Shown here in pieces: positions 1 to 64,000 of a stretch of 64,000 bases of DNA (within the stretch, counting starts at the first letter, position 1; each line of letters starts with the position of its first letter). The stretch is from Antedon mediterranea. Its lineage: Eukaryota > Animalia > Echinodermata. A model generated the notes under the pieces. That model was not told the DNA's origin, did no database searches, and worked only from the letters and a program-made list of their open reading frames with translations. The position numbers and the translations under genes were made by a program. Location of the stretch: NCBI RefSeq assembly GCF_964355755.1, contig NC_092680.1, forward strand, positions 4,526,001 to 4,590,000. Reading direction: 5' to 3'.

Positions 1-59
1 TTTGGGTGCATCACACTTTTTTTGTCAAACTAGATACCAAGTCAGAATTTTTACCAAAA

Positions 60-1955
60 TCTATGCTCACTTTTCTGCTAAATCTCTAGTTTGAAAAGAG
101 CACAGGAAAAATTAAAGTTTATTCCTAAAATGTTTTCCATTGATGTTTCCAGGACTCCATGACTGTATAGTTCAGGCCTGGAGATGATAATTTAAAGTCA
201 ATGTTCACATTACAGTAGTGCTCTTTTGTTTCACAGGAGCAACAATCTATAGTTCACTTTTGCTGCTAGTATCAATAATCATGTTTGAAAAGGACACTTC
301 TGGAAAAAGGAAGTTTATTCAAATGTTTTCCATTGATGTTTCCAGGACACCCTGACTGTATAGTTCAGGCCTGGAGATGATAATTTAAAGTCAATGTTCA
401 CATTACAGTAGTGCTCTTTTGTTTCACAGGAGCAACAATCTATAGTTCACTTTTGCTGCTAGTATCAATAATCATGTTAGAAAAGGACACTTCTGGAAAA
501 AGGAAGTTTATTCAAATGTTTTCCATTGATGTTTCCAGGACACCCTGACTGTATAGTTCAGGCCTGGAGATGATAATTTAAAGTCAATGTTCACATTACA
601 GTAGTGCTCTTTTGTTTCACAGGAGCAACAATCTATAGTTCACTTTTGCTGCTAGTATCAATAATCATGTTTGAAAAGGACACTTCTGGAAAAAGGAAGT
701 TTATTCAAATGTTTTCCATTGATGTTTCCAGGACACCCTGACTGTATAGTTCAGGCCTGGAGATGATAATTTAAAGTCAATGTTCACATTACAGTAGTGC
801 TCTTTTGTTTCACAGGAGCAACAATCTATAGTTCACTTTTGCTGCTAGTATCAATAATCATGTTAGAAAAGGACACTTCTGGAAAAAGGAAGTTTATTCA
901 AATGTTTTCCATTGATGTTTCCAGGACACCCTGACTGTATAGTTCAGGCCTGGAGATGATAATTTAAAGTCAATGTTCACATTACAGTAGTGCTCTTTTG
1001 TTTCACAGGAGCAACAATCTATAGTTCACTTTTGCTGCTAGTATCAATAATCATGTTTGAAAAGGACACTTCTGGAAAAAGGAAGTTTATTCAAATGTTT
1101 TCCATTGATGTTTCCAGGACACCCTGACTGTATAGTTCAGGCCTGGAGATGATAATTTAAAGTCAATGTTCACATTACAGTAGTGCTCTTTTGTTTCACA
1201 GGAGCAACAATCTATAGTTCACTTTTGCTGCTAGTATCAATAATCATGTTAGAAAAGGACACTTCTGGAAAAAGGAAGTTTATTCAAATGTTTTCCATTG
1301 ATGTTTCCAGGACATCCTGACTGTATAGTTCAGGCCTGGAGATGATAATTTAAAGTCAATGTTCACATTACAGTAGTGCTCTTTTGTTTCACAGGAGCAA
1401 CAATCTATAGTTCACTTTTGCTGCTAGTATCAATAATCATGTTAGAAAAGGACACTTCTGGAAAAAGGAAGTTTATTCAAATGTTTTCCATTGATGTTTC
1501 CAGGACATCCTGACTGTATAGTTCAGGCCTGGAGATGATAATTTAAAGTCAATGTTCACATTACAGTAGTGCTCTTTTTTTTCACAGGAGCAACAATCTA
1601 TAGTTCACTTTTGCTGCTAGTATCAATAATCATGTTAGAAAAGGACACTTCTGGAAAAAGGAAGTTTATTCAAATGTTTTCCATTGATGTTTCCAGGACA
1701 CCCTGACTGTATAGTTCAGGCCTGGAGATGATAATTTAAAGTCAATGTTCACATTACAGTTAGTGTTCATTTGTTGCACTCAAATGGAGCAACAATCTGT
1801 AGATCTATAGATCACTTTTGCTGCTAGTATCATGTTTGAAAATGACACTTCAGGAAAAAGGAGGTTCATTCAAACCTTTGCCATTGATGTTTCCAAGACA
1901 TTATAGTTATCACCAGGCCTGGAGACGACCGTAATTTAAAGTCAACATTCACAAA
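60..1955. repeat. 193-bp tandem repeat (satellite/minisatellite), ~8 near-identical copies plus degenerate flanking copies
   Basis: Motif TGTTTTCCATTGATGTTTCCAGGA recurs at 131, 324, 517, 710, 903, 1096, 1289, 1482 and 1675 (period 193), with a degenerate copy near 1870. Confidence 0.97.
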
Positions 1956-2219
1956 GACAAGACACAGAAAAAGATCATTATGTTTTAGGTCTAATGATCA
2001 TTTGTGCATGAATGCCTTTGACTATATAATACAATAGGGAAATGATGGTGATCAGAATGCGTTCAGTTATAATTATCAGAATGCGTTCACTTACAATGAT
2101 CAATAATTCTATGTATTTTTAAATTATGGAAACTAACGATACCATGTGGGATTCGTTAGTATGACCTGCAATCAACATCATTTGTGCTGCTACAGCATTT
2201 GAGGTTTTTGCTTTCTTTA

Positions 2220-2364
2220 AGCTCTGTCTACACTATCAAACTAGTTAGATAAAAAAAGTGGGATATGCTTAAATATTGTAGATATATGAAATCATCATAT
2301 CCATATATTGACGATCACATTTTTTTGTAGCATACCTGTAATGTTTGATAGTGTAGACAGACCT
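2220..2364. mobile_element. PIF/Harbinger-type MITE (family A)
   Basis: TIR AGCTCTGTCTACACTATCAAAC...GTTTGATAGTGTAGACAG. About 14 full or partial copies in the window (1-32, 2220, 5993, 7802, 11770, 18432, 25560, 31431, 31767, 33173, 35094, 35549, 45356, 63005), usually flanked by TAA/TTA. Superfamily inferred from the TWA flanks and the GTCTACACT TIR core. Confidence 0.8.
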
Positions 2365-5300
2365 TCAGTTTTGCTTATCCGTTTTGATATCAGGGATATG
2401 TACCAAAACAAAATCAAAATATAAAATTAAAGATCCTAGAAGAATTATACCTTCTTTCCACTTTCAAAAATTACTTTCCAAAATCAATATGTTTCTTTTT
2501 AAGTAAACCATTTTAACCAACCATGACCAAAAAGTTGGATCAAAATGGAATGCTCGAAAGTAAAAAAAAAAAAATTTCAATCTTTCACAAATGAATAATT
2601 TTCCTTTATCAATGATAAAGTAAAATATATAAAATATTGAGAGATATAATGTTCAATTTACTATGGAAATTTGTGTGTATGTCACCATATATCTCCTATA
2701 AAATATTTGTTTAAAAACCTGTACTGTATTCTCTTATTATTTAAAAAAAATGTACATAAATTGTTGATATGAATTGAAGTCATAATTTGAACTATTGTAT
2801 ATTATTAATCAAATTTAGAAAGGAGAAACTCAACTAAATGATAATTTTCAACTAAAGAAAGTGGAATTTTATATTATTATACATTTTAATTAAGTCTTAG
2901 TTAAGTCGAAGATGCTCTCCAGGTGGAATGTCATCCTGAGATGAGTAGTAGTAATTATAGTCTTGTTTATTTTATTTTCATTTATACCTGTATGTAATTT
3001 TTTACTTTCTATGGACCAGAGTTTCCGAAATAAAAGATTGAATGAATGAATGAAATACCCAAGACATTGAAATTGTGTGTATAATACACCTCGTTACGCT
3101 GGCGTCGATTTAAATTTGATGGTAATTGTATTTATACACCGATCAATAAATCTCTAATGTTCTCCCATTTTCTAAAAAAAAGAACAATACTCATCATCAA
3201 TAATGTTTGCAATATAATACTAAATTAACATCACTATAGATTATCATGTACAATTATTAGGAACAGCAAATGTACTGTAGAATGTATCTTGGATTATTAT
3301 TGATCTATTATGTTATAATCAAGTTTTAGTCATAAGATTTAAATTATGCTGAAAAAAGACTGCATTGCCATTCTTGTATTGTTTGTACACAGAATACGTA
3401 CTGTATACTGTATCTCCTTCAGATCCCTTTGCACTCTCCAATACACACAGTTTACCAGTCTCCAGTCCCCTTTTCATAATTACCAAATTTATATATTTTT
3501 TTATTACTGACTCATTGAGTTTTACTGTAGTCTGTAGGTCGCTTTTTTTCTTCATGTTTTTCATGTTTTTTTTATTGTCAAATAAATGAAATGAAAATGA
3601 TCATAATTTTGATGATACTCTTGAAAAAATAGTCTCCATTTTTTTTAAAGCAGATTTTTGCATTTGAAGTTATTTGAAAAAAAAGGTACAATAACGCAAA
3701 ATACATAATTTATTTTTGTGTGCACATTTTTATTTTCTGAGCCAATTTAATATTACTTCTAATGATAATGCATTATGTGAATGAGTACTGTACTAACTAC
3801 TGTAAACATTCAACAAACTTCATTACAAAAGGCGTAAATTGTTTAATGTAATGTTGTCGTAACCATGACAACTTGTACATAATTTATCATGTTTCTATTA
3901 AGAAGATTATGCTCATTTGTCACCATAGACAAGTCATTTATCATGCATGAAAGAGTTTATCCAAAAATGGTCTTAACTTTAATTTATTTTATCCTAGTCT
4001 ATATAAAAAAAAATATAATTATATTATGCTGACTTACTTAAAGCTCAGGTACAGGCATGAGTTTTAAATATAATATCTGGTTGGTTGTCAAATATTGTTA
4101 ACAGAAATCGCAATAAAAAAACATGAATTTTCCTTAAAATGGCCAAATACAACATTTTTCAAAATTAGGCTATAAAAGCCAGGCAGACTTTTTAGTAGTT
4201 TTCCAATGTAATAACTTATATGGTGACTCCCTAGTGAAAGTGAAAAAAGGGATATAAAAAGTCCACTGAATGAAAGAAAAAGGTTCTAAACCCTGAAAAA
4301 AGGTTTGCTATGTATTACTTATATACTTAAATTCCCATATTTTTCCTTCTTCAGGAGTTCAGAAGAATTCATGACGCATTTAAATGAGTTTGACAAGTTT
4401 TTAACAGATTGTACACGTTTAAAGCTCATCAAAAAAACAATCTACGGAAAGTTGCATTGCACATTCTAGCAAAACCAGCGGCGTCTGGAGATTTTATTAA
4501 TATTTGGGAGATTTGATGAAATTTTAGGAAGCCCCCGGGAAAACGAAAGGATTGTAATGTCTGTATAACTTAATCTGTTGTGCACAATAATATAGTACCC
4601 TATCTGGAATAGCAGTGGGTTGCCAATCTAGTCTTTTTTTTTCAAATCCTGACTATCATTTACAGTATTTCACAGTACTACTGTACATTTGTTTTGCTTG
4701 ACCAAAACAGTCGATTTAGGAAGAAGCATGACGTTTATAGTTCAAAACATGTAAATTGCAATTCATTCTGTTTATGTTAATTATTATTTATTAATTGGTC
4801 AAGTACTGTATTTATGAATTTGCTTGCGAAACTGAAGTGAATTTATGTTTTTAATCAGCATTCTGTTACTGCTAATCTTCAATGGTATAGTTGTTCATTT
4901 ACAAATTGTTTTATGTGTTAATAGTTTTCTCATGAGTATTCAGAAAGTGTTTTAACACCTTCATGTCGCCAAGACATTTTTCGTAAAGTAAATTTCTTTT
5001 AACGTACGTTTAACGCCTTTCACTGTCATCTCCTCCCTCCATGATGTTTATAGTTCCAACAGAATAGTACTGCATTCACATTTCAAAATCAAAATAGTTC
5101 AACTGAAAGGTTTTCTTCTTTTTATGTATTTATTATAGCTAATCTTGTTTTTGACCATTTGTTGTGTAGACAGGGGTTAATGTATGATTTTCTTGCAATA
5201 TTACTGTACTCTCCAATACCAGACCCCAAAACTTTCTCTTTTTTTTTACCAGTTAAAAAACATTCCTTAAACAATCTTAAGAAGCATACAACTGATCTTT

Positions 5301-5992
5301 TTTATTTTCCTTTTTTTAAGATGTTTTTTCTTTCTTTCAATGATACTCTAAAATTCTATCTTATTTATTATGTAATACATAAGGGACAGTCAGTGATTAT
5401 GTATTGTGTCACTGTCTATAATCTCAGTTTTTAAGAAGGTTTTTTTTGTTTAGTAATTAATTTTATAGAATACTGGAAATCAAACCCAAAACCTGTCTAG
5501 TATTGCGAAGGTTAAATTACTGTGTTTAGAGAAAGCTATCTTTTGAATCAGAAAGTCACTGACAGGAATGGATAATATATATATTTCAATTTTGTAAATA
5601 AACCATTTTTTTTTTAGAATATAATATATATTTTGTATTGTTGAAGACATACAGAATGTGACATTCATTCCAAGATCTAATACTACAAGTAGATACTTTA
5701 AAATATTGTAAAATCCTTGAATTATTAAATATTGCCTCTTTTTCGTACATTATTTTCACTTGTGATACATCTTAAGCATACTTTTTATGCGTCTTAATTC
5801 GTTATCCATGCGTTATCGTTAAGCCCCTGTATAGTGCACAATCAGATCTCCTTTTCAAGTGAAGCACTTGCCGCATGTTGAGTTGTGGACACATGATGAG
5901 CTCTTATACAAGGTCTTTGCTGGTTAATTTTAACAGTTCACAGGCAAAGAATATGCACACTTGTTTGAATCGAGGATTTCATACTTTTCTTT

Positions 5993-6178
5993 ACTCTGTC
6001 TGCACTATCAAACTTTATGTGACAAAAAAATGTGATGTGCCCATATATGGACATGATGATGTCATATCACTACCCTATTTGGGCATATCACTAGCACATC
6101 ACACTTTTTTTGTCAAACTAGTTTTAATAAATAAATAAATAAAATAAATAAATAAAGTTTGATAGTGTAGACCGAGCT
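5993..6178. mobile_element. Harbinger-type MITE family A copy
   Basis: ACTCTGTCTGCACTATCAAAC ... GTTTGATAGTGTAGACCGAGCT|TAA, with an internal (AAAT)n expansion. Confidence 0.8.
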
Positions 6179-7329
6179 TAAGGATTCCTTTAATTTGACC
6201 GTTCATTTTCAACTCTCCCACCTATTTTGAAAGTTCAAATTAATTAAATTGCATCTGGTAGCTAGCACAATAACTTTTGTCAAGTCTTGTTTCCAAATGA
6301 TAAAACCTGGCCTTAAATGTAAGTGAAGATAGGGAAGTCAATAGGATGATACTGTCCAATACATTTAGATTGTCTCTACCCTGTGAATGGATTATACCGC
6401 AGTTCAATATCATAGTATCAATAGGTGGAGATGGCTGACTGTTATTGGCTTGCCAGCTTTAAGGCCAATATACACATACAAGCAGTAATAGTAAGCAGAT
6501 AACCGTGTAGCAATTGTCCCATGATTCAAAATCAGAACAACGATTTCATGTGAATTAATAAAATGTTGACGACATCCATTGAAGTTAGGTTTACAGTTTT
6601 TGGCCGAAAACATTTAGAATATAGTAAATTCTTGAATGCTGTATATTCTATGGCATATTGGGCAATTCAATGTTAGTGACTGTTGCTACTGTGCTGGTAA
6701 CTAATCTCATTTCAGCCAACCCCAATTCAAGAGGCACCCCTATTAAAGGGACACGGTGTTGTGTCCAAATGTGTCCCCGAATTTCCATGTCCCTTTCATA
6801 TGTGTTGTTTATTGATGATTTGGATGAATAATGATTGTATTTGAACTGAAAGTGAAGGCATGCATTTGCTATGCTAATCATAAGTTGAGAAGCCACAGTG
6901 TAGAATGAGTGTATTTTGACTGATAAATCAAACAAAATTGCCTAAAAAATTATATTCATTCATTTAATGTTAATCTTATGACTAAGACATGACCTAAGTC
7001 TTCATCATCACCACTATGTTTGTATTATTTTCACATAAATTTCACGCATGAATAAACATTTAATGAAAGTATACTATACTGTCGTATTCATATGATTATT
7101 ACTCAAAAAAATTAATAATATGAAATCTGCTATGAAACACAGCTGCATGCAGTAATCGTTATATTTATAGTTTAAAGAATATTGTAACAAGAATGTCAAT
7201 CTACTTGAATTTATAATGTTATTACATAAATTATAAAAATAGAAATGTGTTTGACCAAGTTTATTGCGCCATAAATGATCACCTCCATTCTATTGTGATC
7301 GAGACTGAGAATGTATAGTGAGATACTGA

Positions 7330-7508
7330 AGCTTGGTTCCCACTAGAACGTAACGCAAGGAGGTAAACGCAACGCAAGCGTTTTAACCAATGACAAGCGA
7401 AGTTATAGACAGTTAGAAATCACAAGCGAATAAGCCATCGTTTGTGATTGGTCAATTCACTTGCGTTGCGTTACGTCCTTGCGTTGTGTCGCTAGTGGGA
7501 ACCACGCT
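7330..7508. mobile_element. MITE family B (TIR AGCTTGGTTCCCACTAG), Harbinger-like
   Basis: AGCTTGGTTCCCACTAGAACGTAACGCAAGGA ... TCCTTGCGTTGTGTCGCTAGTGGGAACCACGCT|TTA. Degenerate relatives at ~17347-17495 and ~29940-30215. Confidence 0.75.
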
Positions 7509-7801
7509 TTATAGATGTTGTCGGTTCTAATGTATGTCCAAAACAGTCCATTTGTAAAACTTTTGTAAGGTGTTAATTACAACTCTTCCCTGGTATAATC
7601 CCATGCATGAGTATAATCCCACCTCCAAATTTAGGTTAAATTTGGACACAAGTCTTTGGTAAAATACATTGTTATAATGTAATTCAAGTATTGTACTTTT
7701 CACAAAGTTGCATAACAAAAGCTGGTAATAGTTTCTAATTTAGTGTATGCTGGCAATGTATTTAGGTATTGTGACTGAAGTGACTTGCTCTCAAAGCCTA
7801 A

Positions 7802-7915
7802 AGCTCTGTCTACACTATCAAACTTTATGTGACAAAAAAATGTGATGTGCCCATATGGACATGATGATGTCATATCACTACCATATTTGGGCATATATCA
7901 CTACCATATTTGAGC
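7802..7915. mobile_element. Harbinger-type MITE family A, truncated copy
   Basis: Left TIR and internal sequence present; right TIR absent. Confidence 0.75.
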
Positions 7916-8784
7916 AAAGGATTTAACATTACCAGTGAGCGATAAATACTACATTTTACAATATCTTTTTTTTTTTCTGTTTAGAAAATTGATATAAAAA
8001 CAGCAAATTGTCTTGAGACATTTTTCTCAAAATACAAGTAAACACCAACAATTTCAATGACAAAACACTTGATTAGTCGACATCATGCAAGTAATTATTC
8101 ATCTCCATAGTAACGAAACTACATCCTAAAGAGAAAGGATGCATTATAATCAATGTAATAATCAGTCATTAATAAAAAGGAAATAGTCAGATCCTCCGCT
8201 TATAAATATCTAAGAGTATTGTGTACAAGAAACAAGGGAATCTCTTATTAAAATCTCATCATTTGACTGACATTGCATTTGACGCCTTGCATTTGTACAG
8301 TTTTAATCTTTAGATTTATATAGCTCCATGTCTCAGCATTTTTACCAAATGACTTTTAATATGTATCAAGGTACAGTAGGCCTAAAATTTATCAGTTAAG
8401 TGTTTTGTAAATTATATATTTTTATATTATTTTGACAGTTGTAGAATTTAAGGTATTCGAACAGTATTTTTTGAAGTGTACTACTTGAGCTTCTAACATT
8501 TTTTCATGGACCCAAAAGTATTTCTGTCCAATGGTTAGATTAACATTGAATTATGACTGAGGATCTTATGTTAGATTGTATCATTTGGCATTTACCATAG
8601 AGCTGTTAATAGAAACATTCTGTAGCATACCTTATACAGTGTAACAACATCAGTATACCTCTACAACATGCAGACAACTTTGCGATGTCGTGCTCCAACT
8701 ATAATTGTCACGTTTCATTTTCCCATAGGATCAATCCATCGGAATAATAGCACGGAAGGTAGCAGTTCATACTCCTCGGATACC

Positions 8785-11700
8785 ATGAATAGCCGGAAAA
8801 GCAGTGGACCTAAGCATATTCTAACTGAGATGAGTAAGTATACTAGATTGCTTGGAATATTAATTAAATAAATGGAAAATTGATGAAATGCAAAGGACGC
8901 ATTACATATTTTACATAATTCATGGTCATATAGTCATTGAGTTTGTTGATTTGGATTAGAATTTCATAATTACTTTCATAAAAATAGATATAATATTTCT
9001 TTGATATTATAACAATCATCTTTATTCTCTTTGTTCTATTTATATGATAAATTTAGGATTTATTTACACCAAACGTTTTACTATTGTTGAAAGGAATGTT
9101 TATCGTATCTGCCTTTGCAAGTTTTTCATTGAGTCGTTTAAAACATTTCCATTCTTGCTTGGTGAAAAGTTTCTTTAAAATTTATATTTAAATATCAAAA
9201 TATCATCTGTCCTATTCAATTATTATCACTTTATCATACTGTACTTAATCCATCTTTATCATTACACATCATTATCATCAATCAATTTGGAATCGGACTT
9301 TTCATCGACCTTTCCAAGGCTTTCGACACCATTGATCATAATATTCTTCTTTTTAAATTGTCTCACTATGGAATCCGAGGACCCGCCTTAAACGTTTTCA
9401 AAAGCTATCTCACTAACCGCTCCCAATGTACTAAATATTTTAACTCTATTTCTAATTTTTGCCCTATCACCTGTGGCGTTCCCCAGGGCTCCTTACTTGG
9501 CCCGCTTCTGTTCACCTTTTACATTAATGATATCCACCGAACCTCAAACCTGCTAAATTTTTTTTCTATATGCTGATGACACTACAGTTTTTCATGCCAA
9601 CAAAAATATCCAAACTCTTTTTGACACCTTTAATACCAACGTTATCCCCTTGTCCCAGTACTTTATTGCCAACAAACTCTCCCTCAATCATAATAAATGT
9701 AGTTACATCCTATTCGGAACCCCGCAGTTGACTAGAGGTATTGATGTGTCCCCATTTAAAGTCGTTATTGATAATCAAGAAATCCCCTCTGTTAAGTATA
9801 ATAAATTTCTTGGCATTATCATCGACAACTCTCTCTCATGGAAACCCCATATCCAAGAAATTGAGAACAAAGTGTCTAAGAACCTTGGGATCATTTCTAG
9901 GCTTTCTTCCTTCCTCCCAACTAATATTCTCAGGACCCTTTATTGCACACTCATCCTTCCTTATTTGAGCTATGGTAACATTGTCTGGGCCAACACTTAC
10001 CCTTCAAACATCATTAAACTCTCTATCCTACAAAAAAAAGCTATCAGGACTATATCTGGCGCTCATCCACTGTCACATTCCTCCCACTTATTCTCCAAAC
10101 TCAATCTTCTCAAACTTTCGGACATTAACCTATCCCAGCAAGGTGTCTTTGTTTTTTTGGCCACTCACTCACTTCTCCCTTGCCATCTAAACGACCTTTT
10201 CGCTCCTAATAATACCGTTCATAAATATTATACTAGAACAAGAAATAACATATATATCCCTAACCATAACACCAATTATTTTCAACATAGCATTAGATAT
10301 TCTGGACCTCTATTGTTTAACAATTTACCCCCCTCAATTTCCTGTGCTGCCAACCGCTATTCATTTAATAATAACATAAAAAATTACCTTTTGTCTCATT
10401 ACTGATCGATATGATTGATATGGTCGTTTTTTCCATGTTCCGTGACTTGCTATCTTTATTATTCAATTGTCATCATATTCGCTATATGCCATGCAGCTGT
10501 ACTTTTTTCTGTTCTTTTTTTATTTTTTATTCCAACTTTTATCTACTGGTTTTATATATATTTTGTATTTCTTTATTGTCTAATTAATTTATTTTCTTTA
10601 TTTATATATATTTTTTTTTTTTTTCCTTCTCTTATTTAAATATTTTGTAAAGGCAATCCCGTCACAAGATTGTAATCTTTTTGGGATTTGCCTTCGTCCA
10701 TTTTCTTGTTTTATCACTTGCCATTTTGTTTTTGTTACTTTTGTCTTTTGGACGTGAATAAATGTTCCTTGAATTGAATTGAATTGAAAATCATCATTGC
10801 TAGAGCCATTTCAACCCAATGGAGGGCAGACCTCTCCAAGTTGACTCAATAAACTGTCTATTTTGTGCTGTTCTAATCCAATTGCAGTGATGTAGCCACA
10901 TAAAATAAATGGTATGGTTTTCGCAAGATAATGGAACAATCTCTGTTCAAGGCACTGGGTATCAAAGTCCTGAGAAAAAGTGGTTGAAACCTTACCAACC
11001 GTACTTGTGGCTTCGACCTTGAACTGGGTGGGAACATTCATCGTGCCATCTTACTATAAGTATTTGTTATTGGTGCCATCTTTATTGGTGTCTTTACACC
11101 GTTTCTTGGTATCCATTCAGTTTGACAGCTTTTGTCCATCTGTCTGTCGTGCTACAGAAGACCATTTCTTTAATTTAATAACTTTCAAATGACAGGAATT
11201 TATTTATTATCTCACAATCCATAGTATACCGTTCTTTGTTCTTTATTATTACAGTATATCAGAGTACATCGTTAAATTGAGTTGCAGTAGTTACTCGCTA
11301 CTTTCTTCCATCATTGTCTATTTTTATTGATTTATCATAAATATTTATCGGCTTCTATCCTCAAGGCAGATTGACGTTTTTCTTCGTGTTCTACATTAGC
11401 ATTCTTAAAATTTACTGCAGGTTTATTTTTTAATATAGTAATAGTATACACGATATTTTTAATACATAATTAGAAATTTGCCTATAAATTTGTATTTAAA
11501 GTTTATAAACTGTAGAAATTAGAACTGAAATTACAATTGATAACATTGTACTGGCAGGCCTTGTTCTTTGAGGTGTACTGTATAATATGCGACAACACGT
11601 CTTCGCACACGTAAAATAGCCTTGAGGTGTGCCATTTACAGCCAACTTTAGATTTGGTAATTTTCTTCTTCTACACTATAAGATACAAACAGCACACCTA

Positions 11701-14700
11701 AATATGTTGACGAGTTCGTAGCACACCTGGAATTTCTGGAATACTGAATACTCGCTATTATTTTTAGCCATGTATGGACATGATGATGTCATATCACTAC
11801 CATATTTAACCATATCACTACCATATTTGGGTACATAACACTTTTTTGTCACATAACGTTTGATAGTGTAGACAGAGGTCCATTACAGTATTTTTTTCCA
11901 TTATGAAAATAAACATGACTACACATTTAAGAACCAAATTTTACTGATATTATTTGTCGTTTGTTGATTTTCTTGCTTTCAATTTATTTCTTCTTGTTAG
12001 CATCAATAAATTTGGTCAATTGTATTTTGTATATGTAATTATAGAATTTAAATTAGTCTTTATTTCAAAGCTGTTTATATTCTGTAAAGATAGATAATTT
12101 GAGTTTTCATTAAAGTTGAAGGATTTCCATACATTGTGATGTCTGGTAATGAGTCTTCTGTCTATTCTGTAATGAGGCTTTAATGGCTGCAATTGCATTC
12201 CAAATATTGATTGTAACTTTTCTTTGAATTAGTGATTCGTTGGTCAGTTGGCTTGTCTAGTGTGCAAATATTTCATAATATTTATACATTCAATTTATAA
12301 ACCACCAAGTGATATACTTGGAATTGATTTATAAATAATAAGATAAGAAAATCTGTAATATAAATGAGAAAAAATCGAACCTGAAGTCTTCAGTTTAATG
12401 TGCAGACATCCTATCATTGGACCACTGGGCTTTCATGGTTTGGTGAAAACATTATAAAACGTTATTATGGAACATATTCATCAATAAAGTAAAGTAAAGT
12501 TGACTTACCATGTGTCTAGACTAATACCATCTGGAAGAGTTTTTCTGGTAATTAAAAAAATGTTCTAACCTTTTATGTAGGTTTTATTTTTTACAGTTTC
12601 CATTTGAAGACTTTGTAGCATTAAATGTGTTTTTTTATAATGAAATAAACATTCTTTTTTATTTTGTTTTAAAGGAAATCAAGATTTTGATGCCATAAAG
12701 TTTGCCACATACCGGACGGCATGCAAATTGAGGTTTATTCAGAAACAGTGCAATTGTAAGTAAACTGAATGTACAATGTAACCGTATAAACTTGAGTTGA
12801 TTTGGGAATAACGGATACCTTCCTTATTAAAACAAAATCAAAGAGGTTCTTGAAATAAATCCATACTTGGACATACATAACTGTACAGTACAGTAAAACC
12901 ATATTAAAAATATTCAAAATATATTACCTACACAACAAAATGTCCCCTGAATATGGTGTTCCCTGAATAGAAGTGTCCTGAAGAAGGGTTTTAGTGTACA
13001 TTAATAAAAGTTACATGTTTTTCTTTTCTTGTTTTCAGTAAATGTAGTTGACCTTTGGAATATTATAGAATCATTTAGGGAGAATGGTTTAAACAAGATG
13101 TCTATCTCTGAAGACTTAAGTCGTAGCAGTTTGGAGAATGTGATTTCCAGTATCTACTATCAATTAAACAAAAGACTACCAACAACACATTCGATCGACG
13201 TTGATAGCTCTATCAGAATGTTAACTAGCTTTTTAATGGCTGCCTATGATAAGTTAGTCAATATAGTAACAAAACAAAAGAGTGATTGTTTTAACATGTT
13301 CACTGCCAGAGTTACAACATTTCTTCTGGTTCTGTCTCTTACGCGAAGGAAATAGAAAGAGAGAGCCATGACACTTCGTTTCCACAGCAAAAATACAGTT
13401 CCTACTATCCCCAAACACAGCACTATCAATGTTTACACTATTCCTATTGGGTCATGTTAACAGCATTTTTGCAGAGTTACATTACAAGATAAAGTTGAGT
13501 CTGGCTCATGCGAATGAACGAGTATATTCGTCACTGGCAGTTAACATGTTACAGCAAGGGTAAAATTATTCAATAGAAACCAGCACACATCGTAATAGGA
13601 TAGAATATTACACATATTGGTATACCCTTTAGGTTCAGACTGCCTACAAACAAACAATTGAGTTAAAGCTCTTTCTCAAATGCAGAGTGAGAGTCAGTTC
13701 AGCTTAACTTTATTTAACCACAAAGACCCAGATCATCTCATGGCTGCTTCCATGAAAATATAGAGTGTTGCATTAGTGAATAAACAGTGGAACCAAGTGA
13801 GGACTTGCTGCCATTTGTCCGTAGAAGGCCTAATCCGCATTTTCTCAGCTTCCAACTAAGCTTGAAGATAATAATTATACTACAGTACCTTATACTTTTA
13901 AATATTTCTGTATTGCATAATCTATTAACATGACTACAAAACTAGTTCTGAGTTCGTCACAAATGGCAAAATCTTATTAAAAGCAATACAAGTAAATTAT
14001 TTGACTTTCATTTTTGTTTTCTCACAGAGATGGTTCTGGAAAGATTCCAGTTTTTGCAGTGAAAGTGTTACTCAGCACGGTGGCCGCTGGCAAGCTTGCA
14101 GACAAACTCAGGTGTAAGTAATGATGGTTTAAAGATATCAACTCCTTTGTGTTGGAAGTCAAACAAAATTAAACAATGTTCCAATGCAAAAAAAGCTGTA
14201 TTTATCAAACTAGTTATTTTTATAGGAAGTGTATATTTCCTTTTAGTGGAACTAAACTAGTGTTGCATTCTAACTAATGCAACACTGTAAATTGCTCCCC
14301 AAAATATGAAAAATAAATATGAATAAAATCAACATTTGAATAATACATGCCATTTTGCAGTTTGAATTAAAAGTTATTCACTTTTACTATAAAACAAAAA
14401 CATTGTAACAATTATTTGTTCAGTAAAGTAATATATCTTTAATACCATTGTCTTCTATTGTTTTTATATTATTTTCAGATATTTTTAAGCAGATCTCTGA
14501 CCCATCTGGGATGTTAGTTCACTCCAAGTTTGATGACTATATTAGGTATCTATTAGCTATACCAACAGCTATCTTTGAGGGACCATCATTTGGCTACAAT
14601 GACAGCATATCAAAGGCAATATGTAATGGACCTGTAAGTTTTGTTTAATATAAATAATTGTTTTAAACTTCTTTACATTTTAGTTACTGTGTTATTCACA

Positions 14701-17700
14701 CACCCTAGAATAAAAAAACCATTCATTGTCACGAAAGGGACCATCAAATTTGGCTGAATCACATCGGCCAATCAGATACTTTTGATGCTACATCCCATAC
14801 CACTCCCGTCCCACTACACCTGCAATGCAGTGTGTTGAGTTTTTTTTTCTATATAGGATTGGTTTCTTTTTCCTTGTGTTTATATTCATTATTACACATG
14901 AACTATATATAAATTCAAGAAATGTCCACACATCCATTTATTTTAAACTGAAATTTTGACAAATATAAAATATATTCAAAATTCGAGTTAAACTGCCTCA
15001 ATATAAATTTATTAACACGACATGTTTCGAGCATAGCCCATCATTTGTGGAATTTCGATAAAAACAAAAAACGACAATGGCCATGCATATAAGCAGTTGG
15101 ACAGTTTGTTTAAATAACAAATTGTGTTGTATAAAGAATGAGATTTTTTGTTGACAAATTTAGTTTAATTGTCTTTCTTGGTTAATGCTGTTATTGAGAA
15201 TTTAATTACCTTGATTGCAGTATTAACTGTATTTTGAATATCCATGCTAAAAATAAAATACCTTTTACCTAAACACATTTATGAAACGTTCCTTACAATA
15301 TGAAACATGCATTGCTTTTATCTGAGAGTATGATACATCAAGAGAACTGTGTCTGTGAATGTAAACCTGACATAAAATGTAATTCCACACTAATTTGACA
15401 ATGTATCTCATGCACCCTTGGTGAATACATTACTAGTGCAACAATGTGACATATGCTATTACTATTTGTGTCTATTAATATGCCTCTAAACCTTTACAAC
15501 AGTGGCACCATGTTCATACATAAGTGTATTCTTAAAATAAATATAATATAGACAAGCATACAAAATCAATCCAACAAACATACAGTACAAAAATAATATA
15601 TGTAATCTTTATATTTTCTGTTAAATCAAGTAAGTACTAAAAATAGATATTTCTTTATTTTGACAATTAAGAAAACAAGTTCTCTAGCTAGCATATCCGT
15701 TATGACTTGTCGCTAATGAATATTCTCCTCTTAATTAATATAACAAGAAAATAATTGTATATTTTAATGCAATGTATTATAGAAAGAAGAAGAACAGCAA
15801 AGAGAAAAATACGTTGAGTTGTCTAAATGTCTTATTTTATGAAAAGATTCAATCTATCTATTGCTATTAATAGTATTTTTATATTTTAATATGGTTAAAT
15901 ATATTTTACCAGTTTATACCACACACAAATTTATATTGAATTTAAATTTAATTCAATATTTTTTTTTATCAGATAAATTTAAATGATTTTCTTGACAAGT
16001 TCATGGGAGAGCAGGCACCGCAGAGTATTATGTGGTTACCATTGATGCACAAGATGGAAACAGCAGAAAATGGTAACATTTATATCTCTTTATATTCTTG
16101 GGTTAAGTAGCCGAGTGGTTATGACACTTGACTATCATACAGAGAGACCGGGTTCAATTCCCAGTTCACTCAGATATTGTAAATGAGTACCTGGTTGAAA
16201 AGATAGGTGGTGTGGAAAGGAACTGGCCACCCTAACACATAATGCTGAGGCTTTATAAGTACAATGAGCTCCTAACAGCTCCATTCCCCTATGTTCAGAA
16301 TGAACATGGTACTCACCTCATATTCTCTACAAAATAAATGATACCATTTCCAGTGCTGACAAAGGCGAATGAAAGATTTTTCAAACAGGGAAATGCTAAC
16401 ATAATACTATAGTCTGTCAAAAGTAGATATCACGAAATTATTATTTCATTTTAGCTGTCAAAAAGAGGGAGAATGCACCCCAGACACAACCGCCCCTGAC
16501 TTACAATTTGATTTACAGGAAATTTTCCTATGGCATTAATTATTATAATTTAAGGTATAAGCCAAGATAACATGTAACATACATATAGTATTATTATTAA
16601 TAATAAACTAGAAAGGCAGTCGTTTCAAGAAATGTAAAAATGAAATGAATAACGATAATTTTGCGTGGATAACCTATCTTGTCCTAAGTGACAAGTTCAA
16701 ATACTGTTACGTTTTCTGTTAATTACATTTGAGAATGTTTACATTTATTATTGCAGATTGTTTAATTTGAAAGATTTATTTCTTGGTTACGATGTAAATA
16801 TCATTATTAGATAGAATTGTTTATACTTTAATCAAACAACTGCCATATTAGCATTATTTATGTCTTTGATGTTTCATCAAATACTTTAACATGTCCGTTT
16901 GTGTATACAAGATCAGAGTATGTTTACAAGACTACAGTTAATTTTATACAATAATACATATTATATTTAATAATAAACACAATTTAAAAGTGTAAATCAA
17001 TTATTAATCTTTTTTGAACATTATGCAACATTTTAATTTATTATTTTTGTACTCTGATTATTATTATATTTCACTATTAATTGCTTTTGAAATCTCCAAT
17101 TATAAATGTTTATATTTGTCTTTTCAAAGTATTTCATCCCGTTGAATGCAACTACTGCCACCGCGAGTCCATGATGGGCTTCCGATACAAGTGCCAACGG
17201 TGTTCCAACTTTCAACTTTGTCAAAACTGTTTTTGGAGAGGCAACGTATGTGCAGGTCACACTCAGGATCACCAAATGAAAGAGCATACATCTTGGGTAA
17301 GTGAAAGTATTTTCTTCTTTAGTTTACTAGTAACTTTAGGTTTTCTCTTGGTTCCTACCGAGATGCATACCCAAAGTTGTAAGCACACTAAAAGGATTGG
17401 ACCAATCACAAGCAATGGATTTTCAGAACTGTCACTTTGTCACAGGTCTACTCGCTGGAGTTGAGCTTACGCCGTTACGTTGCGTCCTAGTGGGTCTATT
17501 GGGATTTTCCCCCTTAATATGTTAATACCATATTCATTGATCATATTCTTTCTTTATATTGTCATTTTAAGATATAAAACCTACAGCATGCTAAATTTAA
17601 AAAGATGAACATAATATATTTCTTACAAAAAACGCTGCTCGCTTATTGACGTAACAGTTTTAAAGATATATTGTCCCTCTGATAAATATTTTTTATTTCA

Positions 17701-20700
17701 AATTTGTTTTTGAATGTGTCATTTTAGTGTCACATATTAGTTATTTTACCTGAAAAAAAATGTAATTTAAAGCAAAAATACTTAAATTGTCTGTCAGACA
17801 ATAGTTTTTGAGTTATAATTAAACAATTATTTTCTTTTTTTATACATGAATAAATATAATTTTTTGTTGACGTTTTATGGGTCCAGCAGCTGGGACCTAT
17901 AAATTATAGTCGAGTTTCCATTTTAGCAAAAACGTCTCTAATACTATATTACTGCTTGCTTTCATCTCTTGTGACGTAGCGGGCTAGAGCAGCTGCGTGA
18001 AAAATCATACAGTAGTACACATAAAATACACAATCAATTCCAACATTTGGGCCTACATCTTTAGTACTTATGAATTTAGGACTGATTTACATGTTATTGC
18101 TATTCTTAGTCTTTTCAATTCTGCACTTAAAACTATAGCATGCTTTCTTATAATATTCAAGGGAATAGCACTCACAAAGTGAACATCTTTTAATTTCCAT
18201 GTATAATTTATTGTTATGTCACATCTTAGAAGAATATCGGTACATGTGAGACATATTAAAATATCAGAACAGCACCCTCTATTGTCAAAAATTGTAGAGT
18301 TAAATTCCAGCGTTGCATGTTGAAAGTTCCTGATATTGATCATTACCCCCTCTATTGGCGATACCTGTTCTACAATCTTGATCCTAATTTTTTACTTGGC
18401 AATGTTTTGTTTTCAAGAAAGTGAAATCGAAAGCTCTGTCTGCACTATGATAATTTGACAAAAAAAGTGTGATGTGCCCAAATATGATCATCATTATCAT
18501 GTCTATATATGTGCACATCACATTTTTTGGTCACATACTTAAAGTTTGATAACGTAGACAGGGCTTATTTTATTTATTTGTTCTTTCTTTAAACTGAAAT
18601 ACACTTTCAATACAAATGTACTGATTTCCAAAGTGGTTCAGTATTAACATATTTATAACAAAAATACAATATAAACGAAAAACAAAAAGAAAGAAAAGAG
18701 ATATAAAACTATTTACAATTGTAAAGGCAAAAAGGTTAATACATGGTTTCTATAGTGAAGATTTAAAAGTTGCCAAAGACATATTATGGAGTTATGTAAT
18801 TGACAAGATCACAGCTACCGTATGTTGTTTAAAGGTTTTTACACATCTAAACTTTTTTGCCTAGTTACTAGTTTATCACATCACAAAAAGATAATAGTGT
18901 TTCTTTATTTAGAAATTTAATTACATTTGTTAATAGGTCTGTACAAGTTTAATTATAGTAAAAACCAGCCCTTTGACACCCAATTCAGTGTATTAAGGGA
19001 ACACCTTACTGTGAAAAGAAGGAGGAGAAATATATATATATAATATATATTGTCCTATGAGGACAATATACAGGAGATAATTTGTTGGGTCCTGAAAGTC
19101 TCCCCCTAATAGGTGTTCTACTATTTTGGTGACATTCAAGACATATTTCCAGACACTCCCCCTCGTTATATAGAGAGTTCACTTAATGTCTAGACCTTCC
19201 CAAGTAATTACACAGAATGTTTAAATTTAAACTGCCTAGCAGGACCACCTAGTTCCAATATGATTCCAATCACACTATTAAATCATATTATTCATAATTA
19301 ATAGAATTTGATAACTAGAATTTAATTCGTCACTTTGACGAATTATAGGTGATCATTGTTATCATTTTAATGAAATTAACATTTTTTAAACATGCATGTA
19401 CGTTAACATACGATCGTAAAAAGTTGATGTACGCCATCCTATGACATGATGCATAATCTTATATCGCTGAGTTGTGCCTATTATATGCCATATGGGTGTT
19501 TCCATAAATTAAGGGGCCAGTGGGTATTTTAGTATTGGTGATAGTTAGTTTGCTGTTTACTCTAAATTGGTAATAGTTATTTAAAAAATGATTTTATCAT
19601 ATGATAGAACAATAATATGGGTTAATACTATTACATGTTGGAAAAAAAAAATTGCAAAAAAAAACGATTTTTAAAAAAAATATATCGTGGTGTCTAGCTC
19701 ATTTTATTAAAATATGTGTGACATTTAAATACACTGACATATCAGAGTTTAAAAAATATACTACAGCAATAGTTATTTTGTATTTATTTATCATCACAAT
19801 AGAGTACAAAGCAACGTTAAATATAAGCTAATTACAATTTCCCACGATTTTTTGTTTTCCACACAACGGTCCGCGACGTCCAGCATCACAACGTAACATT
19901 TCGTGTCTCACTTTGTTACGTTGTTAGTACGATCTTTATTAGTGAACAGACACAAGAAGTACCACTATAATGACGAAAATCGAATTACATTCACTACAAC
20001 AGATCACTGAAATTTACCTTACACAATGTTCTACAAAATGGCGATTTTATTTAGTCAGTTACAGACGAAAAACTATTTTTTTAGAACATTTCGTGTCTCG
20101 TATATTCGTTACGTAGTTATTCATAGACCATCGGTGGTAAACGCCGCGAGAGCTATTTCTGAAGTTGAAGGTCACGTGATTCAAGAAGCAGGCGAACTAA
20201 AGTCTCGGCGAAAAAATCATCGCTAGGATCCGCGCTAATTTCGAGTTACAGCGGTAGAGACTTTTCGTGTCCCTCTGTTACGTTGTTTCAACTGTTACGT
20301 TGTAAATAACTTCTACGCGCTTCATTGCATGTAAGTTTTGTGTATTTTTATTTTGTTAGTTTTTAGAATTTAGAAAATAGTGGGTTATAATGAAAAATAC
20401 AAGAAAATTAAACGCCAAAACTATCTTCGTACTCTACGTCAACATCATAGTCAAAAACTGGGTGTCGTATACACAATGAGACACGGTTACGTTGGTAGTT
20501 TGTTGATACTATATAGTTGATATTTGTTTTAATGTGGTAGGAATGTTGTTTATCTCATAGCAGCTTCATAATGTATACCCAATGAACAGATATGTCTATA
20601 ATTGATTAATATTTAACAAATTAATGAGCAAAATTGCAAAACATTTTCCACTAGGCAGGTTACAGCGTAACATCGTAGAAGATACGCCGTGTCTTGTTAC

Positions 20701-23700
20701 GTAGTGTACTAGACCTTATACTGGTGTAGTATTTTGCAAATAATTAGCAATTAGTTACCATAAAATCTTTAAATTTTACATTATGTGTTTGCTATTTGGT
20801 TATTGCTTCTATATGACACAGAAAAATAAAAATTTATTTAATTATTGTCACAAGAAATAGGGATAAAAGTCCATAGTTTACAACCACTTTCAGAATAAAA
20901 ACAAATTCGTCGTTTTTGACTATTCTATTTGTTACAGTAGGAAAAAAAAGAATTGTATTTGGTTCATTTCAGTTATAATAAAAAACATATTACACAAAAT
21001 AATGTGTAATATTAGTACATAATTTTGTTTATTTATTTAACGTTGCTATTCGACAAGATAAAATATGAATTAAATGTTTACTATAATATACATTTAAAAT
21101 ACCCTCCACTATAGTGAGCGAGTCCAAGCAACTTGGTTGTCGCGTATGCGCGCCTATCATATTTGGGCGATTTCACTTGATGTGTAGGGAATATTTAACT
21201 TGTTTCAATTACAATCTACGGAAGATATACTAAGGTTTTATAAATTTAATAATAATTAATAACTTTATTTAAATTGATAAAAACAATTACATATAATATA
21301 AACGCAAGGCTGTGGATAACAATTTATTATGAACGAAATCAAATCAAAACAACAAAGAACAATAGGTTCTCCTAATAGTAATAGGATAGTATTACCACGT
21401 GCTTGGGCAATGAACTCTGCTCCACATTGCGATAAGTTTATTTTTAGCTGGCTCGGCGACTCCGAAGCTGAAAGGGGTGACTGGTATTTCTACAGGTCTG
21501 TACGATAATTATTAAGGGTTTTCCGAAATATCACGTGCTTGGCTAATGAGCTCTCCTCCACATTGAGATCGCGTTTATTTTTTAGCTGACTCGGCGACTC
21601 CGGCGGTATTTCTACAGCGAGAGTGTATATACTCCATGTACGATGATTATTAATAGGGTTTTCCGAAACACCACGTGCTTGGCTAATAAAATTCTCCTCC
21701 AAATTGAGATCGCGTTTATTTTTAGCTGTTCAGTTTGATGGACCTTTATTTTTTAATTTTTATTGAAAACCAACGTGATTGCTGGCTCGGCGACTCCCGG
21801 TGCTCAAATTGGGTGACTGGTATTATTTCGGTCATGGTTCGGTGAACCTTTATTTTGTTGGCCAAAACCCACATGCTTGCTTCGTCGGCTCCCTACAAAG
21901 AGATCGCGCTTAGTTTAATGGGGAACCTTTATTTACTCTTCGTTTTAAATATATTCCATAGACTTCAACATTATAACTAGTCTACTGTTTTCCCCGATGT
22001 GGTTTAAAAACAATTATAAAAGAATGAGAAATAAAGTCAACAGACATTTTACAACATTTAAAAATAATACGTAAAAAACATTTATACCCAGTATAACTAA
22101 GACAAAATTATCAGTAACATATTAATTTTATTATAATAATAAAATGATAATAATAAATATTTGATGAATAAAATTAATATTTTAAACTAATAATCTGAAA
22201 AGAAAGCAATAGTTTTAGTCAAATCAATTTATGAGCATAACTCAAGAAAGACAAATATATACAGTGTTCATTTATTGTTTTATAATTAATAATAATAAAT
22301 ATTATAATCCATCAACATAAGATAAGAAAACACTTTCTTTAGTATAGTAGGCCTAACATATTTTATAATAATAATAGATATATTTATTTTTATTTAAATT
22401 GGTATAATTTATATTAAAAATACTTAATTATATACTTTATATTTCTATATGATGATGAATCAAATTTAACCCAGATGGGCAAATCTAATGTTTCATTGTC
22501 ATTTTTTTCATCTATACAGATCAGCAGTTTATCAACAATGTTACCGTTCCAATTGAGAACTGCATTTAACCCCAAAAATAGAGATGCCGCATCAACAAAA
22601 AGACCAACCAAAGAAACATCAGCCCACAGACGGTTCTCGAATATACAGTAATTTCAGCGTAAAAAAAAATTACATAACTGAAATTAAATTATTAAACAGG
22701 GTTACATCAGGTGGTTAAAATCAGCACTGAAAGTACGAACCAACTTTATATACCATTGAGTAAACATTTTAGAAGTAATGCGCGATTTACCAAATTTTTC
22801 CCTCACGTAAATTTATATAGATTATACGTTTTAATGATTGAACAAGAGTGTTAATGCGAAGTATATCCAAATGTATTCTCAATGATTTTACTGTAAATGA
22901 CTATTAATAGTATATTTTAGCAGTTTGTTGTGTGCAGTAGTAATTACAGTTGTCACACTTTAAAAATAATGTAGTAGTTCTTGTTGACTTATTTAAGTGA
23001 ACTATTTGGTGTCTCTGTTACACGTGAAAACTTCAATTTTTTATTGCATGAATTATATTGTTTTATTGATTAAAAGATAGTATTTGATATACTATTTTTA
23101 CCAGTTTATCAATTGTATGCAGTAGTAACCACATTTGTTACACTTTAAAAATGGCTGCATATCAAAACCATTTCATAAAACATTGTGACGAGTTAAAGTG
23201 AACATTTGGTGTCTCCGTTACACGTGAAATCTTCCATTTATATTTCATGAACCATATTGTTTTATTTCCACATGGAGGTATGATCCTGATTTGACTTGTT
23301 GCTAGTAAATGTATATACTTGAGGTATATTCTGTTCATTTCTGTATTGTTTACATGTAATTTTTAAACAGCAGTGACTTTACAAATCTTTTATATAGAAA
23401 TTAAGTCAACTTTAACGGCTTTGCATAATTATTTCATAAGCTATTTTTTAAATTTGAAAAGGTGTGATTTAAATAATATTTTTCTGCATTGAAGATGTTC
23501 CCAAAAGCTATTTAAAAATCCAATTTAAACAGTTTTAGGTTATTAATAATAACTTATAAGAGGGGTAGATAATGTGATTTTGGTGTCTCCGTTACACGTG
23601 AAATTTGCTATGCATGTTGATACTATATAAATGCTGTTACATAGAGACAACAGATTTAATGTGTATTTTGCTTCTTTTTTTTAGTTCAAGTACATGATAT

Positions 23701-26700
23701 ACTATTTAGAATTGATTATTAGACTTAGAATGTCACACTTTGAAATTCTGACCCTAATGTCACACCTTGGCCCCTTTATTTATGGAAACACCCATATACA
23801 ATATGTACAGTATATACTGTATATCTATACACAGTGTAGCATAGGTGAAATTACGGGACACACATCATGTTCTAATTTTTTGGTATGATGGAATTATCAA
23901 AATAAACTCAAAGATGACAATTTCGAAAGATAATAAATTGAGCAAATAAATATAAGAATTGGAAGAGAATCTGGCACGTAGAAGCGCTGTGCGCGCTCTT
24001 TGAAATTTGTATAACTTTGACGAAAAAGATGAAAAAACTACTTTTTAACTTCATCTGGCCATATGTTAACGTCACAACATCTGATACGCTTGGTTTTTAT
24101 ATGAATTCATATCTACATTTCATCAGCTTTCATAATAAATTATAATCGTCAAGGTAACCTTCAATTCTGAAGAGCTGTAAGATATTCAAATTTACGGCGA
24201 AGGTGAAATTACACGACCTACGTTATTCAAGTTTTTACGCGTGATGACGTCATCAAAATGACAACACTGACAACTTATGAGAAAGATAAATAATTAAGCA
24301 AGCACACACTGAAATTTGTGCGAAAATCGAGGTCAAATAGCGGAGATGCGCTCTATTGAATGTGATAACCTAAACAAAACGGAAAAAAATCCTAATTGTT
24401 AAATTCAAGTGGCCATTTGATGACGTAATACCATTTTTTACGTCTAATGTGTATATACATTTATATCTACAACTCAATGGCTTCACGAATAAGTTAAAAA
24501 ACTTAGGTGTCATCGTGCATTCTGAAGAGTTATTTTCATTTTAAAAAAGACATATTTTTCACCATTTTCAGAACTTTTGTGAAATAAATGTGCGCATTTT
24601 GTCATTTTTAACGTGCTCGTATAGCGTTATTTTAAGTCGGAACTGACTCAAATTTGGTGAATGTACTAAGGATGGTGAGTAGAATGCGATTTCTACAAAA
24701 AAATCGTATTTTTACGCTTTTTAAGTATCGCGCGCGCAAAAACGTGTTTTTGCGCAGTAATTTTTTGAAACACGCAAATGGCCTAATTCATGCTCTAAAT
24801 TGATCAAAACTTAATTTTGAGCCTTTTAAATTTTTAACGCGCGATTTCACGCGCATGTCTATACGTGCGCGTGCGTTTTTATTTGCTAATATTTTTACCT
24901 TGACCTGAAGTTTACGTGTAGTGAATTTCTTAAATATGTGATAATGAATTATGGATATATGATTGATAATGTGATTTCACAAAATCGCGTATACGTGACG
25001 TCACGGGTCAGTGATCACGCTGAAAAGCTTATTATGGCTAAGTTAAAGTATTTGAAAGACATTGTAAAATTTTTGTGATCATTGCTATTCAACTTTTTGA
25101 GATATTTGACGAACAAAAAGTGTACAGAAAGAAGAATAATAAAGATTTTATACAATAACAATAGGTGATCATTTTATTCTAAAAATGATCACCTAATTAG
25201 ACCCAGAATTATACCCATGAAATCTCCAGGACAGTTAACCTTAGACATTTGACTTTCACAAAAAAAGGAGTACTAAACACTAATTAACTAGTTGTTACCA
25301 TGGTGATTGAGTTTGATACCAGTCTCAGTAATTAGTATAGGCGTGTTCTGTGATTGGCTGAACATATTAGTAGTGCTAAGATGAAAAGAAAAAGCTGATA
25401 AACTCAAAATCTACAACTAATAAATTGTATCAGTTGGTTTTGCATACTTGTCACACACTGTATATTGGCATTAGATGCAATATTATTGTGTGCTGCACCA
25501 TGTCAAGGTATAGTATTACAGTATATATTTTATCTATATAGTGTTTTAAAATATTATATATCACACTTTTTTTGTCAAACTAGTTTGATAGTGTAGACAG
25601 AGCTTTAGACGGGGCTGTACATTTTGAAATTAAAATCCAGTGGTTATCATATTAATTAATCGCACTGTAGTAAGACACTCTTAGACACTTAAGTAAATTG
25701 ATATTTGATATTTAAGAATTTTAAGTATAATTTTATCCCTATAGCCTACATTGTGATGACTCCTCAGCTGTCCACTTTCGGGAACTGTGTACACAGGTAC
25801 AGTACAGTACCAGTTTTTCCTTGATAGTGCTAATTATTTAATCAGGTTGAAGTTCATTTCAATTTTCCTGCCTTCACTATTCATTTTTGGTAATTATATA
25901 CAGAATGTGAAAGTGAACTTTGAACTTTTACAATTATAATATTGTAAAATGAATTACATAATGACATCAATATTGCTCGCTTCACTGATTAGATCTGCTT
26001 ATTAACAATTTACTCATCAGTACTGTCAAAATTCATTTGACATAGATAATGTTGATAATCCATTGACATAGACGATGTCAGTGTCAACTGTAGTGGAACT
26101 GTAGCTTGGTGGTTAATGCTTGCCTTCCAATCTCAAGGTCCCGGGTTCAATCCTGACTTATGTGTCTATAAATTATAAATTATCAAATAGTTTATCCATC
26201 CTGTAATTGCTCGCTGTTGAAAAAAATTATCCATGTAGAAGACCAACTGTATTGCAAGAATAATTATACAAAATATAACATTAGTTGTAAAAAGACTGTG
26301 TACTGACATAGATATGAAGGAATGTATAGTTAATCTCAAATTGCATGTTATGAAAATTGATCGTAGTTACAATTATTGATGAGTACAGTAAATACATTGG
26401 AGCAAAATTTAAAATATATCTATGTCTATATTGTACTGCATATTGTTCTCTATTTTTAAGAATACATTGTACAATTCGTTTCTGTACCATCAAATCAGAT
26501 AATTGCCTATAAGTCCTATAAGAAATTAATAAACACAATTAGTAGAGGGGAGGGTGTTGCAAATATTAGTTTTTTTTCTTTTCCAGCTCTGTATAGGTAA
26601 ATCATATATTAATAATTAGAATAATTGTAAAGTGCTTAAACCTTTTCAACATAATTATTTACAGTAATTTCGGATATTTTTATGTACTTGTGCTGCAACT

Positions 26701-29700
26701 ATATAATGAATATAATTATTTTATTAGCTGGTTGGCCATGGCAGTGCTTCATCAAAATAGTGTTTTTACTAAGTAGTGTACAAGTCTTTACATAACTCAT
26801 TTACATATTAAATAAATCAAATTTTAATACAGTTTAGAATATTAGAATAATTCCTTCTAAAATATATTCATATTTTAAGTTTGAAGTCAACATGTCAATA
26901 TTGTTGTTTTCTTGTCAATATCACATCCAAGCCAGTGACACAATACAACAGAGCACTTAGCGTCACCTGAGTATTAACTTGATATAGAGTAAGTTTAATT
27001 GAAGATAATTGCTTTAAGTGAAGCTATCATAATTTCAACGTGTCCATAGCTCGCCGTATCTTTACGTTGCATGTTTCTTGCTGTACATACCAGTTTTGAT
27101 ATTTCTCAGAAGCAGGACTTTTAGTCATTTGATCTAAGTCATTATTGGGAAATTTGCTTTTAAATTATATGGATCTTATAAGAGAGACAGGATTCAATGG
27201 TAATTATAAAGATTTAAATCAGGTTTTTTTTTCGTTTTCATATTTCTTAGCAGCTAGAGTGGAATCTAAACATTCCAAAATGCTATTTTATAATTTTGTA
27301 GATTTCATCATCATCATCATCGTCATTTTCATATTATCATAAATTTGACTTCTCGTCATCAATAATACAATCATCAAAAATCCTTTCAATTTATTCCTTT
27401 GAATTATATATTTGTATTTTATTTAAAGTCGTCTGCAGTAATAAAGTTTGCCGTTGAAATTCTTGGCATTTTATTTACTTTTATAGTTTTGTATTTTTTT
27501 CTGAAATATTATATATTGTAATGTTACGAAATTGAATTACAGATCTATTTCAGAATACAGTAGTACCCCTTCTTTGTCGTGAAAGGATGTAATACCACTA
27601 CAGCTAACCCTATACAGGAAGACACTTTTTTTTTTAGTCCTTGAGGTGTCTCCTTAATAGGAATGGTACTATTGCTACTACAGTATATGCTTTACAGCAA
27701 ATGTGTTTACTGTTTGTATAGAATTAAATAGCTTTGTTTCCCATTGTTTTTGCACAGAAGTAGGGCCAATACAAACTAAAGAATGAAATAATTTATCCTG
27801 TACTATACACATTAGTATTTATTAGGTGTTTTTATTTTTATTTATTACTGTTTCCTGATAGGTTTATTGTGTAATTAATCAATGATAATCAGTAAAGCTA
27901 TTAGTTATTCAAATAAGGAGAAGTGAATAAAGAGATAAATTGTGCACTAGGATTAATTTTAATGCATTGTGACAGATACTGAAATATTTATATATTTGTT
28001 TTCTTTTAATTTGATTCAGTTTCATAAGCCTACATTGAATTCACTTATTTTCTTTTTCTATTAAAGTCCCACTCCTTATGTTTTTAGATCTAATTTAATT
28101 TAATTTAAGGTCACAAACTACATATAATGTAAAAATAAATACTATGGTTCTATAGAGATAACTTTTTTCGTCTTTAAACGGTTAAAAAAGTGACAAATAA
28201 ATCCCGCTATAAATCCCAACGTGCATTTTTGTTTTACTTCAGGCCAAAACAAATGGAAGACTCCAACATTTCAGCGAAAATACCTGGTTTCCCCCAATTT
28301 GTATCAACAGAGTCGGGCAAAAACAGAAAGACAATTAATGAATGTACATTTAAGACAAGGAATTACCTGGTTTAATGTTTTTAAAGTAATAATGCATTAT
28401 TTTGACAAAACGTCACAAATTGTAGAAAAATAAGAAAGATATGAAATCTGTGTGAAGTTATTGAATAATGTAACTGCACCTACAGTATCTACAGTATGAG
28501 ATGATGATATGCCTATTATTTCTATATAATGATATCATTTACATAATTAACCTTAACGTGTCATATCATCAACTATTATCTTTGTATCTCTATCTATATC
28601 TGTATTGTTTTTCTTCACCTCACTTGCAATTAATAAAATATACAATATCTTGAAATTGGCACCTTTACAGTAATTAGGGTGAGAAAGTGTTTGGTTTCAC
28701 AACTGTTATTAGAATAGTGGCAAGGACCATGCCATTGACAGTGTCAATGTTAATAAGAACCATACCGTTGATAGTATTGAAAGATGTACTGTGTAAATAG
28801 TAATTATCGTTGGCTATTCTAGACTATTGTAGCTGGAGGATTTAGGCCACAAGAAAATCATTAAAAAGCTTTTAATTTAATAAGTAGTAAAGACAGTAAA
28901 AGGAATTAAATTGCAATACATTGACACTTTAAGTATCCTCTCGTGTAGTAGAGCAATACATATATTTATAAGGATTGCCTTCATTGGAAAGTTATAAGGT
29001 ATGATTAGAGTGTGGTGGAATTTATTTGTTATTCTCTATTTAATTGCATTTCATAAATGTTTAAATTATTCTTTTTTAATTAACTTTTATTGGGATTGTA
29101 TTGCTGAGAGCTAAAAAAAGGCTGTGATTGTAGTAGGATTGTGACTTATTTCCAATGAGGTCCAAATATTTCTTATGGAGTCAGAATTTAGCCTAATTCA
29201 GGGTGTGAGGTTATATCAAAGAATAGAACTATATACAGTACACAGTTTTAAATTAATTTAGACACATTGAACCCCTCACTCTAAATAGGAAATTTATTAA
29301 ATGGATAATAAACATTATTAAAGATTGTCTGAATATTCCCAACATTTTTGTTGTTGAATATGCCATTTTAATGTCACATAATACTGTATCTACTTTGACC
29401 AAAAATTGGATTAAAAAAAATTAATTTACCTAAAAAAACTGTAATTTAAAGCAAAACGACTGCCAATGGATTGTTGGTTGAATTTAACCCTTTTAACCAT
29501 TTTATAAGTTAAACATAATTTTTTTTTTTTTTGACAGAAGTGATTAACTTATTAAAACTACAAAATAACCTATTATAAGTCTGATTTAGTTAATCTTTTA
29601 AAGATTAACTAAATCAGACTTATAATAAACATTTTTCATGTTTTGGGGGATAAAACATCTTTAAAGATTAATGTCTGTTTTCCTTTAGTAGTCTTAATGA

Positions 29701-32700
29701 AAGAATTATTGACTCGCTTGATCAGTAAATGCAATAACACCTCAGAAACACATTTGATAATGATATCAACATGTATAGACTGTTGTCTATGAAATTCAGT
29801 AATTTTTAACGGACCAAATTAGTATGTGTTGCCAAGTTTTTATAAAAACAGGCAAGGCAATTGCAAAAAAAAAAAACTTTAATTGAATTCTCTATCATGG
29901 GATTTTTATTTTACATGATTTTCTGTAATGTACAGTATAGTTCCCACTAGCAATGCAACGTAAGAAATTGCCCTTCCCGTAATTGTGTTTGCCCCCGCCT
30001 GCGTGAAATCAAATCTGATTAGTTGCGCGTCAAGTTGCCGTAGACTTTGTCCGAGTTTACCCCATGTATTTGGCTATATGCTGTTCTATGTTTTCCAGTG
30101 TACTCCATGGTTGCGTGAAATCAGTCTGATTTGATTTCCCGTAGCAATGTTTGTTGTCGTCGGTTCCCACTTGTAATTATGCAATACAGCACTTTGCGTC
30201 GCTGCGTTGCGTTGAATCACGCTAAGATACCAAGTATTACGTGAGAGGAATATAGCATAATAGTAAGGGACGCATTTGTTTGTGTCTTTTATAAACATAT
30301 TTCTTTAGATATACAAATTGAATAGTCTGATGAGAATTTTGTTATGGTTTTTTTTTTTGTATGGATTTTAGCATTGTTTGTGTAATTAGAAAACAAGATA
30401 GAAAATGAGATTTCATTTATTATAATTACATTTAAGACATTCCTGTACATGCAAACATTTCAGTGATAGCACAATACTCTACTGCAATTCAAAATTCTAG
30501 TGTATTCAAAGTTTGTCACACTCAGTATCATACACTGAACTGTAATCCAGAATATATAAGGCTGACTAAGTATAACTGCATGGTTCTGTTCGCAGTCTGC
30601 AAGGACTATAAACTGTTCCTATAAGTCCATTCTATACAAAATTCCTGTGTTAAAGAATCTAGTAATTTGTTTAAATAAGTAGGGGATTTAATACCCAATT
30701 GTACTAGTTCATCCACTGTTGTGGACAGAGCATCTGAATTGGCTCTTTTAGTGGCATGTAGTTGAAATGTTTAAAATCAGCACTATCAGCAATGATTGAT
30801 TGAATGTGCTACAGTCTGCTATATAATGCACATTCATTTGGTGGAGTTTTCCCTTTGAATCTGTCTCAATACCAGCATTTTTTCATCGCCAAAAAATCTC
30901 CTCATACTCAATACTTGAAAGAAATGAATGGTAATTGTTATGTTGGTTATGGCAAGGCAATCTAACAACAGGACACTGAGCTCGCCTTACCAAGATAGGA
31001 ATTCTTTTAATCCTATGCGACACATACCAATTACTGAACAGCACTGTACTATGTACATATTCTCTGCGGCGAGGTGTCTGTAGGGGGGCGGGGACCTGAT
31101 TGTGTCGCAGCCACAGGTAAACCCTTTGTTGTCCGATACTACATCCTGTTAGATTGCCTTGGTTAAAGTTTGTTTATTTACTTTTATTTTGGCATATTCG
31201 TGATGAAGTTATAACACTGAATAAAGTCTACTAAATTCATTATTTATTTCAAATTCTCTTTTCAGAAATCTCCAGCAAAGAAAGTAGGCAAAGCATTGAA
31301 GAAGCCGTTTAAATCTTCCCCGAGTCGGTCTCCAAATTTGCCTCGTTATCCAGACGAACCTGAGCATCCGCTGGATTTATCACACATTGTGTAATTGCTT
31401 TTTTACGATTTTTTAAAAGACATTGTATAAAGCTGTGTCTACACTATCAAACTTTATGTGACAAAAATGTGATGTGCCCATATGGACATGATTTATATGG
31501 TCATGTCACTACTATGGGCATATCACTACCATATTTGGGCACATCACACTTTTTTATCACATAAACTAGTTTGATAGAGTAGACAGAGCTTTAGAAAATT
31601 TAAAAAAATTTCATTTACCATTTTTGCTTGTTTTAGCTAATAAATCTTCTTTAATGAAACTGCCTATTTGATGACATGTAATTGATCAAGAAGAATATAA
31701 ATATAATTCTGAACCATTTTTTAATTAGGAGAGTGTGAAACTATTTGCCACCCCTCTATCTAAGCTAGCTGTCTGCACTACCAAACTAGTTTAACAAAAA
31801 CAAAGTATAATGTGCCAAAATATGGTAGTGATATGCCCATATATGGTAGCGATGCCCATATTAGGGTAGTGATATGCCCATATATGGTAGTGATGCCCAT
31901 ATTATGGTAGTGATATGACATCATTGATAGGAACATGACATTTTTTTGTAGTCACAAAAGTTTGAAAGTGTAGACAGAGCTTAAGTTGGTACCTTGTTTC
32001 CCATTTGAATTATTTCATTTCATTCATTTTATTTTATGTATTTCTATATAGTAAGTCTGCACAATGGATAAGAAACAAAACATGTCCCTGTGCTATTTAA
32101 TTTGAATTACTTACTAAACTGGTTAGTTATCCAATAACATAAGAACTATTGGGCGTGGTAATTGTTTCCATATCTTTTTTAAAATCATAAATTATAGTTG
32201 TTTTAATTTCCACATAGAATCAAAATCAATAAATTAAAAACTTTGAAATGTCATAGTTCTTAAACGAGTACAATTTAGATTCCCTCTAATATAATTTACT
32301 TTTCCGTACAATGCATTCGTTTCTACTCAAGTGAAAGGGGTTTGCATATTTGCAAATGTCAGATTCTAATAATTCATTAAAGTCATTCCCATGTGTGGAG
32401 TCTTGTGCCAAATGTACTTGATGAAAGTAAAAAGAAGTTCCTGGGTCAATACGGTTATTATTTATTTATTCAGTAAAAGTCAGAAAGGTTGTTTTCACCA
32501 ACAATGCGAATGAACCTTTAAAAAATTGTTTTTCTACAGTAATATTTAAGTGAAAAATGAGAAAATTGTGATGAATCTGCTATGAACAACCATATTATTT
32601 AAGGATATTTTCCCCTACAAATCTTTTTTTCTTCAATTTTTTATTTGAATATGCCATTTTAATGTCACACAATAGTTATTCACTTTGACCAAAAGCTGGT

Positions 32701-35700
32701 CTTTTGGGTAAAATTAAACATAAGTTAATAAGTTAAATATTTATTTTTATTAGTTTTTTTTAACAGAAGTGAATAACTTTTATTAAAACTGCAAAATGGC
32801 ATATTTAAAGTCTGATTTTATTAATCTTCATTTTTCATGTTTTTGGAGACATACATCTTTAAAGGTTTCATTTCGAATAAACATTAGTAAAATTAGCTTT
32901 TGCGGTACACCAATTTCAAGCAATTTTTTTTTATGTAATAAATGATATTAATTTAATGATTGTTTATTTATAACACAGACCAGCTCCACCAGCTACAGTG
33001 TTACCATATGAAAATGCTGATCAAAATAGGTTATCAACCAATGAAGAAGAATTAAAAAGGTTAGTCAGTTATTTTCCTTTTTTATTCCATACATATATTT
33101 TTTTGAATGTGTAAAAGAAAAGGGGTATAAATTTATTAAAATAAAATCATAATTTTTATGTTTTTGTTGCATTCTATCTACACTATCAAACTAGTTCGAC
33201 AAAAGAGTGTGAGGTGCCCAAATATGGCAGTAATATGGCGTCATCGTGTCCATATATGGGCACATCACATTTAATTTCACAAGTTTGATAGTGTAGACAG
33301 AGCTTTAGGTTATTGTTACACAATAAATAAATATGTGTAAAATTGTAAATCTTTTCAACACAAAACAACAATATTTAAATCATTAGTACAGTTATTTCAA
33401 AAGTGTTTCGTAGATTGTTAAAAATAAAAGCAATCAGTAATTCACTTGTATCCCAACTAAAATTCAATATGATTGTTTTAATATTTTTCTGATGACATTT
33501 ACAACAGTTTAAATATCAAACAAAAGGCTAGAATTGACCTTTGAACCTTGCAAAACCTCTTTAAATTGCCTTAGTGATAAAATCTTAAATAATGAATGAT
33601 TATTGTCCAAGTGTGCTTGATATCATCATGAATAAAAAATAATTCATATTTCTTGCCTGGCAGATTGAACAACACAAGTGATCCAACACGATTGGATGAT
33701 GAGCATCGCTTAATAGCTCGCTACACTGCATGTCTGGCTTCTGCTAAAAACACTGTAAGTTGCCTAATTGTCTGTTTGTTTGATATTTCTAAATGTTTAG
33801 TTGTAGTAACATTTATTTTTACATGTTTATTAATATGATTGAATTGTTTTTTAATATTTTAGTTGATGTTTTTTTGGTCTTTCTTGTTTCAATTTAATAG
33901 TTCAATGGTTTTTTTTTTATTTAATGTGATTTTTTTTTTTTTAATGGGTAACCTCGTCAGTACTACTGTTCACCCAATGGGCCAAAATGATCCAGCACCT
34001 TGATCAGTGGGACACTCGACGACTATACCTTACTTTTTTTTAATAGTATTTTACACATAATGTAATGTGTAAGTACCCAGAACCAACAGCTTTACATCCT
34101 ATCCAATGGACGAAGCAAAGAGAGTAAACTATTTTGCCAATACAACATTATAGCATAGCAGGGTCTCGAACCAATGCCTCTCATATGCTATAGTCCTTTA
34201 TCCATTACCATTACACCATACCGCTTTCTCAATACTCAGCAATCCTTCTTTCCTGGAAATGAGACATTTTAGTATCTTGTATCTGGGTTTTTGGAAAATT
34301 GTTTTACTCAAATTTATCCAATCTTTTTTAAAGAATTATGCATAACAAGTGAATTATCTGAAATCTAATATTGGACGTTCTTATTGTATGGATCTTCTTA
34401 TAGTATGATGTATTAAAGATATTTTTTTATGAAATAGGTTTCTGCATCTGAAATTCCGTCAGAATTAGATACTAATCGCAGCCAACGCCAGTTGCTTGCT
34501 CAACTGGAAGCTAAGAATCGCGAGATCATGAAGGAGATACAGAGACTAAAGCAAGAACATGAAGAGGCAGTCAAATCAACAAGTCTTCATCGCAACCCCA
34601 CGTTGCTAGCGGAGTTACGGTTATTGCGTCAGAGGAAGGATGAACTGGAGTTGCGAATGGCAGCTCTGCAGGACAGCAGACGAGAGTTGATGGTACAACT
34701 GGAAGGACTCATGAAACTTCTTAAGGTATAGAAGTACAATTAAGTAGTCAATAATTATGTTTAGGTCAAACGTTAAATTACATTTTTCGCATGTTACTTC
34801 CAATGATCATCCACACGATACTTTAATTCAAGGTGCGTCACACCATCTGCAAGAAGTGACAACTACCGATTATGTTTACCATATATATATATATTATATT
34901 GCAGTCTTTAAATTACAGTAATTGTCAGTTAAAATATGTTGTAATATTTTGTATTACAATTATAGTTGCCCATACATTATTGGTTATAAGTTGATTGACA
35001 TAGTCTAATACACAAACGAATTAAACCTTGATACGATAAATAATTCTTTAAAATTGAACACAGTTTTGTCAATATCCTCAATGTGTATGTGTAAGCTCTG
35101 TCTATACGATCAAACTAGTTTGACAATAAAGGTGTGATGTGCCCAAATATGGAGGTGATATCATCATGTCCATATATGGGCACATCCCATTTTGTTTGAT
35201 AGTGTAGTCAGAGCTTTAGATCACTGATACCAAACTTTGATACTTAAAATTAATTGTTGTTTGTCTAAATTGTATAGAATCAAGGATCACCTAAGACCAG
35301 TCCAGTGAACAGTCCACGCCCTGGTGTATCAACTCCTACTCATCGTTCCTCGGTATCAAGTCAAGCCGACTCTATAGGAAGTGACAGTGACAGAAAGGAT
35401 TCATACGACGCGTCTTCGGGGAAGACGTCAAGAAACCTAAGAAATGATCTTCTTGTAGCTGCAGATTCTGTTACAAACGCGATGTCATCACTGGTTAAGG
35501 AGCTCAATTCTGGTGAGGTTTTATGTTATTATACAATGCCTCTCCCAAAGTTCTGTCTACACTATCAAACTTTATGTGAAAAAAAATTTGATGTGCCCAT
35601 ATATGGACATGAAGATTTCATATCACTACCATATTTGGGTATATCACTACAATATTAGGGCACATCACACTTTTTTTGTCAAACTAGTTTGATAGTGTAA

Positions 35701-38700
35701 ACAAAGCTTTATAAACAAATTTATTGTTTAAAAATACATTTTATTTATATAATTTCTAAAACTTGTATTTTTTAAGAAGCTGATGATGATGACGAGAAAG
35801 ATGAAGACACAAAGCAAGTCAACAATGGATCAAGGCAGTCTAGCTGTAAGTTAAAATTGGTGAGACAATTGGATCTCAGCATTTAATACGCTTCAAGGCA
35901 AATTGATTTCCCTTAAAATACCATAAATGAATAATTTGTATTTAGTAGATTTAGTTATATCACAGTATCTTATACCAATAATTTGGTGTTCCGCTTGACA
36001 TGATTCTATATTCGGAGAACACTAAAATAGAATAACAATAATATCATCATAAATTATCACTTTTTAGATTTGTTAATTCGTAGAACGTAACCAAATCAGG
36101 TTGTTTATTCTCCACTCCAATATGATTATATTTCTTTGCAGACAGCAACACAAGGAACAGCCCTCAAACACCAGATTCCTCAGTGGGTTGGAATTCATCT
36201 CCCAGAGCCAGAAGGGCTGATGGTGATTTTCTAGCACAGATTAACATGAGAAAAGATGCAAAGACAATGAGATCAGGACCAACATCAAACATATCTGATT
36301 CGTAAGTATCAAATCTATCATTCATAATACTAATTATTATTCTTTGTTTTGACTTCGACAGTGTCATTTAAAAAAGAAAATTAAAACAAAGAGAGGAAGT
36401 AAACTATTAAAAAAAGAAAAAAACAAATTGTGTCCTTATTAATGCATAAACAAACAGTGTTGTGATTAGCGCCTTGAGCACTTTTAGTGGATATGTGCGC
36501 TATATAAATTGTTATATTATTATTATTTTATTATAATATGACCAAGTATATTTCCATGCAGCCTATAATATAATATTTAGCAAAAATTTACTCTTATTAA
36601 TATTATTGCTTTGTTTACTTCACATATTGCAAAATATATTTCCATCCATTCTTTATATATTTATTAATGTCGGCAAACACATTCATACAAATAAAACAAG
36701 ACAAAAAATAGCTAGATTGCGCCAAAGAGTGGCAAAAGAGGCCAACAGCTTCTGTTGCTGATTAAGCATGCCACTCCAACAAAAAAAGCTAAAACGTACA
36801 GGAATCAAAATCAATCAATCAATTCTTGGTATGAAATTTACCAAAAAATATTCAGTGGTTTAATAATGCTTTTTTTTTATTTTCCAATAAAGCATCTTTA
36901 CAGAAAATAAAAATGAAAAGAAAGGGTGTGATTAAACTTAAGCATGGTTTTACACAATATTTAAATCAGGGAAGAGTGAAATTCACTCCTATCTGGTCAT
37001 ATGGTCATTTTTTCCCTGGTATTACTACATACTGTAGTTACAGTACCTATAATAATGATATAATACGAATTTATAATGTGCCAATTCCAGCAGTAATATA
37101 GTACAGTACAGTACAGTACAGTACAGTCTGATAATATGCCATATGATGTGTTTTCTATTGTAGCACCTATTTCATACTTCATACTAATATTACTTGTGAT
37201 TTGTCAATAAACTTCGATCACTTTCTTCATTTCTCATTGAATAACTGATGATTTATATATTAGTGCAAGATTTATATACTGCTGCGATTGCACACAGTTC
37301 TTGTACAACACAGTAAATGTTTTTTATGCTTCTTTTCTTTTTTTATGGTAATTCTTTGTTTGAGTAGAGTTGTCTTGCGTCCTAGGAGACGTATAAGAAA
37401 CTATGTCGAAATACATCTTGTAAAAGAGACGAGAACTTATAGCTCTGATCCTCAATCTTCCGATTCGTAAGTGGCATGGGTTGCATTGATAATCACACAA
37501 GCCTCACATAGTAGGCTGCATTGGAATAGAATTTGAATAACACTGCTGTGATCTTTAAAGTTAATAATACGTTAATAAACTTTTTAATTTTTATTTCTAA
37601 CAACAATTTATATAAAATGATACTGTATTATCTATAACTTTATTTAATTATTGAATGCAGCTAACAACTCTGCACTGATAACTGTTAATATATATTAACT
37701 GTTTGATTGAAGTATGGACTGTTAACTTCTACGAAATGCTAGCATGGTTTAAGATTTTTAATATAGATGTCAGTTTGTTTCAAAATACAACAGGGTTAAC
37801 ATCTATTATTGTTAGATTTTTTATTTAAAAGAATGTTAACCCTTTCGGTTCATTTACCTGGAACTGAATAATTAAACAAATAAACCTTAGTAAATATACC
37901 ATTTTTGTTTACCTATTGATAATTTAACTACATTGTTTGGCATAAAAATAGCCTTTATATTTATGAATAATGTCTGTAAAAATGATATTATATTTACTAT
38001 ACAATATTAATGAAGTAACTATATAAATTCTAACAATTTTTGCTACAATAGAGTTCATAAAAGTAGTATATTATGAAGACAAGAGAAAGTGACATTTAGT
38101 TTTTAGCCTCCCAATCATAATAAAAAAAAACAATATGTATTACTGTTACTTATTAATAGTATTATATTTGTTATATGCATGTATACCTTTTTGATTTACT
38201 GTTCCCTTGTTGATCATTTTTAAATGTTACCTAGTATTGATTCTTTCATTATTAACAGCCATTATTGATTAGAAGGTGTTATTCTATAGAATAAATTACT
38301 TGAGAGTTGAATTAATTTGAACAACAAGATCATAATACCTACATACCTCGTCTACCTTTTCATCTGCCATTTTGCAAGTCCATGAAAGTCTTCTCTTTCT
38401 AATTCTTCTTCTTTTTATTTTTTAATCTATCAAGCATCCTTTTCCTTCCTCTTGATCTACCGTCATCTTCCTTCCATCACAATTTTCAATAGTCCTCCTT
38501 CCCTAATTCTCTGTCTAAATTGACAATCATAATATTCGTATAATTAAAGTATGTACCTTCCATAGGAGTCTATAAGTTTTGTGTTTTTTCAATGTTACAT
38601 CTACTTTGAACAGATATCTACAATCTGACGATGCAGATTCATACATCCGGACAGATGATGAGAGTATAGTGCGTACGGACGATGAATATGTGATGCGTAC

Positions 38701-39274
38701 AGATGACGAGCTGCCTCGTCATACTGATGATGAGCTTTTAGATGCAGGACGGGTAGGTTTGTACAAACATTTATTGTTTTCAGAGTCATATTGGTTGGGG
38801 GTCAGATTATCAAACAAGCTTAGCAAATATATCAATTTAACTTTTAATTTAACTATTGCCACAATTCTTAACCTTCTGAAAGGTGGAAATCCCATTCACA
38901 AGACAAACGTATACACAAGACAAACGTATACACAAGATGCTCTACATAAACAAAGTCTTATTAAAAGTCTTTGGGAGTGGAGTTGTAATTTGTCATTTGA
39001 AAAAATCCTTTACAGGACTTAAACCCAGGACCCTTGGATTGGTAGCCAAGCCAACTCCGCTTCACTCTCCATAACCTTGTTATAATGACTAGGTTATGAG
39101 GTCAACCTAAGTGTTCAAGTTGCTATATTTTCAAATAGATATTTGTTAATTTTACAGAATATCAGAAGACAGACCGATGACGGAGTGACAGATGATGACA
39201 CTAATATGAAAACTGACGATGAAGGAGCAAACCCTCACTGGGAAGATAACATGAGAAGATGGATAAACCGATAG
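8785..39274 (+). CDS. DTNB: Dystrobrevin (single invertebrate orthologue of DTNA/DTNB), ~718 aa (~751 aa with optional exon)
   Basis: Hand-spliced GT-AG exons in continuous frame: 8785-8833, 12675-12755, 13039-13252, 14028-14113, 14479-14633, 15973-16072, 17130-17296, 31266-31390, 32979-33059, 33664-33754, 34438-34725, 35278-35512, 35777-35845, 36142-36301, [37368-37466 optional], 38614-38752, 39158-39274. Family motifs: [15 protein letters not shown] and [15 protein letters not shown] (EF-hand region), [14 protein letters not shown] zinc finger [32 protein letters not shown], syntrophin-binding [12 protein letters not shown], coiled coils [15 protein letters not shown] and [16 protein letters not shown], and [25 protein letters not shown]. 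Confidence 0.95.
9283..10788 (+). mobile_element. 5'-truncated non-LTR retrotransposon (CR1/L2/Crack-type LINE), RT and C-terminal part of ORF2
   Basis: RT motifs [36 protein letters not shown] (after a frameshift in poly-T at 9558-9565) and [15 protein letters not shown]. Stop at 10405, 3' hairpin AAGGCAATCCC...GGGATTTGCCTT, then AATAAA and a (GAATT)n tail. Confidence 0.93.
11770..11879. mobile_element. Harbinger-type MITE family A, partial copy
   Basis: Internal core ATGGACATGATGATGTCATATCACTACC and right TIR GTTTGATAGTGTAGACAGAG. Confidence 0.75.
16100..16320 (+). mobile_element. tRNA-derived SINE (degenerate)
   Basis: Pol III A-box TAGCCGAGTGG and B-box GGTTCAATTCC at tRNA-like spacing, followed by a non-tRNA body (TGTAAATGAGTACCTGG). 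No intact acceptor stem. Confidence 0.7.
17130..17296 (+). CDS. DTNB: Dystrobrevin exon encoding the ZZ zinc finger
   Basis: aaag|TATTTCATCCC...TCTTGG|gtaagt; translates [38 protein letters not shown]...HQMKEHTSW. Confidence 0.96.
18432..18565. mobile_element. Harbinger-type MITE family A copy
   Basis: Both TIRs recognisable, diverged. Confidence 0.75.
19313..25196 (-). mobile_element. Non-autonomous Helentron-type element (DINE-1/HINE-like architecture), ~1.6 kb, split by a nested TIR element
   Basis: Right end has a sub-terminal repeat and its inverted copy, TAGGTGATCATTTT-attct-AAAAATGATCACCTA (25162-25195), next to AAGAAGAATAAT. Left end has the same subTIR ATAGGTGATCATT (19345-19357), the stem-loop AATTCGTCA-ctt-TGACGAATT (19324-19344) and terminal AACTAG (CTAGTT on -). 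Confidence 0.72.
19493..23794. mobile_element. 4.3-kb non-autonomous TIR DNA transposon with TA target duplication (Tc1/mariner-like)
   Basis: 27-bp TIRs TGGGTGTTTCCATAAATTAAGGGGCCA (19493) and TGGCCCCTTTATTTATGGAAACACCCA (ends 23794), one mismatch, TA on both sides. No transposase ORF visible. Confidence 0.8.
26095..26160 (+). mobile_element. tRNA-derived SINE head fragment
   Basis: A-box-like TAGCTTGGTGG and B-box GGTTCAATCC. Confidence 0.55.
27557..27675. mobile_element. Degenerate pogo/Tigger-like MITE (TA|CAGTAG start); relatives at ~6730-6800, ~12930-13000 and ~18955-19125
   Basis: Shared motifs CCCCTATTAA-GGGACAC and GTGTCCCCT-AATAG; ends are weakly inverted. Confidence 0.45.
30953..31160. 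mobile_element. Small TIR element (~210 bp)
   Basis: CAAGGCAATCTAACA(ACA)GGA ... TCCTGTTAGATTGCCTTG inverted ends. No clean TSD seen. Confidence 0.55.
31431..31590. mobile_element. Harbinger-type MITE family A copy
   Basis: TAA|AGCTGTGTCTACACTATCAAAC ... GTTTGATAGAGTAGACAGAGCT|TTA. Confidence 0.85.
31767..31981. mobile_element. Harbinger-type MITE family A copy with internal ~20-bp tandem expansion
   Basis: Internal unit ATATGGTAGTGAT(AT)GCCCAT repeated ~4-5 times; right TIR intact. Confidence 0.82.
32600..32864. mobile_element. Dispersed TTAA-flanked repeat (Kolobok-like); relatives at ~29320-29665 and ~17660-17830
   Basis: Shared internal sequence GAATATGCCATTTTAATGTCACA...TTTGACCAAAA...ACAGAAGTGA-TAACTT and end CATCTTTAA. 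Superfamily inferred only from TTAA flanks. Confidence 0.55.
33173..33304. mobile_element. Harbinger-type MITE family A copy
   Basis: Both TIRs recognisable. Confidence 0.82.
33930..34225 (-). mobile_element. Degenerate SINE (tRNA head plus Nin/Deu-like core), antisense
   Basis: On -: B-box GGTTCGAGACCC, then GCTTCGTCCATTGGATAGGATGTAAAGCTG resembling the Nin/Deu core start. Confidence 0.5.
34438..34725 (+). CDS. DTNB: Dystrobrevin exon encoding the tandem coiled coils (dystrophin-binding)
   Basis: atag|GTTTCT...CTTAAG|gtatag; translates [20 protein letters not shown]...[41 protein letters not shown]. Confidence 0.95.
35094..35215. mobile_element. Harbinger-type MITE family A copy
   Basis: Both TIRs recognisable; upstream of exon 35278-35512. 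Confidence 0.8.
35549..35708. mobile_element. Harbinger-type MITE family A copy (opposite orientation to the 35094 copy)
   Basis: Both TIRs recognisable; downstream of exon 35278-35512. Confidence 0.8.
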
Positions 39275-39379
39275 ATAAAAGATGACACTTAATTGCTTTG
39301 AAATAACAGAAGGAGTCATCTTAATGTTCTGCCTCCTCTTCAGCAAATCCAAACCAAACCAACCCAAGATTAGAAAGCT

Positions 39380-39620
39380 TATTATTATTATTTAATCTTT
39401 ATACTGGGTAGCCTCTTTAGTCCAAGACCTCTCTCCCAGAGGGCCCAGTGTATAGTATGATGAGTTTGTGATCTGTGGCTGTGTGTGAACTAGTACACCG
39501 GGGTAACCACTACTCGTCTGCAACGATGTACTAGGTTCTTTAAAGTAAACATGAGTTGTGTACACTGGAACTATGGTTTATAGACCTTATCCGAGAAGAC
39601 TCATTCTACCACTAGAACCC
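39380..39620 (-). mobile_element. Nin/Deu-domain SINE fragment in the dystrobrevin 3' region, antisense
   Basis: On -: GTCTTCTCGGATAAGGTCTATAAACC...TTAAAGAACC...GAGTAGTGGTTACCCCGGTGTACT, matching my recollection of the Deu/Nin core. Ends in an (AAT)n tail. Confidence 0.65.
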
Positions 39621-41659
39621 TTGCCGATGTTACGGCTACGTATTACGGTTTCACTCTTCCCTGATACAGATCATCTTTATACTTTGTTATTATAATTATA
39701 ATTTTAAGTACTGTGAATACTATGTCATAATAATAAATACTTGAATACTTAATGTAATATATAAACTGCTAGTTCATACTGTATAGATGACCAGCCATAA
39801 TATGAAATGTAAAAATGAATTACAATGTGTATATAAAATACAGTTAGATGATTAGTTACTGAATTGACAAAATAACTGTTGAATATAAAATGCTCTAAAT
39901 TATAAATATGACTAGTGAGAAGATATATTTGTATAAATCTCATAATTTAATAATTATTGCTACTGTATTTTTGTCCTTATACCTTAATCATATTATATAA
40001 ATTCATAATTTGTACTGTTATACCTTAATTATATATATAGATTTCACCCGTTTGTTATACCGTAATTGTATTCATAATTTTATCTGTTTTTTTATATATG
40101 AATAAGTTTTAATTCGCAGAAAGCTGCTGCATAAAACAGAATCAATGGTCAATATAATTATAGTGTTATTTTGCATAAACAAGGTAGAATTAGCTACGTA
40201 AAATAATTAGAATATCCTTGTTGATGAATGCAGATAAAATGCTTGACCGACTATCAAAGTAAATTAAGTTTATAGGGATGACCTTATGGATTTCAGGCCA
40301 AAATATTTATTTATTACTTTAATTTTGTTGTTATCAACCACCTTTAGGGAGGATAACCCATACCGGTTTTCCAATATCATTGATAATAAGGGTTCTCTTT
40401 AAATTGAATTAAAATACAATAAGCAACAATATAAAAACTTTAAAACATTAACTATCAAACAAAGCATAGTGTAGGGCTAAAGAAAGCAATCGAAGTGTGG
40501 GTGATAAAAGATCATTATTAACTTTAGCATCTCTAAATTTACATTAAATCAATGGAGCATGAACTTAAGGCTGGGCTTATAAGCCAGGGCTGGGTAAACA
40601 AACAAATTACCATATTTTGCAATGATAATGATGAACCATGCTGTATGAGGACTGTCACTATTTCTATGGTAGGCAATCCCTTACTCGGATACAAATCAAA
40701 TGGAGTGTCTCCATCTGTGATAAAAGAAATCATAATCATAAGTTCAATAATATTCGACATAAGAACGCCTTTGTACTAAATATATACTTAAATTGTTTTG
40801 TTTTAACATCATTGTGTGTTTTTAGTTGTATATCTGTTTAGTGACTACATGTATGTTTTAAGGTTTGTTATTTTTTTGTTTATATTTTATGCAAGTGCTG
40901 AGTTTGTGTAAGCAGCTAGTATTAGTAATAGTGTGCTCTAAGTTGTAACAGCAATAATCGTTTTGATATTTTTTTAATCAGATACTAAAAAAAAGATGTA
41001 AATATCATTTCAGCTTCTGCCGAAAATGATCGGAATGTCATGTTATACGTGTTTATTATTAGTTTGAGAGCAAATGTACTGCTTTTGTTAAGTCCAATTT
41101 CATAATCATGGCTTTATAAATTAAATTTGTCAGATTTTATGCCTAGATATGATGACAAATTACTGATTAGGCGTTTAAAACAGTTGCCAACTAGGCATAA
41201 TAATAATGCAATTAAAAAATTTAATAAATTACCCAGTAGGTTATTATTAATGTACTTTTTTTTATTTATGAATTATCAAAGTAACCTTGAGACTAATAAA
41301 CGTTTTGTTTATTTGGAAATTTGTTGAGGAATGTAATACAATTGTAATTGTATAATACATACCAGCTTGTAACGAATAACTAATATTGAATTTAAACGGA
41401 ATTATACAGAAAGCAGATACCCATGTATAAATGTTGTACGAAGGGTGTTATTTGAATACATAGACGTAGGTCTATGATGTAGGACGCCAATTTAATTATC
41501 ATTATTTAATAAATCTGTGTACAGGACACATGTAAATATAATGTATTAAAATTGTGAATCTCAAGACAAATATTTCTTGATACTACTGAAATCTGGCCAT
41601 AAAAATGACCAAAATATCTTTCTTTTTTTTATATTTGTTTTTATATTATTATTTTATTT

Positions 41660-43340
41660 CTATAAGGTGATGATAACGCACTATACGTGCATATATGGCA
41701 ATAGTATAGTTTTGACATAAATGGTTACTATTGCATAATAAACATGCGCAGAGTCGATTAATGGGTTCTGCACATGTTAATTGTGCTATGTAACCAGTTT
41801 TATCGAAAAATAAAAAGTTAGAAAATTTGCCATTTTTTGGAAAAAATCCCTGTACAGGAAAATTTGTGAAAAATGGCCGATTTTCGACCCTTTTATATTT
41901 TGACATAAATGGTTTGTATACCACATTAAACATGTGTAGAGGCGACTAATGGGTTCTGTGCATGTCAATTGTGCTACAGTAACCAGTTTTGACATAAATG
42001 GTTACTATAGCATAATAAACATGCGCAGAGTCGATTAATGGGTTCTGCGCATGTCAATTGTGCTACAGTACCCAGTTTTGACATAAATGGTTACTAAAGC
42101 ATAATAAACATGCGCAGAGTCGATTAATGTGTTCTGCGCATGTTAATTGTGCTATAGTAACCAGTTTTATCGAAAAATAAAAAGAGCGAAAATTTGCCAT
42201 TTTTTTGGAAAAAATTCCTGTACTATAGTACAGGGAAATTTTCGAAAAATGGTCGATTTTCGACCCTTTTATTTTTTGACATAAATGGTTACTATAGCAC
42301 ATTAAACATGCGCAGAGGCGACTAATGGATTCTGCGCATGTCAATTGTGCTACAGTAACCAGTTTTGACATAAATGGTTACTATAGCATAATAAACATGC
42401 GCAGAGGCGACTAATGGGTTCTGCGCATTTCAATTGTGCTATCATAACCATATTTGACATAAATGGTTACTATAGCATAATAAACATGCGCAGAGAGGAA
42501 TAATGGGTTCTGCGCATGTCAATTGTGCTACAGTAACCAGTTTTGACATAAATGGTTACTATAGCATAATAAACATGCGCAGAGACGAATAATGGGTTCT
42601 GCGCATGTTAATTGTGCTATAGTAACCAGTTTTAACAAAAAATAAAGAGGTCGAAAATTTGCCATTTTTTCGAATAATTGTGCTATAGTAACCATTTATG
42701 TCAAATATGGTTATGATAGCACAAAAAATATAAGGGTCGAAAATCGGCCATTTTTTTTAAATTTCCCATTCAAAAATGGCCAAAAATATCGACTTTATAA
42801 AATTCAATTATCATGCAATACTATTGCCATATATGCACATATATTGAGTTATCATCATCTTATAGTCATAGTAACCAGTTTTGTCAAAAAATAAAAGGGT
42901 GGAAATTTTGTCATTTTTCGAAAATGTCCCTGTACTATAATAGTACAGGGATTTTTTCAAAAATAGCCAAAATATCGACTTTTAAAATTCAATTATTATG
43001 CAATAATATTGCCATATATACAGTACGCATATATTGCGTTATTCGTCATTTTTAGAAATTTTACCTGCGTACTGGACTCTATTAGATGATGATAACGCAG
43101 TATATACGCATATATGGCAACATTATTGCATACAAATTGAATTTAAAAAAACGATATTTTGGCCATTTTAAAAAAAAAACCGTCTAGATGACAATTTTCG
43201 ACCCTTTTATTTTATTGAAATAACTGCTTACTATATCATAATTCACATGCGCAGAGTCAACTAATGTGTCTTCGCATGTCAATCATAACTATATCTATAG
43301 TAACCAGTAAAAAAAATATGGAAAGGTCAAAAAATTGCCA
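41660..43340. repeat. Composite array of 89-bp palindromic units and ~100-bp palindromic spacers, bounded by inverted repeats (foldback-like)
   Basis: Unit starts (GACATAAATGG) at 41714, 41902, 41991, 42080, 42278, 42367, 42456 and 42545. Each unit reads GGTTACTATAGCA..ACATGCGCAGA-loop-TCTGCGCATGT..TGCTATAGTAACC. 41661-41707 is inverted at ~42817-42864. Confidence 0.9.
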
Positions 43341-43803
43341 ATTTCGAAAATGATTTTTTTCAAATATTTTGTATAATTATTAGGCCTATTTGTACGTATA
43401 ACATTGTTATATTATCATCTTATAATGCCATTGACCATTTCAAGTCGACAAATAAAAAGGCAGAAATTCGGCCATTTTCGAAACCCCAGCAATGTATTTA
43501 GTCTCAACAAAATGAACCTATGGCAAGCCACGATAAGTGTATCACTTTTATTCTTATCTGGATATTATTGTAGTAGCCTACTCTCATTCATTGTAGGCCT
43601 ACGCCTAATTTATAACCTATTATATGAAACATGAATACATTGAAACAGAAAACAAGCGGTGCTATTAAATTAATCAAGCATATATTTACTCGAATTATGA
43701 TTTAAATTGATACAGATAATATTTACTTTTATTTAAATACATTAATTATGTTTATAGTATTGGTAACATTTTAGTAAATCACCTATGATTTCATTCAACC
43801 AAA

Positions 43804-46028
43804 TTAGTTGCAATGTTCGTTGACGTCAGTTGTAGTCTTGCGTTTCCAGGCGAAGAGGAAATGTCCAAATCCTGCTCCGAGAACAACAGAAAGCCCGATC
43901 CAGACGTCAAACGTCATCACTAACAGCATTAACATGTAGCTCACAGTCACTTGTACGATATGAAGCAACGACTGTAGAAGGTTCCAAGCACTCCACATTG
44001 TTGACCTGTGTAAGAAGTAAAACGAAGAAAAATTTTTAGTGTATTGTTTTTATACTGTACAATCTATAGTTCATCACTAAAAGTCAGATCATATCTACAT
44101 ACATTCTCTCGAATTAAGAATAATATAGATCCGCTACGCAACATATTTCTAGTGTCGAATTTACAAAAGAAGAATAACCAATTCCTGAAACTTGTAGTAT
44201 AAATTGTAATTACGGTAATTACAATATTAAGAAAGACATAGAGTAAAAGTAGCCCTACAACGTACTTGACCAACATAATTTGACACAGGAATTAGGCCTA
44301 ACATACTTCAACCATGGAGTAAAGATTCTTTACTCCATGCTTCAACACGCAAAAGAGTTTCAAAATTAAAAGTGTAATTACTAATAATAAAGAGAATACG
44401 GTAGGCCTATAAAAAATGAATCGATAACCCAAATGAATTATCCAGATATTGATAATAAATCGATACTTACCCATATTCGTCATCCAATTGAGCAAGCGGG
44501 GTCATGCTTCCACTCTTTTCAAGATCGGTGGCTTCGTATCCACGTTGTTTTGAATAACGATGAATGAGTATTTCCCGGAAAACCTTCAAACCTTCGTAGA
44601 GAGCGGCAATTACAAAGATGACGACACATGCCGCGATAAAACCTACAACAAAACAAACATGTTTTGAACTTTAAAATAAAACAAAACTAAAAACAAGTAC
44701 ATCAGACCAATTGAGGAAATAAACAAAAATTTAAAATTGAATAGAACACAAATTGATATAAAAAACGTAAATTAGTTAATTGTCATATTGACATGTTTTA
44801 CATTTGTGTACAATCTTTCAATTACTGAACCAAATTATAGGATTTATCAGTACACGTAATGGCTGGCTTGGTTCATGTTCTATTGAACGTAATGGCTGCA
44901 GTATGATCCTGTTTAGTCTTTGTGTATTGTGGCTGCTGAAATAGAAATAATATTTTGAATTGTGAACGAGAATGCAAACAATTAAACAACGGCGTCCCTG
45001 GATGTTCGTGACGCTTATTGTTCAATGTTATATAGCATCACCATTTTAAATCAAGTTTTTAGTAGAAAGCTCAAGAAGAATTAATGAATAAAACGAATAA
45101 GATAGACTACTTACTTCCTATATCGTCCTCGATTACACTGAAATTTTGAAACAGCAAAATCACTTTCTCGCCAATGGTAAAATATCCCTGAATTATTCAA
45201 GAAAAATGGGAGTGAACATGAGATAAAAATATTATAAAATACAGTGGCCTATGTAAAATGTACACAATCGTGGCATGCATAAACAATTTTAAATAAGGAC
45301 ATAATTATTCCATGGCCACGCCACAGTTCGAGTCCAACCAGATAATACCTGCTAAAGCTATATGTCTACACTATCAAACTAGTTTAACATAAAAAAAAGG
45401 TGTGATGTGCCCAAATATGGTAGTTGATGCTCAAATATGGTACAGTAGTGATATGACATCATCATGTCCATATATGGGCACATCACATTTTTTTGTCACA
45501 TAAAGTTTGATAGTGTAGACAGAGATTAATAGTGTTCAGTACCTTACATGAGGTGAAAATATCGGGCCAATACAAATATGTGTTTTAATATTGTGAATAC
45601 TACTGTACATTAAAAGACATACACCATTCCGTCTATGCGCAATTAAACTGAGTTGTCTATAGTGAATCTTACATCTTTCTACAACTTTTTATTTAAGTCA
45701 CCAAACTGTTGCCACTAAACTGTCGACTGTCTTATTTAACTCGACTCCGCCTCGTTAGATACATTCAATCTTTTAAATCATAAAATATAAATATTCTCCA
45801 CAATCATTAACTCATAAGCTTTCATATTGTATGGTTACTTACATTGTGACCACCAGATGAATGATCAGAAGAACCGGGATCGTGAGACATATGATCCTCT
45901 GTGGCCATTCCCATGTGGTGGAGGTTGTGGTTGTGTGTCGTCATTGCATGGTGTCCACCATGTGCACCGTTCATCATGCCGGTGGTCATCATATTATGAT
46001 GTCCGGGTTCATCGGACATCATGTGCAT
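43804..46028 (-). CDS. SLC31A1: Ctr/SLC31 copper transporter (Ctr1-like), ~210 aa
   Basis: Exons on -: 46028-45843, 45187-45115, 44642-44471, 44005-43804 (GT-AG, 633 nt in frame). His/Met-rich ectodomain, TM1 FIAACVVIFVIAALYEGLKVFRE, TM2 LQSLLHIVQVTVSYMLMLLVMTF with MxxxM, TM3 with GxxxG-type SVVLGAGFGHFLF, and C-terminal EHCN. Confidence 0.95.
45356..45525. mobile_element. Harbinger-type MITE family A copy in a ctr1 intron
   Basis: TAA|AGCTATATGTCTACACTATCAAAC ... GTTTGATAGTGTAGACAGAG. Confidence 0.82.
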
Positions 46029-46682
46029 CGTCTCTGTCACCTTTTGCTGAAAAAGTTTTGAAGATATAAACCTGTAAGTTGGGTACTGGGTATTGGAATT
46101 TCGTACTACCAAACAATTGTCTTCATAATTATTCATAATTATTAATGAAATGCATCGTCGGAAAATTAACCACATGACAATGCAGATCACAAAAGTATTG
46201 TCTGCATTGTTTTGATGGCGCAATTTTTCGTTTTATTGTATTTTGTTAGACCTAACCGACCTGACTTTTTGTAACACAGCAGTGGCTCAGAAAATAAATA
46301 ATGGAAGTAAGAACTATACATAAACTCAAGTCTGATATATATTTAGTCTGAGTTGGTTAATGTAACATTTAGGTAAAATCCACATACAGTATTGTAAGCG
46401 TAACACTAAATGTAGCATTGTTGATTCAGCCATAAGGAAATGACCTGAGATCACGCACAGGCCTAAGATTTTAAAACAAACCTCATGAACTTCATACTTT
46501 AATAGAGTATTTTGATAGTTTCCAACTATTACTCAACTTACCATATTGTAGGTCTACTATCATGCGTAATCCAAATTGTTTAACTCTTGTTTTTAGGCTG
46601 TATGTTTCTTTAATAACAACTTGTTTTGAAGCTTAGTTTAAAATGCCTCAGTAATTCTAATACAAACAATGAAAGCACATAC

Positions 46683-46830
46683 CGTGTCAAAACCTATACA
46701 ATTCGGCAGAAGCAACAGACAATGCGAGCACAATAATAGAACACCTAAATGTTAAGCAGTTGATAATGCTCACGTGATTTACTCTGACGTAAACAACAAC
46801 CTGTAGTTCTTCATTCTTTTATTGGTCTAT
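46683..46830 (-). promoter_or_regulatory. Putative non-coding first exon and promoter of ctr1
   Basis: Candidate donor (G|GTATG on -) at 46682-46681, E-box TCACGTGA at 46770, CRE-like TGACGTAA at 46785 and CCAAT (ATTGG) at 46821. Confidence 0.35.
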
Positions 46831-48130
46831 TTATTTTTCTTCTTACATTTTATTTGCTTAATAAGCCTATATGTTCCCAGGTTAGTACCAGAGTAGTAGT
46901 AGAGTAATACTTTGAATAATTATGAAATTAGTTTCTTTTCATCTAATTCATTTAATGCCAAATTCTCACTTATTGTACCATTCGTCCCGCGGCTATATTA
47001 TACCTTTCATATTAAATAGAAAACGTTCTCGATACTTATGCGACCCAAACTTCCATCGGTCATTTCTGGTACTCCATTGGCAACTCCTTTACCGTATAGG
47101 TAAAGCGATGCATTTTCAATAAATTGAATACTAAAATATGAATAATTCATGTTTCATGAAAAAAAATAGAAGCATGTTTCATATTTCAATTGCGACGGAA
47201 TTGTACGAATGAAAAACATAAGGAATATAAGAACATTTTTGTTAAAACTCTTAAAGAAATATATCATGAACCGGATGGTAATATCGGAAATAGGTAGGAC
47301 TAACCAAACCAACCAAAAAATGCTGCATATATATTACAAAGAACAATCATAGTCGATGTCATGAAAAGGAAACCATTTTGACGAAGAGTTGATGACGACA
47401 AGTTTGTTTTGTTATTTAAAATATCTATTTACGGTATGTTATTTTCATAAAATGTTGTTTCTATTTTTTTATTACTGCGTATAAAGAGAGGGCGCAGTCA
47501 TTTAGCAGGTCGACTACAACCGAATATATTTACGTTTCGTGACAGGGTGGAAAGGCGAAGATTGACACCGATCAATATCTTCATATCGGTAAAGTATTCT
47601 CATAACCTTTATTGTAATAATTTAGTAAAAATTAACTTACGAATGTATGTTAGAGAATGGACCAGTTATTTAAAGTTATGTAGGCTTATTAGCATAGGTA
47701 TATTGATTGTTGAGTCCTCGAATATATCCGGTTAGGCCTACCTGTACAACAAGGAAGTAAATGTTCATCATTCGGGTCTGGTATTAAAAACTATTACAAT
47801 GTTTGTGTTGAATTCTGATGAATACATGAAAGAAGTATAATTTTATTTCTTTTGTAATATTATTATTGAAAAAAAAAGATATTTGAAAAAAAAGGAGTGT
47901 GGTCAGAATAAAATATTATCATTACTAAAGATATGAACCTAATATGCGGCCTACACTAAGTTTTTTTTTTGCAGATCATAACAATAATAATCTCTACATC
48001 AGGTCGTCGTAATTGCATTTACTGTAGGGTGTATAGAATATAGGCATATCAACTAATTAATTTCTTCTATAATAATTGAACTATGAACTTTTCTTTGTTT
48101 ATAGAAAGATATACATACAGTACCAGGAAA

Positions 48131-51100
48131 ATGGATAAAAAGGTGTTGAATTACTTGAAAGGATATGCTGAATCGTTCAAGCGGAGTTTTAACATGCGAG
48201 TTTTAGCAGAAGATACTGAGATTAAAGAAGCTTACAAAACAGCTCAAGAAAGAGGAAAAGTACCATTTAACAGAACAAAGCTTCTTATTATGGGTGATCA
48301 TGGTGCCGGGAAAACGTCAACCTGCAGGCGTTTACAAGGAAAAGACTTTCGACCAGAAGAGCCTAGTACAATCGAAATAGAAACAAACACTGTTACAGTG
48401 AACGTTAGTGATGTTAATAGTAAATGGTGTGAAGTGACCAGCACTCCACTTGAAGATTATGAAAGTTCAGCAGCGTGGTGGACAGTATCACGTGTGCTCA
48501 AACAGAGCAAACTTAAGACATCGAGGGCATTTGATTCGTCTGACACAAATACACTATCAATCCGGAAGCTACTGGAGGACGCTTGTTATCTAATGTTGTA
48601 TCTGATCCCTTTTACTGTCATACTATGTTTTGGTGGGTTTACATTCGGATTCGGGCCAGTTGTGTGGTTATACATCGTTTGTATTATGACAATATGTGAT
48701 GTCCACAGTGCATATCGCGTTGGTTGTGGATACACTATAGTGATGGTCCTTGTAGATAGCGCAACACAATTAAGCGAGCAGACTGAATATTTACAAAATA
48801 TGGAGTTAAATACATGGGTTTATTTTACAGCACCACTAATGATTGTTTGCTTGTGTGGATTGGGTTCGTTTATCGTCGGAGTGCTTATGAGTACAGGTGG
48901 TAGGACTGGTATCTGTTTAGCATTGTGCATCATGGTACATCCAAAACAATACATTATTTCTATGGACGTTTTTTTAGAAAAACTGTCATTTATTTGCGAA
49001 CTATATCTTAAATTCGTCATTTCTGCAGTCATTGTAACAGTAATTTATAGAAGAATTCACACACAAATATTTTCAATCAGTCGAAGAAAGTTTACTATTG
49101 TATTATTACTTAACATAATGATTATCATTGCAGCAACGTTTTATTTCGGAAGAAACCATTTTGTTGACATATGTATTTTATTTTGTTTTATTGCACTTAT
49201 ATTTTCGTTTACATGCGGGCTTATATTAGGAAGAAAGATTATGGCTTATGGGTATGTGCCTGAAAATTACCTTTTAAAGAAATCTTTTGGTTTTATAGCT
49301 GGAATATGTTTAGCAAAAATATGTGGCTGGAGATTTGGAAATGCAATCAATTTAATTAATGTAATTGATGGCCATAATCATTCAAAATCACGGTATTTTT
49401 TGGACTTGTTTTTATTTTTTGCACCAATTGTTGCTTTTATTGTCTATGAGTTATTCTCATATGTCAAAGTAAAAACTACGTCATCAATACCAATACCGCA
49501 TATCAGAAAATCAATGAAAGCGGATCTTCGAAATGAAACAAATATTGATGCGAGACTAAGTTTATGGGATTTTTCAGGACAAGAAATGTACTATAATACA
49601 CACCATCTATTTATGCCAAAGCAAGGCGTATACTTGGTTGTTTTCAACGCTGTAGAAGCGATTTCTAATCCTGATAGACACATTAAACGGCTACAATTCT
49701 GGTTACAATCTATTGCTATGCATGTTGATATTGAGAATGTTGTAGTGTTTCTTGTAGGAACAAGAAGAGGAAGTGTACGTGATGCAAATGCGTTTTCTAC
49801 TTTTGATAAATTTGTAAATGTACATCTTTATAAAAGGTTTTCACGATTGCTTGCTTTTCATCCAAGTGGACGACTTTGCTTTTTTATTGAAAACGCATTC
49901 CAAATTGATAAGGAGCTTACCATCTTACGAGAGAGGATATATAGTGAAGTTTCGAAATTGAAATACTTTTGTGAAAAGTTTTCTTTGAAATACTTATTAT
50001 TTAAAAACACGTTAAATGGATTTCGACATAGACATTCTGTTATTGTGAGTATAAAAGAAATTAAAAATGAATTAAAGTTAACAAGCAAAATCTTTGTGAA
50101 ATATGAAGTGCGTCAACTTTTAGATTTCTTTGATAAATCTGGAGATATTATATACAATAAACTCGATGAACTACTTCAGAATTATGTTGTTTGTGATCCT
50201 CAAGTATTAATAGACATTCTGAAATTATTGGTGAATGTACCTGAACCTCACAAAAGAAACAGAGCCGTGTCTGATCTTTGGCAGAGATTACTGGAAACCG
50301 GAATTGTTGATAGTAGACTATTGGAACACATTTGTAGAAACAAAGAAATTTGGAGAGTTTATCCTTATGTTATTCGGTACTTGGTCGGAACACAGTTGAT
50401 GTTTCCACTTACAATAACTAATCAAGTTGATCAAGTTGGAACATTCTGTCTTCCTTGCAAATTGCCCAAAATTGATTCAATGCAATTTGAAATGTATTAT
50501 AGTGATCATATTTCTGACACATTTTATTTCGATTTTAGTGAAGTTTTGATAGAATATATATTTCTTCGACTTATTGCAAAATGCTGTCAAGATTTTGATT
50601 GGACTAGAATATATTATAACTGTGCACATTTCAAAGCAAGTGAAACATTGTTTTTTCAAATAAACACTGAAACAGTTTCTTCAGGCAGTATTTTTCTATA
50701 CGATAGAAATCTCATCAAACTATCAGTTTCTAAAGAAATTCCGAGTCAATCAGTTAATATCTTACAGAAAATACATTCTTTCATTGAAGAAATAATTTTA
50801 CAGACATTTAATCCAGATTACTTTCGTGATCAGTATGTTTGTGGTCCAGTATGTGAAAGATGTAGTTCATTGGATGGAACGATGTGTTTGGTGAATCTTG
50901 TTGCAATAAGTACAGATGTTTCTGCATTGAATGAATACAGACCAGATGAACACCACAAAGTTTATCGTAAACCAGAGGTAACTATTAATACTTTTTGCTT
51001 GTTTTTACGCCATCTTTCAATGAATTTAATTACTGTATATGTGTGCCTAAACAGACAATAATTTGGATTTTTATTTTAAATGCTTTTTTCTTCTTTTTTC

Positions 51101-51132
51101 AGTTCTGTTTTACCTGCAGTAGAGACCAATAA
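48131..51132 (+). CDS. Roco-family (ROC-COR) GTPase with multi-pass transmembrane insert, paralog 1 (~958 aa)
   Basis: Exons 48131-50977 and 51103-51132; the acceptor at 48104 makes ATG 48131 the likely start. P-loop KLLIMGDHGAGKTS, G2 STIEI, G3 LSLWDFSGQEMYYNTHHLF, WLQSI, G4-position VFLVGTRR, G5 FIEN, and COR motifs LDFFDKSGDIIY, VVCDPQVL, FCLPCKL, FLRLI. Hydrophobic block at ~48590-49465. Confidence 0.9.
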
Positions 51133-52883
51133 GCGCCAATCAATAAACAGCCATGTATTTTCTATGCAATCAGTTATATACAGAGTAGATATCTAGGCCT
51201 ACATACAGGCGGTACTGTATAATAATTAGGGTGTAAGTGAATCAGTTTGCCCATTTTATGTCATTTGATACCGAATAATCAAATGTTTGAAAAAAAACTA
51301 ATATTAAATAGACTACTATAAAAATGTATTTTTGTTTCTTGGTCAAATAAAAGCACAGCGCATATTTATAGCTAAGCTTGGTATAGAATATACATTGTCG
51401 GGATTGTGTACTGCTGTGACTGCTGTTCTGTGCCCAATATAGTAATATCCAAATAATGAATGTTTACAGGCCTATAAGTTGGATGGCGGAGAATACTTCA
51501 TAAGTTCAAATATTGCTATATTTAACAAGGCGGAGCCGATTTGTATAATATCAACCTGATATTATATTGAGTCAATCTTTTAATTCATAAACATATTCTC
51601 CCCCCCCCCCCCATCCAACGAATACAAAACGTAGGCTACATTCATTATTTATTTTATACACACCTTTAACGTTAAAAGGTAAAAGGCAGATAAGCGATAC
51701 AAAAAGTCTCTATAGGCAATTGAAACTGATCTAAGCTCATTTTTTCCAACAGCTTCATGTCTTGTACAGTTGTTTTCATTAATTATTAAAAATCATACAA
51801 ACGACCTATAACTTAGTTTTTTGTTGGGATTTCCACCGTACGACTACGACAACAACAACAAATATAATAACACTAATAATGTTTTAAATATAATATGGCT
51901 AAGCAGCTGTTTTTTCATGAATCTCCATGTAGGCCTAGTGATATAGTGAAGTGGTAGTCAGTACTGTAGTAGGCTCGTTATAGTTGAATTCTTTATCAGA
52001 AACATTTGCTTCTGCCGTATTGTTTGATTTTATCGAAGCAGATTGCTTGTGAAATGTCTGTATGATGTTGTTGTCGACTTAACTTAACAGCGTATTCGCC
52101 ATCAAGAAGCCTTTGTTTATTTTATAACTTTGCGAGCGGTTTGTCGGCAGAAGGAATTGAACGTTTCATGTCAGACTGAAGCGTATCCTTATATTTTTAG
52201 TCCATGGTAAGATCTACTGCATGCTTATTAGAAAACGTTGAATAACAATACTAAAGAATTTAGGGCAATCTACTTTTGTCTGATAAAAAGCTTTCCTTTT
52301 GTAACTTTATACTATAGAGTATGGTACCTTTAAAAGGAGATTGTAGAGCATCGATTTTTGTATGAGTATTGAGTAAAGAATCAATTATATCAGCAACAAT
52401 CATACATTACAAACACTGAGATAGTAGCAAATAATAGCTAGCGTGACATGTTAAAAAATAATACAAGAATTAAATCATTACGATATGCGTTGAAATAGTG
52501 TGAGTCTGGGACTTGATATTAGTAAAAAGATAAATATTTTGGCATAATGGCGTTTCATACGTATACTATTTGAGCTTGTAAACTCCGTCTGGGCAAGCGC
52601 GTACAATTCACGTGATTTGACAACGAGAATTCTTGGTGCATACTCTTATCCGATTGACTAGTTTTAGCCGAAAATATTTGAATATGATTTTTTGGAAATT
52701 TCAAATATTTAACAAATAAGATGATGCGCATGCGTTATATTACGTTTTGACGATGTGGAGACACACACGTACTCCATGTCGTCTTCGCGAAATGACGATG
52801 TGATGATGAAAGTTTCTGTGAATGCTAGATATGGAAATGATTTTACGCCTAGTCTGGTAAATAGTTACAGAGAAAGGCATAAT

Positions 52884-52893
52884 GGGACTTTCC
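52884..52893 (+). promoter_or_regulatory. Perfect canonical NF-kB site GGGACTTTCC upstream of Roco paralog 2
   Basis: Exact 10-mer beside a locally CpG-enriched patch (52560-52800) with TCACGTGA and GCGCATGCG motifs. Function untested. Confidence 0.4.
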
Positions 52894-53834
52894 CCAAGAA
52901 CAAGAACACTAACAGTGGGCAACACTCTTTCAATACCTGTCAAAATTTATATTTCAACAATTGTCTTATAAATACGTAATAACCTGTGTTTAGTCGGGTG
53001 ATTTTATTTAATACACCTTTACTATATTTTGTTTGTATTCATTTGTGTAAAGTAATGATCTACTGTATGTATCGATGTAAATTGGAGGAGGGGGGGGCGG
53101 GGGGTAGGATAGGGGTTGATAGTTGCTTTTGCCTTTTTACTTTTCTGTTAATTGTTATATTTTATATTGTTATTGTAAAGGATGCACCTTTGTGCTAAGT
53201 GTGCCACCGATCTAAAGGTGTAATTCCAAATAAATAAATATTGCCATTAGGCCTATGGTTATATGTTATACGATATACTGCATGTTTATTGGATAGCATT
53301 GGATTCCGATATTAGACTCTTTGTCTATAAGATTCTCCTCTGTAATTGTATACAAAACAACAATTTGTAAAACTTAGTTTCTAAAGATAAATTTTAAAGG
53401 CACTATCTTGAGCTTCTTTGTTACTTATGCTGGTATTAGCTTTATTGAGAGAGTACGTACGTAATTCTCATTGCGGAATTCAATAAAACTAAAGCAGTGT
53501 AAGACTGTTCTTTGTTCTATTGACTCGGAGTGTCTGTTATGTTTATAATGTATACAGATTATTTTTATAATACTGTAGTATACTGTAACACAAAAATGTA
53601 AAGCGAAAATCAGACGACTGTACTCGATCGTTTCCTAGAATAACTCTTGAAATCACTGAATCAGGAACTTAAAGAAGCAATCGATTACCAGTTCAAGTAA
53701 CATTATTGAAATACAATCTAGAGGTACTGACAATACAATACTGTCAAAGTAACACGGTAAGAACTACTAAATGCTAACTAATTATGATTGATAACACGTT
53801 AGCTGTTGTTAATGATATTTTATTGTGATATTAA

Positions 53835-54104
53835 CCCTTTGAAGACGTGGCCCATATCCCATACGGGGTAATTTACTGTCCCAGGACGCGAGGCCCGTAT
53901 ATGTTCAGGTTGACTTTTTGGAGTAACTGAATTGCACTTTTTGAGAATTTGACCATTGACCTAGGTAAAAAAAATGCTTTTTTTTTCGGAAGGCCAAAAC
54001 ATTTCACATCAAAATAAAATCAACAATTGCAGTTTTTTTAAATACCGGTACATTATTTAGCGTCAGTCACTTGGGGTAGAAACCTCGCGTCTTCCTTCAA
54101 AGGG
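53835..54104. mobile_element. piggyBac-type MITE (270 bp)
   Basis: TTAA|CCCTTTGAAG ... CTTCAAAGGG|TTAA: TTAA target duplication with CCC/GGG termini. Confidence 0.85.
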
Positions 54105-54213
54105 TTAAAGATTGAAATATTGCTATTATTTGGTAATGTTAATGTGATACGGAATTATTTTATATAGCATAATATTTGATGCTACTTAGCCAAGTTAGAG
54201 ATAGTCTGGTAAA

Positions 54214-57200
54214 ATGGAACAACAAGGATTGAATTACTTACGAGGATTTGCTGAATCGTTTAAGCGAAGTTTTAACATGCGAGTTTTAGCAGATGATACT
54301 GAGATTAAAGAAGCTTACAAAACAGCTCAAGAACGAGGAGAAGTATCTTTTAACAGAACAAAGCTTCTTATTCTGGGTGATCATGGTGCCGGGAAAACCT
54401 CGACTTGCAGGCGTTTTCGAGACAAAGATTTTCGGCCAGAAGAGCCTAGTACAATCGGAATAGAAACAAACACGGTTCAGGCAAAAGTCAGTGATGTTAA
54501 TAGTAAATGGTGCGAGGTAACAAACACTCCATTAGAAGACTATGAAAGTTCAGCAGCGTGGTGGACAGTATCACGTGTGCTTAAGCAAGGTAAAAATAAG
54601 CAACCAAAGACATGTAAACAATCTGAAAATGATGCAAATATGTCGATCCGAAAAATATTTGAGGACATACGTTACCTGCTGTTATATTATATTCCCATGA
54701 CTGTACTTTTCTGTTTTGGTGGACTTACTTTCGGGTTCGGACCGGTTGCATGGTTGTATATTATTTACCTTTCAAGAATTTGTGATGTTCACAGTGCCTA
54801 CCGCTTTGGTTGTGGGTACACTATATGTATGGTACTCATAGACAGTGCTACACAATTGAACGAACAGTTTTCTCAGCAACCTGTCGTTGAGTTCAATATT
54901 TGGCTTTATATGACTGCTGTTATAGTTGTTTTTTTGTATGAATTAGGATCATTCCTTGTTGGTGTACTTATGAGCGCAGGTGGAAGGACTGGTATTTGCT
55001 TAGCTTTTTGCCTCATGGTACATCCAAAACAGACTATTATTTCTATTGAAGTTTTTTTAGAAAAAATATCATTTATTCACAATATAATATACTTTGAGTT
55101 TGTAATTTCTGCAGTTATTTTAGTAGTTATTTTTAGACTTATGCATACCAAAATATTTTCGCTTAGTCGAAAAAAGTTATTCCTTGTATTTATACTAAAC
55201 ATAATGCTGATAATAACAGCAATATATTTCGAAAGGCAAAATTTTGTTGACATATTTACTTTGTTTTGCTTTATTTCATTCGTGTTTTTTGTACTGTGTG
55301 GAGTTTTTTTAGGAAGGCAATTTGTGGCGTATGGGTATTTCCCCAAACACTACATTTTAAAAAAGGTGATTGGGTTTATTGCTGGAATATATATTGGCAA
55401 AATGTGTGGTTGGAAATTTGACAATTTTAACCATCTCACTATCTTAGAGAAAGACCATAACCTTCCAAAATATTTGCTTAAAATGTTGTCATTTGTGGCA
55501 CCGATTTTGGGTTTTATTATCTACGAGTGGCATTCATATATGAAGGTAAAAAGTACGTCATCAATACCAATCGTGCATATTAGAAAATCAATGGAAGCAG
55601 ATCTACGAAACGAATGTTACATTGACGCCAGACTAAGTTTATGGGATTTTGCAGGACAAGAAATGTACTATAATACACACCATCTTTTTATGCCAAAGCA
55701 AGGCGTATACTTGGTTGTTTTCAACGCTGTAGAAGCGATTTCTAATCCTGATAGACACATTAAACGGCTACAATTCTGGTTACAATCTATTGCTATGCAT
55801 GTGGATATTGAGAATGTTATAGTGTTTCTTGTAGGAACAAGAAGAGGAAGTGTACGTGATGAAAAGGCGTTTTCAACCTTTGAGAGATTTGTAAATGCAC
55901 ATCTTTACAAAAGGTTTTCAAAATTGCTTGCTTTTCATCCAAGTGGACGACTTTGCTTTTTTATTGAAAACTCATTCAAAGTTGATAAGGAGCTTAACAT
56001 CTTACGAGAAAGGATATATATTGAAGTAAAGAAATTAGAATACTTTTGTGAAAAATTGTCTTTAAAATACTTATTATTTAAAAACACGTTGAATGGATTT
56101 CGTCATAGACAGTCAGTTATAACGAGTATAAAAGATATTGAAGATGAATTAAAGTTAACAAGCAAAAACGTTGTGATATTTGAGGTGCGTCAACTTTTGA
56201 ACATATTTGATAAATCTGGAGATATCATATACAATGAACTTGATGAACTACTTCAGAAATATGTTGTTTGTGATCCTCAGGTATTAATAGACATTCTGAA
56301 AGTATTAGTGAATGTACCTGAACCACACAGAAGAAACAGAACCGTGTCTGATCTTTGGCAGAGATTACAAGAATCAGGGATTTTAGACAGTAGAATAATG
56401 GAACACATTTGCCGAAATAAAGGAATTTGGAGAGTTTATCCTTATGTTATTCGGTACTTGGTGGGAGCACATATTATGTTTCCACTTACAATTACTGATA
56501 AAGTTGATCAAGTTGGAACATTTTGTCTTCCTTGCAAATTGCCCAAAATTGAGTTACAACAACGTGAACTTGATTATATTGATCGTACTTCTGACATATT
56601 TTATTTCGATTTTGGTGAGGTATTATTAGAATTTGTATTTCTTCGACTTGTTGCAAAATGCTGCAATGTGTTTGATTGGAATAATATATATTATAACTGT
56701 GCACGGTTTAGAGCAAGTGAAACATGTTTTTTTCAAATAAGCACTGACACAGTTTCTTCAGATAGTATTTTTTTATATGAGAGAAATATCATCAAACTTT
56801 CAGTTTCGAAAGAAATTCCGAGTCAGTCAGTAAATATCTTACAGAAAATGCTTATTTCGGTTGAAGAAATAATCAAACAGACATTTAATCCTGATTACTT
56901 TCGTGATCAGTATGTTTGTGGTCCAATATGTGAAATATGTAGTTCATTGGATGGAACGATGTGTTTGGTAAATCTGGTTGCAATAAGTAAAGCTGTTTCT
57001 GCTTTGAAGGAATACAGAGTAGATGAATACCACAAAGTTTATCGTGAACGAGAGGTAATTGTATTTATTTTAATTTGTGCAAAAGTTTTTTTTTAAGACC
57101 TCGTAGACCTAGTTATGGGAGCCTGTTAAGTTGAAACAGACATATTAAACATTTCATAATTTTGTTACTGTAGTAGGCTTTATTGTAAGTGAATGGAAAT

Positions 57201-57427
57201 ATTGGGGTTGGACACAGTAATGTTTTAGGTCTCAGTGACGTTTCTAATAACGTTTAAATAACAATTACACAAAGACTACTGAGGATGTACTGCTACAAGC
57301 AGTCTTCTGGTAAAATTTTGTAAAGTTCACACAATCAATACTTTATTTTAGCCATAAGCTAATTTAGTTTTAAAATGCTTTAATTTTGCAGTTCAGTTTT
57401 ACATGTAGCAGACCGATAACCACCTAG
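54214..57427 (+). CDS. Roco-family (ROC-COR) GTPase with multi-pass transmembrane insert, paralog 2 (~958 aa)
   Basis: Exons 54214-57054 and 57392-57427. GDHGAGKTS, STIGIE, WDFAGQEMYY, VGTRR and COR motifs as in paralog 1. Confidence 0.9.
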
Positions 57428-57744
57428 TCAAGATTCGAGAATTAATGCCTAATTAAGTGTATTCAGATTGCTAGCTGGTACCTATCACTACTGTAGATAT
57501 GCGGTCAGTTGTATATCATACATACCGATTTTGATACATTGTATAGAATACGGTGAGTTAAGTGTTTTTTAAAAATGTATTTTTTTATTATATAAGGCCT
57601 ACATAGAAATAGATGTTACATTGTGTTCTAACCTGGTTTATCGCACATGGCATACCCTGAAAATCATGATAATGAGTAATATAGTTTGAACATCGCATCA
57701 AATTAGAAATACCTTGTTATTGAAACCAAAACATAGAAAGAAAA

Positions 57745-57805
57745 GGCCCCATATACATGACTGCAGTCGCGTGCTCAAGTTAGTGTTTATCGACCAACCG
57801 ACATT
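57745..57805 (-). repeat. Short HINE-like repeat end, inverted relative to 63130-63200
   Basis: AGGCCCCATATACATGACTGCAGTCGCGTGCTCAAGTTAGTGTTTATCGACCAACCGAC is nearly the reverse complement of the insert within the MITE at 63005-63233. Confidence 0.65.
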
Positions 57806-58137
57806 TATGGTGTCAGTTCCAATTATAGATTTATGTGTATATTCTAAATTGCACATAACCCTAACTTTTCCGATGTTTACTAACATAGTATTAATACATC
57901 TTCCATAACATACGCCGTGTACACTTATTTGATTGCAGTTACTTACCGTAGAGGGATTGTATGGATATTACAATCAATAATATGTCATTAATGATTTTAT
58001 CTTGTGAATGGTTACACACAAACGTATAGTTTATTTACTAAATACAACTTACTGTACACGTTATATAACAAGTGAATTTGAAAGAATAAATTTGAAAGGA
58101 TACATTTGAAGATAAATTAGTCAGGTGAGTGTAAAAT

Positions 58138-58639
58138 GGAGGTTTATCTTACGAATACGATAACGAAAACGGATACGTAACGCACACGTATTCGTTTTTC
58201 GTAAGCCAGTAAAAATCTGTTTCGCATGGCAACGAAATATTGAGGGCGCCTTCCAAAATATGACTGCGGTAAATTTGAGCGAAGCGCAGGTACGTGTTGC
58301 TTGGTGCTTGGCTGCCTAGGCCTAGCGTAACAGCAAAGCGAGTGAGGACCTTAAAAACTGCTATTTATCAAAATCGACCTGGCATTTTAGTAAATTACTT
58401 TAGTAAATTACTTTCAATAAAAGTATAATTAAATTATAATCATGAATCATTCCTGATTCAAATGCAAAATGTGCAAAATAGATCAAAAACTATACTCGTT
58501 TTGTAGTTACGAATATGACTGGTGATATTCGTCAACACGAATACGCTTTACGAATATGAAATGGGGATCAGCTCAAAAGTTTCACAAATGTATGACGTAT
58601 CCGTTTTCGTTATCGTATTCGTAAGGTTGCGAAACCTCC
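58138..58639. mobile_element. ~500-bp non-autonomous TIR element upstream of Roco paralog 3
   Basis: GGAGGTTT..CTTACGAATACGATAACGAAAACGGATACGT ... ACGTATCCGTTTTCGTTATCGTATTCGTAAG..AAACCTCC (31-bp perfect inverted core). Confidence 0.8.
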
Positions 58640-59212
58640 CTAATGTATTTACTGTACGTTATTAGAATATTAGTCTTAGTGGAGAGAAATAGTGTGATTT
58701 ACAAACTTAACATATGCCTATCAAACCAAGATTTTGCTAAGGCAAATCAGTTTTCGATAAGTTACGTTGGAAAATGGAGAAGACATACGTGAAGGGAGGA
58801 AGTATTTTATATGCTTCATGTATGTTGTCAAGTTATATTCAATAGTATTATAAAACGATATACAGAATACAAAGAAGAACAAAAGTATACTTCACGGTCC
58901 TTGAATCACAGGTAGGATTAAAGCATTTTTCTTCAGGCAAGGTTATACTGAACTTTAAAAATACAATACTGATTTTGTTGATTACAAATAATACACACAG
59001 TACGATTATAATACAGAGTATAGACGATTGCATGTATGAATGGCAAAATCCGACTTATGAATTATTATGGCTGAGATACACAGTCAATTCTAAAACAAGC
59101 ACTAGTGTTATGCAGCTCAGTATTATTATAAAAGTGTATCCTTTTTTTATTTAAGCACGATTTCCGGCGAGCAGCAATCAATTTCATTCACATAATTTAA
59201 ATTAACCATAAG

Positions 59213-62200
59213 ATGGATAGCAAAATATTGAAATATTGGAAAGGATATACTGAATCTTTCAAACGTAGTTTCAACTTGCGAGTTTTAGCAGATGATACTG
59301 AGATTAAAGAAACCTACAAACAAGCTCAAGAAAAAGGAAAAGTACCTTTTAACAGAACCAAAGTTCTTATACTGGGTGATCATGGTGCCGGAAAAACGTC
59401 AACTTGCAGACGTTTACAGGGAAAAGATTTCCGACCAGAAGAGCCTAGTACAATCGGAATAGAAACAAACACCGTTGAGGCGAAGGTTAGTGATGTTAAT
59501 AGTAAATGGTGTGAAGTGACCAGCACTCCACTTGAAGATTATGAAAGTTCAGCGGCGTGGTGGACAGTATCACGTGTGCTTAAACAGGGTAAAAATAAAT
59601 CAAGTGGTTTGGTAGAAAATAATGCACAAGGAAAGATCCGAAAAATATTGGAAGACACATTTTACTTATTGTTGTATATTGTTCCTTTTACTGTTATACT
59701 GTGTTTTGGAGGTTTTACCTTCGGCTTTGGGCCAGTCGTGTGGTTATACATCGTTTGTATTATGGGAATATGTGATTTCCATAGTGCATATCGCTTTGGT
59801 TGTGGATATTCAATATGTATGGTCCTTATAGACAGCGCTACACAATTAAATGAACTGTTTACAAATTTACAAAGCATACAGTACAATATATGGATTTACG
59901 TGACTGCTGTTACGGTCGTTTGCATGTATGGAATTGGTTCGTTCCTCACCGGTGTGATTATGGGTACGGGTGGAAGGACTGGTATCTGTTTAGCATTGTG
60001 CTTCATGGTACATCCAAAACAGACAACTATCTCACTTAAAGTTTTTTTGGAAAAACTATCGTTGATTTACAATATAAAATACCTTGAGTTGGTAATTTCT
60101 GGAGTTATTATATCTGCAATTTTTAGGAGCATTCACAAATATATATTTGTACTTAGTCGAAGGAAGTATATTATTGTATTAATAATTATCATAATCTGTA
60201 TCATTGCAGCAACATACTTAGGAAGAAACGATATAGTTAACATATGTATTATATTTTGTTTTACGGCAATAATCTTTCTATTAATATGCGGGCTTATAAC
60301 TGCTAGAAAGGTTTATGTTTACGGGTATGCACCTAGAAATTACTTTATAAAGAAATCGTTTGGCTTTATAACGGGATTGTGTTTATCAAAGATGTGTGGT
60401 TGGCGACTTGAAAATGTAAGAACATTAATTCATTTATGTGATAGAAATAATCTTTCCAAATCACTGTATTTATTTAACTTATTTTCATTTTTTGCGCCAA
60501 TCATTGCATTTATTATCTACGAGTTGTTATGTTACATTAAAGTAAAAACTACGTCATCAATACCAGTAGTGCATATCAAAAAATCAATACAAGCAGATCT
60601 TCGAAACGAATGTTACATTGATGCCAGGCTAAGTTTATGGGATTTTGCAGGACAAGAAATGTACTATAATACACACCATCTGTTTATGCCAAAGCAAGGC
60701 GTATACTTGGTTATTTTCAACGCTGTAGAAGCCATTTCTAATCCTGATAGATACATTAAACGGCTACAATTCTGGTTACAATCTATTGCTATGCATGTTG
60801 ATATTGAGAATGTTGTAGTGTTTCTTGTAGGAACAAGAAGAGGAAGTGTAGGTGATGAAAATGCGTTTTCTACTTTTGAGAAAATTGTAAATGCACATCT
60901 TTACAAAAGGTTTTCTAGGTTGCTTGCTTTTCATCCAAGTGGACGACTTTGCTTTTTTATTGAAAACTCACTCAATCTTGATAAAGAACTTAATTTCTTG
61001 CGAGAAAGAATATATAATGAATTTACGAAATTAAGATACTTTAGCGAAAACTTTTCTGTCAAATATCTTTTATTTAAAAACACCCTAAATGGATTTCGAC
61101 ATAGACAGTGCATTATTGTGAATATAAAAGATATTGAAGATGAATTAAATTTGACAAGCAAAATCTTTGTGAAATATGAGATGCGTCAACTTCTGAATTT
61201 CTTTGATAAATCTGGAGATATCATATACAATGAACTTGATGAACTACTTCGGAATTATGTTGTTTGTGATCCTCAGATATTAATAGACATTCTGAAATTA
61301 TTAGTGAATGTACCTGAACCACACAGAAGAAACAGAGCCGTGTCTGATCTTTGGCAGAGATTACAAGAAACAGGGATTATTGATAGCAGGTTATTAGAAC
61401 ACATTTGCCGAATGAAAGGAATTTGGAGAGTTTATCCTTATGTTATTCGGTACTTGGTTGGAACACAGTTGATGTTTCCACTTACAATAACTAATCAAGT
61501 TGATCAAGTTGGGACATTTTGTCTTCCTTGTAAATTTCCCAAAATTGATTTACAACAATGTGAATTTAATTATAATTATCATAATTCGGACATATTTTAT
61601 TTCGATTTTGGTGAATTTTTACTAGAGTTTATATTTCTTCGACTTCTTCCAAAATTCTGCGAAACCTTTGATTGGATAAGGATCTATTATAACTGTGCAC
61701 ATTTCAGAGCAAGTGAAACATGTTTGTTTCAAATAAACACTGAAACAATTTCTTCTGGCAGTATTTTCTTATATGATAGAAATCTATTAAAACTTTCAGT
61801 GTCCAAAGTAATCCCGAGTAAATCAGTCGATATCTTACGGAAAATGCATACTTTCATTGAAGAGATAATCAAACAAACATTTAATCCGGATTACTTTCAT
61901 GATCAGTATCTTTTTGGTCCAGTATGTGAAAGATGTAGTTCTTTGGATGGAACGATGTGTCTGGTGAATCTTGTTGGCTCAAGTAACAATGTTTCTCCAT
62001 TGAATGAATACAAAGTAGATGAATATCACACTGTGTATAGTAAATCAAAGGTAATATTTTGTTTATTGTTTTGCTTTAGTATTTTCTCTTTTGGTGAGAT
62101 TTAACACATCTTTTTTAATTAACCAGCCTATAAATCCAGAATAGGCGTACACAATATATTGTGTGTTATTTAATAATTTTATTTATGAATGTTAATTTTG

Positions 62201-62254
62201 CAGTTCAGTTTTACCTGCAGTAGACCAATCAGTTTCACCCAGACAAGTGTTTGA
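59213..62254 (+). CDS. Roco-family (ROC-COR) GTPase with multi-pass transmembrane insert, paralog 3 (~962 aa)
   Basis: Exons 59213-62050 and 62204-62254. Same G motifs and COR; ends FSFTCSRPISFTQTSV*. Confidence 0.9.
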
Positions 62255-63004
62255 GAAGTTGCTACAGCTTTTAATAGTTTATAATGTTAGTTATTTACTA
62301 TCTACACACATGTTCTATCGATATGCACATTGTTAATGGCAGATAATATTCAATAATCTAGAAAGTTTATGTTAAATAACATGCTTGATGATTCGTTCAA
62401 TATGGATATAATAGTGTTTATAATATAATGTATATGGTCAACGTAAGGATAGAGATTAATTTAATAATAAATTATATTTTGTATTGAAATTATTATAGAT
62501 TGCCATCGTCATAATATTGCATGGTTATCAAATGTTAAATCTATGTAGCAACTTATTACATTACATAAAAGAAGGTATCAGTTCAACCGAGTTGAATACA
62601 TATGTCAATAAAGATGCATAGAATGTAAAAGCAAATCAAATTAGTAATTAAAACAAAACTTATAATATTGAAATTGTGGAGTAAATTAATAAACAAAATT
62701 AATTGTGCGGTATTATTGTTATGTATGTGCCTACGTAATCATACATGTCTTTATGTAATTTACTACTTTCTATTGTAGAATAATATACAATGTATATATT
62801 ATTTACCGGTGATAATATTATTTAAAGTAAAATGTCCCTGTGAAAACGTTTGAACTACAAACCAATGACTGGGGCGGTACATCTGTCAAATGATAACGCA
62901 GGCGAGCTCAGCGAGGACGTAAACCTCGCGTAGAACAAAAGGGCAAGCTCGCTTTATTTTGATTTTCAATATGTTTAATGTGTAACAAAACTACCAAATG
63001 TTCC

Positions 63005-63233
63005 ATCTGTCTACTATCAAAATATTTTGACAAAATATGGTATTGATATTTCGAAATATGGTAGTGATATGACATCATCATATCCATATATGGGCACATC
63101 ACATCACATCACATCACTCTACAGCTCACTATGTCGGTCGGTCGGTTGGTCGGTAAACACTAACTTGAGCACGCGACTGCAGCCATGTATATGGCCTTGT
63201 TGTCACATAAAGTTTGATAGTGTAGACAGAGCT
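63005..63233. mobile_element. Harbinger-type MITE family A copy carrying a nested short repeat
   Basis: Degenerate left TIR and intact right TIR followed by TAA; foreign insert at ~63115-63200. Confidence 0.75.
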
Positions 63234-64000
63234 TAAGGCGTTGTCTGCTTATCGTGAGAACGAATTCAGCAAGTTCACACATTTATTTTGCAATGTTGAC
63301 TATTAGCAATACTGTTGATTTTTCCTTTTGATTGCATTTGAATACATGATTCACAATAAGAAGTTACATTTTCTTTACTGTAAACACTATACGTTGGTGT
63401 ATAATTTATATTCTTTGTTTTAAAATGGCTGTTTGATACACAGTTTGATCGTATATATTATAATGAATATAGGGACCGAAAACAGAATATTATAAATCAC
63501 ATTGGCACTCGGATACCCTAAAAGGCCATTTATACAAACTAAACAGCAAATGAAAGTAAAACAAACAGAAGAATCTAAAAAGAAAGATACAATCAGGAAT
63601 ATAAACGGTTTGGTTATCCTACTTTCCTCGTCTTATCACAAAGAGTCAGAAAATATGTTAAAAGAATTTTGCATCAACACAACCAGTAATCACGCTATAA
63701 ACAGAAATGGGCATATAATAATTGACAAAAATCGAACACTTAAGATCGGATTATAGAAGAATATGTGGATCCGACAAAGAAGAAATGATATCACCCTAAA
63801 TTTAAACAGAATTGGCCCTCTAGAGGGCAATCTGTTTAGTGACAGAGAGTCATTCTTCTGAAGAGACTGTTAGTGAAAAGAACTAAACTGGAAAGGTAAC
63901 TTTTTAACCTCTTATATTTTTATATTTTCTTTTAAGATACTGTTTTGTTTTGTTTTTTTTTAACTAGTTATTTTAGTTGTTCTATGTCAATTAAAAAAAA

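Follow-up and report, generated by a model that had tools for sequence, protein, structure and literature searches.

A tandem cluster of Roco GTPase genes in the crinoid Antedon mediterranea with a predicted membrane domain inside the G-domain

Roco proteins, such as the Parkinson's protein LRRK2, DAPK1, MFHAS1 and the Chlorobium tepidum Roco, share a ROC domain carrying motifs G1–G5 and a COR domain immediately after it, and in bacterial Roco the COR domain passes through a nucleotide-linked monomer–dimer cycle. As described in PMC6337361, nucleotide state in bacterial Roco is relayed to COR by switch II, and DAPK1 ends in a Death domain. Sea anemones have LRR-Roc-COR-TIR genes, according to PMC5094078, and some brown algal Rocos carry a C-terminal domain resembling transmembrane proteins, located outside ROC (as given in PMC4104024). 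The three A. mediterranea genes described here, found in a 64-kb stretch of contig NC_092680.1 (the window), differ from known Roco proteins in that LRR, ankyrin and kinase domains are absent and the G-domain is split by about 375 residues with a predicted multi-pass domain.

FeoB, like the proteins predicted from the window genes, joins a GTPase domain to a polytopic membrane portion within a single chain, but there the membrane portion comes after an unbroken G-domain and COR is missing; the insert has no Pfam match to the FeoB membrane domain. The KAP P-loop NTPases (Kidins220/ARMS, PifA) have inserts of two to four helices, compared with about ten in the Antedon insert. In these proteins, which are linked to anti-phage immunity (as stated in PMC8195603), the membrane segments are inserted within the NTPase domain (reference in PMC8195603), a shared design rather than homology, with the membrane insertion being predicted in our case. 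They belong to another class of NTPase than the Ras-like ROC with COR, and no KAP family match was obtained with Pfam in the window proteins (E up to 1) or their relatives (E up to 0.01). Of the systems compared, the KAP NTPases come nearest as a precedent for the design. A first-pass annotation of this DNA had regarded the architecture as undescribed and known G2–G3 insertions as hydrophilic; we indeed found no description in the literature searched and hydrophilic insertions are common at this ROC site, but the KAP precedent for membrane helices within a P-loop NTPase had been missed.

The transmembrane NLRs of anthozoans also tie an NTPase immune switch to membrane helices in marine invertebrates, with 3–5 such helices according to PMC5094078. 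They differ in having a NACHT ATPase that is unsplit, N-terminal helices and LRRs; Pfam found neither NACHT nor LRR in the window proteins or relatives.

Gene structure and transcripts

Three long ORFs are located on the + strand (48080–51061, 54205–57096 and 59201–62104), and the only further frame of at least 150 aa across the window belongs to a LINE fragment. All three genes are intact and have a common architecture, consisting of ROC (G1–G2), a hydrophobic insert of about 300 aa, ROC (G3–G5) and COR, which bears out the tandem cluster initially proposed. The last 12–27 codons of each ORF are intron read-through, the true C-terminus being encoded by a short last exon. Gene 1 corresponds to A. 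mediterranea XP_071964456.1, with identity over 949 residues. The features are as follows, with residue numbering throughout referring to gene 3:

47589..48104, + strand: gene 1 5' UTR intron (GT..AG), preceded by a non-coding exon whose last base is 47588
48131..50977, + strand: gene 1 main coding exon (949 codons), encoding the two ROC halves with the predicted membrane insert between them, then COR (Pfam)
48557..49489, + strand: gene 1 membrane insert core (predicted), aligned to gene-3 residues 141–450
51103..51132, + strand: gene 1 last coding exon, 9 codons and stop; 3' UTR next, to about 52100
54214..57054, + strand: gene 2 main coding exon, 947 codons; architecture as gene 1
54643..55566, + strand: gene 2 membrane insert core (predicted)
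57392..57427, + strand: gene 2 predicted last exon, 11 codons and stop (splice sites, likeness to gene 1 last exon)
59213..62050, + strand: gene 3 main coding exon, 946 codons; architecture as gene 1
59375..59461, + strand: gene 3 G1 (GDHGAGKTS, 55–63) to G2 (STIGI, 79–83), aligned to LRRK2 ROC
59633..60562, + strand: gene 3 membrane insert, residues 141–450 (AlphaFold, conservation)
60638..60970, + strand: gene 3 G3 (WDFAGQ, 476–481), G4 (GTRRG, 540–544, without Asp) and G5 (ENS, 584–586)
61043..62047, + strand: gene 3 COR domain, about residues 611–945 (VIA matches 3dpu, 3dpt and LRRK2; Pfam COR-A weak)
62204..62254, + strand: gene 3 predicted last exon, 16 codons and stop (X1 contig 62202–62518)

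Spliced joints in sequencing run X1 led us to treat it as RNA. In this run, gene 1 introns are confined to the 5' UTR and the region near the C-terminus: a 5' joint, absent from DNA run X2, leads from 47588 to 48121 with 11 exon letters between, and the 3' end shows a 125-base GT..AG joint together with a 1007-base contig (51101–52102). No joint for the gene 2 last exon was found in X1. The insert is covered in pieces, mainly in gene 1 (48689–48937 with 0 differences, 49137–49489 with 1 difference), and a contig with 3 differences lies on the insert region of gene 3 (59559–59868). Retention of the insert in spliced RNA is supported, on partial evidence. Of the four outcomes that the first-pass annotation named as refuting, three were taken up here, and in none did the results go against the proposed architecture. 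An artefactual insert, whether intronic sequence, an assembly error or a frame open by chance, would agree with this fragmentary cover, in which no single X1 contig bridges G2 to G3, but is hardly credible, since spliced joints are present elsewhere in gene 1 and none crosses the insert, a single frame is open, with 13–24 stops in the others, insert dN/dS is 0.24–0.39, indicative of purifying selection, and the same insert is found in gene models of nine named species. There was no evidence for a functional link between the Roco genes and an adjacent copper-transporter gene.

The divided G-domain and COR

Pfam Roc matched each ORF in two stretches (E 1.4e-18, 1.9e-20 and 2.9e-19 for genes 1, 2 and 3), whilst COR-A was weak in all three (E 7e-4 to 0.03, under the curated cut-off) and exceeded the cut-off in 2 of 14 distant relatives. 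In the VIA comparison of the full-length model, the top three rows were RocCOR, COR and LRRK2 (Z 11.1, 11.0 and 10.1; rmsd 6–8 Å), the first two being 3dpu (Z 11.1, 266 aligned, rmsd 8.3) and 3dpt (Z 11.0, 254 aligned, rmsd 6.1). Structure comparison of the predicted model confirms a COR domain directly after ROC. The reported lack of other domains also held: Pfam found no kinase or Death match in the three ORFs, and no LRR or ankyrin match in the three window proteins or 14 distant matches.

In a colinear alignment, residues 14–60 of LRRK2 ROC correspond to gene-3 residues 42–86 and residues 65–164 to 462–567; therefore, about 375 residues stand in place of a 4-residue turn. This insertion site is the β2–β3 turn of ROC, the interswitch. 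The distance from G2 to G3 is 397–400 aa in the three window genes, close to the 390 or so first estimated. The layout from GDHGAGKTS to G3 is common to all three genes, as had been claimed, but STIGIE and WDFAGQ are altered in gene 1 (STIEIE in G2, WDFSGQ in G3).

The final residue of G4 is Gly instead of Asp in all three window genes, a change seen in 5 of 26 crinoid rows, with Asp/Glu kept in 20 of 26. The crinoid copies could accordingly be degenerate-switch decoys or regulators that have lost the effector tail, guanine specificity and GTP cycling, as might be expected from the G4 Gly, the G2 and G3 changes of gene 1, the existence of truncated paralogs and the absence of a Death or TIR tail. 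This is improbable, given that all three window genes retain the Lys-Thr of G1, the Thr of G2 and the Asp-x-x-Gly of G3, the G1–G2 block is the most conserved region (0.87) and G4–G5 are described as variable among Roco proteins (PMC6337361).

AlphaFold, proposed in the first-pass annotation as a check on folding of the split ROC, models the insert with confidence (pLDDT 82.9, pTM 0.83) as a helical bundle, but places the ROC domain of the full-length model at pLDDT under 50. For an Anneissia homolog with 55% identity, the ESM Atlas model superposes on an intact bacterial ROC-COR over 461 residues in the range 35–943 (TM 0.70 by target), both sides being predictions.

The predicted membrane domain

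Alignment-averaged hydropathy has about nine peaks in residues 150–441, five of them above 1.6, and none outside the insert exceeds 1.23; the gene 3 insert has about ten hydrophobic segments, plus conserved Gly motifs, in agreement with the 8–10 helices originally noted. The insert, which separates switch I from switch II within the G-domain, is predicted to be a polytopic membrane domain. Charged residues D188, R194, D/E207, R255, R365, K381 and E437 are conserved in 84–98% of 49 rows, and R255 lies within a 39-residue predicted helix. The predicted topology can keep both halves of ROC cytosolic, as the first-pass annotation required. The predicted outer loops vary more than the inner loops, and one of them contains N-glycosylation sequons in 16 of 26 crinoid rows and in none of the three window genes, which is weak evidence because the cytosolic flanks also carry sequons (6/26 and 9/26).

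The fold searches suggested at first pass returned no family or fold. No family for the insert was found in Pfam (14 crinoid inserts, best E 0.02), NCBIfam or PADLOC, no match among PDB sequences at E up to 10 and no usable match in the ESM Atlas. The insert model gave a best Z of 4.7 in VIA (no chain among 48,161 reached Z 5) and best E values of 0.55 in Foldseek against the PDB and 0.17 in BFVD, and no transporter or channel fold (FeoB, MFS, DMT and others) was matched above noise by VIA or Foldseek. The insert represents a conserved family of predicted membrane domain, confidently modelled and unmatched by sequence or structure in the searched libraries, absences that do not prove a new fold. 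Two possible likenesses, of a GxxxxxGxR stretch to MFS motif A and of GGFTFGFG to a potassium-channel filter, obtained no support.

The insert could also be an anchor or scaffold that places ROC-COR on a given organelle, with no allosteric coupling to the nucleotide site. The ROC turn tolerates unrelated inserts, as two soluble relatives have 122 and 152 aa from G1 to G3 compared with 45 in MFHAS1 and brown algal ROC domains are reported to range over 77–467 aa owing to insertions (PMC11378527), and LRRK2 activation is described as occurring at membranes (PMC6337361). One or two helices would suffice for an anchor, however, as opposed to a bundle of about ten segments with core motifs conserved from crinoids to a nemertean, making this role unlikely.

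Relatives, paralog divergence and possible function

The insert-bearing Roco family is wider than crinoids. All 17 matches of an insert-profile search of 1.84 billion proteins are Roc proteins, with carriers including crinoids, sea stars, a brittle star, hemichordates and a nemertean; the profile was built from 14 crinoid sequences, so that more distant carriers, for example cnidarians, may escape it. The insert was never found as a stand-alone protein in the searches. HHalign between four groups gave 97–99.6% for the insert, with core motifs kept from crinoids to the nemertean, and automatic annotation labels all named members 'uncharacterized protein'. Scans of bacterial and metagenomic data with the crinoid alignment, which detect close relatives only, yielded 120 and 56 pattern matches, of which 0 were confirmed. 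A ROC-COR tree (26 rows, P0031 excluded) has an unresolved backbone and is silent on family monophyly and the timing of Death/TIR loss.

Among the 14 distant matches, Pfam detected Death in three and TIR_2 in one, and BLAST of the tails added one further Death and one further TIR (E 1e-19 and 2e-10); on one Ptychodera contig, 12 of 16 proteins have Death. Members bearing Death or TIR occur in hemichordates, Asterias and the nemertean, tails that the first-pass annotation had missed. No crinoid match shows an effector domain, and searching the window with the Death/TIR tails of relatives gave nothing (best E 0.78). Tandem expansion is seen in Antedon (10 of 11 matches on one contig), Anneissia (18 matches, 6 on one contig) and Ptychodera, copies outside the window being counted from protein databases.

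In each of the three gene pairs, the share of four-fold sites that differ is far higher for the insert than for the ROC-COR core (38/69 versus 31/182, 27/69 versus 30/175 and 27/62 versus 34/174; Fisher p 8e-9, 6e-4 and 4e-4). The core thus appears homogenised whilst the inserts stay distinct, as would be expected of variable recognition modules, although the higher insert dS could reflect merely a gene-conversion barrier. Pairwise insert dN/dS by sub-region is 0.11–0.58, with no sign of positive selection.

In the main rival to a sensor role, the membrane domain would itself deliver the output, as a pore, channel or carrier gated by GTP, with FeoB-like logic or as a cell-killing membrane effector, the Death/TIR tails being input adaptors where present. 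Intact effector-less members in crinoids, Patiria and Amphiura would then need no extra partner, and Gly-rich helices with conserved charged residues, R255 among them inside its long helix, would suit such a function. Many transporters contain internal repeats, but none was found in the insert (best probability 11%), and paralog expansion with uneven insert divergence suits recognition better, so that a pore or carrier seems somewhat unlikely.

We tentatively favour, at close to an even chance, the reading that the window genes encode ROC-COR GTPases with an insert in the β2–β3 turn, serving as innate-immunity or cell-damage sensors embedded in the membrane. The predicted multi-pass domain would take the sensor role held by LRR repeats in other Roco proteins, which is likely because no family member has an N-terminal LRR. 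A predicted even number of membrane crossings would put both ends back in the cytosol, and two predicted stalk helices would allow the G-domain halves to re-form one fold. A ligand or membrane change may then shift the bundle and pull on β2–β3 between switch I and switch II, biasing the nucleotide-linked COR monomer–dimer cycle; where the protein ends in Death or TIR, as in hemichordates, Asterias and the nemertean, those domains would be clustered. Because the crinoid genes have no such tail, their proteins may signal via the COR surface or a partner, or serve as sensor-only or modulating paralogs. Against the sensor reading, the window genes have no effector domain, leaving the output unexplained, G4 has Gly, gene 1 also departs in G2 and G3, insert dN/dS gives no hint of positive selection and ROC is poorly modelled. 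The tails of relatives point to immune or cell-death signalling, and it is this domain association that suggests an immune function for the window genes.

More broadly, and with greater doubt, the family may represent an ancient bilaterian class of innate-immune receptor with a built-in G protein, in which a new-fold membrane domain sits in the interswitch and an in-membrane ligand flips the switch, clustering Death/TIR or opening the membrane domain. How inputs govern the ROC-COR switch is a standing question throughout the Roco proteins, LRRK2 included, and an input or output domain joined covalently to β2–β3 between the two switches offers a natural, compact system for tests of allosteric coupling. 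Given its Death/TIR tails and its repeated tandem expansion in echinoderms and hemichordates, the family could be an arm of innate immunity in invertebrates that has escaped notice.

Architecture of the Roco genes and their surroundings

The window DNA is AT-rich and of animal type, and holds the following features.

58-1953: tandemly repeated array, period close to 193 bases
9166-10405, + strand: fragment of a LINE-type reverse transcriptase, broken and spread over two frames
13008-13352, 17081-17461, 34438-34731 and 35278-35658, + strand: exons, found by domain matches, of an EF-hand_2 and ZZ zinc-finger gene with a coiled-coil stretch, presumably a dystrobrevin
41700-43200: nested direct/inverted repeat block
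43804-46232, − strand: Ctr-family copper transporter gene with a His/Met-rich exon (Pfam E 2.4e-17 and 6.8e-7)
48131-50977, 54214-57054 and 59213-62050, + strand: main coding exons of Roco genes 1, 2 and 3

Gene 1 and the copper transporter gene are arranged head to head, with about 1.3 kb between the transporter gene and the gene 1 5' exon, and depth peaks place very high-copy dispersed repeats between and around the three Roco genes, at about 45400, 52550, 58200 and 63100.

The three Roco open reading frames form a tandem series on the + strand, are 960-992 aa long and share 71-75% identity with one another, and XP_071964456.1 from Antedon mediterranea is identical to gene 1 over 949 residues, from the ATG at 48131. 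Pfam Roc was matched in two stretches, and COR-A weakly, in each of the three frames, whilst the COR fold was confirmed by a structure search with the predicted full-length model. LRRK2 ROC residues 14-60 align with gene-3 residues 42-86 and residues 65-164 with 462-567, so that about 375 residues take the place of the four-residue β2-β3 turn, between the G2 threonine and G3. On ROC and COR, the three genes are members of the Roco family. The architecture proposed in the first-pass annotation, a split ROC followed by COR, is borne out by the Pfam matches, the LRRK2 alignment and the COR structure search; its description needs amending for motif variants in gene 1 and for short last exons. A C-x-x-C motif near the COR end and a terminal C-x-R (61900-62254 and relatives), kept in crinoids, Patiria and Amphiura, possibly form a metal site.

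In the full-length model of a window protein the ROC is poorly modelled (mean pLDDT 48). The ESM Atlas model of P0007, an Anneissia homolog (pTM 0.56), superposes on an intact bacterial ROC-COR over 461 residues (TM 0.70 by target); since the superposition spans residues 35-943, the N-terminal half of the ROC is in place in that model. G1, the G2 threonine and G3 are retained in all three genes, and that the proteins are degenerate decoys seems distinctly improbable. G4 reads GTRRG against GTHLD in LRRK2, and the window proteins may bind guanine more weakly; G4-G5 is variable among Roco proteins according to PMC6337361.

Expression and predicted fold of the insert

The insert is genuine protein. 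In X1, a sequencing run with spliced joints that was treated as RNA, gene 1 has a GT..AG joint in the 5' UTR and a second directly before the last exon, both absent from the DNA run X2. No X1 joint skips the gene 1 insert, which speaks against the earlier concern that the hydrophobic block might be spliced out. X1 contigs span gene 1 residues 187-269 (no differences) and 336-453 (one difference), stretches in which the other two genes are only 70-78% alike, and a further contig spans gene-3 residues 116-219 with three differences. Although this coverage is in pieces and no single X1 contig bridges G2 to G3, an artefact is extremely improbable given these contigs, the single open frame across each of the three inserts and insert dN/dS values of 0.24, 0.39 and 0.24 for the three gene pairs.

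AlphaFold, with 52 sequences, modelled residues 134-463 (gene-3 numbering) with a mean pLDDT of 82.9 and a pTM of 0.83, placing helices at 138-164, 172-183, 189-210, 226-264, 284-311, 316-336, 338-369, 377-394, 416-447 and 452-462. Hydropathy gives ten hydrophobic segments, two of them short; in this reading inner loops carry 9.8 Lys/Arg in 49 residues versus 6.0 in 73 for outer loops in crinoids, and 9.0 versus 4.2 in non-crinoids. The only strand residues in the model, 265-266 and 398-399, must pair, and their two loops would therefore share one side, as the ten-segment topology needs. Alternatively, the 226-264 helix may cross once, preceded by a re-entrant segment, to give eight crossings. 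Both predicted counts are even, as the first-pass annotation held necessary for two cytosolic ROC halves.

Charged residues D188, R194, D/E207, R255, R365, K381 and E437, kept in 84-98% of 49 aligned family members, mark, together with several glycines, a conserved insert core; that the insert is a plain membrane anchor is unlikely. The insert had no sequence match in Pfam, NCBIfam, PADLOC, PDB sequences or ESM Atlas. Comparison of its model alone, as the first-pass annotation had proposed, gave no structural match either, in Foldseek against PDB and BFVD or among 48,161 chains, where the best Z was 4.7. Even helical bundles matched by chance would tend to score higher, though this does not amount to proof of a new fold.

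Distribution and evolution

Of 5,942 candidates, 35 matched in a search with gene 3: 11 proteins from Antedon and 18 from Anneissia, making 29 from crinoids, plus six other ROC proteins. The insert profile matched all 29 crinoid proteins and none of the six. Eight shorter crinoid paralogs (P0006, P0016, P0018 and P0025-P0029; 576-769 aa) lack one end and are either truncated genes or partial models. A profile from 14 crinoid inserts, run against 1.84 billion representatives at E up to 0.001, returned 17 matches, three from crinoids and 14 from elsewhere: Ptychodera (4), Glandiceps, Patiria, Acanthaster, Asterias, Amphiura, the nemertean Tubulanus (2) and three further. Roc was matched in 14/14 of these. 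When inserts alone were compared profile to profile, the crinoid, asterozoan/ophiuroid, hemichordate and nemertean groups were linked at 97-99.6%, and one divergent Ptychodera protein was linked at 60-90%. The G2-to-G3 distance is 366-409 aa in 46 of the 49 aligned members, those in which the G2 pattern was matched. Carriers in deuterostomes and a protostome imply, barring gene transfer, a bilaterian ancestor for the insert-bearing Roco. The first-ranked feature cluster in ESM Atlas, with 52 members and Cnidaria as its commonest phylum, may hint at a broader distribution, but it is possibly the protein's own cluster.

When the three window genes are compared at four-fold sites, 39-55% of those in the insert region differ, versus 17-20% of core sites (Fisher p 8e-9 to 6e-4). 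FastTree insert and core trees (23 rows, leaving out P0003, a protein identical to gene 1) place the Antedon paralogs differently. From this disagreement and the unequal divergence we infer that gene conversion homogenises ROC-COR whilst the inserts stay distinct. Pairwise rates among the three genes gave no sign of positive selection.

Precedents and proposed role of the membrane domain

KAP NTPases, whose P-loop domain reportedly holds membrane segments, can be likened to the membrane domain within ROC here. In line with the first-pass annotation, which knew of no such architecture, we could not find any description of a ROC interrupted by a membrane domain in open-access full text; architecture and membrane domain are apparently undescribed. 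A search for six terms in 12 of the 13 supplement files of PMC8195603 gave one row, an unrelated 93-aa bacterial TM+AP-GTPase. Two further papers report non-conserved ROC insertions in brown algae (PMC11378527) and anthozoan NLRs bearing TM segments (PMC5094078).

Known Roco proteins run from sensor (LRR) through ROC and COR to effector, and in them nucleotide state acts on COR, and on the monomer-dimer cycle, by way of switch II (PMC6337361 and PMC8195603). Because only about 45 residues precede ROC in the insert-bearing family, the membrane domain would, by elimination, be the likely sensor. Death or TIR tails are present in hemichordates, Asterias and Tubulanus, and a further search gave 21 matches in all, among them 16 Ptychodera proteins encoded on a single contig, of which 12 have a Death domain. 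The TIR-like tails of three family members (P0041, P0049 and P0055) retain a C-x-x-E-L-type motif, like that around the catalytic glutamate in TIR domains that cleave NAD. In crinoids, Patiria and Amphiura the proteins stop soon after COR, and no Death or TIR exon was found across the window; the tailless crinoid members keep alive a rather unlikely reading in which output would come from the predicted membrane domain itself, acting as a gated pore or carrier. We tentatively favour the membrane domain as a sensor, attached at a point from which it could move both switches, in a family whose Death/TIR tails and tandem expansion may point to immunity or cell death.
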